Virus record (IMG/VR): IMGVR_UViG_3300021961_000037
Span: 50,095-114,094 of that record
Reading direction: 5' to 3' (one strand)
DNA from: a virus
DNA length: 64,000 nt
Shown piece by piece: positions 1-64,000 of the stretch. The position numbers and the translations under genes are program-made. Below the pieces are notes generated by a model. The model worked only from the letters and a program-made list of their open reading frames with translations. It was not told the DNA's origin and did not search any database. Each line of letters starts with the position of its first letter. Positions within the stretch are counted from its first letter, which is position 1.

Positions 1-11
1 TCGAAACATAT

Positions 12-482
12 GTGATGGACAACAATCATGTTGGTGTTCCAATGTCATCTTTCCTTTACAACTATGACGATGTCGGAACGCATGAAATGATGAATGTTGC
101 CCAACCGCCAGTGACTGTTTATTTGGACAACTCTCCAGTTGCATCTGTTAACTCGGTTAAAATTGTGCACCCGAACGATGCAACCGAAATAACACAGGTT
201 GAAGGTCGTGACTACATTGTCCGTAAATACGGGATTGATTTGTATACCGCTTTTTCGAACGACAAAGTTATTGTTGATTATGAGGCTGGTCTTGATGGGG
301 AAAACATCAAGATGTTCAAGTTGATGATTCTGCGTGCTGGGACACGAGAGATGCAAAATATGCATGACGATGTTGTCGGAGTGAAAGACCTTGAAACACG
401 AAATGTTGCTCCACTTGAAACGGGATTTTTGGAAAAAGAACTTCTCGCAGTTAAGCGGTGGCGTCGAAACAGAATAGCCTGA
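12..482 (+). CDS. Head-tail connector/neck protein (probably 5'-truncated by the window edge)
   Basis: ORF is open to the window edge and lies directly upstream of a virion morphogenesis gene; 'VIVDYEAGLD...ELLAVKRWRR' resembles head-tail adaptor C-termini. Confidence 0.6.
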   Translation: MMDNNHVGVPMSSFLYNYDDVGTHEMMNVAQPPVTVYLDNSPVASVNSVKIVHPNDATEITQVEGRDYIVRKYGIDLYTAFSNDKVIVDYEAGLDGENIKMFKLMILRAGTREMQNMHDDVVGVKDLETRNVAPLETGFLEKELLAVKRWRRNRIA

Positions 483-483
483 C

Positions 484-942
484 ATGACTGTTGAAGTGCG
501 TGTACGAGTTTTTGCTGAAGCGGCTATCCGGCGTATGCGCGATATGGAGCGCAGGTCTAAGGATTTCAGACCAGTTCTCAGATGGGCGAAGCGTGAAATT
601 GAAAAAGCAAACGCCCGAAACTTTGCTGCCAGCGGACTTCCTGTTGGTGGGTGGGCACCGCTTGATGCAAGGTACGCAGCGTGGAAAGCAACAAACTTTC
701 CTGGACGCCCAATCATGGAAGTGAACGGCAGGTTGGCGGACAGTCTTACGAGGCTGGATGGTCCGGTGAACAAAATACGGTTGAAGTCGGCAGAGTTTGG
801 CACCGATGTGGAATACGCAAAGTTTCATCAGTACGGAACAAGCAGGATGCCGAAGCGTCAAATTGTTTATGAGCCAAAGGGTTTTGCGAGGACATTGGCA
901 GAGCACACTGGCGAGTATGTTGTTTATGGGCGGTTCCGATGA
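484..942 (+). CDS. Phage virion morphogenesis / tail completion protein (Mu gpG / P2 gpS-like)
   Basis: Motifs 'GWAPL', 'GRLADSL', 'FGTDVEYAKFHQYGTSRMPKRQI'. Confidence 0.8.
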   Translation: MTVEVRVRVFAEAAIRRMRDMERRSKDFRPVLRWAKREIEKANARNFAASGLPVGGWAPLDARYAAWKATNFPGRPIMEVNGRLADSLTRLDGPVNKIRLKSAEFGTDVEYAKFHQYGTSRMPKRQIVYEPKGFARTLAEHTGEYVVYGRFR

Positions 943-1526
943 CAGAGTTAATGCAGGGCGCACAATTCGCCAAAGCGTATGTAAATAATTACCTAAACGC
1001 TGACTTACCGTCTCGTTTAGTTAAGTATCGCAGCGGGTGGAATCTTGACGACCGTGAACTGCCGAATCCAGAACTTTTCCTCACATACGAGCCGATTGCT
1101 TTGGATCACTGGCCGACGGTAATAACTGTCGCTATTTCAACGAATCGCTTTGAGAGGTTGATGCTTGGCGCGGAGGGCGACCCCCTTTACAGAGTTAATT
1201 ACAACATGAGGACATATATCTGGACGAAAACAGAGGGTTCAGAAGAAGTGACCCTTATGCGAGACAGATTGACAACCGTACTTCGTTCGGCATTGCTTGA
1301 CAGACCCTCTCTTAATCGTCATGACGCGACATATGGATGTGATGCCCAGATTGATGAAGAAAGTCTCACCGAAGAATTTTCCGACTTGACCCTAATCAAG
1401 GGCGACCGCGTCTTGGCGGGAGCATATTTAGGGTATGATTTAATGTTGACAGAAGTTATTTATAGAGACCAAGTTGGTAGTCTCTCGGAAATCAGTACAG
1501 AAGTATATAACCTTCGTGGAGAGTAG
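939..1526 (+). CDS. Putative tail terminator / tail completion protein
   Basis: Size, ATGA overlap and position between the morphogenesis gene and the sheath; synteny only. Confidence 0.55.
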   Translation: MTELMQGAQFAKAYVNNYLNADLPSRLVKYRSGWNLDDRELPNPELFLTYEPIALDHWPTVITVAISTNRFERLMLGAEGDPLYRVNYNMRTYIWTKTEGSEEVTLMRDRLTTVLRSALLDRPSLNRHDATYGCDAQIDEESLTEEFSDLTLIKGDRVLAGAYLGYDLMLTEVIYRDQVGSLSEISTEVYNLRGE

Positions 1527-1532
1527 TTTCAG

Positions 1533-1961
1533 ATGCGTGTTATAACGGATAAAACATTTGGTGGTGAAGACGGGATGGTTCGTATTTGGAACCAGACTGC
1601 TGGCCTCGTACAAGTTACGCCAGATGGTCATCTGTTGGGCGCCCATCAGTCTGCTTGGGTTGACGACAATGAGACTGTTCAGCACCTGATTGAAATCAAC
1701 CATGTCGTAGTTACTGCTGGGACATCAAAGAAAACCGCAAAAAAAAATACAAAAGCCAAAGCAAAGCCGATAGACCAGCCCCAGAAAGATACCTCAGAGG
1801 TTCTTCCTGTTGTCCTGGAGCAAGACCCTGAGGTAACTCAGGTTAATGAAACACAGCAAGAAACAGCAACAACTGATAATACTGCAATACTTGACAGTTT
1901 TGTTTTGGATAGTTCGCCTATCGCAGACAATACTGAAAGTGTTTCAGTCGAGAACATCTAA
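1533..1961 (+). CDS. Hypothetical protein (small pre-sheath gene with Lys-rich then acidic tail)
   Basis: 142-aa ORF filling the gap in the co-directional operon. Confidence 0.6.
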   Translation: MRVITDKTFGGEDGMVRIWNQTAGLVQVTPDGHLLGAHQSAWVDDNETVQHLIEINHVVVTAGTSKKTAKKNTKAKAKPIDQPQKDTSEVLPVVLEQDPEVTQVNETQQETATTDNTAILDSFVLDSSPIADNTESVSVENI

Positions 1962-2023
1962 CTAATGTATACTCGCTGTAAGCAATATTTCCTGAGTTGC
2001 ATCAAGACGACGGAGGATGCCGG

Positions 2024-3484
2024 ATGCCCGGAGTAACAATTTCCACAGCAGTTCGCACAGGTGCGGTTAATACAGGTGTGGCGCCAGCCGCTACCTTCTT
2101 CGTCGTCGGTGAGACGACACGAGGAATCGACACTGAAGCAGTTCTCGTTACATCACTTGAGGATTACGAGACCAAGTTTGGCGCTCATACCACTGGTCAA
2201 TACACCTGGTACTCACTCCGAACATTCTTTGAAGAGGGCGGTGTCAACGCCTATGTTGGCCGCGCAACAGCAAGCGATGCGGTTGCTGCAAGTGCAGCCC
2301 TTCTTGACAGCACATCTGGTGCTGGTCTGACGTTGACAGCGGTCGGCGATGGATCATGGGGAAATGACCTCGAAGCCGTCGTTACTGTTGACGGTTCTGA
2401 GTTCACACTAACTGTCTCATACGAAGGTAGTGAAATTTTCTCTGGCACATACACAAGTCTTTCGGGTGCGCTTACGGGAATCAACTTCTCAAGCGGTGCA
2501 GCAAACTATTTCACCGCTGCTTACACGGTTGGTGCAGACCCGACTGAAACACTTGAAGCAAATGCTGGCGAGGCGTTCACATCTGGCGACAACGGAACAA
2601 TTGCGAAGTCGGACTTTGTTTCTGCTCTTGATTTGTTCAGCGCCGAACTTGGCTCTGGCTGTGTTGCGGCACCTGGTGTCGTGACTGGTTCGTCGGACGA
2701 CTCTGTGTACACGGGATTGCGTGAGCACGCAGTGGCAATGAACCGAATTGCGCTTTGCAGTTTCTCAACTGGGACATCGCTTTCTGGCGCACGTTCCGCT
2801 TCGGAGGCATACACCGGAACAGAGGGTCATGAGCACATGGCTTTCTATCACCCGTGGGTAGTGATTCCTTCTGGAACTGTTACCGTCAGCATTCCGCCCG
2901 AGGGCTATGTCGCTGGCGCACGTTCGCGCTCGCACAACCAAGTTGGTCCGTGGCGAGCATTCGCTGGCGTGAACTCTGAGGCTCAGTTTGTCTCTGGTCT
3001 CGACATGTCTGTCAGCCGATCCGAGGGAGACCTCATGGAGGCAGCACGTGTCAATCCGCTCCGTGTAATCAACGGACGCGTTCGTATCTACGGCGCACGG
3101 TCACATTCAACTGTCACCGAGCAGTGGCGTTTCATCACTGCACGAGACACAATCAACTACATTGTTGTTGAGGCTGAGAAGCGTCTTGAGGATCTCGTGT
3201 TCTCCACAATTGACGGACGTCAAACACTGTTTGCAAACATCATCAATGCTTGCCAAGCAGTTCTTGAGCCGGTTCGCATCAACGGTGGATTGTACGAGGG
3301 CTTTACCGCCGATGGTCGCCGAATTGACTACGGATACACGGTCAAGTGTGATTCTTCAATCAACCCGCTTTCGCAACTTGAGGCTGGCACGGTGAGGTGC
3401 CGTGTTGGTGTACGAGTTTCGAGCGTCGGTGACAAGATTGAAGTTGAACTCATCAAGTCAAACCTCACAACAGCATTGGCATAA
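2024..3484 (+). CDS. Contractile tail sheath protein
   Basis: 'MPGVTI' start with GGAGG at 2012-2016; 'FFEEGGVNAYV', 'AFYHPWV', 'PPEGYVAG', 'VNPLRVING..RIYGARS..WRFI' sheath motifs. Confidence 0.93.
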   Translation: MPGVTISTAVRTGAVNTGVAPAATFFVVGETTRGIDTEAVLVTSLEDYETKFGAHTTGQYTWYSLRTFFEEGGVNAYVGRATASDAVAASAALLDSTSGAGLTLTAVGDGSWGNDLEAVVTVDGSEFTLTVSYEGSEIFSGTYTSLSGALTGINFSSGAANYFTAAYTVGADPTETLEANAGEAFTSGDNGTIAKSDFVSALDLFSAELGSGCVAAPGVVTGSSDDSVYTGLREHAVAMNRIALCSFSTGTSLSGARSASEAYTGTEGHEHMAFYHPWVVIPSGTVTVSIPPEGYVAGARSRSHNQVGPWRAFAGVNSEAQFVSGLDMSVSRSEGDLMEAARVNPLRVINGRVRIYGARSHSTVTEQWRFITARDTINYIVVEAEKRLEDLVFSTIDGRQTLFANIINACQAVLEPVRINGGLYEGFTADGRRIDYGYTVKCDSSINPLSQLEAGTVRCRVGVRVSSVGDKIEVELIKSNLTTALA

Positions 3485-3496
3485 CGGAGGAAGTAA

Positions 3497-3982
3497 ATGG
3501 CACGCCCAGTTCTTTTTAAGAACCTCGCTACACAGCGTCAGGTTGTCGCAAAGATTACACCGAGCAACGCTGGTGGTGACCTTCCGACGTTCCCCGACTA
3601 CTTCACACAGGTGAGTGGTGGTGAAATCACAGCCGCTGTTGAAAAGGTTTACCACGGTGGCGACATTTTCCCAGAGACCCTGTGCGCTCCTTCGGAAATT
3701 GGTGACGTAACACTTACTGGCTACCTGTCCGCAGATGCCGATTTCTTGAGCCGTCTCCAGCAGTTGCGCCAGATGGTCGGTCGTGTCCGCTACAACATTG
3801 ATGTCCATGTGTTTGACTGCGATATTGCTGTTCCTGGCGCTGACCGCTCTTACACGAATGCGCTTCTGGTTGGTTTGACAGAGCCCGACGGTGATGCCAC
3901 CTCGGGAACCCCTGCAACCTTTGCGATGACTTTCAGCATCTCAACGGTTTCGGTGGCTCGTAACCCGCTCGCCGCTGGCTGA
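3497..3982 (+). CDS. Tail tube protein
   Basis: 161 aa directly after the sheath; GGAGG RBS; 'FTQVSGGEI', 'GDVTLTG', 'FAMTFSI'. Confidence 0.85.
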   Translation: MARPVLFKNLATQRQVVAKITPSNAGGDLPTFPDYFTQVSGGEITAAVEKVYHGGDIFPETLCAPSEIGDVTLTGYLSADADFLSRLQQLRQMVGRVRYNIDVHVFDCDIAVPGADRSYTNALLVGLTEPDGDATSGTPATFAMTFSISTVSVARNPLAAG

Positions 3983-3984
3983 TA

Positions 3985-4009
3985 AACCCCCTTTCGGGGT
4001 TCCATTTTT
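3985..4009 (+). terminator. Probable intrinsic terminator after the tail tube gene
   Basis: AACCCC-CTTTC-GGGGTT hairpin followed by CCATTTTT. Confidence 0.55.
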
Positions 4010-4038
4010 GATGGCATGGCTGTGTTAGTGTTGCCCGC

Positions 4039-4548
4039 ATGAGCAACGACTTTACTTTCACAAGCGGAAATAATGCTGATGCCGAGGCTGCGGATAGCAA
4101 TGTCCTGAATCAGTTGAAGGCGGTTATTCAGAAGACCACGAAGCGTGAGGATATCTTCATTCAGGTTCCTGAGCGTGACGGTGTTCTTGTCCGGGTTTCA
4201 CCGAATATCACGCAGAACCAGTTGCGTGCATGGCGTCGTAACGCTGGAGATGACACGAAGAAGGGTTTGGATACCCTGAAGTTTTCGTGCAACGTTATTG
4301 CTGCCACGTGCACTGGCATCATGATTAACGATGAGATTGTCACCAACGACATGGGTGTTGAGGTGACTTTTGCTTCTCAGGAAATCATGCAGATGACTGG
4401 TACTTCGCGTCCGCACCCAGATTGTGTTCAAGCATTTTTTGGTTTGGAGCCACACATTGAGGCGGCGGCTGTCGCCATCATTGAGGCTTCTGGATATGGT
4501 GACGCAGTTGAGGCTGTGGACCCTACGAAGAGGTCTTCGGAGAACTAG
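4039..4548 (+). CDS. Tail assembly chaperone (gpG-like)
   Basis: Between tube and tape measure; ends 'VDPTKRSSEN'. Confidence 0.75.
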   Translation: MSNDFTFTSGNNADAEAADSNVLNQLKAVIQKTTKREDIFIQVPERDGVLVRVSPNITQNQLRAWRRNAGDDTKKGLDTLKFSCNVIAATCTGIMINDEIVTNDMGVEVTFASQEIMQMTGTSRPHPDCVQAFFGLEPHIEAAAVAIIEASGYGDAVEAVDPTKRSSEN

Positions 4549-4724
4549 TCAGCGACGACCGCATCAAAATTGCGGCTCGGCTCGGAGACCTCTTTCATTG
4601 CGACCCGATTAAGTTGCTTGACTGTGATATTGATGAATGGCTGATTCGCCTTGCCTGTGCTAAAGTTATAGAGCAGGATAGAGAAAAACAGGAAGCAGAA
4701 GCAAAGCGTCAATCCAAACGCTGA
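4512..4724 (+). CDS. Tail assembly chaperone C-terminal extension (gpT-like) in the -1 frame; not in the ORF track
   Basis: 70 open codons after TGA 4509-4511 (...ELVSDDRIKIAARLGDLFHCDPIKLLDCDIDEWLIRLACAKVIEQDREKQEAEAKRQSKR*); no ATG or GTG in frame; overlaps the chaperone 3' end. Confidence 0.7.
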   Translation, partial: GCGPYEEVFGELVSDDRIKIAARLGDLFHCDPIKLLDCDIDEWLIRLACAKVIEQDREKQEAEAKRQSKR

Positions 4725-4768
4725 TTCCGCTGGAGCGCTCAATATCCGTCTAATCAACGGAGATATGT

Positions 4769-7700
4769 ATGGCACGAGAGCGCGTAGTTATCAATATCGA
4801 GGTCAACTCGGATATTGCGACGATTGAGGCTACCCGTGCGGCTTTGGAGCGTCTTACTAAACAAAACCGTGACCTTAACGACGAGTATGACCGTCATAAG
4901 AAACGCATCACGGAAGTAACTAAAGAGAACAAGCGCCTTAACCGTGATAGTGACATGGTTGGCAATTCGTTGCGCAATCTTGGTAAGCATACGGCGACAT
5001 CCAGTAGGCGGTTTGCCGGTTTGCGTAAGTCTGTTTTGAGTTTGCGTAAGGATATTGGAACACTAATTAGCGCTTTTGGTGGAATGATTGGGGTTGTAAA
5101 CAAACTTTCTTTGATTGAGATTCCTCTTCTCGCTCTCGGCATGGCTGGCATAACGTCCTTGTTTAAGAGTGGTACAGGGTTTGTGAACCTTTATAGAGCG
5201 GCGATGAGTTCGCTTGCGTACACCGCTGCTGGCGTCGGTGTTGCTGTCACCACGGTTATATCTGCATTGCGTGAGTTCCAGTCAGTTCAATTTGCGCCAA
5301 TGTACGTGGATGGTGCGATAAATACCGAGGATCGTTTTGCTGCTGCGTCTGGGGCGATGCGAATGTTTGTTGATAATACGAGACTTGCTGTTGTTGGGTC
5401 CGAGTCGCTTCAGAAGGCTTTCGGTACTTTGAGTAAACAGAAGCCAGTGACTGGTGGAACTGTTGCTGCGTTTGAGGGCTTGATGAATATTGTCGCCGGT
5501 AGCGGTGGGGATATTGGGAAGGGAAGCGAGAAACTTGCAACATTTTTGGCGCAGGTTCAAAAGGGTGGACTCGGGAGTGCCGCTTCAGCAGCCAAAGACC
5601 TTGGTCCTGACTTTGAGAAAATCATTAAAGAAGCGCAAGCGCTTGGTTTAAAGACATCTGACGAGTTTTTTAAGGCGGCTGCTGACGGTGCTCTTGGTGA
5701 GACTTTTCAGAAGAAATATGCGGGCCAGTTGGATGCTCTTAACGACACCCTGATTGGTCGTTTTAAGACTGCTTTACAGAGCACAAAAAATCTTTTGGGC
5801 GATATTGGTGACCAGTTTCTGCAGCCTACTGGTGAAGCGGTAATCAAGATTCAGAGGATTATTGAGCGGACGATACTGCAACTTACTCCCATGTTGCGTC
5901 AGTTCGGAACCGACACATTTTTGGGTGATGTCGTTAATCTGATTGACAAGGTATCTGTCAAGTTTGTTGGTTTGATGAATAAATATCTTGGTACCACTCC
6001 AGGTTTGTTTGAAAAACTTGGCGAATACATGGATGCGATTGGTAAAAGGTTTGAGAAGGTTCAGGATTGGGCTCGACAGTTTGTTGATGCTGGTCAGTTA
6101 ATTACAGACAATTTTATTAAACCGATTTTTGAAGGTTTGATGGACAAGTTTGGTGGAGGAATGAATGTTCTCGCTAGTTTGGTTGAGGCTAATGCGCCGT
6201 TGCTGAGGTCTCTCGCTGACAGCATTGTTGATGTTATTGCTGCAATTGGTGAGTACGGGAACATGCTTAAAGAGGCGTTTATTGCGGTCATTCCGCTTCT
6301 CAATGTTTTCTTGAAGGTCACTGAAAAGATTTTTTCTATTTGGACGAAAATAAGTAAAGGTTTGTTGAGTGTTTTCGGTGGTATCGGTGGTGGTATCGGT
6401 AAGGCTCTTGCTGCTGTTCCTGTTCTATATGGCTCACTTATTCTTTTCAGTCGTTTTTTCAAAGTTTTTGGCGGAATGTTCGGGAAAGATATGAGCATTA
6501 AGGCGAACAATGTTTTCGTCAACGGTAGAGGTATTGGTGGTGGGCCGATGGGTGGACCTATGGGTGGCCCAGGCGGAAGGCCTATGGGTGGACCTGGGAT
6601 ACGAGGTCGAATGGGGTACTCATACAACCTTGCACGTAACAGTGGTGTGGGGATAGCGAGGTCTGCTCAGGCGGGTTTGCGATCTGGTTACGCTGGCGTA
6701 AAAGGTCTTGGTGGTTCTGGGGCATTCAACCAGTTGTACGGCTTGGGGAATATGGGTTTGATGCTCGGTGGAACTGCCTTGATGGGTGCTGGTCAAAAAA
6801 TGGGTGGGACATCAACTGCTGGTGGAGCAGCGCTCACTGGTTTGGGTGCGGCAGCAAATCTTGGCGCAGCGGGTTCAATGCTTGGTTTGGGGGAATTGAC
6901 ATTTGGTACTGGAAGTGCAGTCGGTACCGGCGCAATTCTTGGTGGCGCTGCCGCTATCGGCGGAGGTTATGCGGCTGGCTCGTATATTGGTTCTAAATTC
7001 ACAGATGATTCCGTTAGGTCGCGCGCAATGTCAGCAGCGACATCAGCGGCAGTTGGCGCTGCAATCGGAAGTGTTGTTCCTGGAATCGGAACTGCGGTTG
7101 GTGCTGGATTGGGTGCTGTTGTCGGTGGTGCTGTTGGGTATTGGAAGGCTGGCGCGGCGCGTAGAGATGCACGCAAAGCAGCAAAAGGCGTCATGGACAA
7201 CTTTTTCATGGAAACAGAAGACGCATTCGCGGCTGGAGATGTTGAGAAACTGAAGGCCCAACTTGAAGGATTGAACGCCGAAATCGCCAAAGCAGCAACT
7301 GGCGATATTGACTACTACAACAAAAAGATTGACGAGCAACGCAAAAAGATTGACGAAACAGCAAAACAGATTGATAACTATTCAAGGAACGCTGATCTTG
7401 CTGAAAGAATGTTTGGGAAGAGCACCGATGCGTTGAACAAACTAGCCGAAGAAGCCGGCATCAATGTGCGCGACAAGGTTCTTAATTTCACTGAAATGCT
7501 GAAACTTGTTGGGAAAACTTCCGAGGAGCAGACTCGACTGGTTAAGCAATTTTGGGGAACTCTCGGCGGTCAGGCTCTTGGTGGTGCGCTCGGAAAACTT
7601 GACAAAATCAGGGAGCGTCGAGATACACAAAACGCTCTGGATGCTTCACAGGCGTCGCTTTTGGGTGGAAATGTTTCTGGCGAGAATCTTCTTTCTTTCG

Positions 7701-8248
7701 TTGAAAATCAAATCAAGTTCTCTACGGCGGAGTACGGAGAATTGGGTGGTTTGGCTAATGCCTATGAATCAATCATTGCTGGTTTGTCTGGTGAAACCTT
7801 GGGCAAACTTGATGATAAAACAAAAGAAAAGTTGATGGCGCTTGCCAACGACATACTTGACCCAACAGCGTTGGTCAAATCAATGGATCAGGAAATGCTT
7901 GCGACAATGGTCGGCGGTGCGAGTGCGCTTGCTGGTATGTCTTCGTCAGACATACTTTCTTTGGTTAATCAAAAGATGAAGACAGATCCGAACTTCCTTG
8001 CGAATTTCGGCGCATATCAAAGTCGAAATAACATGACTCAAATGAATGCAATGATTACTGGTCAGGGTGGCATTGTTGGCGCTTCGTCTCCGTATGGTTT
8101 TATGCCTCAGATTACGGTGAATGTCAATGCTCCGGTAATTGACCCAGAAGTTGTTCGTCAGATTCGCCTAGAACTTGAAGCATCGTTGCGCACGGCAAGG
8201 GAAAAGGGTGGCACCTTCACTGGTGGTGCAGGGACGTTTAGGCGTTAA
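4769..8248 (+). CDS. Tape measure protein
   Basis: 1159 aa, helical and Ala/Gly-rich with hydrophobic segments; follows the chaperones. Confidence 0.9.
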   Translation: MARERVVINIEVNSDIATIEATRAALERLTKQNRDLNDEYDRHKKRITEVTKENKRLNRDSDMVGNSLRNLGKHTATSSRRFAGLRKSVLSLRKDIGTLISAFGGMIGVVNKLSLIEIPLLALGMAGITSLFKSGTGFVNLYRAAMSSLAYTAAGVGVAVTTVISALREFQSVQFAPMYVDGAINTEDRFAAASGAMRMFVDNTRLAVVGSESLQKAFGTLSKQKPVTGGTVAAFEGLMNIVAGSGGDIGKGSEKLATFLAQVQKGGLGSAASAAKDLGPDFEKIIKEAQALGLKTSDEFFKAAADGALGETFQKKYAGQLDALNDTLIGRFKTALQSTKNLLGDIGDQFLQPTGEAVIKIQRIIERTILQLTPMLRQFGTDTFLGDVVNLIDKVSVKFVGLMNKYLGTTPGLFEKLGEYMDAIGKRFEKVQDWARQFVDAGQLITDNFIKPIFEGLMDKFGGGMNVLASLVEANAPLLRSLADSIVDVIAAIGEYGNMLKEAFIAVIPLLNVFLKVTEKIFSIWTKISKGLLSVFGGIGGGIGKALAAVPVLYGSLILFSRFFKVFGGMFGKDMSIKANNVFVNGRGIGGGPMGGPMGGPGGRPMGGPGIRGRMGYSYNLARNSGVGIARSAQAGLRSGYAGVKGLGGSGAFNQLYGLGNMGLMLGGTALMGAGQKMGGTSTAGGAALTGLGAAANLGAAGSMLGLGELTFGTGSAVGTGAILGGAAAIGGGYAAGSYIGSKFTDDSVRSRAMSAATSAAVGAAIGSVVPGIGTAVGAGLGAVVGGAVGYWKAGAARRDARKAAKGVMDNFFMETEDAFAAGDVEKLKAQLEGLNAEIAKAATGDIDYYNKKIDEQRKKIDETAKQIDNYSRNADLAERMFGKSTDALNKLAEEAGINVRDKVLNFTEMLKLVGKTSEEQTRLVKQFWGTLGGQALGGALGKLDKIRERRDTQNALDASQASLLGGNVSGENLLSFVENQIKFSTAEYGELGGLANAYESIIAGLSGETLGKLDDKTKEKLMALANDILDPTALVKSMDQEMLATMVGGASALAGMSSSDILSLVNQKMKTDPNFLANFGAYQSRNNMTQMNAMITGQGGIVGASSPYGFMPQITVNVNAPVIDPEVVRQIRLELEASLRTAREKGGTFTGGAGTFRR

Positions 8249-8250
8249 TT

Positions 8251-9042
8251 ATGGCTACTACTGTAACTGCGTGGGTCCGCATAAACCCTGCCCTGACAAA
8301 TGCTTCAGCATTAACACAAAATGATTCAGTGCAGAATGTTGTCCCACTTATTATTCGTCTTCTTCCAGCAACACCAGACCAAATTGCAGAAGATTTCCAA
8401 CTTCCATACAACCCGTTGCAGGTTACTTACGGTGATCTATCTGATGAGGTTACGCAAATTGCGCGACCTGGAACTACACCGATTATTGCTTTCAAGTCAC
8501 ATCGGTTGATGACTGTTGACTTTTCGTTCATAGTTGCGCAACCAGGCGACGGGCTTGCCACGAGTGTTGATAGTTCTTTGCAGAATTTGCGTAAATTTGC
8601 TGCGAGCAGTAATAGGGTTATTTCTTTACTCAATTTTGATTCGTTGACAAACACGCCTTTTGTTTTCCGTAATTCCACTCAGGAACGTCTTACTGATGGA
8701 CTGTTTTTCAATATTGTTTCTCTTGAAATTCAGAGTGTCAGAAGGAACAAAAACAATGAGATAACTCAGGCGAATGTCAACATTAGTCTCGTTGAAAACA
8801 GGAACCCGCTGATTAATGTTGCGTTCATTCCGCCACTGAAGTACACAAAAAAACCAGAAAAATGTTCCAATAAAAAGTATCGGCGGAATAATCCGGGGAA
8901 ATGCCCCAAGAAGACCGAGAAGGTTACCTCTCCTTCGCAGTCCGAATTGTCAAGAGCGACGGCTGCAAATAATGCCTATGCGCAAAAAGATGGATTTACG
9001 CGATGCTTCTTTAACGCAGATGGATCAATGGTCTGTTCCTGA
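8251..9042 (+). CDS. Baseplate / tail tube initiator-like protein
   Basis: Follows the tape measure; 'LPYNPLQVTY..IARPGTTP', 'QANVNISLVE'. Confidence 0.6.
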   Translation: MATTVTAWVRINPALTNASALTQNDSVQNVVPLIIRLLPATPDQIAEDFQLPYNPLQVTYGDLSDEVTQIARPGTTPIIAFKSHRLMTVDFSFIVAQPGDGLATSVDSSLQNLRKFAASSNRVISLLNFDSLTNTPFVFRNSTQERLTDGLFFNIVSLEIQSVRRNKNNEITQANVNISLVENRNPLINVAFIPPLKYTKKPEKCSNKKYRRNNPGKCPKKTEKVTSPSQSELSRATAANNAYAQKDGFTRCFFNADGSMVCS

Positions 9043-10028
9043 TGATTACTTCCGATGTTCTTTCAATACAAAACCACGATACTTTGCAGAAAGTGGAATT
9101 CGCACAAGCGGTGACTGAATTGCGTGTAAATTATGACATCAATGGGTGTTCGCAGTTAACCGTGAACGTCGCTGATTACAAAATGCGAATGTGGGATAAC
9201 AACTATTTCCAAGTGAGCACACCAGTTTTGTTTAAGGGTGAACGATTTCGCATAGCATCAACCGAAATTTCGCAGGCTGATGGTGAATATGTAAATGTTA
9301 AACTGGAAATTCGCACTGAGGCTGTGCAAAAAATGAAAGAAGACAAGACGCCACAGTCCTACAGATCGTCAACTGGTTTCGAATTTGCAAGAAAGGTAGC
9401 GAACAAGTTCGGACTTGAGCCGATAATTCAGGAGGTCGCTGGTGTAAAACAGGCGACAATCAAAGTAAAAGAAAAAAACAATAAAGAGTCTGTTTGGGAT
9501 GTCCTGCAAAGATCAGCGCAAGATATCCAATTCATGTGCTTCGTTGCGGATGGAAGATTGTTTTATGCTTCACCGCAGTGGCTTCTCGGAAGATGGGGTT
9601 TGGAGTCAACGCCTGGGGCAACATTCGAGGTGTATAGGGGAAAAACGGAAAAACGAACTCTTCTGTATATTCCGTTGATTTATCCAGCAGACCCAAAGTT
9701 GAACTTTTTCTTGTTGCAAATGCCAAACATGCGAAGGTCTGAAGACTCGCCGAAGGAGTCGGAGGGGACAGCGCAATTGTGGGCTGGTGACCGCTACGAG
9801 GAGGGAATTGGGAGCGCCTATAATATTCGTGCTGGGATGACAGTTGTTGTGTATGGGGTTAGTGGATTTAATCAAGCATATTTAGTTACTTCGGTTGATT
9901 ATCAGTATGGGCTTTCGGAACCTGTTGAGGTTGCTTTTGCTACTGTGGCTAAGTTGGCTCCCGCCGATAAAGCGAAGATTGATGAAAAGGTTTCTGAGGT
10001 AACTGTGATTTCGGGAACTGGAGGATGA
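9042..10028 (+). CDS. Baseplate hub protein (late control D / gp44-like)
   Basis: 'ESVWDVLQRSA..FMCFVADGRLFY', 'IRAGMTV..G..GFNQAYLVTSV'. Confidence 0.75.
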   Translation: MITSDVLSIQNHDTLQKVEFAQAVTELRVNYDINGCSQLTVNVADYKMRMWDNNYFQVSTPVLFKGERFRIASTEISQADGEYVNVKLEIRTEAVQKMKEDKTPQSYRSSTGFEFARKVANKFGLEPIIQEVAGVKQATIKVKEKNNKESVWDVLQRSAQDIQFMCFVADGRLFYASPQWLLGRWGLESTPGATFEVYRGKTEKRTLLYIPLIYPADPKLNFFLLQMPNMRRSEDSPKESEGTAQLWAGDRYEEGIGSAYNIRAGMTVVVYGVSGFNQAYLVTSVDYQYGLSEPVEVAFATVAKLAPADKAKIDEKVSEVTVISGTGG

Positions 10029-10029
10029 T

Positions 10030-10443
10030 GTGGTTGTAAATTTAAATGACGGTTTTGAAAACTTCCAGCGTGCAGATTCGCTTCAGAGAATTGATATTGA
10101 TTTTTCGTCTATACACATCGGCGTCGTGACCGCTGTTGGGTCAGCCACGAACACTGTTTTTGTGAAGATTCCGGCAATCAACGAGAATGCCGAATTGGGT
10201 CCTTTTAAGTGTCTTCAACCTTTTACAAATGTTGTTGAAACACCAGTCCAGCAAACATTGACGACCACATCTGGCTCCGACCCTGATGGCGGAACATTTC
10301 TTACGAGTGCAAGTTTAAGTTCAACCACAACAGACATTCAGGGTGTCTACGGTACTCTTAATTTGCCGAGTGTGGGCAACCGTGTTTTGGTCGTATTAAT
10401 GAATAATTCGTTTGATGAAGGTGCGGTGATTGGGAAACTATGA
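10030..10443 (+). CDS. Baseplate spike / gpV-like OB-fold protein
   Basis: 'GVVTAV..VFVKIP', 'LPSVGNRVLV...VIG'. Confidence 0.65.
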   Translation: MVVNLNDGFENFQRADSLQRIDIDFSSIHIGVVTAVGSATNTVFVKIPAINENAELGPFKCLQPFTNVVETPVQQTLTTTSGSDPDGGTFLTSASLSSTTTDIQGVYGTLNLPSVGNRVLVVLMNNSFDEGAVIGKL

Positions 10444-10742
10444 ACACTTTAAGACTCCCCATCCGTTTTAAGACAAATTATTCAATGGAAACCATTTCTG
10501 ATGCCACCGACGAATATTATGCAAAACTGTTGGCAGATTCGCTCCGCATTGAGCCTGGTGAACTCCCGATTAGTACATCATTCGGTGTTCTTGACCCGTC
10601 CTTTGAATACCAGACACCGCTAAAAGCGGTTCAGAACGCTGCCCGCCATATCCCAGAAATTTCTGTAACAAATGTTTCGTCTAAACTGGATGATACGGGG
10701 AAAATCCTGCTCAAAGTTGATTTTACGATTAAGGAATCCTGA
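10440..10742 (+). CDS. Baseplate wedge gp25/gpW-like protein
   Basis: 'PGELPISTSFG' and 'IPEI' motifs; 100 aa; precedes baseplate J. Confidence 0.75.
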   Translation: MNTLRLPIRFKTNYSMETISDATDEYYAKLLADSLRIEPGELPISTSFGVLDPSFEYQTPLKAVQNAARHIPEISVTNVSSKLDDTGKILLKVDFTIKES

Positions 10743-11917
10743 TGGCTTCACCAGATTTTTCAGACTACGTTGACCTAACGCTTTTTGATACGACGGCGAA
10801 CACTATCTACAATGAGGCGATTGAGTACGCAAAGACAGCGTTCCCAGAGTTTTCTCCACGTGTCGGAACCGTTGAAAATGCAATTCTTGAAGCGTTTGCT
10901 CATGCTTCGTTCAATTTGACGACAACCATAAACAGGCTTCCTGATGGTTTGATGGAAGGTCTACTCAAACTCATGGGATTCTCCCGGATTGAAGCAACTC
11001 CAGCGGCTGGCGTAGTCAGTATTGAGGTGACGATAAATACTGGTGTAACAATTTCTGCTGGAACAATCGTTTCGTTTGATGTTTTTGACACTGGTGGCGT
11101 ACTCACACAGTACCTATTTGAAACAACCGAGGATTTGATAATTTCATCCGGAAATACCAGTGGAACGGTAAATGTTGTCGCCGTTTCAGCAGAGGAATAT
11201 CCGGATATACCAGTTCCCCAGGCGCTTACACTCGTTTCGACTACGCCATATATTTTTCAAGTTGAATTGCAAAGCGTGAGTACGGTCGGAACAAATACGG
11301 AATCAGATGAAGAATATTTTAATCGTGCCTCCAGATACCTTGCATCGCTGTCAAGTGCTCTAGTTACAGCAAATCAGATGACCAACTACATTTCCACAAT
11401 GTACCCAACGGTTTCACGATTCAAAGTGTACGACCTTACGGAATCTGTGGACATGGATTTCAGCGCTGCGGACGCCGCTGGAGAGGTCACCGTGGCAATG
11501 TGTGACAGTATTGGCGACCCGATTGATAGTGCTCAAAAAACAATCATCCAAGACGATCTTGAATCAAAAGTTATTGCAGGTCTCAATGTGGGTCTGTATG
11601 ACATGCAAATATTTGATGTTGATGTCGTAGCAGAGGTTGTTGTTGAGACAAATTATTCAACTGCAACAGTTTCTCTTGCCGTGTCCGCAGCAATCGAAAG
11701 TTATCTTTCAATCGCTGGTTGGGATTGGCAGGAAGGCGTTGCATCTAACAGACTTTCTGCTATCGCTGCCCGTGTTCCTGGTGTCAAGTATGTCGTTTCA
11801 ATGTCGTCTACTTTGCCTACTTCCGTGCCTAGCCTTGCCTCTGAGTCGGCTGGAGAAATCACCATAATCGAAAAGGGAGCAATCCCAATAGGCTCGTGCA
11901 CAACAACAGCGGTTTAA
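10742..11917 (+). CDS. Baseplate J-like wedge protein
   Basis: 'RIEATPAAG', 'ISAGT', 'GTNTESDEEYFNR', 'RVPGVKYV'. Confidence 0.88.
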   Translation: MASPDFSDYVDLTLFDTTANTIYNEAIEYAKTAFPEFSPRVGTVENAILEAFAHASFNLTTTINRLPDGLMEGLLKLMGFSRIEATPAAGVVSIEVTINTGVTISAGTIVSFDVFDTGGVLTQYLFETTEDLIISSGNTSGTVNVVAVSAEEYPDIPVPQALTLVSTTPYIFQVELQSVSTVGTNTESDEEYFNRASRYLASLSSALVTANQMTNYISTMYPTVSRFKVYDLTESVDMDFSAADAAGEVTVAMCDSIGDPIDSAQKTIIQDDLESKVIAGLNVGLYDMQIFDVDVVAEVVVETNYSTATVSLAVSAAIESYLSIAGWDWQEGVASNRLSAIAARVPGVKYVVSMSSTLPTSVPSLASESAGEITIIEKGAIPIGSCTTTAV

Positions 11918-11918
11918 T

Positions 11919-13205
11919 ATGCTCCCAACAGTAAACTATATTGATGAATCTGAGCGCAGATTTGTTGAGTCAGCGTACTTTGCAACGCTTTTGGGCGGAA
12001 TATGGAAATCAGATGCGACTATTACCGAGGATCCGTTAACATATCAAGATTTTGCTTTTGGGTCAATTTTTGTTGACGCAGTTGCCGAATCGGAAACAAC
12101 CTACAACATCTGGTCAAACCCGTCAACAGATGTGCCGTCACAGTATGCAATCACAACAGACATAGAAAACACAGATTATATTGAGGCGTTTTGCTGGGTT
12201 CGTCCGACAAAAAATTGCACAGTAAATATCAACACTCAGTTGACGGAGGTGTACCTTGATGAACCAACAAACAATTTCATGCTTTCATCTGACACAAACG
12301 ATGTTTTTGAGGGCAATGTTGGTTCTCACATAATTGCTGTTGGTGGCGCCGACGAACCAATATGGCATTTGGTTAGAGCAAAACTGATTCAAATCCCGTC
12401 CGGTGACGCGCAATATTCAATTGGTTTGAAAATAAATGTCGTATTTGATGATGATGCATCGCCTGGTGAATTGAACATTTCAAGGCCAACGATTATCAGA
12501 ACTCATGCCATCTTTGAAAACGAGGCACTACAGGAAACATATCTATTCATACCAGATGTGTTTTTGGAGCAAGACACCGCAGATTTCACCTCCAACGAGG
12601 TCACATATCCGCTAATGCGTTTAATTGACGTCGCCTCTGACACTGCGCATGATGTTGCACAAAAAATTGATGAAATCAAATATATGGATATTGAATCAGG
12701 GTTTGACAGTACAGATACCGAAACATATAGCACCTTGATTAATCCTCTGTATTCGGATGTTCCGACACTCGGGTGGCTTTCTCAATTCCGAGGAAGAAAT
12801 CTTGTCGTCACATATGAGCCATCTACCGATGGAGAAGAGTGGGAACAGTTTATTCTGGATTCATCAACTCTTGACGGAACTGATGTTATGGCAACATCAT
12901 CAATTTCAACCTCTGGGATTTCGGGTGGAGTTGAAGAATATTTTCGCTGGCAGGTAGACACTGGGTATTACGGTCACAATGCCGGAACCATTTCATCAAT
13001 GCTTTCAGCAATCCAACTATTTCTTACTGGCGATAAAACAATCAATTATGTAGCCACGCCAACAAGCATCCATTTTCAAACAAGTATCACAGAAACGTAC
13101 GGATCAGATGCTTTGGCAATTGGTGACCCGAACCCGTACATTCTTGCGGTTATTGAACCAGCAAGACCACTTGGAATGATTGCGACCCACGAATTAGTTG
13201 CCTAG
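11919..13205 (+). CDS. Baseplate wedge / P2 gpI-like tail protein
   Basis: Follows J; 'LGWLSQFRG', 'GTISSM', C-terminal 'PARPLGM'. Confidence 0.6.
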   Translation: MLPTVNYIDESERRFVESAYFATLLGGIWKSDATITEDPLTYQDFAFGSIFVDAVAESETTYNIWSNPSTDVPSQYAITTDIENTDYIEAFCWVRPTKNCTVNINTQLTEVYLDEPTNNFMLSSDTNDVFEGNVGSHIIAVGGADEPIWHLVRAKLIQIPSGDAQYSIGLKINVVFDDDASPGELNISRPTIIRTHAIFENEALQETYLFIPDVFLEQDTADFTSNEVTYPLMRLIDVASDTAHDVAQKIDEIKYMDIESGFDSTDTETYSTLINPLYSDVPTLGWLSQFRGRNLVVTYEPSTDGEEWEQFILDSSTLDGTDVMATSSISTSGISGGVEEYFRWQVDTGYYGHNAGTISSMLSAIQLFLTGDKTINYVATPTSIHFQTSITETYGSDALAIGDPNPYILAVIEPARPLGMIATHELVA

Positions 13206-13272
13206 ATATTTACTTTCATATTTGGTTGGCATAAAAAGGTAAACTTGTAGTATCCCTAAAGACGGGAGAAAT

Positions 13273-13539
13273 ATGGACGATCAAGAAAACATTGACGATC
13301 CAGCAATCGTTGAAGTTGACACCGAAATGGATGAATTGCGCAAGGTATTGCGTAATACCATGTCGGAAAAACTCATAACGAATTTCGTCATTATTGCCGA
13401 AGTTACCGATGAGGATGGTCAATCGCTGTCCCTGTCCGTATCTGACAGCATTACGCCATGGCTGGCGTATGGGATGATTAACAGCGCTCTGGCGATGCTA
13501 GGGTCTGGAGAATACCAATTCCCTTCAACGGAAGAATGA
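13273..13539 (+). CDS. Hypothetical protein
   Basis: 88 aa with GGGAG RBS. Confidence 0.65.
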   Translation: MDDQENIDDPAIVEVDTEMDELRKVLRNTMSEKLITNFVIIAEVTDEDGQSLSLSVSDSITPWLAYGMINSALAMLGSGEYQFPSTEE

Positions 13540-13547
13540 GGCTAATA

Positions 13548-13784
13548 ATGGATAAAAACATCAAAATGAACCTTGGCGACCAGGCGGTTAAGGGTGCAGT
13601 TCTCGGCGCTCTTGCGTACTTTGGCGACGCTTTCGGTTTGGATGCCACGCAGGTTGCGGTCGCCATGCCGGTTGCACTGACAATCCTCGCTTGGGTTTCT
13701 ACGAAGATTGGTGACAAGGGCACGACAGTCTTGTTCCGTGTTGTCAAGCAAGCGGCAGCAGCACAGGCAAAGAAAAGCAAGTAG
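13548..13784 (+). CDS. Small two-TM membrane protein (holin-like)
   Basis: Two hydrophobic stretches and a basic C-terminus; GAGG RBS. Confidence 0.55.
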   Translation: MDKNIKMNLGDQAVKGAVLGALAYFGDAFGLDATQVAVAMPVALTILAWVSTKIGDKGTTVLFRVVKQAAAAQAKKSK

Positions 13785-13858
13785 TTTCAAGCCACGCGCA
13801 TTTGCTACCTTATACTTGTAGACGACACAAAATGTCGTCTCCGAGTGTGGGGTAGTAA

Positions 13859-14209
13859 ATGCTTGCTGGAAGGTACAACATAGTCTGTGACCAAGGGTCA
13901 ACCTTTCAAAGGGTCATAGAGATTAAAGGTTTAGACAATTCTATTCTCAACCTTTCTGGATACACAGCCAGAATGCAGGTTCGTCGAGAAATTGACTCAA
14001 CAACTACGCTGATTGAACTGACCACAGAAAACGGTCGAATCACCATTTACCCATCCCTTGGAACGATTGAACTCAATCTCACCTCAACCGAAACTGCGGA
14101 ACTGGCACGGGGCGGCTATTACGACTTGGAGATAATTGACACCTCCAGTGGGGATGTCCAGAAAGTACTTCGTGGAGAGTTCAGGCTTGAAAAAGAGGTC
14201 ACCCGATGA
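13859..14209 (+). CDS. Virion structural / fibre-base adaptor protein
   Basis: 'IVCDQGSTF', 'LSGYTARMQVR', 'YYDLEI', 'KEVTR': a small domain commonly seen at the start of fibre modules. Confidence 0.6.
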   Translation: MLAGRYNIVCDQGSTFQRVIEIKGLDNSILNLSGYTARMQVRREIDSTTTLIELTTENGRITIYPSLGTIELNLTSTETAELARGGYYDLEIIDTSSGDVQKVLRGEFRLEKEVTR

Positions 14210-14415
14210 CCACTCCAACACCCATCACTATTGGCGTGACTCTCCCTGATGGAAATTTTAATGCTGTAGTTGAAGATCAGAGAAACATTGTAACCATAAA
14301 CGAAGAAACCCCCAATACGGTTATTGTTACCGTGCCAGGGATAAACGCCTCAATTTATAGTGCTTCTATTGTTTACGGTAGCGGTGCGCCTTGGACTATT
14401 GAGGTTGAAATCTAA
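14206..14415 (+). CDS. Small hypothetical fibre-associated protein
   Basis: 69 aa, overlapping neighbours at both ends. Confidence 0.55.
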   Translation: MTTPTPITIGVTLPDGNFNAVVEDQRNIVTINEETPNTVIVTVPGINASIYSASIVYGSGAPWTIEVEI

Positions 14416-14765
14416 TGCCCACATACATTCCGTCCGATTACGGCAATATCGGAGATATTTACATTGATGTTGAGACCGGAGATTTCTACGGTCCGAAGAC
14501 TGAGAGTGGTTGGCCAGATACACCATTTTTTACGGCTTTAACATCTGTAACTGTTGATGCGGCGGTTCTAAATGACCGACATGTACATAGCCAACCAGTG
14601 GCGAGTGCTACTTGGGTGATTACCCATGCACTCGGAGGACGGCCATCAGTAACGGTCGTTGACTCTGGTTTGACGAAAGTATACGGGGAAATAGTGTATG
14701 ATAGTGACACACAAGTAAGAGTTATTTTTTCGGCTCCTTTCAGCGGTTTCGCGTATTTAACGTGA
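14415..14765 (+). CDS. Fibre-associated protein with C-terminal 'W-x-I-T-H-x-L' domain
   Basis: 'GNIGDIYID..TGDFYGPK' plus 'ATWVITHALGGRPSVTVVD...FSGFAYL'. Confidence 0.65.
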   Translation: MPTYIPSDYGNIGDIYIDVETGDFYGPKTESGWPDTPFFTALTSVTVDAAVLNDRHVHSQPVASATWVITHALGGRPSVTVVDSGLTKVYGEIVYDSDTQVRVIFSAPFSGFAYLT

Positions 14766-14773
14766 GGTAAATA

Positions 14774-16066
14774 ATGGCGCAAAAGTTCCTAACAAACCTT
14801 GATCTTAACCAGAACCAACTGGTTAATGCAACATTTGAGGTTCTTGCAACCGACCCCAGCAGTGGGAACTTTGAGGGTCGCCTTATTTACAACTCCACCG
14901 AAGACACAATCAAGGTTTATTCGGGTTCAGCATGGCGGAAAATGCTCCATGACGTCGTTGCTGGTGGCTCTTATACTGATGCGCTCACGATTTCTGAATC
15001 CAATGGGCAGATAACACTCACCCTAAACCTTGCTGACACCGACAGCGCTGGTCTTCTTTCAAGCACATTCTGGAATGACCTCAATGATGCGACCTCTGCT
15101 GCTACGGCAAGCAAACTCGTCAAGCGCGACGCCAATGGAAATATCAGCGTTGCCGACCCGACATCTGATTCGCATGCCGCAACCAAGGGCTATGTTGATG
15201 CCGCTCGTTCTGGTCTGGATGTTAAGCAGTCTGTTCGTGTTGCGACAACGAGCGCAATCAATATTGCGACAGATTTGGAAGACGGCGACACCATTGACGG
15301 TGTCACCCTTGCGACTGGTGATCGAGTCCTTGTCAAGAACCAGAGCACTGCCTCAGAAAACGGCATCTATGTTGTCGTCGCTTCTGGTGCGGCAAGCCGC
15401 TCAACGGATGCAGACAGCAATGCTGAAGTCACGGCAGGAATGTTCACCTTCGTTTCTGAAGGTTCAACCAATGCTGATTCGGGATGGGTTCTTACTACCA
15501 ATGACACAATCACGCTTGGGAGCACCTCTCTTGACTTTGCACAGTTCTCTGGTGCTGGTCAAGTAACAGCAGGTGACGGTCTAACTAAGACCGGCAACAC
15601 CCTTGATGTTGTTGGAACAACCGACAGAATCACAGTAAATGCTGACAGTGTTGATATTGCATCTACTTATGTTGGTCAATCAAGCATCACCACGCTCGGC
15701 ACAATTTCCACGGGAACATGGGAAGCCACGGATGTTGGTGTCGCACATGGTGGTACTGGCGCCTCCACTGAATCTGGTGCCAGAACAAATTTGGCTTCTG
15801 CGTCGTCGGAAGCATCAGGTCGAACAACGAGCACACCGACACTTTCTCGTGTTTCCAAGCAGGGTTGTGCTGCGAGCGTGGGCGGTGTTTCAACAACGAC
15901 CGTAACCCACAACTTCAACACTGTTGATGTCGTTGTTCAAGTTTACGAAGTTGCAACTGGCGCCACGGTAATCGGTGATGTAACACGAGCAAACTCAAAT
16001 ACGGTGTCAGTTGTTCTTAACGGAACTATTAGCGCGAACGACTACACCATCGTCGTCACGGGCTAA
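14774..16066 (+). CDS. Tail fibre protein
   Basis: 'HAATKGYVD', 'SVRVATT..DGVTLATGDRVLVKNQ..ENGIYVV', C-terminal 'THNFNT' domain. Confidence 0.8.
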   Translation: MAQKFLTNLDLNQNQLVNATFEVLATDPSSGNFEGRLIYNSTEDTIKVYSGSAWRKMLHDVVAGGSYTDALTISESNGQITLTLNLADTDSAGLLSSTFWNDLNDATSAATASKLVKRDANGNISVADPTSDSHAATKGYVDAARSGLDVKQSVRVATTSAINIATDLEDGDTIDGVTLATGDRVLVKNQSTASENGIYVVVASGAASRSTDADSNAEVTAGMFTFVSEGSTNADSGWVLTTNDTITLGSTSLDFAQFSGAGQVTAGDGLTKTGNTLDVVGTTDRITVNADSVDIASTYVGQSSITTLGTISTGTWEATDVGVAHGGTGASTESGARTNLASASSEASGRTTSTPTLSRVSKQGCAASVGGVSTTTVTHNFNTVDVVVQVYEVATGATVIGDVTRANSNTVSVVLNGTISANDYTIVVTG

Positions 16067-16072
16067 TATCAA

Positions 16073-16094
16073 CATTGGCTTCGAGGAGCCAATG
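16073..16094 (+). promoter_or_regulatory. Intergenic hairpin upstream of the long fibre gene
   Basis: CATTGGCT-TCGAGG-AGCCAATG, no U-tract. Confidence 0.4.
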
Positions 16095-16121
16095 ACAATA
16101 TAACCGAAAGCGATTGAGGTC

Positions 16122-19100
16122 GTGGCGCAAAAATTTACTGTACCTATCACTATCAAGCAGTTGGCGTCTGCTGGCTCAGATGCGCTCACGGTTTTTGTAA
16201 ACGGTGAAGTTTACGGTCGCGTAAAAATTGAGGCTGGCGGTCGCTTATCGTGGAGCGACGGCACTGGTGTCTATGACACAAATCTTTATCGTGATGGCGC
16301 AAATACGCTCGCCACTGACGACATCTTCAAGGCGCTCACGGCACTGGTTTCTCCGACAACCAATGGTGCTCCGTCGGTAAGCGTCCCAGATGGAGCGATT
16401 GCGGTTGATAACACAAACAACCGCCTATATTTCAGGTCAAACTCAACATGGCGTGTTGTTGAGGGTGGGGCAACGGTTTCCGCAACTGCTCCAAGCAACC
16501 CACTCGAAGGCGCTCTGTGGTTTGACACTAGCGATGACACGCTTTATATCCGTCAGGGAAGCGCATGGGTTGTCGCTGGAGGTGGCGGTGCTTCGGTAGA
16601 GGTTGGAGCAACTGCCCCTTCTTCCCCCAGTGAGGGGGATATGTGGTGGGATTCCAACCTTCTTGAACTTTTCATTTACTACTCGTCAGCCTGGGTTCAG
16701 GTAACACCAAGTAGTGAATATTTTGACCTAGCAGACCTTGGCGACGTTTCCAGCACACCGCCAACAAATGGTCAAGTCCTCGTATTCAATAATTCAACTG
16801 GTGAGTATGAGCCGACAACTTTATCCACTAGCAGTTCACTTGATGGGCTAACCGACACAACATTAACCAGCCCAACATCTGGGGAATTCCTTAAGTACAA
16901 CGGAAGCGCATGGGTTAATGATGCAATTGACCTTGGAACAGACACAACAGGTAATTATGTTTCCGATGTAAGCGGAGGAACAGGTGTCACGGTTACCCAC
17001 ACACCAGGAGAAGGATCAACGCCATCGGTGGCGATTGGTCAGGATGTTGGGACAACCGCGGACGTAACTTTCAATACGGTCACCGCAGACCTCACGGGGA
17101 ATGCTGATACGGCAACTGCTCTACAGACTTCCAGGACGATTGAACTTACTGGTGATGTAACCGGTTCTGCATCGTTTGACGGAACAGCAAATGCGACATT
17201 GAGTGTCACGATTTCGTCCGACTCTGTCGCCCTCGGCACAGACACGACAGGTGACTATGTTCAGAACCTCGTCGCGGGTACTGGTGTCACGCTTGGTGCA
17301 AACTCGGGTGAAGGCGCAACACCAAGCATCGCCATCGGTCAAGATGTCGGAACAACAGCCGACGTCACGTTCAACACCGTAACTGCCGACCTTACGGGTG
17401 ACGTGACTGGAAATGCCGATACAGCCACATCGCTGGAGACCGCCAGAACAATCTCTCTTGGGGGTGACCTCTCTGGTTCGGCATCGTTCAATGGAACCGC
17501 CGATGTAACGATTACCGCAACGGTGCAGCCGGACTCGATTGCCCTTGGTACGGACACCACTGGCAACTACATGTCGGGTGTTACGGCTGGAACTGGAATC
17601 AGTGTCACCCACACACCAGGTGAAGGCTCAAATGCGACGATTGCACTTGATGCTGACCTGAGCAGTTTGGGTGACATAACCGTTACGAGTCCTGAACAAT
17701 ATCAGACATTGGTGTATGACGGTTCTGAGTTCATTAACGAATATCCGACAACAGTAAGCAATGTACAAAACGCAGAAACAACCACCCTCACTGTTGGAAC
17801 TGTTGTCTATCTGTTTGGCGGAACTGGTGACCGCGCATCGGTAAAGAGGGCAGACAATTCATCTGACACAACGTCGTCAAAGACTGTTGGAGTCGTTGCT
17901 TCTTCTATCAATTCTAGTGCCAACGGTCCAGTTGTCACTCGCGGATATGTGAATGGCATAAACCTAAGCAGTGGATATGCGGCAGGCGATATTCTTTGGC
18001 TTGGCTCAAACGGTCAATTCACTGCAACGAAGCCATCCACCCCCGACCATCTTGTCTTTGTCGGCGTTGTTGTTCGAGCAACAAACAATGGAATTGTATA
18101 TGTAGCAACACAGAACGGCTACGAACTTGAAGAACTCCATGATGTAAAAGTTAGTAGCCTCGCCAATAAAGACGTATTGGTGTGGAACAGCGCATCGGCT
18201 GTTTGGGTCAACGGACAAATTAACCTCGGAACAGACACAGTTGGTGACTACGTTCAGAACCTTGTTGCCGGAACTGGCGTAACCATAACAGATAACTCTG
18301 GCGAAGGAACAACGCCAACAGTTGCTATAGGTCAAGACGTTTCAACAAGCGCTTCTGTGTTGTTTGCAGAAGTAGAGACAACTGGAGATTTTACCGTTGG
18401 CGGCGACCTGTTCGTCACTGGAACACTTACAACTGTCAACGAAACAAACCTTGCGATTGAAGATACGTTCATATATCTCAACGATGGTTCGACAGTCACC
18501 AACCCGGATTTGGGAATCGTTGGCAACTACAACGACGGAACCTACGCACACTCTGGTGTGTTCCGTGACGCAACCGATGGTAAGTGGAAGTTCTTTGACT
18601 CGTACACCCCGGAGCCAACGGACCCGATTAACACTGGGCATGCCTCTTATGCTCCTGCGCCAGTCGTAGCCGAAACATTTGAGAGCACGGTATCCACTGG
18701 CACCGCACCGTTCACCGTTTCCTCAACGACTGAAGTAACAAACCTTCATGCTGATACTGCAAGTTCGCTGCACACAGCCCGCAACATTTCGCTTGGTGGA
18801 GATATTGCTGGCTCAGCCTCGTTTGACGGGTCTGGCGATGTCACCATCACCGCAACCGTTCAAGCGAACTCCGTTGCGCTCGGCACCGATACAACTGGCA
18901 ACTACATGGTTGACATCGCTGAGGGAACAGGTGTCACCATCACCCACACACCGGGTGAGGCGTCAACTGGAACAATCGCAATTGGTCAAGACGTTGGAAC
19001 AACTGCGGACGTTACTTTCAATACCGTCACGGCAGATGTAACCGGCGACCTGACGGGAAATGTCACGGGCAACGCCGACACTGCCACTACACTGCAAACT

Positions 19101-21917
19101 TCCCGAACTATCTCGTTGGGTGGAGACCTTTCGGGTTCTGCTTCCTTCAATGGTTCTGCGGACGTAACCATCACCGCAACGATTGGTGCCGACTCGGTTG
19201 CCCTTGGAACTGACACCACTGGCAATTACGTTCAGAATCTTGTCGCTGGTACGGGAATAACACTCACCAACAACACCGGTGAAGGTGCAACCCCAACGGT
19301 TGCTGTCACCGCAAACACATACGAAGCATTCGGTGCAGTTGCCACCCACGAATCAGACACAACCAACATTCACGGTATAACGGACACTGCCGCCCTTGTC
19401 ACTTTGGCTGGGACACAGACCCTCACCAACAAGACGCTTACCAGTCCAGTCATCACTGGTGTGTCTCCGCAAATAACCCTTGCTGGAGATTTGACTGGCT
19501 CAGTAACCCTGACCGACCTTGGCAACGGAACGCTTACGGCAACGATTGCCGCCAACTCCGTTGCTCTCGGCACAGACACAACGGGCAACTATGTAAACGA
19601 TGTAACGGCAGGTACGGGCGTCACAGTCACTCATACACCAGGTGAAGGCTCCAGCCCAACAATTGCAATTGGTCAGGCAGTTGGAACAACAAGCGACGTT
19701 ACCTTCAACACAGTTACAGCCGACTTGACGGGTGATGTAACTGGAAATGCAGATACCGCAACGACCCTTGCCGCTGCGCGGACGATTTCACTTGGTGGTG
19801 ACCTGAGTGGCTCGGCATCCTTTAACGGCTCGTCGGATGTAACAATCACGGCGACCATTGGTGCAGACTCCGTAACCCTCGGCACAGACACCACAGGAAA
19901 CTACGTCAACGACGTAACGGCTGGCACTGGCGTAACTGTTACTCACACCCCAGGAGAAGGTTCGAGCCCGACCGTGGCAATCGGTCAGGCAGTGGCCACA
20001 TCGGACAGCCCAACATTTGCAGGTGCAACTCTTGATGCAGTCCAAATTGGAATCACTGCTGCTGGAGAGATTGACACATCTTCTGGCAATCTCACAATTG
20101 ACTCTGCTGGCGGAACCGTAACGGTTGACGACAACCTGATTGTTTCTGGCGACCTCACCGTTTCTGGAACTACAACGACGGTAAATACCGAGACAATCAA
20201 TTTGGCTGACAACATCATCACGCTCAACAGCAATGAAACTGGCACCCCAAGCCAAAACGCTGGTCTTGAGGTTGAGCGTGGCACCTCAACAAATGTGCAA
20301 CTACGTTGGAATGAGACCAGCGACAAGTGGGAACTTTCCGAAGACGGTTCTAATTACTATGACATCGCTACCGAGGCATATGTTGATGGACAGACAATCA
20401 CATCGCTGGATGACGTAGGTGATGTAACAATCACCTCTGCCACATCTGGGGATTTCCTAAAGTGGAACGGTACGGCATGGGTCAATGACCCAGTGAACTT
20501 GGGTACGGATACGACTGGAGACTATGTCGGTTCGCTCGTCGCTGGCACTGGTGTTACCCTCACGAATAACTCCGGAGAAGGCGCAACACCGACCGTAGCA
20601 ATCGGTCAAGCGGTTGGCACGACAGACAACGTCACATTCAACAGCGTTACCGCCAGTCTCACGGGCAATGCAGATACTGCAACCACGCTGGCAACTTCAC
20701 GAACGATTGCCCTCGGCGGAGATTTGTCTGGTTCGGCATCGTTTGACGGCTCGGCAAACATCACCATCACTGCAACGATTGGTGCAGATTCAGTTGCCCT
20801 CGGAACGGACACCACCGGGAACTACATGGAGGATGTCTCGGCTGGAACGGGCATCTCGGTCACCCACACGCCAAGTGAGGGTTCCACGGCAACGGTTGCA
20901 CTCAACGCAACGTTGGACAACCTGAGCAATGTAAACGCCCCCGCACCTTCGGATGGTCAGTTCCTCAAGTACGTCTCTGCCTCGTCCGAATGGCAACCAG
21001 CGGCAATCCCCACCATCAACAACCTTGACGATGTCGGCGATGTAAACATCACGTCCGCAACATCGGGCGATTTCTTGAAGTGGAACGGGTCTGCGTGGGT
21101 TAACGACCCAGTAAACCTTGGAACCGATACAACAGGCGATTATGTGCAATCACTGGTCGCTGGAACCGGTATCTCTCTTGCGAATAACTCTGGCGAAGGT
21201 GCGACACCGACGGTAACGCTGAACGCAGCGATTGATGACCTTTCCGATGTGTCTGCGGCAGCCCCAACGAGCGGAGATGTTCTTTCGTGGAACGGGTCAG
21301 CATGGGTGTCGTCTGCACCATCAAGCGGCGCATCACTCACGGTTTCTGCGACAGCACCGTCGTCACCGTCCGAAGGGGACATGTGGTTTGAGTCCGATAC
21401 GGGTCGCACGTACGTGTACTACGACAGCGCATGGGTGGAAATCGGAGCCATTTCCGCAGGGTCGCGTGTCTCTATTTCTGCAAATGCACCGTCCAACCCG
21501 ACGGCTGGAGACACATGGTTTGACTCAGATACTGCCCAAACCTTCATCTATTACGACAGCCAGTGGATTGAAATTGGTGCCTCGGCAATGGCTGCCACCA
21601 TTGCCGGAACCGCCCCAAGCAATGCGATTGGCGGTCAAATATGGTTTGACTCCAACACAGGCGGCACCTATGTCTATTTCAACTCCACATGGGTGGAGGT
21701 TGGCGCATCTGCCCTTGACACGCTCCTCAACACGATTGAGGCAAAGGGCGACATCCTCGTTGGAACTGCAGACAATGCGGTAGACAACCTGACGGTTGGC
21801 TCCAACGGGCAGATTCTCGTGGCAGACTCGGCAGAGGCAACTGGTCTAAAATGGGAAACGCCAAACTACGCGTCAACAGGTAAAGCCATCGCAATGGCAA
21901 TCGTCTTCGGAGGATAA
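16122..21917 (+). CDS. Long repetitive tail fibre protein (1931 aa)
   Basis: Many 'LGTDTTGNY...GEGxTPT.AIGQ', 'GNADTAT.L..ARTI.L.GDLSGSASF.G' and 'LDDVGDV.ITS..SG.FLKWNG..WVN' repeats; five 'APS.P..GD.W' modules. Confidence 0.85.
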   Translation: MAQKFTVPITIKQLASAGSDALTVFVNGEVYGRVKIEAGGRLSWSDGTGVYDTNLYRDGANTLATDDIFKALTALVSPTTNGAPSVSVPDGAIAVDNTNNRLYFRSNSTWRVVEGGATVSATAPSNPLEGALWFDTSDDTLYIRQGSAWVVAGGGGASVEVGATAPSSPSEGDMWWDSNLLELFIYYSSAWVQVTPSSEYFDLADLGDVSSTPPTNGQVLVFNNSTGEYEPTTLSTSSSLDGLTDTTLTSPTSGEFLKYNGSAWVNDAIDLGTDTTGNYVSDVSGGTGVTVTHTPGEGSTPSVAIGQDVGTTADVTFNTVTADLTGNADTATALQTSRTIELTGDVTGSASFDGTANATLSVTISSDSVALGTDTTGDYVQNLVAGTGVTLGANSGEGATPSIAIGQDVGTTADVTFNTVTADLTGDVTGNADTATSLETARTISLGGDLSGSASFNGTADVTITATVQPDSIALGTDTTGNYMSGVTAGTGISVTHTPGEGSNATIALDADLSSLGDITVTSPEQYQTLVYDGSEFINEYPTTVSNVQNAETTTLTVGTVVYLFGGTGDRASVKRADNSSDTTSSKTVGVVASSINSSANGPVVTRGYVNGINLSSGYAAGDILWLGSNGQFTATKPSTPDHLVFVGVVVRATNNGIVYVATQNGYELEELHDVKVSSLANKDVLVWNSASAVWVNGQINLGTDTVGDYVQNLVAGTGVTITDNSGEGTTPTVAIGQDVSTSASVLFAEVETTGDFTVGGDLFVTGTLTTVNETNLAIEDTFIYLNDGSTVTNPDLGIVGNYNDGTYAHSGVFRDATDGKWKFFDSYTPEPTDPINTGHASYAPAPVVAETFESTVSTGTAPFTVSSTTEVTNLHADTASSLHTARNISLGGDIAGSASFDGSGDVTITATVQANSVALGTDTTGNYMVDIAEGTGVTITHTPGEASTGTIAIGQDVGTTADVTFNTVTADVTGDLTGNVTGNADTATTLQTSRTISLGGDLSGSASFNGSADVTITATIGADSVALGTDTTGNYVQNLVAGTGITLTNNTGEGATPTVAVTANTYEAFGAVATHESDTTNIHGITDTAALVTLAGTQTLTNKTLTSPVITGVSPQITLAGDLTGSVTLTDLGNGTLTATIAANSVALGTDTTGNYVNDVTAGTGVTVTHTPGEGSSPTIAIGQAVGTTSDVTFNTVTADLTGDVTGNADTATTLAAARTISLGGDLSGSASFNGSSDVTITATIGADSVTLGTDTTGNYVNDVTAGTGVTVTHTPGEGSSPTVAIGQAVATSDSPTFAGATLDAVQIGITAAGEIDTSSGNLTIDSAGGTVTVDDNLIVSGDLTVSGTTTTVNTETINLADNIITLNSNETGTPSQNAGLEVERGTSTNVQLRWNETSDKWELSEDGSNYYDIATEAYVDGQTITSLDDVGDVTITSATSGDFLKWNGTAWVNDPVNLGTDTTGDYVGSLVAGTGVTLTNNSGEGATPTVAIGQAVGTTDNVTFNSVTASLTGNADTATTLATSRTIALGGDLSGSASFDGSANITITATIGADSVALGTDTTGNYMEDVSAGTGISVTHTPSEGSTATVALNATLDNLSNVNAPAPSDGQFLKYVSASSEWQPAAIPTINNLDDVGDVNITSATSGDFLKWNGSAWVNDPVNLGTDTTGDYVQSLVAGTGISLANNSGEGATPTVTLNAAIDDLSDVSAAAPTSGDVLSWNGSAWVSSAPSSGASLTVSATAPSSPSEGDMWFESDTGRTYVYYDSAWVEIGAISAGSRVSISANAPSNPTAGDTWFDSDTAQTFIYYDSQWIEIGASAMAATIAGTAPSNAIGGQIWFDSNTGGTYVYFNSTWVEVGASALDTLLNTIEAKGDILVGTADNAVDNLTVGSNGQILVADSAEATGLKWETPNYASTGKAIAMAIVFGG

Positions 21918-21920
21918 TTT

Positions 21921-22274
21921 ATGACAGCACCAAACATCGTCGGAGTCACGACCATAACGGGAAAGACGGCAGTCCTTGTCGTCACCACGAGTGCGACGGC
22001 TATTGTGGAGAACACAGCATCAAGCGGCAAAGTGTTCAAGGTGAACGCTTTGTATGTTTCCAACGTCGACGGAACGAATGCAGCAGATGTGAATGTTGAT
22101 ATTTACCGTTCTTCTACGGCATACCACATCGCCAAGACGGTTTCAGTTCCCGCAGATGCAACATTGGATGTGATTGCCAAGTCCATTTACCTTGAGGAAG
22201 GTGATGCCCTGCGCCTCACGGCAAACGCAAACTCCGACCTTGAGGCGGTCTGCTCTTACGAAGAGATTAGTTAG
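21921..22274 (+). CDS. ~115-aa fibre-tip adaptor (type 1)
   Basis: Beta-rich small protein between the fibre and a Gly-rich protein; same position as 23865, 27876, 32286 and 37496. Confidence 0.6.
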   Translation: MTAPNIVGVTTITGKTAVLVVTTSATAIVENTASSGKVFKVNALYVSNVDGTNAADVNVDIYRSSTAYHIAKTVSVPADATLDVIAKSIYLEEGDALRLTANANSDLEAVCSYEEIS

Positions 22275-22276
22275 TC

Positions 22277-23146
22277 ATGGCGCAAATAGGCGGGATTATC
22301 GGTCCGAAGAAATCAGTAAGCATTTCTGAAGCATCCGGTGTTTGGAGCCTGGGTTTTGCCCAAAAAGAGCGAGGCGCTTCAAACTGGCCCACCTTTATTC
22401 CACAAATCAATGTTGAGTATTTAGTTATTGCTGGAGGTGGCAGCGGCGGACCAGGCGGTGGTGGAGAACGTGGTGGTGGAGGCGCTGGTGGTTACAGAAA
22501 TTCGGTTAGCGGTGAATTATCTGGTAGAAACTCGGCTGCGGAATCGCCACTAACTTTTGGTGCTGGAACATACACAGTCACGATTGGTGCTGGTGGTGCT
22601 GGTGGAAGCGGTATTCATAATAACGGAAACAATTCCGTTTTCCATACAATAACCTCCATTGGCGGTGGAAGAGGTGACTCTGGTGGCGGTGGACAAAACG
22701 TTGGAAGCGGTGGCTCAGGAGGAGGTGGTGGCGGTGCGGGGACTGCTGGACAAGGATTCAATGGAGGCACATCAATAAACAACTCTTCTGGCGGTGGTGG
22801 TGGCGGCGCAGGTGGCGCTGGAGGAAATGCCCCATCTGGAGTTGGTGGAGCAGGCTTGGCATCTTCAATAACTGGAACTTCTGTTGGTAGGGCAGGTGGA
22901 GGTGGTGCTGGAAATCCCAACTCTAATGGAGGAGGAAGTGGTGGTGGAAATGGCAATGTCAGCGGAACCGCCAATACAGGCGGAGGCGGAGGCGGCGCTG
23001 GTGGAAGCGGCGGCTCTGGAATCGTTATTGTTAGGTATTTGACCTCGGAAGCATCATGGGCATCGGTGACTGGTGGGACTGTAACTACTTCAGGCTCCTA
23101 CACAGTTCACACATTCACCACCAGCGGCACGCTAAGCATTTCGTAG
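22277..23146 (+). CDS. Glycine-rich putative adhesin
   Basis: 'VEYLVIAGGG...TVTIGAGG...GGSGIVIVRY...HTFTTSG' architecture. Confidence 0.7.
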   Translation: MAQIGGIIGPKKSVSISEASGVWSLGFAQKERGASNWPTFIPQINVEYLVIAGGGSGGPGGGGERGGGGAGGYRNSVSGELSGRNSAAESPLTFGAGTYTVTIGAGGAGGSGIHNNGNNSVFHTITSIGGGRGDSGGGGQNVGSGGSGGGGGGAGTAGQGFNGGTSINNSSGGGGGGAGGAGGNAPSGVGGAGLASSITGTSVGRAGGGGAGNPNSNGGGSGGGNGNVSGTANTGGGGGGAGGSGGSGIVIVRYLTSEASWASVTGGTVTTSGSYTVHTFTTSGTLSIS

Positions 23147-23200
23147 GTTTTAGTACTATGTTCTATAATGTAAGCACAAACATCACAGGAGAGTAAAGAA

Positions 23201-23569
23201 ATGGCTCATTTTGCCCAAATCAACGCCGACAACGTGGTGACACAGGTAATCGTCGTTTCCAACGATGATTGCGCTGGTGGCGACTATCCGACAAGCGACG
23301 CACCAGGTGCGGCATTCTGCAACAACCTGCTCGGCGGCACGTGGAAACAAACCTCGTATAACGGGAACTTCCGCAAGCGCTATGCAGGAATCGGTTACAC
23401 ATTCAATGCCGACCTTGATGCATTCATTGCCCCACAGCCCTACCCCTCTTGGACGCTGAACGAAGAAACTGCCGACTGGGAAGCACCTGTTGCACGACCA
23501 GCAGAAGGCATGTGGACGTGGAATGAAGCAAATCAGGAGTGGGATGAAGTCGCATCGACAGGGGTGTAA
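23201..23569 (+). CDS. Adhesin-associated small protein (chaperone-like)
   Basis: 'MAHFA..NVVTQVIVV', 'RYAGIGYT', 'APQPYPSW'; related to 33599; AGGAG RBS. Confidence 0.6.
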   Translation: MAHFAQINADNVVTQVIVVSNDDCAGGDYPTSDAPGAAFCNNLLGGTWKQTSYNGNFRKRYAGIGYTFNADLDAFIAPQPYPSWTLNEETADWEAPVARPAEGMWTWNEANQEWDEVASTGV

Positions 23570-23572
23570 CCC

Positions 23573-23842
23573 ATGGCGCTTTCGTTCCCTGCTAATCCTT
23601 CGGTAAACGACACATACACGGAGGGAAGCCGTTCCTGGAAATGGAACGGCACAAAGTGGGAACTTGTTATCAGCACACTTGTTGCTGGTTCGGTATCTAC
23701 TGCTGAGATAAACAACGGCGCTGTTACTACGGCAAAACTCGCCGATGGTGCTGTGACCGCAGTCAAACTTGGTCCTGGTATTGGTGGCGGTCTTGACACC
23801 GAGGCTGAGGGTGCGATTTCAATAATGGATATAGGTTCATAA
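23573..23842 (+). CDS. Short branch fibre (FPxxP...WxWxG anchor; ends 'IMDIGS')
   Basis: N-terminal motif shared with 27495, 31840 and 35158. Confidence 0.65.
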   Translation: MALSFPANPSVNDTYTEGSRSWKWNGTKWELVISTLVAGSVSTAEINNGAVTTAKLADGAVTAVKLGPGIGGGLDTEAEGAISIMDIGS

Positions 23843-23864
23843 TTAAGAGAGCGGAGTAGATGTT

Positions 23865-24200
23865 ATGGCGATTTCAAGAACAGAAACAAGACTGGGCGGT
23901 CCTACTTCGCTCGGTACCTCTACGACCGCAATTTGTTCTGCCAGTGCAGGCGTAACGGAGGTCATCAAGCAGTTGCTCATCTGCAATACGGATACTGTTG
24001 AGCGCACTTTTAGTCTCGCCATCGGTACTGCGGCGACGGCTACGAACCGTTTCTTTTCCGCCATGCCGATTGGCGCGAATGACACGATTGTTTTGGATAC
24101 TGCGATAGTTCTTGCTCCAACGGAAACACTTGAGGGTTTGGCTGATACGGCAAGCAAGGTCGTTGTTACTGCTCTTGGCTGGGAAAAGACGACTACCTGA
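23865..24200 (+). CDS. Fibre-tip adaptor (type 2)
   Basis: 'TETRLGGPT'; close paralogue of 27876. Confidence 0.65.
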   Translation: MAISRTETRLGGPTSLGTSTTAICSASAGVTEVIKQLLICNTDTVERTFSLAIGTAATATNRFFSAMPIGANDTIVLDTAIVLAPTETLEGLADTASKVVVTALGWEKTTT

Positions 24201-25231
24201 TGGCTCTTTCTGCTGGTCTCGGCGCAGGCGGTAATCGACCTGGTGTTTGCACTAGCAGTACTCGCCCTGCTTCGCCCTATCTCGGGCAGACAATTTTTGA
24301 GACTGACACCAACAAAATGAAAGTTTGGTTAGGTTCAAATTGGTCATCTGGTACTGCACATACCACACCATTCGCAGTTGAATACCTTGTGGTTGCTGGC
24401 GGTGCTGGCGGTGGCTACACCCATGGTGGTGGTGGCGGTGCTGGCGGTTATAGGTCGTCGGTTTCTGGTGAGTCATCTGGTGGAGGTGGTTCAGCAGAAA
24501 CAACATTGGCTTTAGATTTGGGAACATACACCGTCACCGTAGGTGCTGGCGGAGCGGCTGGAACAACCTCCAATGCGACTGGTGTAAATGGTTCTAATTC
24601 GGTTTTTTCCTCTATTACTTCTACTGGTGGTGGTTACGGAAACAGTTACAACAACAGCCCTGCAAATGGAAACTCTGGTGGTTCTGGCGGTGGCGGTGCT
24701 GGTGCCAATACCGCTGGCAACGGTGGTGCAGGAACGTCAAGCCAGGGCTATGCAGGTGGTAACGCAAGTTCTAATGGTACGGCAGGTAACGGCGGCGGTG
24801 GTGGTGGTGCTGGTGCTGTTGGTGCTAATGCTACTGGTGCTATAGGGACGGGTTCTGCTGGTAATGGTGGTGATGGTGTGAGTTCTTCCATCAACGGTAC
24901 GGCTACCACTCGTGCTGGTGGTGGTGGTGGTGGTAGATGGAGTTCAGGAACTTTTGGTTCTGGTGGTTCTGGCGGTGGCGGGCGTGGAGGGTATCCATCG
25001 AATGTTGCAACTGCTGGAACGGCAAATACGGGTAGCGGTGGCGGTGGCGGTGGTGACGGCGATACGCCTGTCGGCGGTGCGGGTGGTTCTGGAATCGTTA
25101 TTATTCGCTATTTGACTGCCGATGCAAGCGGCTACACAGTCACAGGCGGAACAAAAGTGGTTGGTCCAACTGGAGCAACCTCTTACACCGTTCACACATT
25201 CACATCTAGTGGAAGTTTGGTGATTGCATGA
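24200..25231 (+). CDS. Glycine-rich putative adhesin with PGVCTSSTRP N-terminal module
   Basis: Gly-rich architecture; N-terminal motif shared with 25228, 26105 and 30969. Confidence 0.7.
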   Translation: MALSAGLGAGGNRPGVCTSSTRPASPYLGQTIFETDTNKMKVWLGSNWSSGTAHTTPFAVEYLVVAGGAGGGYTHGGGGGAGGYRSSVSGESSGGGGSAETTLALDLGTYTVTVGAGGAAGTTSNATGVNGSNSVFSSITSTGGGYGNSYNNSPANGNSGGSGGGGAGANTAGNGGAGTSSQGYAGGNASSNGTAGNGGGGGGAGAVGANATGAIGTGSAGNGGDGVSSSINGTATTRAGGGGGGRWSSGTFGSGGSGGGGRGGYPSNVATAGTANTGSGGGGGGDGDTPVGGAGGSGIVIIRYLTADASGYTVTGGTKVVGPTGATSYTVHTFTSSGSLVIA

Positions 25232-25890
25232 CCGTCTCAGCAACAAGCAACGGTCTCCGTCCAGGAGTATGCACCTCAACTAATCGTCCGTCTACGCCGT
25301 TCGACGGAATGGTTATTTATGAGACGGATACGGATTTGGTGAAGGCGTATAACGGTTCGTCATGGGAAACCGTCGGACCTACTACGGCTAGCGGACTTTC
25401 CTATCTCACGGGTGCATCATTTAGCGCGGTGTCGACCGTCAGTTTTGCATCGGGCGTATTCACATCGACGTACCAGAACTATGTAGTGACGCTAAATCTG
25501 ACGGCATCAAGCACAGACCAAGATATTTCAATTCGCGTCAATAACGCTGGTACACCGCGAACCGCCGCAAACTATTACGGTTCCAAAACGACTATCACCG
25601 GCCCGGGTACGTCAACAAATACCGGAACCAATGGCGGAACGTCCCATAACGCTATGCGAACATTAAGCGCATACATAACATTGGGCGCAACTATTCAGGT
25701 TTATTCACCATTGGCAACGGGAACCAATACGTCGTGGACGGTTCAGGCGTTCGGCGCGGAATCAGTTAGCAGCGCAAACATTGTTAGCGGTTGTACGTAC
25801 AACGCACTAGAGGCGCATGATGGTCTAACTTTCGTTGTTGGTGGCACGATTACCGGCAATTACCGCGTGTACGGTATTGCGAACAGTTAG
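25228..25890 (+). CDS. Putative receptor-binding / minor tail protein
   Basis: PGVCTS module plus 'VFTSTYQNY...DGLTF..ITG.Y.VYG'; paralogue of 30969. Confidence 0.6.
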   Translation: MTVSATSNGLRPGVCTSTNRPSTPFDGMVIYETDTDLVKAYNGSSWETVGPTTASGLSYLTGASFSAVSTVSFASGVFTSTYQNYVVTLNLTASSTDQDISIRVNNAGTPRTAANYYGSKTTITGPGTSTNTGTNGGTSHNAMRTLSAYITLGATIQVYSPLATGTNTSWTVQAFGAESVSSANIVSGCTYNALEAHDGLTFVVGGTITGNYRVYGIANS

Positions 25891-25898
25891 GAGTCATC

Positions 25899-26105
25899 AT
25901 GTCTAAACCACTAATCCAAATTGGCGACGAGGTTCGCGAGATGAACGACGCAGAAGTCGCGCAACGGCAACTTGACATTCAGACCGCCGAAGCAGTGAAA
26001 GCAGAAGCAGAAGCGGCAGCCGCTATTCGCCAGTCAGCACTTGCCAAACTTGCCGCTATCGGTCTAACCGACGACGAAATCAACGCAATCGTTGGGGGTG
26101 TCTAA
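25899..26105 (+). CDS. Small helical chaperone-like protein
   Basis: 'REMND..AKLAAIGLTDDEINAIVGGV'; paralogue of 31631. Confidence 0.6.
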   Translation: MSKPLIQIGDEVREMNDAEVAQRQLDIQTAEAVKAEAEAAAAIRQSALAKLAAIGLTDDEINAIVGGV

Positions 26106-27313
26106 TGCCGTTATCTAATGTAATCGGTGCCTCATCCATCCTGAAGCCAGGTGTCTGCACGTCGTCAACTCGCCCTGCCTCCCCGTATGACGGGCAAGTT
26201 ATTTACGAGACAGACACGAACCTGACGCTTGTGTATGAGGGCTCAGAGTGGGCGGTATTGAATCAACAGGTTTTTGGCAGTCGCAACGTGGTTATCAATG
26301 GCGCGATGCAGGTGGCACAACGAGGAACAAGTACGGCGGGCATCACGACAAGCGGCTATTTCACGGCGGATAGGTGGCGAGTGAACTACTCGTCGCTTGG
26401 GACATGGACTCAAAGCGTTGAGAATGATGCGCCGACTGGTTCGGGTCTGCGCCAATCGCTAAAAATGCTTTGTACTACGGCTAATGCCGCACCTGCGGCA
26501 GGTGATGTTCTATTTATGCAGTACCGATTTGAGGGTCAAAATGTGCAACAGTTTCTCAAAGGAACTGCGTCAGCCAAATCTTTCATGCTGACGTTCTGGG
26601 TCAAATCAAATGTGACGGGAACTTTTATTGCTGAGGTTGCCGACGTTGACAACACTCGCCAAGTTTCCAAGTCATACACGATTTCGGCTTCGGAAACTTG
26701 GGAAAAGAAAACCATTGATTTCGGCGCAGACACAACGGGTGTGTTTGATAACGATAATGCTGGTTCGCTGTTTCTGAACTTTCACATGGGCGCAGGAACC
26801 AATTACACATCAGGAACACTAAACACGAATTGGGCAACAACCGTTACCGCAAACCGTGTTATCGGTCAAGTCAATGTCGCCGCCGCCACGAACAATTATT
26901 TCCAAATCACTGGTGTTCAGTTGGAAGCAGGTTCGGTGGCGACACCGTTTGAGTTTGAGGACTACGGAACGACACTTGCCAAATGCCAGCGGTACTACTG
27001 GCGACTTGTTGAAGGTTCAGGAGCCGAAAGAATCTCTGTTGCCGCAGCGCACAGTTCGTCTGATGCGAGAGCCGTAATAACATTTCCAACCACTATGCGA
27101 ACGAGTCCCACCCTAGAAATCGCAACTGGTGCCTACTATTCGTTTGAAAGAAACAATGCAGACGACGACATTACGAGCCTCACAATAGCCCAGGCTTCAA
27201 AAAGCAGTTGTTTGATTTACAACAACACGGAAATATCCTCAACCGCAGGACACGCTGGTAATTTTCGTGCAACCAGCGCATCTGCAAGACTATCGTTTAC
27301 TGCGGAACTGTGA
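26105..27313 (+). CDS. Putative receptor-binding protein with carbohydrate-binding-like domain
   Basis: 'RNVVINGAMQVAQRG..ADRW', 'ITGVQLEAGSVATPFE...LAKCQRYY'. Confidence 0.7.
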   Translation: MPLSNVIGASSILKPGVCTSSTRPASPYDGQVIYETDTNLTLVYEGSEWAVLNQQVFGSRNVVINGAMQVAQRGTSTAGITTSGYFTADRWRVNYSSLGTWTQSVENDAPTGSGLRQSLKMLCTTANAAPAAGDVLFMQYRFEGQNVQQFLKGTASAKSFMLTFWVKSNVTGTFIAEVADVDNTRQVSKSYTISASETWEKKTIDFGADTTGVFDNDNAGSLFLNFHMGAGTNYTSGTLNTNWATTVTANRVIGQVNVAAATNNYFQITGVQLEAGSVATPFEFEDYGTTLAKCQRYYWRLVEGSGAERISVAAAHSSSDARAVITFPTTMRTSPTLEIATGAYYSFERNNADDDITSLTIAQASKSSCLIYNNTEISSTAGHAGNFRATSASARLSFTAEL

Positions 27314-27495
27314 TGAGAAAATATTACAAACAATCCATTATTGGCGGAGTATGGTCAATTTGGTATGAGGAAAACGGTTTTCGTTACTCTTTCACCGAAA
27401 CAAATTCCGAAAACGCCGACTATCAGGCGTACCTTGCGTGGGTTGCTGAAGGCAACACCGCAGAAGAATGGCAACCAGACGGCGGAGGTGAATAA
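27310..27495 (+). CDS. Small fibre chaperone-like protein
   Basis: 'NADYQAYLAWVAEGNT' motif; directly follows the CQRYY-type protein. Confidence 0.55.
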   Translation: MMRKYYKQSIIGGVWSIWYEENGFRYSFTETNSENADYQAYLAWVAEGNTAEEWQPDGGGE

Positions 27496-27872
27496 TGGCT
27501 ATTGATTTCCCCAACTCCCCCACGAACGGTGACCTGTTCTCTGCTGGTGGAAAGAACTGGCAGTACAACGGAACCGCTTGGGTTCTTCTAGGCATCATCC
27601 CCAACGTAAGACTTCTTGACGACGTAGGTGACGTAACAATCACCTCAGCAACATCTGGGGACTTCCTCAAATGGAACGGCTCTGCATGGGTCAATGACAC
27701 TATTCCGACCATCAACAACTTGAACGACGTGGGTGACGTAACGATTACATCTGCCGCTTCCGGAGAGTTTCTCAAATGGAACGGAAGCGCATGGGTCAAT
27801 GCCGTCGCTTCCACGGATGTCATGACAGACACCAAGAATGCGGCAATAATCACCATGGATATAGGAGCGTAA
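27495..27872 (+). CDS. Short branch fibre (FPxSP anchor, two LDDVGDV repeats, ends 'TMDIGA')
   Basis: Motifs shared with 23573 and 16122. Confidence 0.7.
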   Translation: MAIDFPNSPTNGDLFSAGGKNWQYNGTAWVLLGIIPNVRLLDDVGDVTITSATSGDFLKWNGSAWVNDTIPTINNLNDVGDVTITSAASGEFLKWNGSAWVNAVASTDVMTDTKNAAIITMDIGA

Positions 27873-27875
27873 GTT

Positions 27876-28214
27876 ATGGCAGTTGGCGACAGGACAGAGA
27901 CACGGCTTGGCGGACCCACACAGTTGGGTACGTCGACCACGACGGTTTGCACGGCTGCGTCAGGTTACGCAGAAATAATCAAGCAAATCATCATCACGAA
28001 CACTGACACGGTGGACCGCACGTTCAGTCTTGCCATTGGCTCGGCTGCAACGGCGGCAAACAGAATCATTTCTCAGTTGCCCATTGGCGCCAACGACATA
28101 ATGGTCTTGGACACTGCTTTGGTGTTGAATGCCACGGAAACCCTTGAGGGTCTTGCTGATGCTGCGAGCGTCGTGAATGTCACGGCGATTGGCTGGGAAA
28201 AGCAGGTTTCGTAA
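27876..28214 (+). CDS. Fibre-tip adaptor (type 2)
   Basis: Close paralogue of 23865. Confidence 0.65.
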   Translation: MAVGDRTETRLGGPTQLGTSTTTVCTAASGYAEIIKQIIITNTDTVDRTFSLAIGSAATAANRIISQLPIGANDIMVLDTALVLNATETLEGLADAASVVNVTAIGWEKQVS

Positions 28215-28217
28215 ACC

Positions 28218-29168
28218 ATGGGCGTTTCCACACCGTATGGCATTCAAGGGCTGAAGAACTATGTAAGGGTCACCACGCCTACGAGCATTGAATATCTGCT
28301 TGTTGGCGGTGGTGGAGCAAGTAGTGCTTCAAATGGTGGTGGCGGAGGTGGTGGCGGTGTTCTGTCTGGAACTACATCTGTTACTGGCGGTTCTGAATAC
28401 ACAATAACTGTTGGTGGTGGCGGGTCTGGTGCTGGTTCAACTGGAGTAAATAATGTCAAAGGCAATAACGGGTCAGACACGGTCGCTTTTTCTTTGACTG
28501 CTGGTGGCGGTGGTGCAGGCAACAGCCTAAACAACAGCGCTGGTGGTTCAAATGGACGAGCAAGCAATGGTTCTGGTGGCGGTGGGTCGGTGACAAACGC
28601 CGGTATAACGGCTGCTCATAATGCTGGTTCTGGAAACGGAACAGGGAAAAACGGAGGCGCTGGGCTTGGCGACATTGCTTCGGGTGGCGGAGGCGGTGCT
28701 GGTGCTGCTGGAACTGCCGGAACATCAACAAATGGCGGTACGGGTGGAAACGGTGTTCAAAATTCAATAAATGGAACAAACTTGTATTGGGCTGGCGGCG
28801 GCGGTGGAACAAGTAATGGAACTGCGGGGAATGGCGGTCTTGGTGGTGGAGGTGGCGGAGCAACCAATACTGGAACACCTGGTCAAGGCGGTGGGTCGGC
28901 ACTTAACTCTGGCGGCAATGGTGGTACTGGTACTGGGAATGATGGCGGAAATGGCGGCGACAATACTGGTGGCGGTGGTGGCGGTTCTGGTTGTCAACAG
29001 AATCAAGTAGCATCGGCAGTCGGTGCAAACGGTGGCTCTGGTGTAGTCATTATTAAATATCCAGATATTTACAGCGCTGCAACCTCTACGACTGGTTCTG
29101 TATCGCTGAGCACGGTAAACGGATACAAAATATATACATTCACCACTAGCGGAAGCATCACCTTCTAA
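28218..29168 (+). CDS. Glycine-rich putative adhesin
   Basis: 'IEYLLVGGGG...GGSGVVIIKYP...YTFTTSG'. Confidence 0.7.
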   Translation: MGVSTPYGIQGLKNYVRVTTPTSIEYLLVGGGGASSASNGGGGGGGGVLSGTTSVTGGSEYTITVGGGGSGAGSTGVNNVKGNNGSDTVAFSLTAGGGGAGNSLNNSAGGSNGRASNGSGGGGSVTNAGITAAHNAGSGNGTGKNGGAGLGDIASGGGGGAGAAGTAGTSTNGGTGGNGVQNSINGTNLYWAGGGGGTSNGTAGNGGLGGGGGGATNTGTPGQGGGSALNSGGNGGTGTGNDGGNGGDNTGGGGGGSGCQQNQVASAVGANGGSGVVIIKYPDIYSAATSTTGSVSLSTVNGYKIYTFTTSGSITF

Positions 29169-30940
29169 TGAGTATCTCAGGCGCACGTAAACCAAGACTC
29201 GCTACAGAGTACGGTATTGCATCTGGCGGTACTGAATCAGATATAACCGTTTCAGGTGTCTCATACAAACTTCATACATTTGCGGCAACAGGTACGCTTT
29301 CGGTTACTCAACCCGGTTGGTTTGATGTGCTTACCATCGCTGGTGGCGGTGGAGGCGGTGGAAGCAATGGGAGCGACTTCCATGGCGGAGGCGGTGGCGG
29401 TGGCGGAGCCCAACTAACGACAATGTACCTATCCTCCAACGCAACAGTGACGGTCGGTGCTGGAGGAAATGGTGGTGCAATAGGTGGAGGAACAAAACCC
29501 TCAGATGGAACATCATCATCTGTCGGCGGTGCTGTTCTTTCAAATGGAGTTGCTGCTGCTGGTGGTGGTGCTGGCGCTGACGGTTGGGGTAACAAGAATT
29601 CCAATGGTGGTTCAGGTGGCGGTGGAGGAATGGAGGCATCAAGTACAAAAGGTTTTGGTATCCCAACACAAGGTAATGATGGTGGTGCAGGATTTAATAG
29701 CAGGGGTCCAGGAAACGGCGCTGGCGGTGGTGGTGGTGCGGGTGGAGTCGGTGGAGCCGGCACTTCGTCTGCTGGTGGCGCTGGTGGCGATGGCGTTGAC
29801 ATATCTTCGTGGCTTGGAAGTGGAGCCCCTTCGTCTCCGTACTACATGGCGGCTGGGGGAGGTGGAGCAAGATACAGCGGAAGTAGCGGTGCTGGCGGTT
29901 CCTCTATTGGCGGCAATGGTGGCTCCAATACGACAGGAAGCGCAGCGACTGCAAGCAGGGCTTCTGGTGGCGGTGGTGCTTCTGGTGCTGGATACAACTC
30001 TGGAGGAAACGGTTCTGGAGGAATCGTCTATATCCGTAGAAGAGTCTCTGGATCTGCTGTAGGAACGCTGACGTATCTCCCGGTTTTGAATAATGTCGAG
30101 TATTTGATTATCGGTGGCGGTGGCGGTGGGGGAGGACGTCATGGTGGTGGCGGTGGTGCTGGTGGTTACCGTTCATCGGTGAGCGGAGAATCCTCTGGCG
30201 GTGGCGCATCCGCCGAAGACAAATTATTATTTACTGCTGGAAGCACATACTCAATCACTGTTGGCGCTGGCGGTCCAGGTGGTACTGCAAACAATAACGG
30301 AACGCTCCCAAGAGCAACATCGGGTAGCAATAGTTCTGCTTTTGGTATTACATCAACTGGTGGCGGCGCGGGTGGAAACGGGAATGTTGCTGGTGAAGCA
30401 AATGGAATTGCTGGCGGTTCTGGTGGTGGCAGTGTTCCTTCTGGTACTGGTGGCGCTGGTACTGCAAATCAGGGGTATGCCGGAGGAAATGGCGGCAGTA
30501 CTTATCTTGGTGGCGGTGGAGGTGGTGCATCTGCTGCTGGTTCAAATTACTCTGGTTCGACTGCAGGCAATGGTGGCAATGGACTTGCGTCAAGCATCAC
30601 TGGCTCCTCCATAACCCGTGCTGGAGGTGGCGGAGGTGGTGGATGGACTGGCAACACTGCTGGAACTGGCGGTTCCGGTGGAGGCGGTGCTGGTGTCGCC
30701 AACTCTGGAACAAAAGCAACAAGTGGCACTGCCAACACTGGTAGCGGTGGCGGAGGTGGAGGCACTGACTCTGCCCCAAATGCTGGTGGTGGTGACGGTG
30801 GTGCAGGTGTCGTCATCGTTCGTTACCCGACAGCAAACGCCACTGGTCTATCGGTAACTGGCGGAACTATTACAACATCGGGCAGTTACACCATTCATAC
30901 ATTCAACGCAACTGGAACCTTCACGGTGGCACGGGCATGA
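29168..30940 (+). CDS. Glycine-rich putative adhesin with two tandem Gly-rich domains
   Basis: Two complete units ('DVLTIAGGG..GGIVYIR' and 'VEYLIIGGG..GVVIVRY'). Confidence 0.7.
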   Translation: MSISGARKPRLATEYGIASGGTESDITVSGVSYKLHTFAATGTLSVTQPGWFDVLTIAGGGGGGGSNGSDFHGGGGGGGGAQLTTMYLSSNATVTVGAGGNGGAIGGGTKPSDGTSSSVGGAVLSNGVAAAGGGAGADGWGNKNSNGGSGGGGGMEASSTKGFGIPTQGNDGGAGFNSRGPGNGAGGGGGAGGVGGAGTSSAGGAGGDGVDISSWLGSGAPSSPYYMAAGGGGARYSGSSGAGGSSIGGNGGSNTTGSAATASRASGGGGASGAGYNSGGNGSGGIVYIRRRVSGSAVGTLTYLPVLNNVEYLIIGGGGGGGGRHGGGGGAGGYRSSVSGESSGGGASAEDKLLFTAGSTYSITVGAGGPGGTANNNGTLPRATSGSNSSAFGITSTGGGAGGNGNVAGEANGIAGGSGGGSVPSGTGGAGTANQGYAGGNGGSTYLGGGGGGASAAGSNYSGSTAGNGGNGLASSITGSSITRAGGGGGGGWTGNTAGTGGSGGGGAGVANSGTKATSGTANTGSGGGGGGTDSAPNAGGGDGGAGVVIVRYPTANATGLSVTGGTITTSGSYTIHTFNATGTFTVARA

Positions 30941-30968
30941 AATCGTTTATCATTGAGGTGAGGTAATC

Positions 30969-31628
30969 ATGCCGTTTTCTTCAGTTTTAGGTGCATCTTC
31001 GGTCATCAAGCCTGGTGTCTGCACGTCCTCAACCCGCCCAACGGTTCCCTATGAGGGGCAGTTGATTTATGAGACGGATACAGACAGGGTTGCTTCTTGG
31101 AACGGCTCTGCTTGGGTATATACGGCGACTGGAGGGCTAATCACAGTAAAGGGGGAGACGGCATTCTCCAATGTCGCAAATGTGACCGCTGACGGCGTAT
31201 TCACTAGCGCATACACGAACTACCGAATGATTATTCGTTTTCAGATAAGTGTTGGGCAACTCTCGTTTCAGTTACGTGCCGCAACGGTTGACGCAACAAC
31301 GAATTATTCAACGCAAAGCATAGTCGCAAACGGTGCAACGCTATCAGGAGCACGTACAACAAGCACATCAAACGCAAACATCGGAAACAATGGTAACGGA
31401 GCGTTTTGGGGATTGGCAGTTGTGGAATTGAGCGGTCCACAACTAGCCGAGCCGACGCTTTACCAATCGCAATTTTTGCGACAAGACGGAAACTACACAA
31501 CGGCTACAGTAATTCAAAACTACTACGGTAATCATTCAGATTCAACAAGTTATGACGGCATAAAATTATTGGGTACTAGCGCCAACATTACGGGCAGTTA
31601 CACCATCTATGGATACGCAAAGGTCTAA
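30969..31628 (+). CDS. Putative receptor-binding / minor tail protein
   Basis: Paralogue of 25228 with the PGVCTSSTRP module. Confidence 0.6.
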   Translation: MPFSSVLGASSVIKPGVCTSSTRPTVPYEGQLIYETDTDRVASWNGSAWVYTATGGLITVKGETAFSNVANVTADGVFTSAYTNYRMIIRFQISVGQLSFQLRAATVDATTNYSTQSIVANGATLSGARTTSTSNANIGNNGNGAFWGLAVVELSGPQLAEPTLYQSQFLRQDGNYTTATVIQNYYGNHSDSTSYDGIKLLGTSANITGSYTIYGYAKV

Positions 31629-31630
31629 CC

Positions 31631-31840
31631 ATGAGAACCAACGACAACGGAATTGACCGAGAAATGACAGCAGAAGAAGCCGCAGCACATACTGCTTGGA
31701 TGACAGTAGCGGCACAAGAAGCAGAAGAACTCGCCCAAGCCGAAGCCGCTCGCATCGCCGCCAAGGAATCCGCCAAAGCCAAACTCGCAGCCCTTGGTCT
31801 AACTGATGACGAAATCAACGCAATCATTGGAGGTGTGTGA
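31631..31840 (+). CDS. Small helical chaperone-like protein
   Basis: Paralogue of 25899. Confidence 0.6.
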   Translation: MRTNDNGIDREMTAEEAAAHTAWMTVAAQEAEELAQAEAARIAAKESAKAKLAALGLTDDEINAIIGGV

Positions 31841-32028
31841 TGCCTATTGACTTTCCTGGCTCCCCATCCACTGGTGACCACTACTCCTACGACGAGCGCA
31901 CATGGAGATGGGATGGCTCTACATGGCGATTAGTGGTCAGTGGTACCATTGACTACAACATCGACGGGGGTGGAGCCGCCACTGTTTATGGTGGACAAAG
32001 TGTTATTGACGGAGGAGGCGTAGCGTAA
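31840..32028 (+). CDS. Micro-adaptor (FPxSP anchor plus twin DGG motifs)
   Basis: 'IDFPGSP..WRWDG.W...IDGGG...IDGGGVA'; paralogue of 35158. Confidence 0.6.
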   Translation: MPIDFPGSPSTGDHYSYDERTWRWDGSTWRLVVSGTIDYNIDGGGAATVYGGQSVIDGGGVA

Positions 32029-32277
32029 ATGGCTGTAAGAATTCAGTTCAGGCGAGGCACTGCCTCTGAGTGGACCTCTGCCAACCCGACCCTTGCACAG
32101 GGCGAGTTTGCCCTAGAGACGGACACCGGCTACTACAAGGTCGGTGACGGTTCCACGGCATGGACTTCTCTCTCTTATGGGGGGACAACCGGTCAGCCAG
32201 GTACAAACGGAACAAATGGTCTTGATGCGGTATACGATACTGATCAAGCAGTAATAAGTGCACGAGTTTTTAGTTAG
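32029..32277 (+). CDS. Short fibre with Mtd-N (major tropism determinant N-terminal)-like domain
   Basis: 'RIQFRRGTASEWTSANPTLAQGE..ETDT..KVGDG.TAW.SL.Y'. Confidence 0.75.
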   Translation: MAVRIQFRRGTASEWTSANPTLAQGEFALETDTGYYKVGDGSTAWTSLSYGGTTGQPGTNGTNGLDAVYDTDQAVISARVFS

Positions 32278-32285
32278 GGGAAAAT

Positions 32286-32645
32286 ATGGCTACATTTGCA
32301 AAAACTATTCTGAGTGGTTCAACGGATGGAAAACTCATCAAGGTTGTTCAGACGGCAACTGCTGGAACCACAATCCATACTGGTCCGACTGACACCTCGC
32401 ATTTCCACGAAGTATGGCTGTACGCAGTCAATAGTGATACGACCGATCGCAAGTTGACGATTGAGTGGGGTGGCACTACGTCGCCCGACGATTTAATCGA
32501 GTACACAGTCAAAGCAGAAAACGGTCTATATTTGATTGTTCCTGGATTTATTCTTAAAGGTAATGCCACACCTCTTGTTGTGCGAGCATTCTGCGCTTCG
32601 GCAAACGTGGTGTCTGTGGGCGGATACGTTAACACGATTACCTGA
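32286..32645 (+). CDS. Fibre-tip adaptor (type 3)
   Basis: 119 aa, beta-rich, between a short fibre and a Gly-rich protein. Confidence 0.6.
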   Translation: MATFAKTILSGSTDGKLIKVVQTATAGTTIHTGPTDTSHFHEVWLYAVNSDTTDRKLTIEWGGTTSPDDLIEYTVKAENGLYLIVPGFILKGNATPLVVRAFCASANVVSVGGYVNTIT

Positions 32646-32663
32646 TTGGGAGGGTGATTAGTT

Positions 32664-33602
32664 TTGCCAGGTCAATCACGGAACACGCAGGGCGGAAAAT
32701 CGCTTGCAACGCAGTTGAGTCCTCGCAATATGCGGACTGGAACTGGTCAAGTGAACGCATTGTGGCAGGGTCAAGGTCCACCGTTTCTTGCTACTGGTGG
32801 TACTGGAACAACGCTGAACGGATTTAGGTATTTGGTATTCACAAGCAGCAGCACTCTTACCGTTACTGACGGTGGGACCGCAGAGGTTCTTGTTGTCGCT
32901 GGTGGCGGCGGTGGCGCATCAAACAACGGTGCTGGTGGTGGTGGAGGCGGTATCCGCACTAGTACTGGGCTTACTTATCAAAGTTTGGAATTCTCGTCCG
33001 GAACCTATTCCGTGACGGTCGGGAGTGGCGGCACAGCACCTGGCGATGGAGTCGTAGGCAATGGAGGCAAGGGCGGTAATAGCAGCATTGTTCACAGCGG
33101 TGGCACTCTTTCTGCAACTGGTGGCGGAGCAGGAGTTTACGTTGGCGATGGTGGTGATGGTGGTTCGGGTGGTGGCAGAAACCAATACAATGGTGGCAGT
33201 CGTGGCGGTTTAGGCAACCAAGGTGGCTACACGCCGTCAGAAGGAAATAATGGTTCTGCTGGCGGCTCACCGAATGGTATCGGTGGCGGAGGTGGTTTCA
33301 ATGCTGCAACCAGTACCGGTCACGGAGCACAAGGTTTGACAGTAAATAACCTTGATTCCAACTTGTCAACGATTCTCGGTTATACGGTTATTTCGTCTGG
33401 TGGTGGTGGTTCTGGTAACTGCAACGCTGGTGGAACAAACGGCGCTGGTGGAACAGGTGCAGGAGGAGGCGGATACGGCAATAATGCTGGTGCTGGTGTT
33501 TCCTATGGTTCTGGCGGAGGTGGAGGAAATAACTGTTTCGGCTCCGTCTATCACGGCGGTGTTGGAAAATCAGGTGTCGTTGTGGTGAGGTTCCCAGCGT
33601 GA
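32664..33602 (+). CDS. Glycine-rich putative adhesin
   Basis: 'EVLVVAGGGGG...GKSGVVVVRF'; TTG start with GGAGG upstream. Confidence 0.7.
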   Translation: MPGQSRNTQGGKSLATQLSPRNMRTGTGQVNALWQGQGPPFLATGGTGTTLNGFRYLVFTSSSTLTVTDGGTAEVLVVAGGGGGASNNGAGGGGGGIRTSTGLTYQSLEFSSGTYSVTVGSGGTAPGDGVVGNGGKGGNSSIVHSGGTLSATGGGAGVYVGDGGDGGSGGGRNQYNGGSRGGLGNQGGYTPSEGNNGSAGGSPNGIGGGGGFNAATSTGHGAQGLTVNNLDSNLSTILGYTVISSGGGGSGNCNAGGTNGAGGTGAGGGGYGNNAGAGVSYGSGGGGGNNCFGSVYHGGVGKSGVVVVRFPA

Positions 33603-33895
33603 GCAAAATGTATGCCGAACTAGAAGGCTCTGTTGTTGTCAACATCATCGTTGCCGATGAATCATTTGTGAATAGTCAAGAAAATCCAGAACGATTTGTT
33701 GAATACACGGAGCAAAATCCAGCATTCATAGACGGAGATTATGTTGGAGGCTACTTCTATGCGCCACAGCCGTATCCGTCGTGGAGCAGGAACGGCGCTG
33801 GGTTGTGGGTTGCTCCAGTTGAACGTCCTCAGTATGCCGATTACTGGGATGAGGAAAATCAGCAGTGGGTTTTGTTAACTGAACTTCCCGACTAA
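33599..33895 (+). CDS. Adhesin-associated small protein
   Basis: 'VVVNIIVADE..APQPYPSW..W.APV'; related to 23201. Confidence 0.6.
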   Translation: MSKMYAELEGSVVVNIIVADESFVNSQENPERFVEYTEQNPAFIDGDYVGGYFYAPQPYPSWSRNGAGLWVAPVERPQYADYWDEENQQWVLLTELPD

Positions 33896-33904
33896 CATGT
33901 ATTT

Positions 33905-34438
33905 GTGCTTCAATTATTCGAAGACCTATTAGACCCGGATTATGCAAAAACTATTGAAAAAACAATGCTGTCAAACGCATTCCCATACTATTTCTTCGCC
34001 GACATTGATTATGGGAAAGGCAATGATGTTTATAACTTTGGATTTTCCCACACATTCGTTGACCAGTTTGCCGAATCACGAAGTGATTTTTTAGAACTTG
34101 TTTTGCCTGTTGCTTTTGCAATCGGTGATGCACTTGATCTGAAACTTACGCAACTTATACGAATTCGTGGGGTTATGTTGACACCAATTGGCATCGGATA
34201 CAACCATGTCCGACATACGGACTTGGCCAGTGACCCAGACTCATTGACTGCCGTGTACTATGTGAACGATTCGGATGGGGCGACCACCATATACAACGGA
34301 GAAGATGTAGTGAGTGTCAATCCAAAGCAAAACAGTGCTGTCGTATTTGATACACATATGGAACATCATGGTGCAAAACCCGTAAAAACAGCATCACGGG
34401 TGGTTTTGAATATAAACTTCAGAGGTGAACCACAATGA
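33905..34438 (+). CDS. 2OG-Fe(II) oxygenase
   Basis: H-T-D, 'YYVNDSDG.T', distal H ('EHHG') and R ('SRVVLNINF'). Confidence 0.8.
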   Translation: MLQLFEDLLDPDYAKTIEKTMLSNAFPYYFFADIDYGKGNDVYNFGFSHTFVDQFAESRSDFLELVLPVAFAIGDALDLKLTQLIRIRGVMLTPIGIGYNHVRHTDLASDPDSLTAVYYVNDSDGATTIYNGEDVVSVNPKQNSAVVFDTHMEHHGAKPVKTASRVVLNINFRGEPQ

Positions 34439-35049
34439 CTTCCAAACCCATTATTGAGCAGTGGTTCCCTAAACCTTTATATATTGTGAATGACTTCATG
34501 GTCGATGAGTTGGTGATGTATAAAAAATGGTTATACGAACTGTTTTCTTTAAATGATGACATGAAGAGGACGGAAGAATTAAATGTAAATAGCACGCATA
34601 ACATGACAACTCTTCATACGCAGGATATTTTCAGGAACTTGTCAAACGAGATAACGAAGAATGCAACTCAATTCGTGAGAATGCTCGGGTATTCTGGCGA
34701 CCTTTTCATTAACAACATGTGGGCTAATCATGTTGTCAAGGGTGAATACTTATTCCCCCACAACCATCCGAACAGCATGTTGAGCGGCGCCTACTATGTT
34801 GAGTCTGACCACCCCGAAGATGTAATCAAATTTTACGATAATCCCATGAACATGCTTCCTGCGCCAGACGAGTACACATCACTTAGTTACGATTATTGTG
34901 CATACAGATGCCAGCCTGGAAGACTGATTCTCTTTAAGAGCGATTTCATTCATGGCTGCCCTGCCCTAAAAGGGGAAAGCAAAATTGTGATGTCTTTCAA
35001 TATTGGGTTTGTCGGTTCTTTTGATTTTGAGGTCACCAAACCCGCATAA
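34435..35049 (+). CDS. 2OG-Fe(II) oxygenase-like protein (TIGR02466-type, HxH)
   Basis: 'WFP.P', 'MWAN', 'PHNHPNSMLSGAYYV', 'G.LILF.S...HG', 'IVMSFN'. Confidence 0.8.
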   Translation: MTSKPIIEQWFPKPLYIVNDFMVDELVMYKKWLYELFSLNDDMKRTEELNVNSTHNMTTLHTQDIFRNLSNEITKNATQFVRMLGYSGDLFINNMWANHVVKGEYLFPHNHPNSMLSGAYYVESDHPEDVIKFYDNPMNMLPAPDEYTSLSYDYCAYRCQPGRLILFKSDFIHGCPALKGESKIVMSFNIGFVGSFDFEVTKPA

Positions 35050-35157
35050 AACTCAATGAGTATTTGCCCCAAATCACCTTAACTGCTAGTTTATTTCAAA
35101 TCAAATACATCTAAATGGTGTAAAATTAGGTAACTTCTGATTTGTTTGGAGACCCAG

Positions 35158-35334
35158 TTGAGTATCGCATTTCCGAGCGCCCCTTCCAACGACCAAGAAT
35201 TCATTGCCGCGGGGAAAGCATGGACATGGAACGGCTCACGGTGGCTCAGGTCTGAATACTCCATAATTGATGGTGGCAATTCGGGAAGTGAACAGAATAC
35301 CGCAAAATATATTTACGACGGTGGGACGGCATAA
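35158..35334 (+). CDS. Micro-adaptor (FPxxP anchor plus twin DGG motifs)
   Basis: TTG start with GGAG RBS; 'AFPSAP..WTWNG.W..IDGG...YDGGTA'. Confidence 0.6.
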   Translation: MSIAFPSAPSNDQEFIAAGKAWTWNGSRWLRSEYSIIDGGNSGSEQNTAKYIYDGGTA

Positions 35335-35337
35335 CTT

Positions 35338-37494
35338 ATGACAGTTCGCAGAATACGACTAAGACGAGATACTGCTTCGGCGTGGACCTCTGCTAACCCA
35401 ACCCTTGCGCTTGGTGAAATTGCATGGGAGTCGGACACATCCAAGATAAAAATAGGTGACGGTACTACTGCATGGACTTCCCTTGCCTATTACAATGCCT
35501 CACTCAACAGCATTGGCGATGTTACGATTACTGACGTAGCCAACGGCGACTTTTTGCGTTGGAACGGTTCGGCATGGATTAATGACGCCGTAAACCTGTC
35601 AACGGACACGGTCGGCGATTTTGTCCAATCCCTTGTGGCGGGTACTGGTGTTACCGTTTCCAATAACAGTGGAGAAGCAGCCACACCAACAATTCAAATT
35701 GGGCAAGCCGTCGGCACGACAGACAATGTAACTTTCAATACCGTCACCGCCGATCTCACCGGTGATGTAACCGGAAATGCAGACACCGCAACAACTCTAG
35801 AGACGGCAAGAACAATCTCGCTCGGCGGGGACCTGAGCGGCTCAGCATCGTTTGACGGTTCAGCAGACATAACGATTACCGCCACGATAAGTGCCGACTC
35901 AACAGTCCTTGGCACTGATACAACTGGAGATTACGTTGAGTCACTTGTCGCAGGTACTGGCGTAACTCTCACAAACAACACAGGCGAGGGGGCAACCCCT
36001 ACGGTTGCAATCGGCCAAGCAGTCGAAACCACAAGCGATGTCACATTCAATACCGTCACCGCCGACTTGACGGGCAACGCCGACACTGCGACGACCCTTG
36101 AGACTGCTCGCACCATCTCGCTTGGTGGAGATTTGTCGGGCTCAGCATCATTTGATGGCTCGTCCGACGTCACAATAACTGCAACCATCGGTGCTGACTC
36201 TGTTGCCCTGGGTACCGACACGACTGGAAACTATGTTTCCGATGTAACTGGCGGAACAGGCGTAACGGTAACACATACTCCGGGTGAAGGTTCGAGCCCG
36301 TCAGTTGCCATTGGTCAGGCTGTTGGAACTGCAGATGATGTCACATTCAATACGGTGACTGCAGATTTGACTGGCGATGTCACAGGCAATGCTGACACAG
36401 CAACCACACTTGAAACCGCCAGAACAATTTCTCTCGGTGGTGACCTTTCGGGGTCTGCCTCGTTTAACGGTTCTGCAGATGTCACAATCACGGCGACGAT
36501 TGGCGCTGACTCGGTTGCACTTGGCACTGACACAACTGGCGACTACGTTGGTTCGCTCGTTGCTGGCACGGGTGTCACCTTGTCCAACAACTCTGGTGAG
36601 GGAGCCACACCAACGGTCGCCATCGGTCAGTCGGTAGGAACATCCGATAGCCCAACCTTTGCTGGAGCGACATTGGATGCAGTACAAGTTGGAATCACGG
36701 CAGCGGGAGAGATTGACACCGCCTCGGGCAACTTGACCATTGACTCTGCTGGTGGCACGGTAACCGTTGACGACAATTTGGTTGTAACAGGAGATTTGAC
36801 GGTTTCGGGAACGACCACAACGGTCAACACCGAAACTATCAACCTTGCCGACAATATCATCACCCTAAACAGCAATGAAACTGGTACTCCGAGTCAGAAT
36901 GCCGGTCTTGAAGTAGAGCGTGGAACATCGGCAAATGTTGAGTTGCGCTGGAACGAGACAAGCGATAAATGGGAATTGACAGAAGATGGAAGCACCTATT
37001 ACGACATTGCGACAGAATCCTATGTTGATGCGCAGTCCATTGCTTCACTTGATGATGTCGGCGATGTCACGATTACCTCTGCGGCTTCGGGCGAGTTCCT
37101 CAAGTGGAACGGCTCGGCGTGGGTAAATGATTCAATTCCAACAATCAACACGCTTGATGATGTCGGCGACGTCACGATTACCTCGGCGGCTTCGGGTGAG
37201 TTCCTTAAGTGGAACGGTAGTGCATGGGTAAACGATTCAATTCCGACAATCAACACGCTTGATGACGTCGGCGACGTAACGATTACATCGGCAGCGTCTG
37301 GCGACTTTCTCAAGTGGAATGGTTCTGCGTGGGTCAATGACCCAATTAACCTCGGCACGGACACCACTGGCAACTATATGGTCAATGTTTCTGCCGGAGA
37401 CGGAATAAATGTTTCACACACACAGGGTGAGGGTTCAACAGCAACAATATCCGCAAGGGATACTTTGGTAAGGTTCTACATGGAGGTCATCTGA
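35338..37494 (+). CDS. Repetitive tail fibre with Mtd-N-like N-terminus
   Basis: 'RIRLRRDTASAWTSANPTL..GE' followed by the same repeats as 16122. Confidence 0.8.
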   Translation: MTVRRIRLRRDTASAWTSANPTLALGEIAWESDTSKIKIGDGTTAWTSLAYYNASLNSIGDVTITDVANGDFLRWNGSAWINDAVNLSTDTVGDFVQSLVAGTGVTVSNNSGEAATPTIQIGQAVGTTDNVTFNTVTADLTGDVTGNADTATTLETARTISLGGDLSGSASFDGSADITITATISADSTVLGTDTTGDYVESLVAGTGVTLTNNTGEGATPTVAIGQAVETTSDVTFNTVTADLTGNADTATTLETARTISLGGDLSGSASFDGSSDVTITATIGADSVALGTDTTGNYVSDVTGGTGVTVTHTPGEGSSPSVAIGQAVGTADDVTFNTVTADLTGDVTGNADTATTLETARTISLGGDLSGSASFNGSADVTITATIGADSVALGTDTTGDYVGSLVAGTGVTLSNNSGEGATPTVAIGQSVGTSDSPTFAGATLDAVQVGITAAGEIDTASGNLTIDSAGGTVTVDDNLVVTGDLTVSGTTTTVNTETINLADNIITLNSNETGTPSQNAGLEVERGTSANVELRWNETSDKWELTEDGSTYYDIATESYVDAQSIASLDDVGDVTITSAASGEFLKWNGSAWVNDSIPTINTLDDVGDVTITSAASGEFLKWNGSAWVNDSIPTINTLDDVGDVTITSAASGDFLKWNGSAWVNDPINLGTDTTGNYMVNVSAGDGINVSHTQGEGSTATISARDTLVRFYMEVI
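37048..37340 (+). repeat. 105-bp coding tandem repeat (about 2.8 copies)
   Basis: Units start at 37048, 37153 and 37258, encoding LDDVGDVTITSAASGEFLKWNGSAWVNDSIPTINT. Confidence 0.85.
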
Positions 37495-37495
37495 T

Positions 37496-37858
37496 ATGTC
37501 ATTGACACAAAAACGACTGGTTGGTCCAACCCAACTCACGACGACGACAAGCACGGTCCTATACACCGTGCCGCAAAGCACGACGACCATCGTGAAGCAG
37601 ATTATCCTCTGCAACACGACTGGTTCTGCAGTAACCGTGACGCTGGTTTGCAAGCCGTTGAACGTCGCTCAGGCTTCTTCGCAGAACTTCTTCAACACCC
37701 TGTCGGTTGGGGCAAACGAAACATTGACCTTCCAAACCAACTTGGTTCTGACAAACAACGGAAGCACAGCAAACGCAACGAACAGTGACCAAATCATTGG
37801 TTCCGCAAGTGCAAACACCGCCATCAACATCATCATGAACGGAGTCGAAGAAGCGTAA
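37496..37858 (+). CDS. Fibre-tip adaptor (type 2-related)
   Basis: 'KRLVGPTQL..IVKQIILCNT' resembles 23865 and 27876. Confidence 0.65.
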   Translation: MSLTQKRLVGPTQLTTTTSTVLYTVPQSTTTIVKQIILCNTTGSAVTVTLVCKPLNVAQASSQNFFNTLSVGANETLTFQTNLVLTNNGSTANATNSDQIIGSASANTAINIIMNGVEEA

Positions 37859-46429: not shown

Positions 46430-47002
46430 TTATCTAACCACTGGTTGCTCCGGCTGCTGGCACGCCTGCATGTAGTTGTGCATTTTGGAGATGTCTTCCC
46501 TGTAGGTTTCTTGTGTATTGTCAAAACTCCACAATGATGAAATCACAAATATATCTTGGTTGGATAAATATGTAATGCCGTATTGTTCCGCATTTGTTAT
46601 TTCATCCGCTAAAACGCTACCAACATTTGGATAAAGTTTGTTCTTGTTGTTTTCAAGAATGATTTGATGATTGTCTGGTGCGCTTATGAATACGGCACAG
46701 TGAGCGCTGTCGTCTGGTTGATTAATGCAATATGTTGAAAGTATGTTTTTATTTTTCTCGTTCACCTTGAGAATGTCCATTTTTGTGCAGAACATTTCCT
46801 TACTAAACGATTTACCCATAAACTCTTTTGTTTTTGCGTGAGTTCTGAGTATCAGTTGGACTGTATGTTGCGACGAGTACTTTCTTATCGGCAACATTTT
46901 GAAAAATGAAAGGGTGTCATCGACCCATACATTTTCCGCTTCACATAACCAAACCAGATAATCACATTCTTCCGTGCTAAGCATGTGTTCCTTGAAATAC
47001 AT
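46430..47002 (-). CDS. Degenerate 2OG-Fe(II) oxygenase paralogue
   Basis: Shares 'LS.EECDYL...N.W' with 45674 but shows no HxD...H triad. Confidence 0.55.
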   Translation of the reverse strand: MYFKEHMLSTEECDYLVWLCEAENVWVDDTLSFFKMLPIRKYSSQHTVQLILRTHAKTKEFMGKSFSKEMFCTKMDILKVNEKNKNILSTYCINQPDDSAHCAVFISAPDNHQIILENNKNKLYPNVGSVLADEITNAEQYGITYLSNQDIFVISSLWSFDNTQETYREDISKMHNYMQACQQPEQPVVR

Positions 47003-47026
47003 AAAAGACCGTACACCTCGTACTGG

Positions 47027-47254
47027 TTACCATTTACCTATCGGGCACACGGCTTCAGCAAGTTTGGTTTTCATGTTCATGAAGCATCCGCATTCTTTAC
47101 ATTGTTTGGTTAATTTGACAAAACGGGGACATGCTTCGCAGATTGAGTAACGTCTTTCTGCTTCCGCCTCCGATATGCGCTGCACATTCGGGTTGACCAT
47201 ATCCCAAGGTCGGGTTGTGCCCAATTTTTGCTTGTATTCCTTCCAAGCGCTCAT
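47027..47254 (-). CDS. Small 6-Cys protein (DUF6171-like)
   Basis: R..IC..CP...QCKECGCFM..KT.L....CPIGKW. Confidence 0.8.
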   Translation of the reverse strand: MSAWKEYKQKLGTTRPWDMVNPNVQRISEAEAERRYSICEACPRFVKLTKQCKECGCFMNMKTKLAEAVCPIGKW

Positions 47255-47266
47255 GTGCTTACATTA

Positions 47267-47527
47267 TCACGATGGTTCAGTGAATGTTCGTGTTTCCGCA
47301 TTCCATAGTGAACCCAATACAACCCCAATTGTTTCTGATCTTTCTTGCAATGGGATGATTTCTGGGTTTGATGACAGCCCTGCAATCAGTGGCTCCATGT
47401 TGGGGATATCTGGTATTCCGAATGTCCCTGTGTATTCTCCGTCAACGAGTACCGCAAAAAACTTCGGTGCCGTGATGTCGGCGTTTTCTGGCGGCGTTGG
47501 GTCTGATGGTGTTGGTGTATCTGACAT
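47267..47527 (-). CDS. Adhesin-associated small protein
   Basis: AGGAG RBS; follows the FN3 adhesin. Confidence 0.55.
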   Translation of the reverse strand: MSDTPTPSDPTPPENADITAPKFFAVLVDGEYTGTFGIPDIPNMEPLIAGLSSNPEIIPLQERSETIGVVLGSLWNAETRTFTEPS

Positions 47528-47556
47528 GTTGTCTCCTAATATTTGAACTTATGTTA

Positions 47557-48276
47557 TCAGCAAGCGATGTAAGTGTTATTCCATGCACCCCAATCGGTGA
47601 ATGCTGGGCAACTGCATGTGGTGCAAGCCCCAGAGCAACCTGTTCCACTTGCACCACTTGCACCGCATGAGCCGTCATACGAAGTTCCGTATCTGTACCT
47701 CAGGCTGAAACCTGGCCCGTTGCAATCTTCTTGGTAAACAGTTGTCCCAACACAGCAGACACAGCCCGGCAGTGGTGGCGGCGCCGTATAGCCACATACG
47801 CCATCTCGGTATGCTCCGTTGTATCCTCCGGTTCCTGGGCATGTCTGGCTACATCCACAGTCATAGTATTGGTACGAGAGTGTGCCGTCACATGTATATC
47901 CAACGTATGAACAGTTGTTCGGCCACGGTTCTGGAGCGCACGAACATGGCGGTGGCGGCGGTGGTGGCGGTGGTCCAGGTGCCACGGGTGTTACGGAGTT
48001 TGAAGCACTGGATGTTTTACTTACTCCATATCCAGTCACTGTTGTTACCGTAAATGTATACGCTGTGCCATTTGACAAACCGCTCACGGTTATGGGTGAA
48101 GATGCCCCAGAACCTGTTGCTCCGCCAGGGCTCGCCGTCACAACATATGTTGCATTACCTTTTCCATCGTAGGCGGGGAGAGTGAAAGAAACAGTTGCTT
48201 GACCATTCCCAGCCGATGCGCTTACGGATGTTGGAGAATCAGCGTATTTGCCTCCACCTGAAAAACCAGGAATCAT
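47557..48276 (-). CDS. Fibronectin-III, poly-Pro and 18-Cys putative adhesin
   Basis: 'PTSVSASAGNGQATVSF..YVVT..GLSNGTAYTFTV..SNSVTP', then Pro9 and a Cys-rich C-terminus. Confidence 0.75.
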   Translation of the reverse strand: MIPGFSGGGKYADSPTSVSASAGNGQATVSFTLPAYDGKGNATYVVTASPGGATGSGASSPITVSGLSNGTAYTFTVTTVTGYGVSKTSSASNSVTPVAPGPPPPPPPPPCSCAPEPWPNNCSYVGYTCDGTLSYQYYDCGCSQTCPGTGGYNGAYRDGVCGYTAPPPLPGCVCCVGTTVYQEDCNGPGFSLRYRYGTSYDGSCGASGASGTGCSGACTTCSCPAFTDWGAWNNTYIAC

Positions 48277-48983
48277 TATGCGCTCAAATCACCAACGAGA
48301 ACCCATGTATCAGTTGCCCTCTTGATAAGAGTTGCTGCAGACCATTGTGTACGCAGTTTCAAGCCTGGGGTGCCATTTACAGTAACCCCACCGGAACCAG
48401 CAACGGTTACTTGCCCTGCGCCGGTTTGCAAAAGATCAATTCTATCCCCGACAGCAAATGCGACAGAACTGTTTGATGGGACGGTCAGCGTGATAGAGGA
48501 AGCATTATTGAGTTCAACCAGTTTTGACAAGTCAGTCAATACGAGTGTGTATGTTGTCCCAGTCTGAGGATTTTGCACAGACCTGAAACCTGCTTGTGGC
48601 GTGCCTGTGCCCAGTTTTGTTTGAGTTACAGCCCCAGAACCGATTGTTGTGGCGCCAGTGTTGGTGATTGTTACATCGCCAGACATGTTTACTGATGTCG
48701 GGGAACCACCGCTGCTGAATACAACGATTTGACCAGATGTTCCAGAAAGCGAAATGCCAACCTCAACCCATGAACTTCCGTTATAAACATAGACCTTGTT
48801 GTCTGAGTCAAGGTACGCCAAACGCCCTTCCGAAAGGGTCGGCTCCCCCAGTCCGCCAAACGAAGCGTCACGGGTAGCAGCGTCTGGGAAGCGTGCAACG
48901 ACCTGATCCATCAGGTATCCGTTAACTTGGGATGCGGTTAAAACGCTCCCTGCCGTGAAAAGTCTTACGCCTGCGCCAGCCAT
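48276..48983 (-). CDS. Short tail fibre protein
   Basis: 'MAGAG..LFTAG.VLTA.QVN.YL' N-terminus; 'YTLVLTD..TLTVP..F.VG..QTGAGQV..WVLVGDL'; GGGAG RBS. Confidence 0.7.
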   Translation of the reverse strand: MAGAGVRLFTAGSVLTASQVNGYLMDQVVARFPDAATRDASFGGLGEPTLSEGRLAYLDSDNKVYVYNGSSWVEVGISLSGTSGQIVVFSSGGSPTSVNMSGDVTITNTGATTIGSGAVTQTKLGTGTPQAGFRSVQNPQTGTTYTLVLTDLSKLVELNNASSITLTVPSNSSVAFAVGDRIDLLQTGAGQVTVAGSGGVTVNGTPGLKLRTQWSAATLIKRATDTWVLVGDLSA

Positions 48984-49018
48984 GAAAACTCCCAATTCTT
49001 ATGGGTAAGAGTTAAGCA

Positions 49019-49024
49019 ATTATA
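49019..49024 (-). promoter_or_regulatory. -10 box for the minus-strand fibre cassette
   Basis: Perfect TATAAT about 35 nt upstream of the 48983 start. Confidence 0.5.
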
Positions 49025-49055
49025 CCCTAATTGCAGTTGCTGAATAAAAAGTGTT

Positions 49056-49586
49056 CTATTTGAAAGGTTTACCAGTGGCCCATGCAACGAGTGCCCATCT
49101 TGTTCCGCTGGTTATCGGTCTAACTCTATGAACCGCCCAAGACGGGAAAACTGTAGCCACCCCGCGTTCACTCGGAACAACTCTAGAAACTGGGCCATCC
49201 AGTATTTCAACTTCTCCACCTTCATATTCGGAAGGGTCGGAAAGTTGTATGGTGATCGACAGTTTTCGTTTTTTGTTGTTTACCGGCGACCAGTCCGTGT
49301 GCCAATCGTAATGGTCTCCTATTTCATATTTGAAAATTTGAAGTTGCTCCATACCCGAAAGTTCAAATTCAAGTGAATTGAGTTTCTTGAACTGTGAGAA
49401 AACAAATTGCCGCATTGATTCGGTTTCAATTTCTGTCCCTTTGACTGATCGAATCTTGTTTTGCTCAATTCCTTTAGCGTAAAAAACGGATGCTTCCTGA
49501 AGCGGTTTTTTCTGTGTTTGCGAAATAAGGTAATCGCACTCCGTTTCGGACAAAACAAGTGCACTTTGAACGCCGTCTATGAGCAT
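49056..49586 (-). CDS. 2OG-Fe(II) oxygenase (PKHD / P4H-like)
   Basis: 'YDWHTD', 'RKLSITIQLSDP..YEGG', 'FPSW.VHRV.P...G.R.ALV.W'. Confidence 0.88.
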   Translation of the reverse strand: MLIDGVQSALVLSETECDYLISQTQKKPLQEASVFYAKGIEQNKIRSVKGTEIETESMRQFVFSQFKKLNSLEFELSGMEQLQIFKYEIGDHYDWHTDWSPVNNKKRKLSITIQLSDPSEYEGGEVEILDGPVSRVVPSERGVATVFPSWAVHRVRPITSGTRWALVAWATGKPFK

Positions 49587-49645
49587 GCCCTTTTATTGTA
49601 GTTGGGCAACGTGATGTAGAATTGTTAAGTTCTTGGGGGTGGTGG

Positions 49646-52600
49646 ATGCGTTCCGGGCGCTTATTGTATATAAATCTCATATTTTTGAGTGCGCTTGCTT
49701 TGGTGCTTATGTTCCTGCCTGTCTCTGCAAGTGCTTCGGATGGCAACAAACTCGTCTTTTCGTGGTCGTCGGCAACAGTCTCCCAGCAAGTGAGTGTTCC
49801 GGAAGGCTGGGCGAGCGCGACCTCGGTAACCGCAACGGTTAGTGCCGCTGAAGCACAGGACTGGAAAGAAGCGTCCGACAAACTCATCATTGGAATCTCC
49901 CTGTATGGAGATGGTGGCGGGTTGATGTATAGCCACGACACAGGGCAAATAACACTTACTGATAACGGGTCATACAACGACTACACATTAAGCGTTACCT
50001 CTGAAGGAGTGGGTTCTGGTTGGGCGGATGTTGCATCTGTAAAAATATCAATCACAGGACAAGATGGCGAGTTATGGGCGGGCAACTATGGAACCGCTGT
50101 TGAGTCCGCATCGCTTCAACTGAATGATGGAACCGAACTTCTTAGCAATACTGAATTCACGTCCAATGCTGGCTGGGTGTCTTCTGCTGGATGGCAAACA
50201 TGTTCTGGTGATTCTGGTTCTCTGCCATGCGTGGGCATAAGCGCAGTTGAGATTGCTGCCGCTGCGACAACCACCACAACGACTACCACAACGGTTCCAG
50301 AGGTTGCGTTGTACTACCCATCTGGACCTCAACTCAATATAAGCAAGTCCACTGTCACCGATGGCGGGTGGTCACTTTGCTACTCGGGAACCTACGGTGC
50401 GACTGCCTCGCTAACCACAATTGAGTCCGACTGCGACGGCGAATACCTCATCCTTGCCGGTGGTCAAACCGGCTCAGACACCCTGATGCTTCTTGCTGCT
50501 GCCCCAAGGTCGGATGTGTTCACAAATACGACAACAGCCCACCTATCCAACGGGTCGTACTGGTACTACGGACGCGACCACAGTTCGTCAATCGGCTTTG
50601 CCCCAAATGCCACGATTCAGTTGAGCAGTGCAGACGTCTATAACACCTCTGACCAATACCGACTCTCCTGGCATACCAACTACTGCGGAAACCTGATGCT
50701 CTGTGGAGGCTGGCGTGTCGGTGCTGTCGTCGGTCTCAACTCAGGAGATTCATACACACGGTATGTGTATGAGTCTTCAGATGGTGCTTCGCCTACGACG
50801 ACTACAACTACTACAACTACTACGACAACTACAACTGTTCCAGCACCGACTTCCATTGAGGTGACCAACCTCTTGGATGACGGGTCAGAGGGAAGTCTTC
50901 GCTGGGCGATTACCCAAGCGAATGGAGCATCTGGTGGAGCCAATGACTCCATCACCTTCGCAGAGGGTCTTACTGGAACCATAACGCTCACATCAAACTT
51001 GCCAAATATCACCGACACCCTGACTATTGATTCCGACGATGCAATAACAATTGCTGGCAACTATCAGATGTACATATCAACCGGAGTGACCGCAACGGTT
51101 AACGACATGGGCTTTAGCCAGTCGTACATAACCAACGAGCGTGGAACCCTGTATGTGAACAGTTGCACCTTTACAAACCTTGGCAACTATGGGGTGGGCA
51201 ATAAGAATGGTGCGACCCTCACCTACATAGATGGAACCACATTTAATGGTGGAACACGAGGAGTCTGGTCAGACTGGGGAAATACGCCAAATCCGTTCAC
51301 CACGGACGACTCTGCATACCAGAACCGAATCTACGTAACAGACTCAACGTTCCAAAATCTGTCAGTTGGAATAGGAACCGAGCGTTCAGTATTTGTTTCT
51401 GGGTCGACATTTACGAATAACTCCACCCACATCAATGCAAGAGGAATAAACAAATACAGGATCACCAACAACACATTTAGCGGTGGAACTAACGGAATAA
51501 TCACGTTCTCCAACATCCCAGCGTGGGAAGGATTCTTTGCCAATAAATCAGTGGATGCAAACAATAGATACATCTCTGGGAATACGTTCACCAATGTTTC
51601 CAACTATGCAATTTATTTGGACGACTACTACGGCAGTGTTCCGGACCAGCAGGGTGCAACGATTAGGGACAACACATGGGACGAGACTGGTGTGTGGGTC
51701 AGTTGGAGGAATGCCAACGGAAGGTACAACGAAACAGAGGTTGACGGTGGAGAGTATCCGTATTATTCGTTGAGCAACACTTCCAGTGCTCCGCCGCCGA
51801 CTACCACGACAACCACAACCACTACAACTACAACAACAACTACAACAACTACTGTCGCTCCCGCTGCGCAGGAAGCGCCTCCCCCGACAACAATTGCTCC
51901 TCAGCCAGTAAGTCCTGAACCTGGGACGACGACAACGACGACCCTTGCCCCTGAGCCCGAGCCTGAGCCTGAGCCCGAGCCTGTTGAGACGACCATTCCC
52001 GAACAGCCCGATGAAGAGATATCACCTGAAGAAGACCAGCCCACGCCATCCGAAACAGGAACAACATTGCCTACTCTTCCTGAGGATGAGACTGACTTTC
52101 CTGACGAAGAAGAGGTGGATATCCCAGCCGATGAAGAAGAACAACAGCCCCAATCGCCAGAACCCCAACCAGAGGAAACATCAGAAGAAGAAGATTTTCC
52201 ATTTGATGTAAATATACCAAATCCAGAACTTGCCCAAGACCTAGAAGACGCTTTGGTTGATATTGGGGACGCATCAGCCGATGAACTTGATGAAGTCCTG
52301 TCCGACCTTATTGACGAAATACCTGACGACGAACTACTTGAATCCCTAGATGACGTGGTTGAGGCACTTCTAGAGAACGTTCCGGACGACCAGATTGACG
52401 AGGTGCTCGACAGTCTTGTTGAGGCAATCTTTGAGAACGTCCCGGAAGACGAGATTGCAGAAGCCCTAGAAGAAGTCATTGACGTTATTTCCGATGGGGT
52501 GAACGTAGATACCCTGACCGAAGAGCAAAAGCACGAAATTGCCACCGTAGTTGAAGCCATTATCGCCTCTGGCGTAACGGAAGAAGTCGCCGAAACGCTT

Positions 52601-53248
52601 GCCTCAAACGAGGCAGTTCTTGAGTCAATAAACACCGATGAGGCCGAGCAGGTGTTTGAGGTAATTGACGCAGAGGATTTGACCGATGAAGTAGCAGAAG
52701 AAATTGTGGCTGCCGTTCAGGATGCCCCAAGCGACATCCGTGAGGTCTTTGAAGATGTTGTTGACCTGTTTCAGGGTGTGTTTGACGATTATGTGATGCT
52801 TGGTTCAACAATTGATGTTGGTCAACGCCGAACCGTTGTTGCCGTTACCGCACTAACGACCGCCGTTGGTGGTGCTATTGCCTCTGGTGGGTCGCTTGGT
52901 GGTAGCCCATCTGGGGGGTCATCACCTTCCTCGCCGAACAATCCAAACGATGCGGCGCGAAAGGAAGATGAAGAAGAGGAACCTTCAGGAGAGATTGCTG
53001 GTGATGGGGTAGAATGGGTGAGGAACATACGAATCTTCAAGTATGTAAATGGGGTGAGAGTGGTGGATTGGAAAGCATTTATCAAGAAATTTGGTTACGG
53101 TGTTATGAATCTCGGGTTCACACTTGCTGGTTCCCTCGTGGTTTATTTGACACTTTCTGGGCCTATCCAAAGAATCGCTGGAATCACCACGCTTGCGGCG
53201 TTTGGTGCTGCGATGTGGATTCACATGAAGGAACCTGAAGGCGAATAA
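49646..53248 (+). CDS. Large exported, C-terminally membrane-anchored surface protein
   Basis: Signal peptide ending ASA; FBA-like 'GQDGELWAGNYG'; three poly-Thr linkers; beta-helix-like 'NNTF' repeats; acidic stalk; C-terminal hydrophobic helices. Confidence 0.75.
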   Translation: MRSGRLLYINLIFLSALALVLMFLPVSASASDGNKLVFSWSSATVSQQVSVPEGWASATSVTATVSAAEAQDWKEASDKLIIGISLYGDGGGLMYSHDTGQITLTDNGSYNDYTLSVTSEGVGSGWADVASVKISITGQDGELWAGNYGTAVESASLQLNDGTELLSNTEFTSNAGWVSSAGWQTCSGDSGSLPCVGISAVEIAAAATTTTTTTTTVPEVALYYPSGPQLNISKSTVTDGGWSLCYSGTYGATASLTTIESDCDGEYLILAGGQTGSDTLMLLAAAPRSDVFTNTTTAHLSNGSYWYYGRDHSSSIGFAPNATIQLSSADVYNTSDQYRLSWHTNYCGNLMLCGGWRVGAVVGLNSGDSYTRYVYESSDGASPTTTTTTTTTTTTTTVPAPTSIEVTNLLDDGSEGSLRWAITQANGASGGANDSITFAEGLTGTITLTSNLPNITDTLTIDSDDAITIAGNYQMYISTGVTATVNDMGFSQSYITNERGTLYVNSCTFTNLGNYGVGNKNGATLTYIDGTTFNGGTRGVWSDWGNTPNPFTTDDSAYQNRIYVTDSTFQNLSVGIGTERSVFVSGSTFTNNSTHINARGINKYRITNNTFSGGTNGIITFSNIPAWEGFFANKSVDANNRYISGNTFTNVSNYAIYLDDYYGSVPDQQGATIRDNTWDETGVWVSWRNANGRYNETEVDGGEYPYYSLSNTSSAPPPTTTTTTTTTTTTTTTTTTVAPAAQEAPPPTTIAPQPVSPEPGTTTTTTLAPEPEPEPEPEPVETTIPEQPDEEISPEEDQPTPSETGTTLPTLPEDETDFPDEEEVDIPADEEEQQPQSPEPQPEETSEEEDFPFDVNIPNPELAQDLEDALVDIGDASADELDEVLSDLIDEIPDDELLESLDDVVEALLENVPDDQIDEVLDSLVEAIFENVPEDEIAEALEEVIDVISDGVNVDTLTEEQKHEIATVVEAIIASGVTEEVAETLASNEAVLESINTDEAEQVFEVIDAEDLTDEVAEEIVAAVQDAPSDIREVFEDVVDLFQGVFDDYVMLGSTIDVGQRRTVVAVTALTTAVGGAIASGGSLGGSPSGGSSPSSPNNPNDAARKEDEEEEPSGEIAGDGVEWVRNIRIFKYVNGVRVVDWKAFIKKFGYGVMNLGFTLAGSLVVYLTLSGPIQRIAGITTLAAFGAAMWIHMKEPEGE

Positions 53249-53331
53249 CCGCTAGGTTTCATTTTTGGTGTACAATGTTTAGACCTTTACGTCGCAAGCG
53301 CAGGCTTCAACGCCGCAAACGGGGGAAGAAC

Positions 53332-54165
53332 ATGGGAAAAGTTGCATGGGACTACATCAAGCCCGTAAAGCAACCAGCAGATGTTAAGGGATTCCAGCCT
53401 GGCAAGTTGCCGGACTCAATTCTGCGCCCTGTCAAGGGTGGCGGAAAAATGCATTGGATTGCTGCGTGCGCATGGGAAGCAATGGTTGAAAAAGCCAAAT
53501 CTGAGGGTCTTGAATTGAAGCCGACCTCAGCAGGCGACACATACCGATCATACGATTCCCAACTTGCCGGATTTAGACAACGCTACCAACTTCAGCCAAT
53601 TCCGGGAGCGAGCACTCGAACATTTGAAGGCAAAAAGTGGTATTTGAAAAAAGGATTTGCTCCTCTTGCTGCACCAGGCACATCGCAGCACAACACTGGA
53701 TTGGCGGTCGATGTGCATACCGCTGGAGAACCCAAGCGTCTCAACTGGCTAATCGCAAATGTCAAAGACTTTGGATTTTCATGGGAGGTTGTCCCACAAG
53801 AACCGTGGCACCTGCGCTACTGCGACGGCGATAATCCTCCGCCCGCAGTGAAGGCGTACATGGAAAAGAACGGCGTTACTGCGCCGGTCGCTGGAGCAAC
53901 CAGTTCTGCTTCTGTTCCAGCGGCTGGTTCTTCTGCACCATCGGTCAATGATGATGGTGGCGACTTGGAGAAGGGCGACAGCGGTCCACGCGTAACGAAA
54001 CTCCAAGAGGAACTTGCCGAAAGAGGCTTTTATAAAGGCAAGGCAGATGGTGATTTCGGTCCGAAAACTGCGGCTGCCGTAATTGCATACAAGGCGTCAA
54101 AGGGGTACGGCGCTGGTTCTAAGGCTGGCAAGCGAGTGCTGGATGATTTGGGGATTGGGCTATGA
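53332..54165 (+). CDS. Endolysin: M15 (VanY-like) peptidase plus peptidoglycan-binding domain
   Basis: 'YRSYDSQ', 'PGTSQHNTGLAVD', 'EPWH'; 'L.KGDSG..V..LQ..L...DG.FGP.T..AV'. Confidence 0.9.
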   Translation: MGKVAWDYIKPVKQPADVKGFQPGKLPDSILRPVKGGGKMHWIAACAWEAMVEKAKSEGLELKPTSAGDTYRSYDSQLAGFRQRYQLQPIPGASTRTFEGKKWYLKKGFAPLAAPGTSQHNTGLAVDVHTAGEPKRLNWLIANVKDFGFSWEVVPQEPWHLRYCDGDNPPPAVKAYMEKNGVTAPVAGATSSASVPAAGSSAPSVNDDGGDLEKGDSGPRVTKLQEELAERGFYKGKADGDFGPKTAAAVIAYKASKGYGAGSKAGKRVLDDLGIGL

Positions 54166-54413
54166 AAGATAAGACGATGTTCATTCTCGCCATCGGTGTG
54201 ATGGCGGCAATCCTCACCGCAATCGTTGGCGATTATTTGGTTGCCGCACTTGAAACACAGTCAACTGGTGAAGCAGTAGATGTTTCTGCAGAAGTAATGA
54301 CCCTCGTCCAAACGGCACTTGGTGGTGTAATCGGTATCCTCGGCGGATACTTCGGTGCCAAAGGCATGAAGAAAGACGGACACTGCGACAACTGTTCATG
54401 TGAGGACAAGTAG
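54162..54413 (+). CDS. Two-TM membrane protein (holin-like)
   Basis: Two hydrophobic helices; follows the endolysin. Confidence 0.6.
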   Translation: MKDKTMFILAIGVMAAILTAIVGDYLVAALETQSTGEAVDVSAEVMTLVQTALGGVIGILGGYFGAKGMKKDGHCDNCSCEDK

Positions 54414-54727
54414 TGGAATACTTGGTCGCCGCAATTTCCGCAGTCACGGCAATCGTAGTTGCTGTCGTTGAACGGCGAACCAGACGAGATGACGAGAAGT
54501 GGCAGCAAAATGCCGATGACCACAAGGCTCTTGTAGACAGAATGGACATGATTGGCTCGAATCTTGGTCGCTCACTTGACAGGGTTGAAGACAGCATCTC
54601 CCACCACATCATTCGTTTGGAAAACAAAGTTGAGCGCCACGATCAAGTTCTGTTTGACCATCTTGCATCTCATGCAGAATCTGACAAACCAGCAACTCCC
54701 CGGAAAAGGGCGGCGAAAAGAAAATGA
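54413..54727 (+). CDS. Single-TM coiled-coil protein (lysis cassette)
   Basis: N-terminal TM followed by a heptad-like region. Confidence 0.6.
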   Translation: MEYLVAAISAVTAIVVAVVERRTRRDDEKWQQNADDHKALVDRMDMIGSNLGRSLDRVEDSISHHIIRLENKVERHDQVLFDHLASHAESDKPATPRKRAAKRK

Positions 54728-54996
54728 AAATGAACGAAACATTTAAAAACATTTTGATGCGCATTCTTGCAACATTCGCAGCCAGCGGTCTTGGTGTCAT
54801 CGGCGCAGGCACAATTGCCGGTGTTCCGGTTTGGAAAGCCGTGTTCATGGCGGGCATCGCTGGAGTCGCCACCGTTGTTGAGGGTTTGTCTCGGGCATTC
54901 CTTGATGATGGAAAATTGAGCGCCAAAGAAATCAATGAAGTGTTCGCCAAAGTTGACAAGAAAGCGAAGCGTTCATCCTCAGACGAGCAGGTGTAG
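54724..54996 (+). CDS. Putative holin
   Basis: Two TM helices and a charged C-terminus. Confidence 0.6.
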   Translation: MKMNETFKNILMRILATFAASGLGVIGAGTIAGVPVWKAVFMAGIAGVATVVEGLSRAFLDDGKLSAKEINEVFAKVDKKAKRSSSDEQV

Positions 54997-55184
54997 TGAA
55001 ACGCCTTATTTTTGTCTGTGCTTTACTTCTCGCTGGATGTGGATATGACGGACATTACCGCTACGAATGTCAAGACCCAGAAAATTGGGAAAACAAAGAG
55101 TGCAATCCACCAATATGCAAGGTAGACGGCGTTTGCTCCAAAGATTTGATTGGTTTCGACTGGGAAGGGGAGGAACAACCGTGA
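54996..55184 (+). CDS. Small lipoprotein with four extra Cys
   Basis: MKR-hydrophobic-LAGC lipobox. Confidence 0.7.
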   Translation: MKRLIFVCALLLAGCGYDGHYRYECQDPENWENKECNPPICKVDGVCSKDLIGFDWEGEEQP

Positions 55185-55462
55185 AACAGCGTTTTACACC
55201 AGAAGACCTTGATGCACGATTGAAGTTCATCATCGGATGCATACTGGGCTGTGTTTTGCTCATCACTACGGTCGGCATTTTGTATGCCCTCGTTTTTGTT
55301 GCCCAGCCAACTGGAGTTCAGGCAGAGAATGACAAGATGTTCTTCAACGTGCTGTCATCGGTGGCGACGTTCATTACTGGGACGCTTGCTGGTTTGATGA
55401 TTTCTTCTGGTAAAACCAAGCCCGAGGCAAGCAGTGACGATACCACCGAAGAAACTGAATAA
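55181..55462 (+). CDS. Two-TM membrane protein
   Basis: GTG start with GGAGG, overlapping the lipoprotein stop. Confidence 0.65.
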   Translation: MKQRFTPEDLDARLKFIIGCILGCVLLITTVGILYALVFVAQPTGVQAENDKMFFNVLSSVATFITGTLAGLMISSGKTKPEASSDDTTEETE

Positions 55463-55560
55463 ATCAGCCTAAAATAGCCATATTTCAGCACAATACCCGG
55501 CTTGTAAAACTGCCGATATTGCCCTAAAATTACCTCATTATTAAACATGAGGTATAACCA

Positions 55561-56979
55561 ATGCTTAAATATATTTTGGCTGTCTCGCTAAGCGCATCAG
55601 CCGTAGTATCGCAACCACTAGAAAATGACAGTGGGTGGAGACCTGCGTGGGGTCTTGACAGAATCAACCAGCGCACTTTGCCACTTGACGACATATACAC
55701 CCACGACCTCACTGGCTCTGGGGTGGATGTTTATGTATTTGATTCTGGAATAAATTCGTCGCACGAAGAGTTCGGTGGCAGAGTTTCTGATGGTTTCACT
55801 GTAATAGACGACGGGCATGGGACGGAAGATTGCTCAGGACATGGAAGCCATACGGCAAGCCTTGTCGGTGGAGAAACATATGGTGTCGCCAAAGATGTCA
55901 ATTTGATACCAGTTCGTGTCCTGAACTGCAGTAATGGAAACGGCTCCAGCGCAACACTTTACACAGCGATTGATTGGATTATTGAACACCACGAAGATGG
56001 GTCGCCAGCAATAGTGAACATGAGCATCGGCATGCTCAAATCAACAGCATTTAACGAGGCTATGCGTTCATTGATTGACGATGGTCTTATCGTCGTTGGG
56101 GCTGCTGGCAATCAGGGCAGAGATGCGTGTTCGTATTCTCCAGCGTCCGAACCAATGATTATTTCTGTTGGGGGAACAGATAAAACCGATGTTCGTGGAA
56201 CACAGTCAAACTATGGAGCATGTGTAGATATTTTTGCTCCGGGCTGGGATTTGGTCGGTGCATGGGTTGGTGGGGACGATGTCTATCGGTCAAGTAGCGG
56301 AACGTCAAATGCTTCACCAATCGTCAGCGGAATTGTTGCTCTAATGCTTGAAGACGACCCGACAATGACACAGGATGATGTTGCCAACCTTCTCATTGAC
56401 ACGGCGACAGTGGACGCACTCTCTGGGCTTGGGGATGGAAGCCCAAACCTTCTTGCTTTCACATACATGTTGGATTCCGTCGAAGCGTCTGAAATTACTA
56501 CGACAACCACAACTACCACTACCACAACGACGGTTCCGCCAACAACCACAACCACCGCTTTGACGACAACCACAACCGTTCCAGCAACCACAACCGCACC
56601 GGAAGCATCTGGCCCCTCATCTGATTCTGGCGGTTCAGAGAGTGTTGAATCCGAGGGCGGTCAAGACAACCCACAGGAAGACACCAGAGAGGTGGCAGTT
56701 ACCACAACCACCACAACCACTACGACAACCACGACAACCACAACGGTTGCCAACACCCCCAAAATCACCGATGAGCCGATCACGACAACGACAGTCGCAA
56801 AAACCCCACTAACCAAGAATCAAATCAAATGTTTACGGCTATTCAAAAACCCAAAGAACATTTCATCAAAACAATTGAAGTTGAAATTCAGGAAATTCAA
56901 ATGCGCTAGGGTGAATCTTGTAAAAGAAACGGTAGGTGCACACAATGGCGACAAAAAGACGGAAAGCAAGAAGAAATAG
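55561..56979 (+). CDS. Secreted subtilisin-like S8 protease (aqualysin / proteinase K type)
   Basis: Signal peptide; 'WGLDRI'; triad FDSG / HGSHTA / SGTSNASP; 'AAGN'; poly-Thr tail. Confidence 0.92.
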   Translation: MLKYILAVSLSASAVVSQPLENDSGWRPAWGLDRINQRTLPLDDIYTHDLTGSGVDVYVFDSGINSSHEEFGGRVSDGFTVIDDGHGTEDCSGHGSHTASLVGGETYGVAKDVNLIPVRVLNCSNGNGSSATLYTAIDWIIEHHEDGSPAIVNMSIGMLKSTAFNEAMRSLIDDGLIVVGAAGNQGRDACSYSPASEPMIISVGGTDKTDVRGTQSNYGACVDIFAPGWDLVGAWVGGDDVYRSSSGTSNASPIVSGIVALMLEDDPTMTQDDVANLLIDTATVDALSGLGDGSPNLLAFTYMLDSVEASEITTTTTTTTTTTTVPPTTTTTALTTTTTVPATTTAPEASGPSSDSGGSESVESEGGQDNPQEDTREVAVTTTTTTTTTTTTTTTVANTPKITDEPITTTTVAKTPLTKNQIKCLRLFKNPKNISSKQLKLKFRKFKCARVNLVKETVGAHNGDKKTESKKK

Positions 56980-57673
56980 ACAAGAAACATATCTCTGCGG
57001 AATAGATGTCTCCCAATATCAAGGGGCTATTGCTTGGAAAAAGGTCGCAGAACACAAACTTGATTTTGCATACATTCGCAGCAATGTCGGAACAAAAGAA
57101 GACGAACGCCTTGAATACAACTCAAAACGAGTAAAGAAAAACAACATACCTTTCGGGTATTACGTTTATGTGAAGCCAGAACTTGATGCCGAAGAACAGG
57201 TTTCAATGCTTTTGGAGGCACACCACAAATATGGCGCAAATCTCATTCCACAAATTGATGTTGAACACCACGGCAACCTACACCCCAAACTGGTCAGACA
57301 GTCAGTTGACTACATTGTTCGCAGAGCAACAGAAGAACTAGGGAAACCACCGTCGATCTACAGCGGTGACTGGTTTTGGAATTCGCGCGTAAATTCACGT
57401 AGACACGGAAACTGCCCACTATGGGTTGCCAAATATGTTCAATACTCCAATGAGGCATTTGATAAAAACCCTGTTCCGGTTCCCCCATCAGAGTGGGCAA
57501 ATTGGGCTTTGTCTTTTTATAATCCCGCCCCACTCAAGGGGTGGAAAACGTGGGATGTCTGGCAATTTGCTGCTGGTTTCAACGGATGCGGAAAGCGGTA
57601 CGGTATGGTTTCAACAGATTTGGACCTGAATATCATGAAGGAACAGTCTTTTTCTAGATACCTATTGCAATGA
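56945..57673 (+). CDS. GH25 muramidase (second endolysin)
   Basis: 'GIDVSQYQG', 'DVE', 'LWVAKY', 'WQF', 'DLDLN'. Confidence 0.9.
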   Translation: MATKRRKARRNRQETYLCGIDVSQYQGAIAWKKVAEHKLDFAYIRSNVGTKEDERLEYNSKRVKKNNIPFGYYVYVKPELDAEEQVSMLLEAHHKYGANLIPQIDVEHHGNLHPKLVRQSVDYIVRRATEELGKPPSIYSGDWFWNSRVNSRRHGNCPLWVAKYVQYSNEAFDKNPVPVPPSEWANWALSFYNPAPLKGWKTWDVWQFAAGFNGCGKRYGMVSTDLDLNIMKEQSFSRYLLQ

Positions 57674-57699
57674 TTGTCATGTTCCCCTACTATGGGGAC

Positions 57700-57834
57700 A
57701 TGAAGAAAAACCCAATCACATTTCTGAAGGTTGTTGTTTATCTTGTTTTCCCGTTCTTCATTGCTTACCCGATGATGAATTGGCGCAAGATACGGAAACG
57801 CTATTTGTACGGGAATCACCCGCTCCACGAGTAA
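57700..57834 (+). CDS. 44-aa single-TM peptide; not in the ORF track
   Basis: MKKNPITFLKVVVYLVFPFFIAYPMMNWRKIRKRYLYGNHPLHE*; TACTAT-N6-ATG. Confidence 0.5.
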   Translation: MKKNPITFLKVVVYLVFPFFIAYPMMNWRKIRKRYLYGNHPLHE

Positions 57835-57987
57835 ATGTTTGTTGTCACTCTGTGGCGGTTTGCATTGGGGTAAAATAGATACATGGGCAGTTGTGATGCC
57901 CGAAAGGGAAAAATAGGACTTCCCTGCGTGGGGGAGCCGAACCCGAATTTTGTAGTTTATAGCAAATATTTGGACTAGTGTTGTTTC

Positions 57988-58323
57988 ATGGTATTGACTG
58001 ACGAAGCAATGATTTGGCACAACGACGGCCACTCTGTGGGGTTGCGCATCAATAAAGAAAACTTAGAAGTCATATCTGTTGTCTGCCCTCACGAAAACAC
58101 TAAAGACCGCCCATGCGGACACTCAGACACGGAGTGTGTAGTTAGATGGTTTCTAACAACATACGGGATGGAATGCAATGTCGGTGTAAGTAAACCGACC
58201 GATCTGCTTGGTGTTGCTTGGACATTCGTCGGCGAAACATACAAAGACCTTGGATCATGTCAAGTTTGGGTAATCCCCACAGAAGATGAGGCTTTTTCGG
58301 CATGGATGGTAACTCAAAGTTAA
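57988..58323 (+). CDS. Hypothetical Cys-containing protein
   Basis: 111 aa; TAGTGT-N6-ATG leaderless start. Confidence 0.65.
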   Translation: MVLTDEAMIWHNDGHSVGLRINKENLEVISVVCPHENTKDRPCGHSDTECVVRWFLTTYGMECNVGVSKPTDLLGVAWTFVGETYKDLGSCQVWVIPTEDEAFSAWMVTQS

Positions 58324-58511
58324 TAGGCGGACTACTGCTCTTTGCCATAGGGGTGGTCGCCGGCGCAATCTCAATAATTTTCTATTCAATGTTCTCGGAA
58401 TATAAGCGTCTTGAACTTGATAGAAAACGTATCAGGGATGACAGTTTTGATCGAGCGCTCAACAAATTTCTTCGGGATTTAGAACACAAGAAGAACGAGG
58501 ACGATTTCTAA
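58302..58511 (+). CDS. Small membrane protein
   Basis: One TM helix plus charged tail. Confidence 0.55.
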   Translation: MDGNSKLIGGLLLFAIGVVAGAISIIFYSMFSEYKRLELDRKRIRDDSFDRALNKFLRDLEHKKNEDDF

Positions 58512-58512
58512 C

Positions 58513-58716
58513 TCAGCCGATTTTTCGTAAAAGGTCGTCAATGATGTCCAAACTCTTGCCGTTTGCATCAATCATTGCTATTGCGAGTTCCCTCCAGCGA
58601 TCACGGTCTATCTCAAGTGCGTCAATCTCTCCAACAAGTTCTGTATTGAGCAACACTTGTTGATCGTATTGTTCTTCAAGGATTTCGTTCACCTTGCAGT
58701 CGCAGTCTTCACCCAT
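58513..58716 (-). CDS. Hypothetical coiled-coil protein
   Basis: Overlaps the upstream gene; GGAG-like RBS not clear. Confidence 0.55.
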   Translation of the reverse strand: MGEDCDCKVNEILEEQYDQQVLLNTELVGEIDALEIDRDRWRELAIAMIDANGKSLDIIDDLLRKIG

Positions 58717-58993
58717 TCAAATCACCAACCTCTACATCGGTTATTGTTTTGGAATCATACTGATATTTCTCATACATTGACATCAGGTTCTCTAGACACC
58801 TCATAAAGTTGGACCACCCATCCCGGTCTGACAAACCAACAAGCCCGTTCGTGGCTGTGACGGCGCGGGAAACCTGCCCCACCGACCATCGGTATTCAGC
58901 AAGTTCTTTTTCCAACTTTTCAACCTTGTATTCAAGGTCTTTCATTTGGCGAAATGTTTCCATATCCATTTTTGCTATCACTTTTTTAATCAT
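58709..58993 (-). CDS. Hypothetical protein
   Basis: AAGGA RBS; directly downstream of the tRNA. Confidence 0.6.
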   Translation of the reverse strand: MIKKVIAKMDMETFRQMKDLEYKVEKLEKELAEYRWSVGQVSRAVTATNGLVGLSDRDGWSNFMRCLENLMSMYEKYQYDSKTITDVEVGDLNG

Positions 58994-59006
58994 TGCAGTT
59001 TCCTTC

Positions 59007-59082
59007 TGGAGCCCGAGGTGGGAATCGAACCCACTGTCTCCTCATTACAAGTGAGGTGCATGGCCGAATATGCTTCTCGGGC
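59007..59082 (-). tRNA. trnT: tRNA-Thr(UGU), CCA encoded
   Basis: GCCCGAG/CTCGGGC acceptor stem; CCTCA-CTTGTAA-TGAGG anticodon arm; GTGGG-TTCGATT-CCCAC T arm. Confidence 0.92.
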
Positions 59083-59331
59083 CTAAACCTGTTCGCTATC
59101 TGCCATCTCTTCGTATGCGTTAAGCGCAGACACTACCCGTAGTGTCAAGTCATCTTGTTCAAACTCTTCCTTGAACACGGTTGAAACATATAGCGTGTTG
59201 TAGAGAACCGTTGCGACATGCTTCCATGTTTTCTGCTCAGATGTCTTTTCCTGTGATATCACTTCTGGTTGCGGTGATGAGTCGTTCAACTGTTCTGATG
59301 AGTCGTCTGAGGTCGGGGTGATATCTTGCAC
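59083..59331 (-). CDS. Hypothetical protein
   Basis: 82 aa; start uncertain because it overlaps the wHTH gene. Confidence 0.5.
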   Translation of the reverse strand: MQDITPTSDDSSEQLNDSSPQPEVISQEKTSEQKTWKHVATVLYNTLYVSTVFKEEFEQDDLTLRVVSALNAYEEMADSEQV

Positions 59332-59692
59332 TTTTGTAGTTTATCCGATATTCGTACCGTCCGGACACTTTTGTTCTTGTAATCATTCTGTCTTTTCCCA
59401 GTAGGGCTAAGGCTCTTATTACTGCTGTTTCCGAGCATCCCAGTGTTACTGACATCTCACGGACTGTGAGCCCTGGGCGCTCCACAAGCATCACCAGGAG
59501 TCTTCCTGCTGGCGTGAAGAGGTTTACCTTGCTCTTGGCGGCGTAAGTAATCAAGTTCTGCTCGTCAAGTTCCAAAAGTATGGATTCAACTAATTCTTTT
59601 ACATCTGCATTGTTGGCTATTGCCTGAGCAACGACCTTTTCTAATGGTTGCCTAAGCACATGGTCACGTCTGTTGTCGTGTGCTGAGGTCAT
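59237..59692 (-). CDS. Winged helix-turn-helix DNA-binding protein
   Basis: 'PGLTVREMSVTLGCSETAVIRALALL...MITRTKVSGRYEY'. Confidence 0.75.
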   Translation of the reverse strand: MTSAHDNRRDHVLRQPLEKVVAQAIANNADVKELVESILLELDEQNLITYAAKSKVNLFTPAGRLLVMLVERPGLTVREMSVTLGCSETAVIRALALLGKDRMITRTKVSGRYEYRINYKSARYHPDLRRLIRTVERLITATRSDITGKDI

Positions 59693-59847
59693 AGTCGTGC
59701 ATCGTATCACTGTGATAGCACGCATGTTTTCCAACAAAAAATCAAAACATCGGATTTATTTACTTTTGTATTTGCAAACACCCAACCGATGCTTGACAAA
59801 ACAATGCACATCATAGAAATATGTCATCATGGATACAAGGAGAAATC

Positions 59848-60141
59848 ATGACTAGTCAAGAGCAACCAAGAAAAGCCTTGCTTGGAAAACTCACGGAACT
59901 CACCGAAACAAGTGTGGATGCACCATGTCGAATCGGCGAAATCCACAAACAACTTGACCCGGAAACAGCACAAGCATTACTGAACGCTTTGCGCTCGGCG
60001 GCATCAACATCCGCCATCCACAAGGCAATCAAAGACGAAGGGTTACCACTCAGTAGGCACACCCTCAACCAAAAGAGGAAATGTTTCCGCCCACCCACAG
60101 ACGGGGAATGCCTCTGCTTCCCCAATAACACAGGAGCCTAA
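59848..60141 (+). CDS. Hypothetical protein
   Basis: AGGAG RBS; abuts the phosphoesterase. Confidence 0.6.
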   Translation: MTSQEQPRKALLGKLTELTETSVDAPCRIGEIHKQLDPETAQALLNALRSAASTSAIHKAIKDEGLPLSRHTLNQKRKCFRPPTDGECLCFPNNTGA

Positions 60142-61344
60142 ATGTCTCTCCACGACAAACTTACCTCAATGACCCTAGATGCAAACGGCACCCCAGACGG
60201 CGACCGGGCATGGGCACAAGTAGAACTAGACGGAGGAGAGTTATCCACAGGAGCCCTCGCCATCCCCCTCACAGGAGACTGGGACGGCATACTCCGCTCA
60301 TTCGGACTAGACCCCAACGTATTTGAAATCGTAGACGACACCGTCCGGATGTCCAAATGGCAAACATCCAAACGCCTAGAAAACGGAGAAAGAGACCTCA
60401 TCTGGCTCTACTCCTACAGGGCACGCTTCCGCCGCAAAAACATCACCGCACTCCCAGAAGACGAAATAGACAAACTCCGCAAAACTGTACAGAAATGGAA
60501 ACCTTACAAACCCACACTCAAGAACCCTGATAGCAACCCATCAACCTTCGTAATCTGCTGGGCAGACCAACAAATCGGCAAATCAGCAGGAGGCGGCGTA
60601 AAAGCCACAGTAGACCGAATCCTCCAATCCTTCACAGACTGCGAAACCCGCATCAAAGAACTCCGCAAAACTGGGCGGAACATTGAGAAGATTGCCATCG
60701 TCAACATGGGAGACCCAGTAGAAGGCTGCGACGGCAACTACGCCAGCCAATTGTTTACAGTTGAATTAACCCAACGACAACAACTCCTACTAGCACTCGA
60801 CCTATGGGCACAAGGAGTCCGGCACCTCGCCCCACTCGCAGAATCCTCAGAATTCGTCTCCGTACTCTGCAACCACGGCGAATGGATGCGCAGAAACGGC
60901 AAATCCGTCACCTCAGACTCAGACAACGCAGGAGGCTTCCTCACCGACGCCCTACAACGAGTATTGGAAGGACGACCAGAAGTAGAACACCTAGAGTGGC
61001 GAATCCCCCACGACGAGTTCACCACAACAACCGTGCTATCAGGCATCAAAGTCGCATTCACACACGGCCACAAGATCACAGGCAAAGAAATTGAATGGCT
61101 CCGAGGACAATCCATCCGCATCCTCCGAGAAGAAGGACAAGAACCCGACATCTGGGTAACCGCCCACAAACACCACCTCAACGTCCAAGACTTCGGCCCC
61201 TGGTACCGCTTCCAATGCCCATCCAACGACGGCGGCTCCAAATGGTATACGGACATGAGCGGACAATGGTCAACCCCTGGAACCCTCACATTCCTCGTCG
61301 GAAACCACGACCCACGAGGCTGGTCAGATATGGCAGTCCTATGA
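60142..61344 (+). CDS. Calcineurin-like metallophosphoesterase / putative nuclease
   Basis: 'ADQQIG', 'GDPVEG', 'NHG', 'HGH', 'AHKH' metal motifs. Confidence 0.8.
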   Translation: MSLHDKLTSMTLDANGTPDGDRAWAQVELDGGELSTGALAIPLTGDWDGILRSFGLDPNVFEIVDDTVRMSKWQTSKRLENGERDLIWLYSYRARFRRKNITALPEDEIDKLRKTVQKWKPYKPTLKNPDSNPSTFVICWADQQIGKSAGGGVKATVDRILQSFTDCETRIKELRKTGRNIEKIAIVNMGDPVEGCDGNYASQLFTVELTQRQQLLLALDLWAQGVRHLAPLAESSEFVSVLCNHGEWMRRNGKSVTSDSDNAGGFLTDALQRVLEGRPEVEHLEWRIPHDEFTTTTVLSGIKVAFTHGHKITGKEIEWLRGQSIRILREEGQEPDIWVTAHKHHLNVQDFGPWYRFQCPSNDGGSKWYTDMSGQWSTPGTLTFLVGNHDPRGWSDMAVL

Positions 61345-61547
61345 CCCTCACCTGCCCATGCCGATACACCAACATCTGGGGACACCGCCCAGTATGCGAC
61401 ACAGAAGACGACGATGAATAGACGCAACTTCCCCCATAAGCCCAACGATACCGATAGTTGCCGTCAGCGTCAACTCTACGCATCGCAGACACCTTGTGTA
61501 AAGCAACGCCGCATAATTCCTTCCACGATTCAAAAACGGGTATAAGC

Positions 61548-62162
61548 ATGACGACAGTTATCGGAATACAGGGAGACGAATACTGCCTCCTAGTAGCAGA
61601 CACCCGCATCTCCTCCACAACAGAAGACGGCATCCCCACCCAAATCAACACCCTCCGCTCAGACACCTCCAAAATCGCAGTAAACGGCAAATACCTCATC
61701 GCCACAGCAGGAGACCTCAGAGCCATCAACCTCCTCACCCACACACTCCAACTCCCCACCTGCCCACCCACACTAAAAGGCAAAAAACTAGACGAATTCA
61801 CCACCAACAAAATCATCCCCACCATCCGCCACCTCTTCGAAACACACGGCTACACCCACACCCCCACACAAGACAACCTCAAAGCCGGACACGACTCAGA
61901 ACTCCTCCTCGCCGTCAACAACACCCTCTACATCATTGACGGCGACTACGCCTGGTTCACCGACCAAAACAACACATACGCCATAGGCACAGGAGCCCCA
62001 TACGCCCTAGGAGCACTCAACGTACTCCCCCAACCCAAAAACCCCATCCAAGCACGCAAAAACGCCCTCAAAGCCATCGCCACCGCAGCCAAATACGACC
62101 CCAACACAGGACACCCATACCACACCCACATCCAACAAAACAGAAAAACTACAACAAAATGA
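61548..62162 (+). CDS. HslV / proteasome-beta-like Ntn threonine protease
   Basis: M-T-T-V-I-G N-terminus, 'ADTRIS', 'SKI', 'AGD', 'AIGTGAPYALGAL', 'DPNTG'. Confidence 0.85.
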   Translation: MTTVIGIQGDEYCLLVADTRISSTTEDGIPTQINTLRSDTSKIAVNGKYLIATAGDLRAINLLTHTLQLPTCPPTLKGKKLDEFTTNKIIPTIRHLFETHGYTHTPTQDNLKAGHDSELLLAVNNTLYIIDGDYAWFTDQNNTYAIGTGAPYALGALNVLPQPKNPIQARKNALKAIATAAKYDPNTGHPYHTHIQQNRKTTTK

Positions 62163-62476
62163 ACCACCAAAACCACACCCCACACCCCGATACACAAACA
62201 ACAAACAAATGGCAACAACACGCCAACTGCAAAGGCAAAACCAACCTCATGTTCCCCCAACACCACAAAGACATCACCTACATCATCAAAGCAAGAGAAC
62301 TCTGCTCCACCTGCCCAGTCACAACACAATGCCTCAACTACGCCCTCGAATACCACCCCATAGACATGCACGGCGTATGGGCAGGCATGACCAGCCGACA
62401 ACTCGCAGCAGAACAAAAACGACGAGGCATCAAACCAATACGCCCATCCATATCACAAATGTGGGAACTACTCTAA
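62159..62476 (+). CDS. whiB: WhiB-family Fe-S transcription factor
   Basis: W....C...C..CPV...CL.YAL...GVWAG. Confidence 0.92.
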   Translation: MNHQNHTPHPDTQTTNKWQQHANCKGKTNLMFPQHHKDITYIIKARELCSTCPVTTQCLNYALEYHPIDMHGVWAGMTSRQLAAEQKRRGIKPIRPSISQMWELL

Positions 62477-62533
62477 AACCCAAAAAAGTTCCCGCGTGCG
62501 TGGTTTTTTGTGGTTTGGTGTGGTTTTGTGTTT

Positions 62534-62606
62534 GCCCCTGTAACTCAGTGGTGAGAGTGGCACTCTTATAAGGTGTTGGTCGCAGGTTCGATTCCTGCCG
62601 GGGGCA
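62534..62606 (+). tRNA. trnI: tRNA-Ile(UAU), no encoded CCA
   Basis: GCCCCTG/CGGGGGC acceptor; ACTC/GAGT D stem; GCACT-CTTATAA-GGTGT anticodon arm; GCAGG-TTCGATT-CCTGC T arm; A73. Confidence 0.88.
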
Positions 62607-62609
62607 CGG

Positions 62610-62945
62610 TTAGGTGAGGCGGATTCCGCAGGTGTTGCAGTAGGTGTTTTGGTTTAGTTTTGTGGGGGTTTTGTTGCAGGTGGTTTGTCCGCAGGGTTGG
62701 AGTGTTTTTTCGCCTGTGAGGTAGTCGAGTACGGGTTGGAGTGGGTTGGGTGGGGTGTTGTTTTGGAGTGGGGGTTGGTTGTTGTGGGTGCGGGTTGCGT
62801 TGGTGAGGGTGCGCACCACATATGTTTGTAAACTTTCTTCACAGTTTTGTGCTGTGGTGATGAGTTGGTTTTTGAGCCAGCCTGGGATGGGGATGGTGAG
62901 GTGGACGGTGTGGTCTTCTCGGGCGGGTTTAGGTTTGTGTGGCAT
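62610..62945 (-). CDS. RHH-like DNA-binding protein with C-terminal Cys4 motif
   Basis: 'HLTIPIPGWLKNQL...SLQTYV..L'; C..C...CxxC. Confidence 0.55.
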   Translation of the reverse strand: MPHKPKPAREDHTVHLTIPIPGWLKNQLITTAQNCEESLQTYVVRTLTNATRTHNNQPPLQNNTPPNPLQPVLDYLTGEKTLQPCGQTTCNKTPTKLNQNTYCNTCGIRLT

Positions 62946-63102
62946 CGCGTTCTATGAGGGTGGTTAAGTATTCGGTGATGGACATGTCGTATGCTTCGGC
63001 TTGTTCGATGAGTTGGGTTTTGACGGTTGAGGTGATGCGGAGGGTGAGGGTGGTGTTTCGGGTTGTGGGGGGTTTGGGTGGGCGTCCTGTGCGCTTCTTC
63101 AT
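62929..63102 (-). CDS. Ribbon-helix-helix DNA-binding protein
   Basis: 'MKKRTGRPPK..TLTLRI...K.QL...A....MSITEYL..LI'; real start is inside the longer track ORF. Confidence 0.7.
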   Translation of the reverse strand: MKKRTGRPPKPPTTRNTTLTLRITSTVKTQLIEQAEAYDMSITEYLTTLIERDATQT

Positions 63103-63521
63103 AGGTTTACCGTAGCATTGTAGGTTTCTGTGAAATGTAGTCGATCTGCGTTGGTGTGGAGGTTGAGGCCGACTTGTTGGATGATGGTTTGTAGTTTGGG
63201 GTGGATGCTGGTTGTTTCTATGGTGCCGGCGTTGACGGTGTCTCTGATGTGTGTGTATTGGTTCCAGGCTTGTGCTGCTGTTGGGGGTGCGTCGGGGAGG
63301 CTTCGCAGGTATTCGGCTTTGAGCATTCCTGGGGTGGGGAGGTATTGTTCTCTGGTGGCGAGACGGTCTGCTGCTTGGAGGATTCCGTCTTTGGGTGTGT
63401 CGGCGAGTAGCCGATGCCATGCTCTGTAAACGTTTTTTTGGTTGTCGGGGAGGTTGGGGAGTTCTTTGTTCCACATGGCGTAGATGATTTCTACTGTTTC
63501 GGTGAGTTCTTCTTTGTTCAT
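63099..63521 (-). CDS. Replicative helicase loader/inhibitor (G39P-like)
   Basis: 'M...E....V..I...W...W..LL.D......A.......YLPTP..L'. Confidence 0.6.
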   Translation of the reverse strand: MNKEELTETVEIIYAMWNKELPNLPDNQKNVYRAWHRLLADTPKDGILQAADRLATREQYLPTPGMLKAEYLRSLPDAPPTAAQAWNQYTHIRDTVNAGTIETTSIHPKLQTIIQQVGLNLHTNADRLHFTETYNATVNL

Positions 63522-63557
63522 GTGCCGCTTTCCGCTACCGTCGCCTGTTGGATGGGG

Positions 63558-63941
63558 TTACCAGTTGGGGTCGTTGAGGAATTCTGTGCGGGCGTCCCGC
63601 TGTTCGCTGAGGGTGATGAAGCGTTCTACGTTGTCTGCGTGCCGGAAGATGAGTTCGATGTCGTTATATTTTTTGTTTCTGGGGTTGTGGCCCATGTGCC
63701 AGGGGGAGTTTTTGATGCCGTTGATGGCTTGTTTGCAGGCTTCGATTCCGTAGTCGTGGATTGCCCAACCGATGCGGATGGTGCGTTTGTCGTCTAGGAC
63801 GGCTTTGGAGGTGGGGTTGATGGTTTCTTTCCAGTGGGCGAACACTTGTTCTATGGCGTGTGGTGATACTTTGCGGGCTTTGGCTGCTTGTTGCCGGGTT
63901 TGTATGTGTGTTCGATCGGATTGTTTCACGGTAATCCCCAT
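63558..63941 (-). CDS. Replication initiator C-terminal-domain-like protein
   Basis: 'VFAHW..L.D.R...I..AI.G....PW.MG.N...KYN.IELI.R...VERF'; adjacent to the loader-like gene. Confidence 0.5.
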   Translation of the reverse strand: MGITVKQSDRTHIQTRQQAAKARKVSPHAIEQVFAHWKETINPTSKAVLDDKRTIRIGWAIHDYGIEACKQAINGIKNSPWHMGHNPRNKKYNDIELIFRHADNVERFITLSEQRDARTEFLNDPNW

Positions 63942-64000
63942 GATTGAACTGTAACCGATAGTTTCAGTAAAGTCAAGTGATGTGGGAACGCTGGATATCT

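Follow-up and report, generated by a model that had tools for sequence, protein, structure and literature searches.

The DNA analysed here (the window) is a 64,000-nt stretch of a viral record (IMGVR_UViG_3300021961_000037, positions 50,095 to 114,094) from an uncultured, WhiB-encoding actinophage with a genome of about 136 kb, for which a 135.6-kb composite was used. No cultured relative was found. At 59.85–63.95 kb of the window, two operons converge on a point (switch 1) at which the plus strand turns from A+C-rich to G+T-rich. The parts of this region (island 1) are as follows.

59,738–59,820, no strand: left outer boundary, a divergent gap between the MarR-like p166 (minus strand) and g106 (plus strand)
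59,821–62,476, plus strand: left arm, A+C-rich on the plus strand, with four plus-strand genes
59,821–60,141, plus strand: g106
60,142–61,344, plus strand: exonuclease of the metallophosphoesterase type
61,548–62,162, plus strand: HslV-like peptidase
62,159–62,476, plus strand: WhiB
62,477–62,533, no strand: switch spacer, containing the flip at 62,487–62,495
62,534–62,607, plus strand: tRNA-Ile, anticodon TAT (ARAGORN), directly right of switch 1
62,610–63,941, minus strand: right arm, G+T-rich on the plus strand, with four minus-strand genes
62,610–62,945, minus strand: p111
62,929–63,105, minus strand: ribbon-helix-helix protein (RHH)
63,099–63,521, minus strand: G39P-like helicase loader p140 (ortholog profile against PDB 1NO1, SPP1 G39P, E = 0.0025)
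63,558–63,941, minus strand: O-like initiator fragment (phrog_16167, 1.4e-14)

Left-arm genes match phrog_284 (2.6e-49), phrog_1040 (1e-22) and Pfam Whib (3.7e-15). The initiator-like and helicase loader-like neighbours named in the original prediction were borne out by the two profile matches listed, the likeness to the SPP1 proteins being remote. The tRNA-Ile scored 70.6 bits with the Rfam tRNA model on the identical contig G001; it is also present in the relative L003 and absent from L008, L015 and L017. To the left of the outer boundary the plus strand is mildly G+T-rich at third positions (0.60–0.78), and the right arm ends abruptly at about 63,950, as seen in contig G001 (the window itself stops at the contig end).

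On the plus strand, G+T was 0.17–0.40 across the left arm (59.85–62.49 kb) and 0.69–0.78 across the right arm (62.5–63.95 kb; 200-nt windows), with a mean of 0.51 (sd 0.05, 300-nt windows) in the genome outside the islands. The cumulative keto walk reached its minimum at 62,487 and the composition changed within about 10 nt, in agreement with the sharp flip near 62,490 reported from the first reading of the sequence, whose base counts were all exact (G/T at 6/60 for 62,161–62,220, 11/60 for 61,801–61,860 and 33/33 for 62,501–62,533; A/C at 12/60 for 62,761–62,820). The gradual rise in A+C toward the switch, also claimed there, is seen at third codon positions, where plus-strand G+T falls stepwise from g106 (0.30 and 0.26) through the exonuclease (0.08–0.20) to hslV and whiB (0.00–0.08) and then runs at 1.00–0.79 through the right arm, giving 0–8% at the left extreme and 79–100% on the right. 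Averaged per gene, the values are 0.27 for g106, 0.14 for the exonuclease, 0.03 for the HslV-like peptidase and 0.08 for WhiB, followed by 0.93 for p111, 0.90 for RHH, 0.89 for p140 and 0.87 for the initiator fragment. Codon positions 1 and 2 are less extreme (0.32–0.75, versus 0.03–0.14 or 0.87–0.93 at the third). Non-coding DNA had been said to follow the skew together with the tRNA; this was upheld for the spacers (G+T of 0.36 at 61,345–61,547 and 0.72 at 62,477–62,533), while the tRNA-Ile leans only mildly (59% G+T, about 3 G-U pairs).

At the switch, the arms GGGAACT (62,463–62,469) and AGTTCCC (62,487–62,493) are followed by GCGTGCGTGG, and a T6 run (62,504–62,509) lies near the start of a 35-nt pure G/T stretch (62,500–62,534). 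The inverted repeats, which the original prediction had singled out, are not above chance: given the mirrored composition, arms of 7–10 nt arise in 17–57% of side-wise shuffles. Across the relatives compared, we found no conserved core at switch 1, and from one lineage to another the switch is displaced by about 400 bp.

A second flip, switch 2, lies elsewhere in the genome. Three near-complete genomes each have exactly two flips of the same polarity, separated by 29.8, 35.3 and 29.9 kb, so the search for the same switch in relatives succeeded; both flips recur at the same two map positions. No sharp switch of opposite polarity occurs between them, and the rest of the genome is neutral. The skew fades over 1.5–5 kb from each flip and is not replichore-wide. 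In island 2, whose genes lie on both strands (gene calls supported by PHROG matches), plus-strand third-position G+T is 0.13 and 0.04 before the flip and 0.93, 0.88, 0.95, 0.96, 0.96, 0.90, 0.85, 0.72, 0.74 and 0.67 after it, with spacers at 0.20 before and 0.91 after, and in at least 12 relatives this skew fades smoothly across gene boundaries. Switch 2 carries a conserved 65-nt core, present in 42 viral contigs, with G+T reaching at least 70% directly after it in 37 of them, in addition to lineage-specific repeats. A primase-helicase gene lies downstream of switch 2, and the proteins flanking the two islands are unrelated.

Within the window alone, every island 1 gene has an A+C-rich coding strand, and because the operons converge at the flip, skew and gene direction are confounded there. 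The original prediction had named a skew that tracks gene direction as counting against it; this appears to hold in the window taken by itself, and is broken by island 2 and the relatives. For p111, third-position G+T is 0.07 in the window, 0.05 in L003 and 0.08 in L017, versus 0.99 in L008, 0.96 in L010 and 0.95 in L015, with gene order and orientation unchanged between relatives of opposite skew. These opposite extremes in orthologs of the same orientation also confirm the earlier statement that the skew is not only codon choice. Among exonuclease orthologs the span is 0.07–0.74, with a value of 0.65 in one that shares 91% amino-acid identity, and at 151 codons with an invariant amino acid the third base is G/T in 13% of cases in the window phage and 74% in L022. 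The flip can fall within a single intact gene: in L008 it lies inside the RHH gene, where codons 1–30 end in A/C and codons 31–61 in G/T, and L010 and L015 also have it within one gene. Since island 2 and the relatives uncouple skew from gene direction, the skew belongs to the DNA strand, set from a fixed point, and not to the genes. It is saturated at silent sites and spills into amino-acid composition, the residues P, T, H, Q, N and K making up 57% of p111 in one skew type and 12% in the other; p111 is only 38–40% identical between opposite types, while neighbouring genes are about 50–76% identical.

Codon usage, a transcription-linked bias following gene direction (for which the uniform coding strands of island 1 speak) or an assembly chimera is refuted as the explanation, as island 2 and L008-type relatives hold both gene directions within one skew domain, the spacers share the skew, and independent contigs cross the junction. 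Two such contigs from other metagenomes, L002 (two differences from the window in 4,048 bp) and G001 (99.4% identical), span junction 1 at 99–100% identity, which contradicts joined termini as an assembly artefact, a possibility left open at first.

It is very unlikely that the islands are mosaic blocks from a wholly skewed donor, with the flips as inversion or recombination junctions. Phage genomes are mosaic, and island 1 has sharp outer edges that coincide with operon starts. However, the unchanged gene order and orientation in relatives of opposite skew, the flips inside intact genes and the smooth decay of island 2 across gene boundaries all argue against this, and no wholly skewed donor genome was present among 1.67 Mb of related contigs. 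The ortholog comparison largely refutes imported or inverted blocks.

The substitution pattern bears on two further explanations. The original prediction attributed the skew to strands with 5' ends at the switch that stay single-stranded for long and gather C>T and A>G changes. Deamination of this kind is the mechanism assigned to the heavy strand of vertebrate mitochondrial DNA. The composition does resemble that of mitochondrial DNA, with its AC-rich L and GT-rich H strands (PMC1794132), the polarity is right, and polarised per-base rates of C>T (0.027) and A>G (0.028) exceed the reverse rates (0.006 and 0.003). Nevertheless, divergence between close relatives is 13.5 mismatches per kb in strongly skewed DNA versus 26.4 in neutral DNA, and transitions are depleted 2.7-fold (6.9 versus 18.9 per kb), with 176 observed in the islands where 482 were expected. 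This is 0.37 times the expected number, whereas deamination is calculated to predict a transition divergence about 1.0–1.8 times that of the flanks. Forward per-base rates in the islands are not raised, and at third positions changes that raise purity outpace those that lower it 2.7-fold per base, a ratio that would have to be 12.3 at equilibrium. Equilibrium also needs equal counts in the two directions, but of the young third-position variants 18 lower purity and 4 raise it (p = 0.004; small counts in the most diagnostic class, from metagenomic consensus sequences and not a population sample), so that most of them erode the skew. The commonest change is the G↔T transversion, which is not a deamination product, and a gene search found no deaminase in the phage. 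Simple single-strand deamination hypermutation is therefore not supported, and we consider long exposure of single strands an improbable cause.

Natural selection that favours pure strands around a functional site would account for several of the same observations. Class-preserving G↔T changes behave as neutral, changes off purity are depleted and the skew is eroded by young variants, which is the pattern of weak per-site selection. By calculation, a fixation bias of about B = 2.6 yields the observed purity as well as the 0.37-fold density of transitions. Possible benefits would be single strands that do not fold (a strand of A and C only has no means of self-pairing), palindrome-free DNA or a G+T-rich template favoured by the primase-helicase encoded downstream of switch 2. 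Against this, no known function requires 1.5–5 kb of two-letter DNA, the recoding of proteins such as p111 is a visible cost, many relatives are without island 1 at the same genes, and biased repair or conversion leaves the same signature. We therefore judge selection to be quite unlikely as the cause.

Several known systems resemble the islands in part, of which GRINS are the closest kind and the sole published counterpart. They show intense, correlated GC and TA skews on the kilobase scale, strongest at third positions (PMC8256042), recoding toward Gly/Val/Cys/Trp or Pro/Thr/His/Gln, and both polarities within 1 kb on one strand, and they are tied to Actinobacteria. By the GRINS thresholds (length over 500 bp, with the means of |GC skew| and |TA skew| each exceeding 0.15 in 150-nt windows at a 30-nt step), island 1 qualifies over 4.1 kb (|GC| 0.35, |TA| 0.43), as does island 2 (0.44 and 0.45), with the rest of the genome at 0.12 and 0.13. 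GC and TA skew are correlated at Pearson r of 0.95 in island 1, 0.93 in island 2 and 0.11 elsewhere, and the third-position bias and recoding of GRINS are likewise present. By definition, however, GRINS are repeats whose clusters contain a further copy at more than 80% identity, and they are associated with gene conversion among paralogous PKS modules (PMC8256042). Self-BLAST against the composite genome found no second copy of either island; being single-copy, the islands lack the duplication that defines GRINS. Unlike GRINS, each island is also bipolar around a fixed point, flips over about 10 nt and decays with distance; there are two per phage genome, one with the conserved core. In vertebrate mtDNA, strands are similarly A+C-rich and G+T-rich, with biased third positions, an effect on amino acids and a gradient (PMC1794132), but this skew is attributed to deamination of the long-exposed strand and goes with fast evolution, while island DNA evolves more slowly and its recent variants fall short of the mutational excess that this would need.

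Our tentative best explanation is that the bipolar keto/amino islands mark start sites of outward DNA synthesis, combined with a directional filter acting after mutation. Each flip would most likely be a site of repeated outward synthesis on both sides, with the strand running 5'→3' away from the point pushed to G+T. In line with the origin suggested in the original prediction, the strand polarity fits bidirectional initiation (A+C-rich lagging type to G+T-rich leading type, independent of gene direction), and initiator and loader genes adjoin the flip; bacterial origins share both properties. The same polarity is seen in the mutation bias of the leading strand in C. glutamicum, with 48 A>G against 13 T>C changes and 67 C>T against 40 G>A (PMC6159521). 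The 65-nt core at switch 2 and the two same-polarity flips per genome are further support. Switch 1 may thus be a replication origin beside its initiator and helicase-loader genes, in a two-site layout like SPP1 oriL/oriR. In SPP1, the G38P initiator and G39P loader go with two special sites, at the second of which forks stall and recombination-dependent replication restarts (PMC3485210); in the phage, the initiator gene similarly adjoins a G39P-like loader, initiator binding at the flips being putative. The SPP1 description cited mentions no compositional skew. Ordinary asymmetry is too weak for a purity of about 93% and the islands are not hypermutated, so the sequence comparisons point to a filter that works in one direction between G/T and A/C and acts after mutation, for which biased mismatch repair, biased gene conversion and selection for strand purity would be candidates.

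Several observations weigh against origins. Bacterial skew is weak and covers whole replichores, with an opposite switch at the terminus, whereas the islands are 93–100% pure at silent sites and span only 1.5–5 kb; switch 1 shifts between lineages without a conserved cis element; and genes converge on it, a topology unfavourable for origin opening. The same polarity would arise at a fixed double-strand break that is resected 5'→3' and then resynthesised. The flips could accordingly be fixed DNA breaks or fork-stalling sites, for example an SPP1 oriR-like roadblock, a long terminal repeat boundary or the target of a site-specific nuclease, which we regard as rather unlikely. Resection would be followed by outward resynthesis of the strand with its 5' end at the break and correction of the heteroduplex formed; the polarity equals that of an origin provided that G+T increases on the resynthesised strand, and the spread of resection lengths would give kilobase-scale decay, the observed 0.5–5 kb being suited to resection or conversion tracts. 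Phage genes for an exonuclease, a RuvC-like resolvase and an HNH nuclease, the recombination-based restart of SPP1 replication at a second site that its initiator binds (PMC3485210), the link of GRINS to gene conversion (PMC8256042) and the single segment of about 30 kb bounded by the two flips in all three genomes are consistent with breaks. Conversely, terminase genes are distant from both flips, terminal repeats are not usually as long as 30 kb, and contig ends of relatives show no pile-up at the flips.

Whether at synthesis starts or at breaks, the axis of the skew could have been set by the host's NucS/EndoMS, a non-canonical type of mismatch repair, which is a doubtful proposal. Actinobacterial NucS/EndoMS cuts only keto-keto mismatches (G/T, G/G and T/T); it does not recognise A/C, A/A or C/C, nor the mismatches behind A:T↔C:G transversions. 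Where one strand is always the new or invading one, as at an origin or a recurrent break, the enzyme would be a one-sided filter on heteroduplex and replication errors, and biased conversion to two-letter strands would follow, with G↔T neutral; such a pattern matches the one observed. If NucS does act in this way at synthesis starts, the specificity of a repair enzyme would be tied to genome composition, GRINS in Streptomyces would share the mechanism, with these phages as a natural point-anchored model, and the skew would allow the sites at which replication or recombination starts in uncultured phages to be recognised from sequence alone.

Strands of almost only two letters over kilobases of working genes greatly exceed all skews reported for bacteria or phages from replication or transcription. 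On the comparison, neither codon choice nor gene direction, block inversion or simple hypermutation by deamination can account for the skew, and the anchoring to a point, the decay, the conserved core at one site and the variation between close relatives with the same genes make the cause of the skew testable. The protein distortion seen in p111 matters for phylogeny and homology searches.

Over ~59.85–62.49 kb, the plus strand of the window is 17–40% G+T (200-nt windows), and from there to ~63.95 kb it is 69–78% G+T, with the minimum of the cumulative keto (G/T) walk at 62,487. The counts in the original prediction proved exact on both sides of this flip (switch 1; with its skewed arms, island 1): G/T at 6/60 positions in 62161–62220, 11/60 in 61801–61860 and 33/33 in 62501–62533, and A/C at 12/60 in 62761–62820. 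The rest of the genome has a mean G+T of 0.51 (sd 0.05, 300-nt windows), and only 0.2–0.8% of windows in 1.67 Mb of related contigs are as extreme as the island. Third-position G+T, read on the plus strand, shifts progressively, from g106 through the exonuclease to hslV and whiB and then to the right arm, as listed here.

Features of island 1, with third-position G+T of the plus strand
Left arm, plus strand: 106-aa gene (g106); 0.30, 0.26
Left arm, plus strand: exonuclease (phrog_284, 2.6e-49); 0.08–0.20
Left arm, 61548–62162, plus strand: HslV-like peptidase (hslV; phrog_1040, 1e-22); 0.00–0.08, range shared with whiB
Left arm, 62159–62476, plus strand: WhiB (whiB; Pfam, 3.7e-15); 0.00–0.08, range shared with hslV
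After the left-arm whiB: tRNA-Ile(TAT)
Right arm, minus strand: 111-aa gene (p111); 1.00–0.79 for the right-arm genes together
Right arm, minus strand: ribbon-helix-helix gene (RHH)
Right arm, minus strand: 140-aa gene (p140)
Right arm, minus strand: O-like initiator fragment (phrog_16167, 1.4e-14)

Non-coding DNA tracks the skew as proposed (spacer G+T of 0.36 on the left and 0.72 at the switch). The tRNA also leans toward G+T and has ~3 G-U pairs, with a lean that is mild (59% G+T). The inverted repeats reported at switch 1 are no better than chance in composition-matched shuffles that retain the mirrored composition, and an RNA-family search of both switches matched the tRNA alone.

The record is a single viral contig of 114,094 bp, of which the window is the final 64 kb, and is 78% complete according to CheckV. 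An assembly artefact at the junction was excluded, as two contigs from other metagenomes run through it: L002, with 2 differences in 4,048 bp, and G001, which is 99.4% identical. G001 (66.6 kb; L142 2065–20000, L143 1–3620) also supplies 21.5 kb of neutral-composition DNA missing between the contig end (window 64000) and genome position 1, giving a genome of 135.6 kb. This piece codes for small unknown genes, an AAA ATPase, a membrane protein and an SNF2-type helicase. We set the restored genome beside two relatives of 133 and 138 kb that are nearly complete. All three contain two sharp switches from A+C to G+T and no more, alike in polarity and spaced by 29.8, 35.3 and 29.9 kb, and are neutral elsewhere. 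The second flip (switch 2, in island 2) lies at genome position ~6,690 and is sharper than the first, with G+T going from 0.23 to 0.85. It is common to at least 12 relatives, and its G+T gradient always fades over 3–5 kb toward the primase-helicase.

In island 1, the operons converge on the flip and the coding strand is A+C-rich in every gene, so within the window alone, effects of strand and of gene direction are confounded. Island 2 separates the two, as its skew domain spans genes of both strands, with gene calls supported by PHROG matches on both. Third-position G+T (plus strand) there is 0.13 (plus-strand gene) and 0.04 (minus-strand gene) on the left, and 0.93 (−), 0.88 (+), 0.95 (−), 0.96 (−), 0.96 (+), 0.90, 0.85, 0.72, 0.74 and 0.67 on the right; the spacers are at 0.20 and 0.91, respectively. 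Considering 58 related loci retrieved with the exonuclease as query, the order exo, hslV, whiB, p111, RHH, p140, O-like is retained and silent sites are wholly different. In the coding sense, third-position G+T of p111 is 0.07 in this genome, 0.05 in L003 and 0.08 in L017 (both related loci), and of the opposite type in L008 (0.99), L010 (0.96) and L015 (0.95). For the exonuclease it spans 0.07–0.74 among relatives, reaching 0.65 in one with 91% protein identity. Where 15 orthologs agree on the amino acid (151 codons), the third base is G/T in 13% here versus 74% in L022. Finally, the flip of L008, L010 and L015 lies ~400 bp further along, within the RHH gene, where the first 30 codons end in A/C and the last 31 in G/T. 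Island 2, the opposite orthologs and this intragenic flip rule out codon usage, the direction of transcription and inverted imported blocks as explanations, and bear out the earlier view that the skew is not only codon choice: it is set by position relative to a point.

The original prediction attributed the skew to C>T and A>G changes gathered by long-lived single strands. We binned mismatches by local skew in 141 alignments of near-identical contigs.

Mismatches per kb between contigs of at least 94% identity
All mismatches: neutral 26.4; strongly skewed 13.5
Transitions: neutral 18.9; strongly skewed 6.9
G/T differences on the keto-rich strand: neutral 2.6; strongly skewed 4.3

The G/T rate per keto base in skewed DNA is about normal. 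By our calculation, raised C>T and A>G would make transition divergence at least equal to that of the flanks (~1.0–1.8x); the observed value is 0.37x (176 transitions versus 482 expected). Young variants, taken as singletons polarised in clusters of at least 3 sequences, give forward per-base rates in skewed DNA that are not elevated (~0.5x neutral), and run away from purity (62 versus 25 toward, p = 9e-5), including at inferred third positions (92.5% keto; 18 versus 4, p = 0.004). At these third positions the toward/away per-base ratio is 2.7, and 12.3 is required at equilibrium. Older changes, those between L008 and L010 with L015 used for polarity, are even, at 7 toward purity and 6 away. 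The reduced transitions and the purity-eroding young variants indicate that point mutation is now at most ordinarily asymmetric and that a later-acting process restores purity; a fixation bias of B~2.6 accounts for both the purity and the lowered transition density (our calculation). Because the key class holds few counts and consensus contigs do not sample a population, we rate the evidence against hypermutation as strong and that for a filter as moderate. Across the strongly skewed DNA of the related loci taken together, young G<->T transversions on the keto-rich strand are ~2x as frequent per base as in neutral DNA, for which guanine oxidation is a possibility.

Changes that cross the classes (G/T <-> A/C) are filtered, and G<->T on the keto strand, seen as A<->C on the complementary one, is not. 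Actinobacterial EndoMS/NucS cuts only G/T, G/G and T/T mismatches and is inactive on those leading to A:T<->C:G transversions (PMC6159521). This partition matches that of filtered and unfiltered changes and suggests that NucS might filter in one direction only, at places where the new or invading strand is always the same one, a reading of rather low probability.

At each flip, the G+T-rich strand is the one heading 5'->3' away from it. That polarity is expected of a bidirectional origin, of recombination-primed synthesis, and of a break whose 5'->3' resection is followed by outward resynthesis. The neighbouring initiator and loader genes favour an origin-like reading, as does the precedent of SPP1, whose initiator binds two sites, with fork stalling and recombination restart taking place at one of them (PMC3485210). 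Both neighbours named in the original prediction were upheld, the initiator by its phrog_16167 match and the loader, more remotely, by a profile of p140 orthologs against the SPP1 helicase loader G39P (PDB 1NO1, E = 0.0025, equivalent positions aligned); the O-like initiator profile had no meaningful match among solved structures. Of the earlier interpretation, an origin-like process anchored at a point is supported and single-strand deamination is not. The main rival to an origin-like process is a recurrent break site at the flips, which shares the polarity through outward resynthesis; the variant in which the surviving 3' single strand is damaged was rejected, as its polarity would be opposite. 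Leading-strand bias of the type seen in Corynebacterium glutamicum, where G and T increase on that strand (A>G 48 vs T>C 13, C>T 67 vs G>A 40; PMC6159521), has the right direction and is too weak alone. Divergent transcription with R-loops was rejected for switch 1, because every mRNA there is directed toward the flip.

Switch 2 rests on a conserved, unskewed core of ~65 nt, laid out as TAARCGGGRCTG, 25–30 nt, GKGGGCGG, 4 nt, GCGMC, 2–3 nt and TTTTTTGG. Conservation is at the sequence level, with no covariation (compensating base pairs), and relatives compared at switch 1 showed no comparable element. Scanning the viral collection for the core motif yielded 42 contigs; G+T is at least 70% in the 300 nt after the core in 37/42 and at most 35% upstream in 33/41. 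L161, L190 and L195 match the motif with no skew on either side, and may be chance matches or relatives lacking the process, which in the second case would make them useful controls. Promoter and terminator scans gave one leftward sigma-70-like promoter, serving p184, and, within the core, weak hairpin/T-run signals arranged back to back; none was decisive. Just left of the core are lineage-specific repeats that look like iterons or operators: in this genome, the 13-mer CGACAACAAGCAG occurs twice (L001 6632–6657), and L068 (~1691–1780) and L070 (~1615–1700) carry three copies of a palindromic GAACA..TGTTC site.

The islands share with GRINS, a class of intense-skew repeats (PMC8256042), intense correlated GC and TA skews, third-codon-position emphasis, amino-acid recoding and the link to Actinobacteria. 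They exceed the GRINS intensity thresholds several-fold (|GC| 0.35–0.44, |TA| 0.43–0.45, r ~0.94). However, GRINS are defined by repeats and the islands have no second copy in the genome, so that the best description is single-copy, bipolar regions of intense skew anchored to a point. Our literature searches turned up no phage precedent.

The DNA between and around both islands is the early and replication region, coding for the O-like initiator, the loader-like protein, two WhiB, RuvC, ParB, an HNH nuclease, metallophosphoesterases, an SNF2-type helicase and the primase-helicase. The gene sets flanking the two switches show no paralogy, and four records searched for a family-A polymerase and a CDA-type deaminase had neither. 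Besides the HslV/proteasome-like peptidase, there is one WhiB-family regulator beside each island (window 62159–62476; L001 10144–10503). No close DNA relative was found among cultured phages; the nearest cultured primase-helicase is ~34% identical and belongs to Arthrobacter phage Tank, which lacks an island. From WhiB and the cultured-phage matches, the phage probably belongs with Actinobacteria.

Orthologs of p111 (L008 12476–12889 versus window 62610–62945) are 38–40% identical, compared with ~50–76% for neighbouring genes, and have in common the motif PGWLKNQL and, at the C-terminus, CxxC...CxxC. This fast protein divergence was driven by the skew flip and could mask homology in searches. 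Just left of island 1, p82 and the MarR-like p166 (minus strand, 59083–59737) have a milder skew of opposite sign on the plus strand (third-position G+T 0.60–0.78), which places a weak flip of reverse polarity in the divergent gap near 59,780. Other milder G+T-rich patches of the plus strand lie at window 4769–8248, 24000–25000 and 28000–31000, with third-position G+T of, for example, 0.65 in a 1159-aa gene and 0.67–0.74 in genes at 29.5–30.7 kb.
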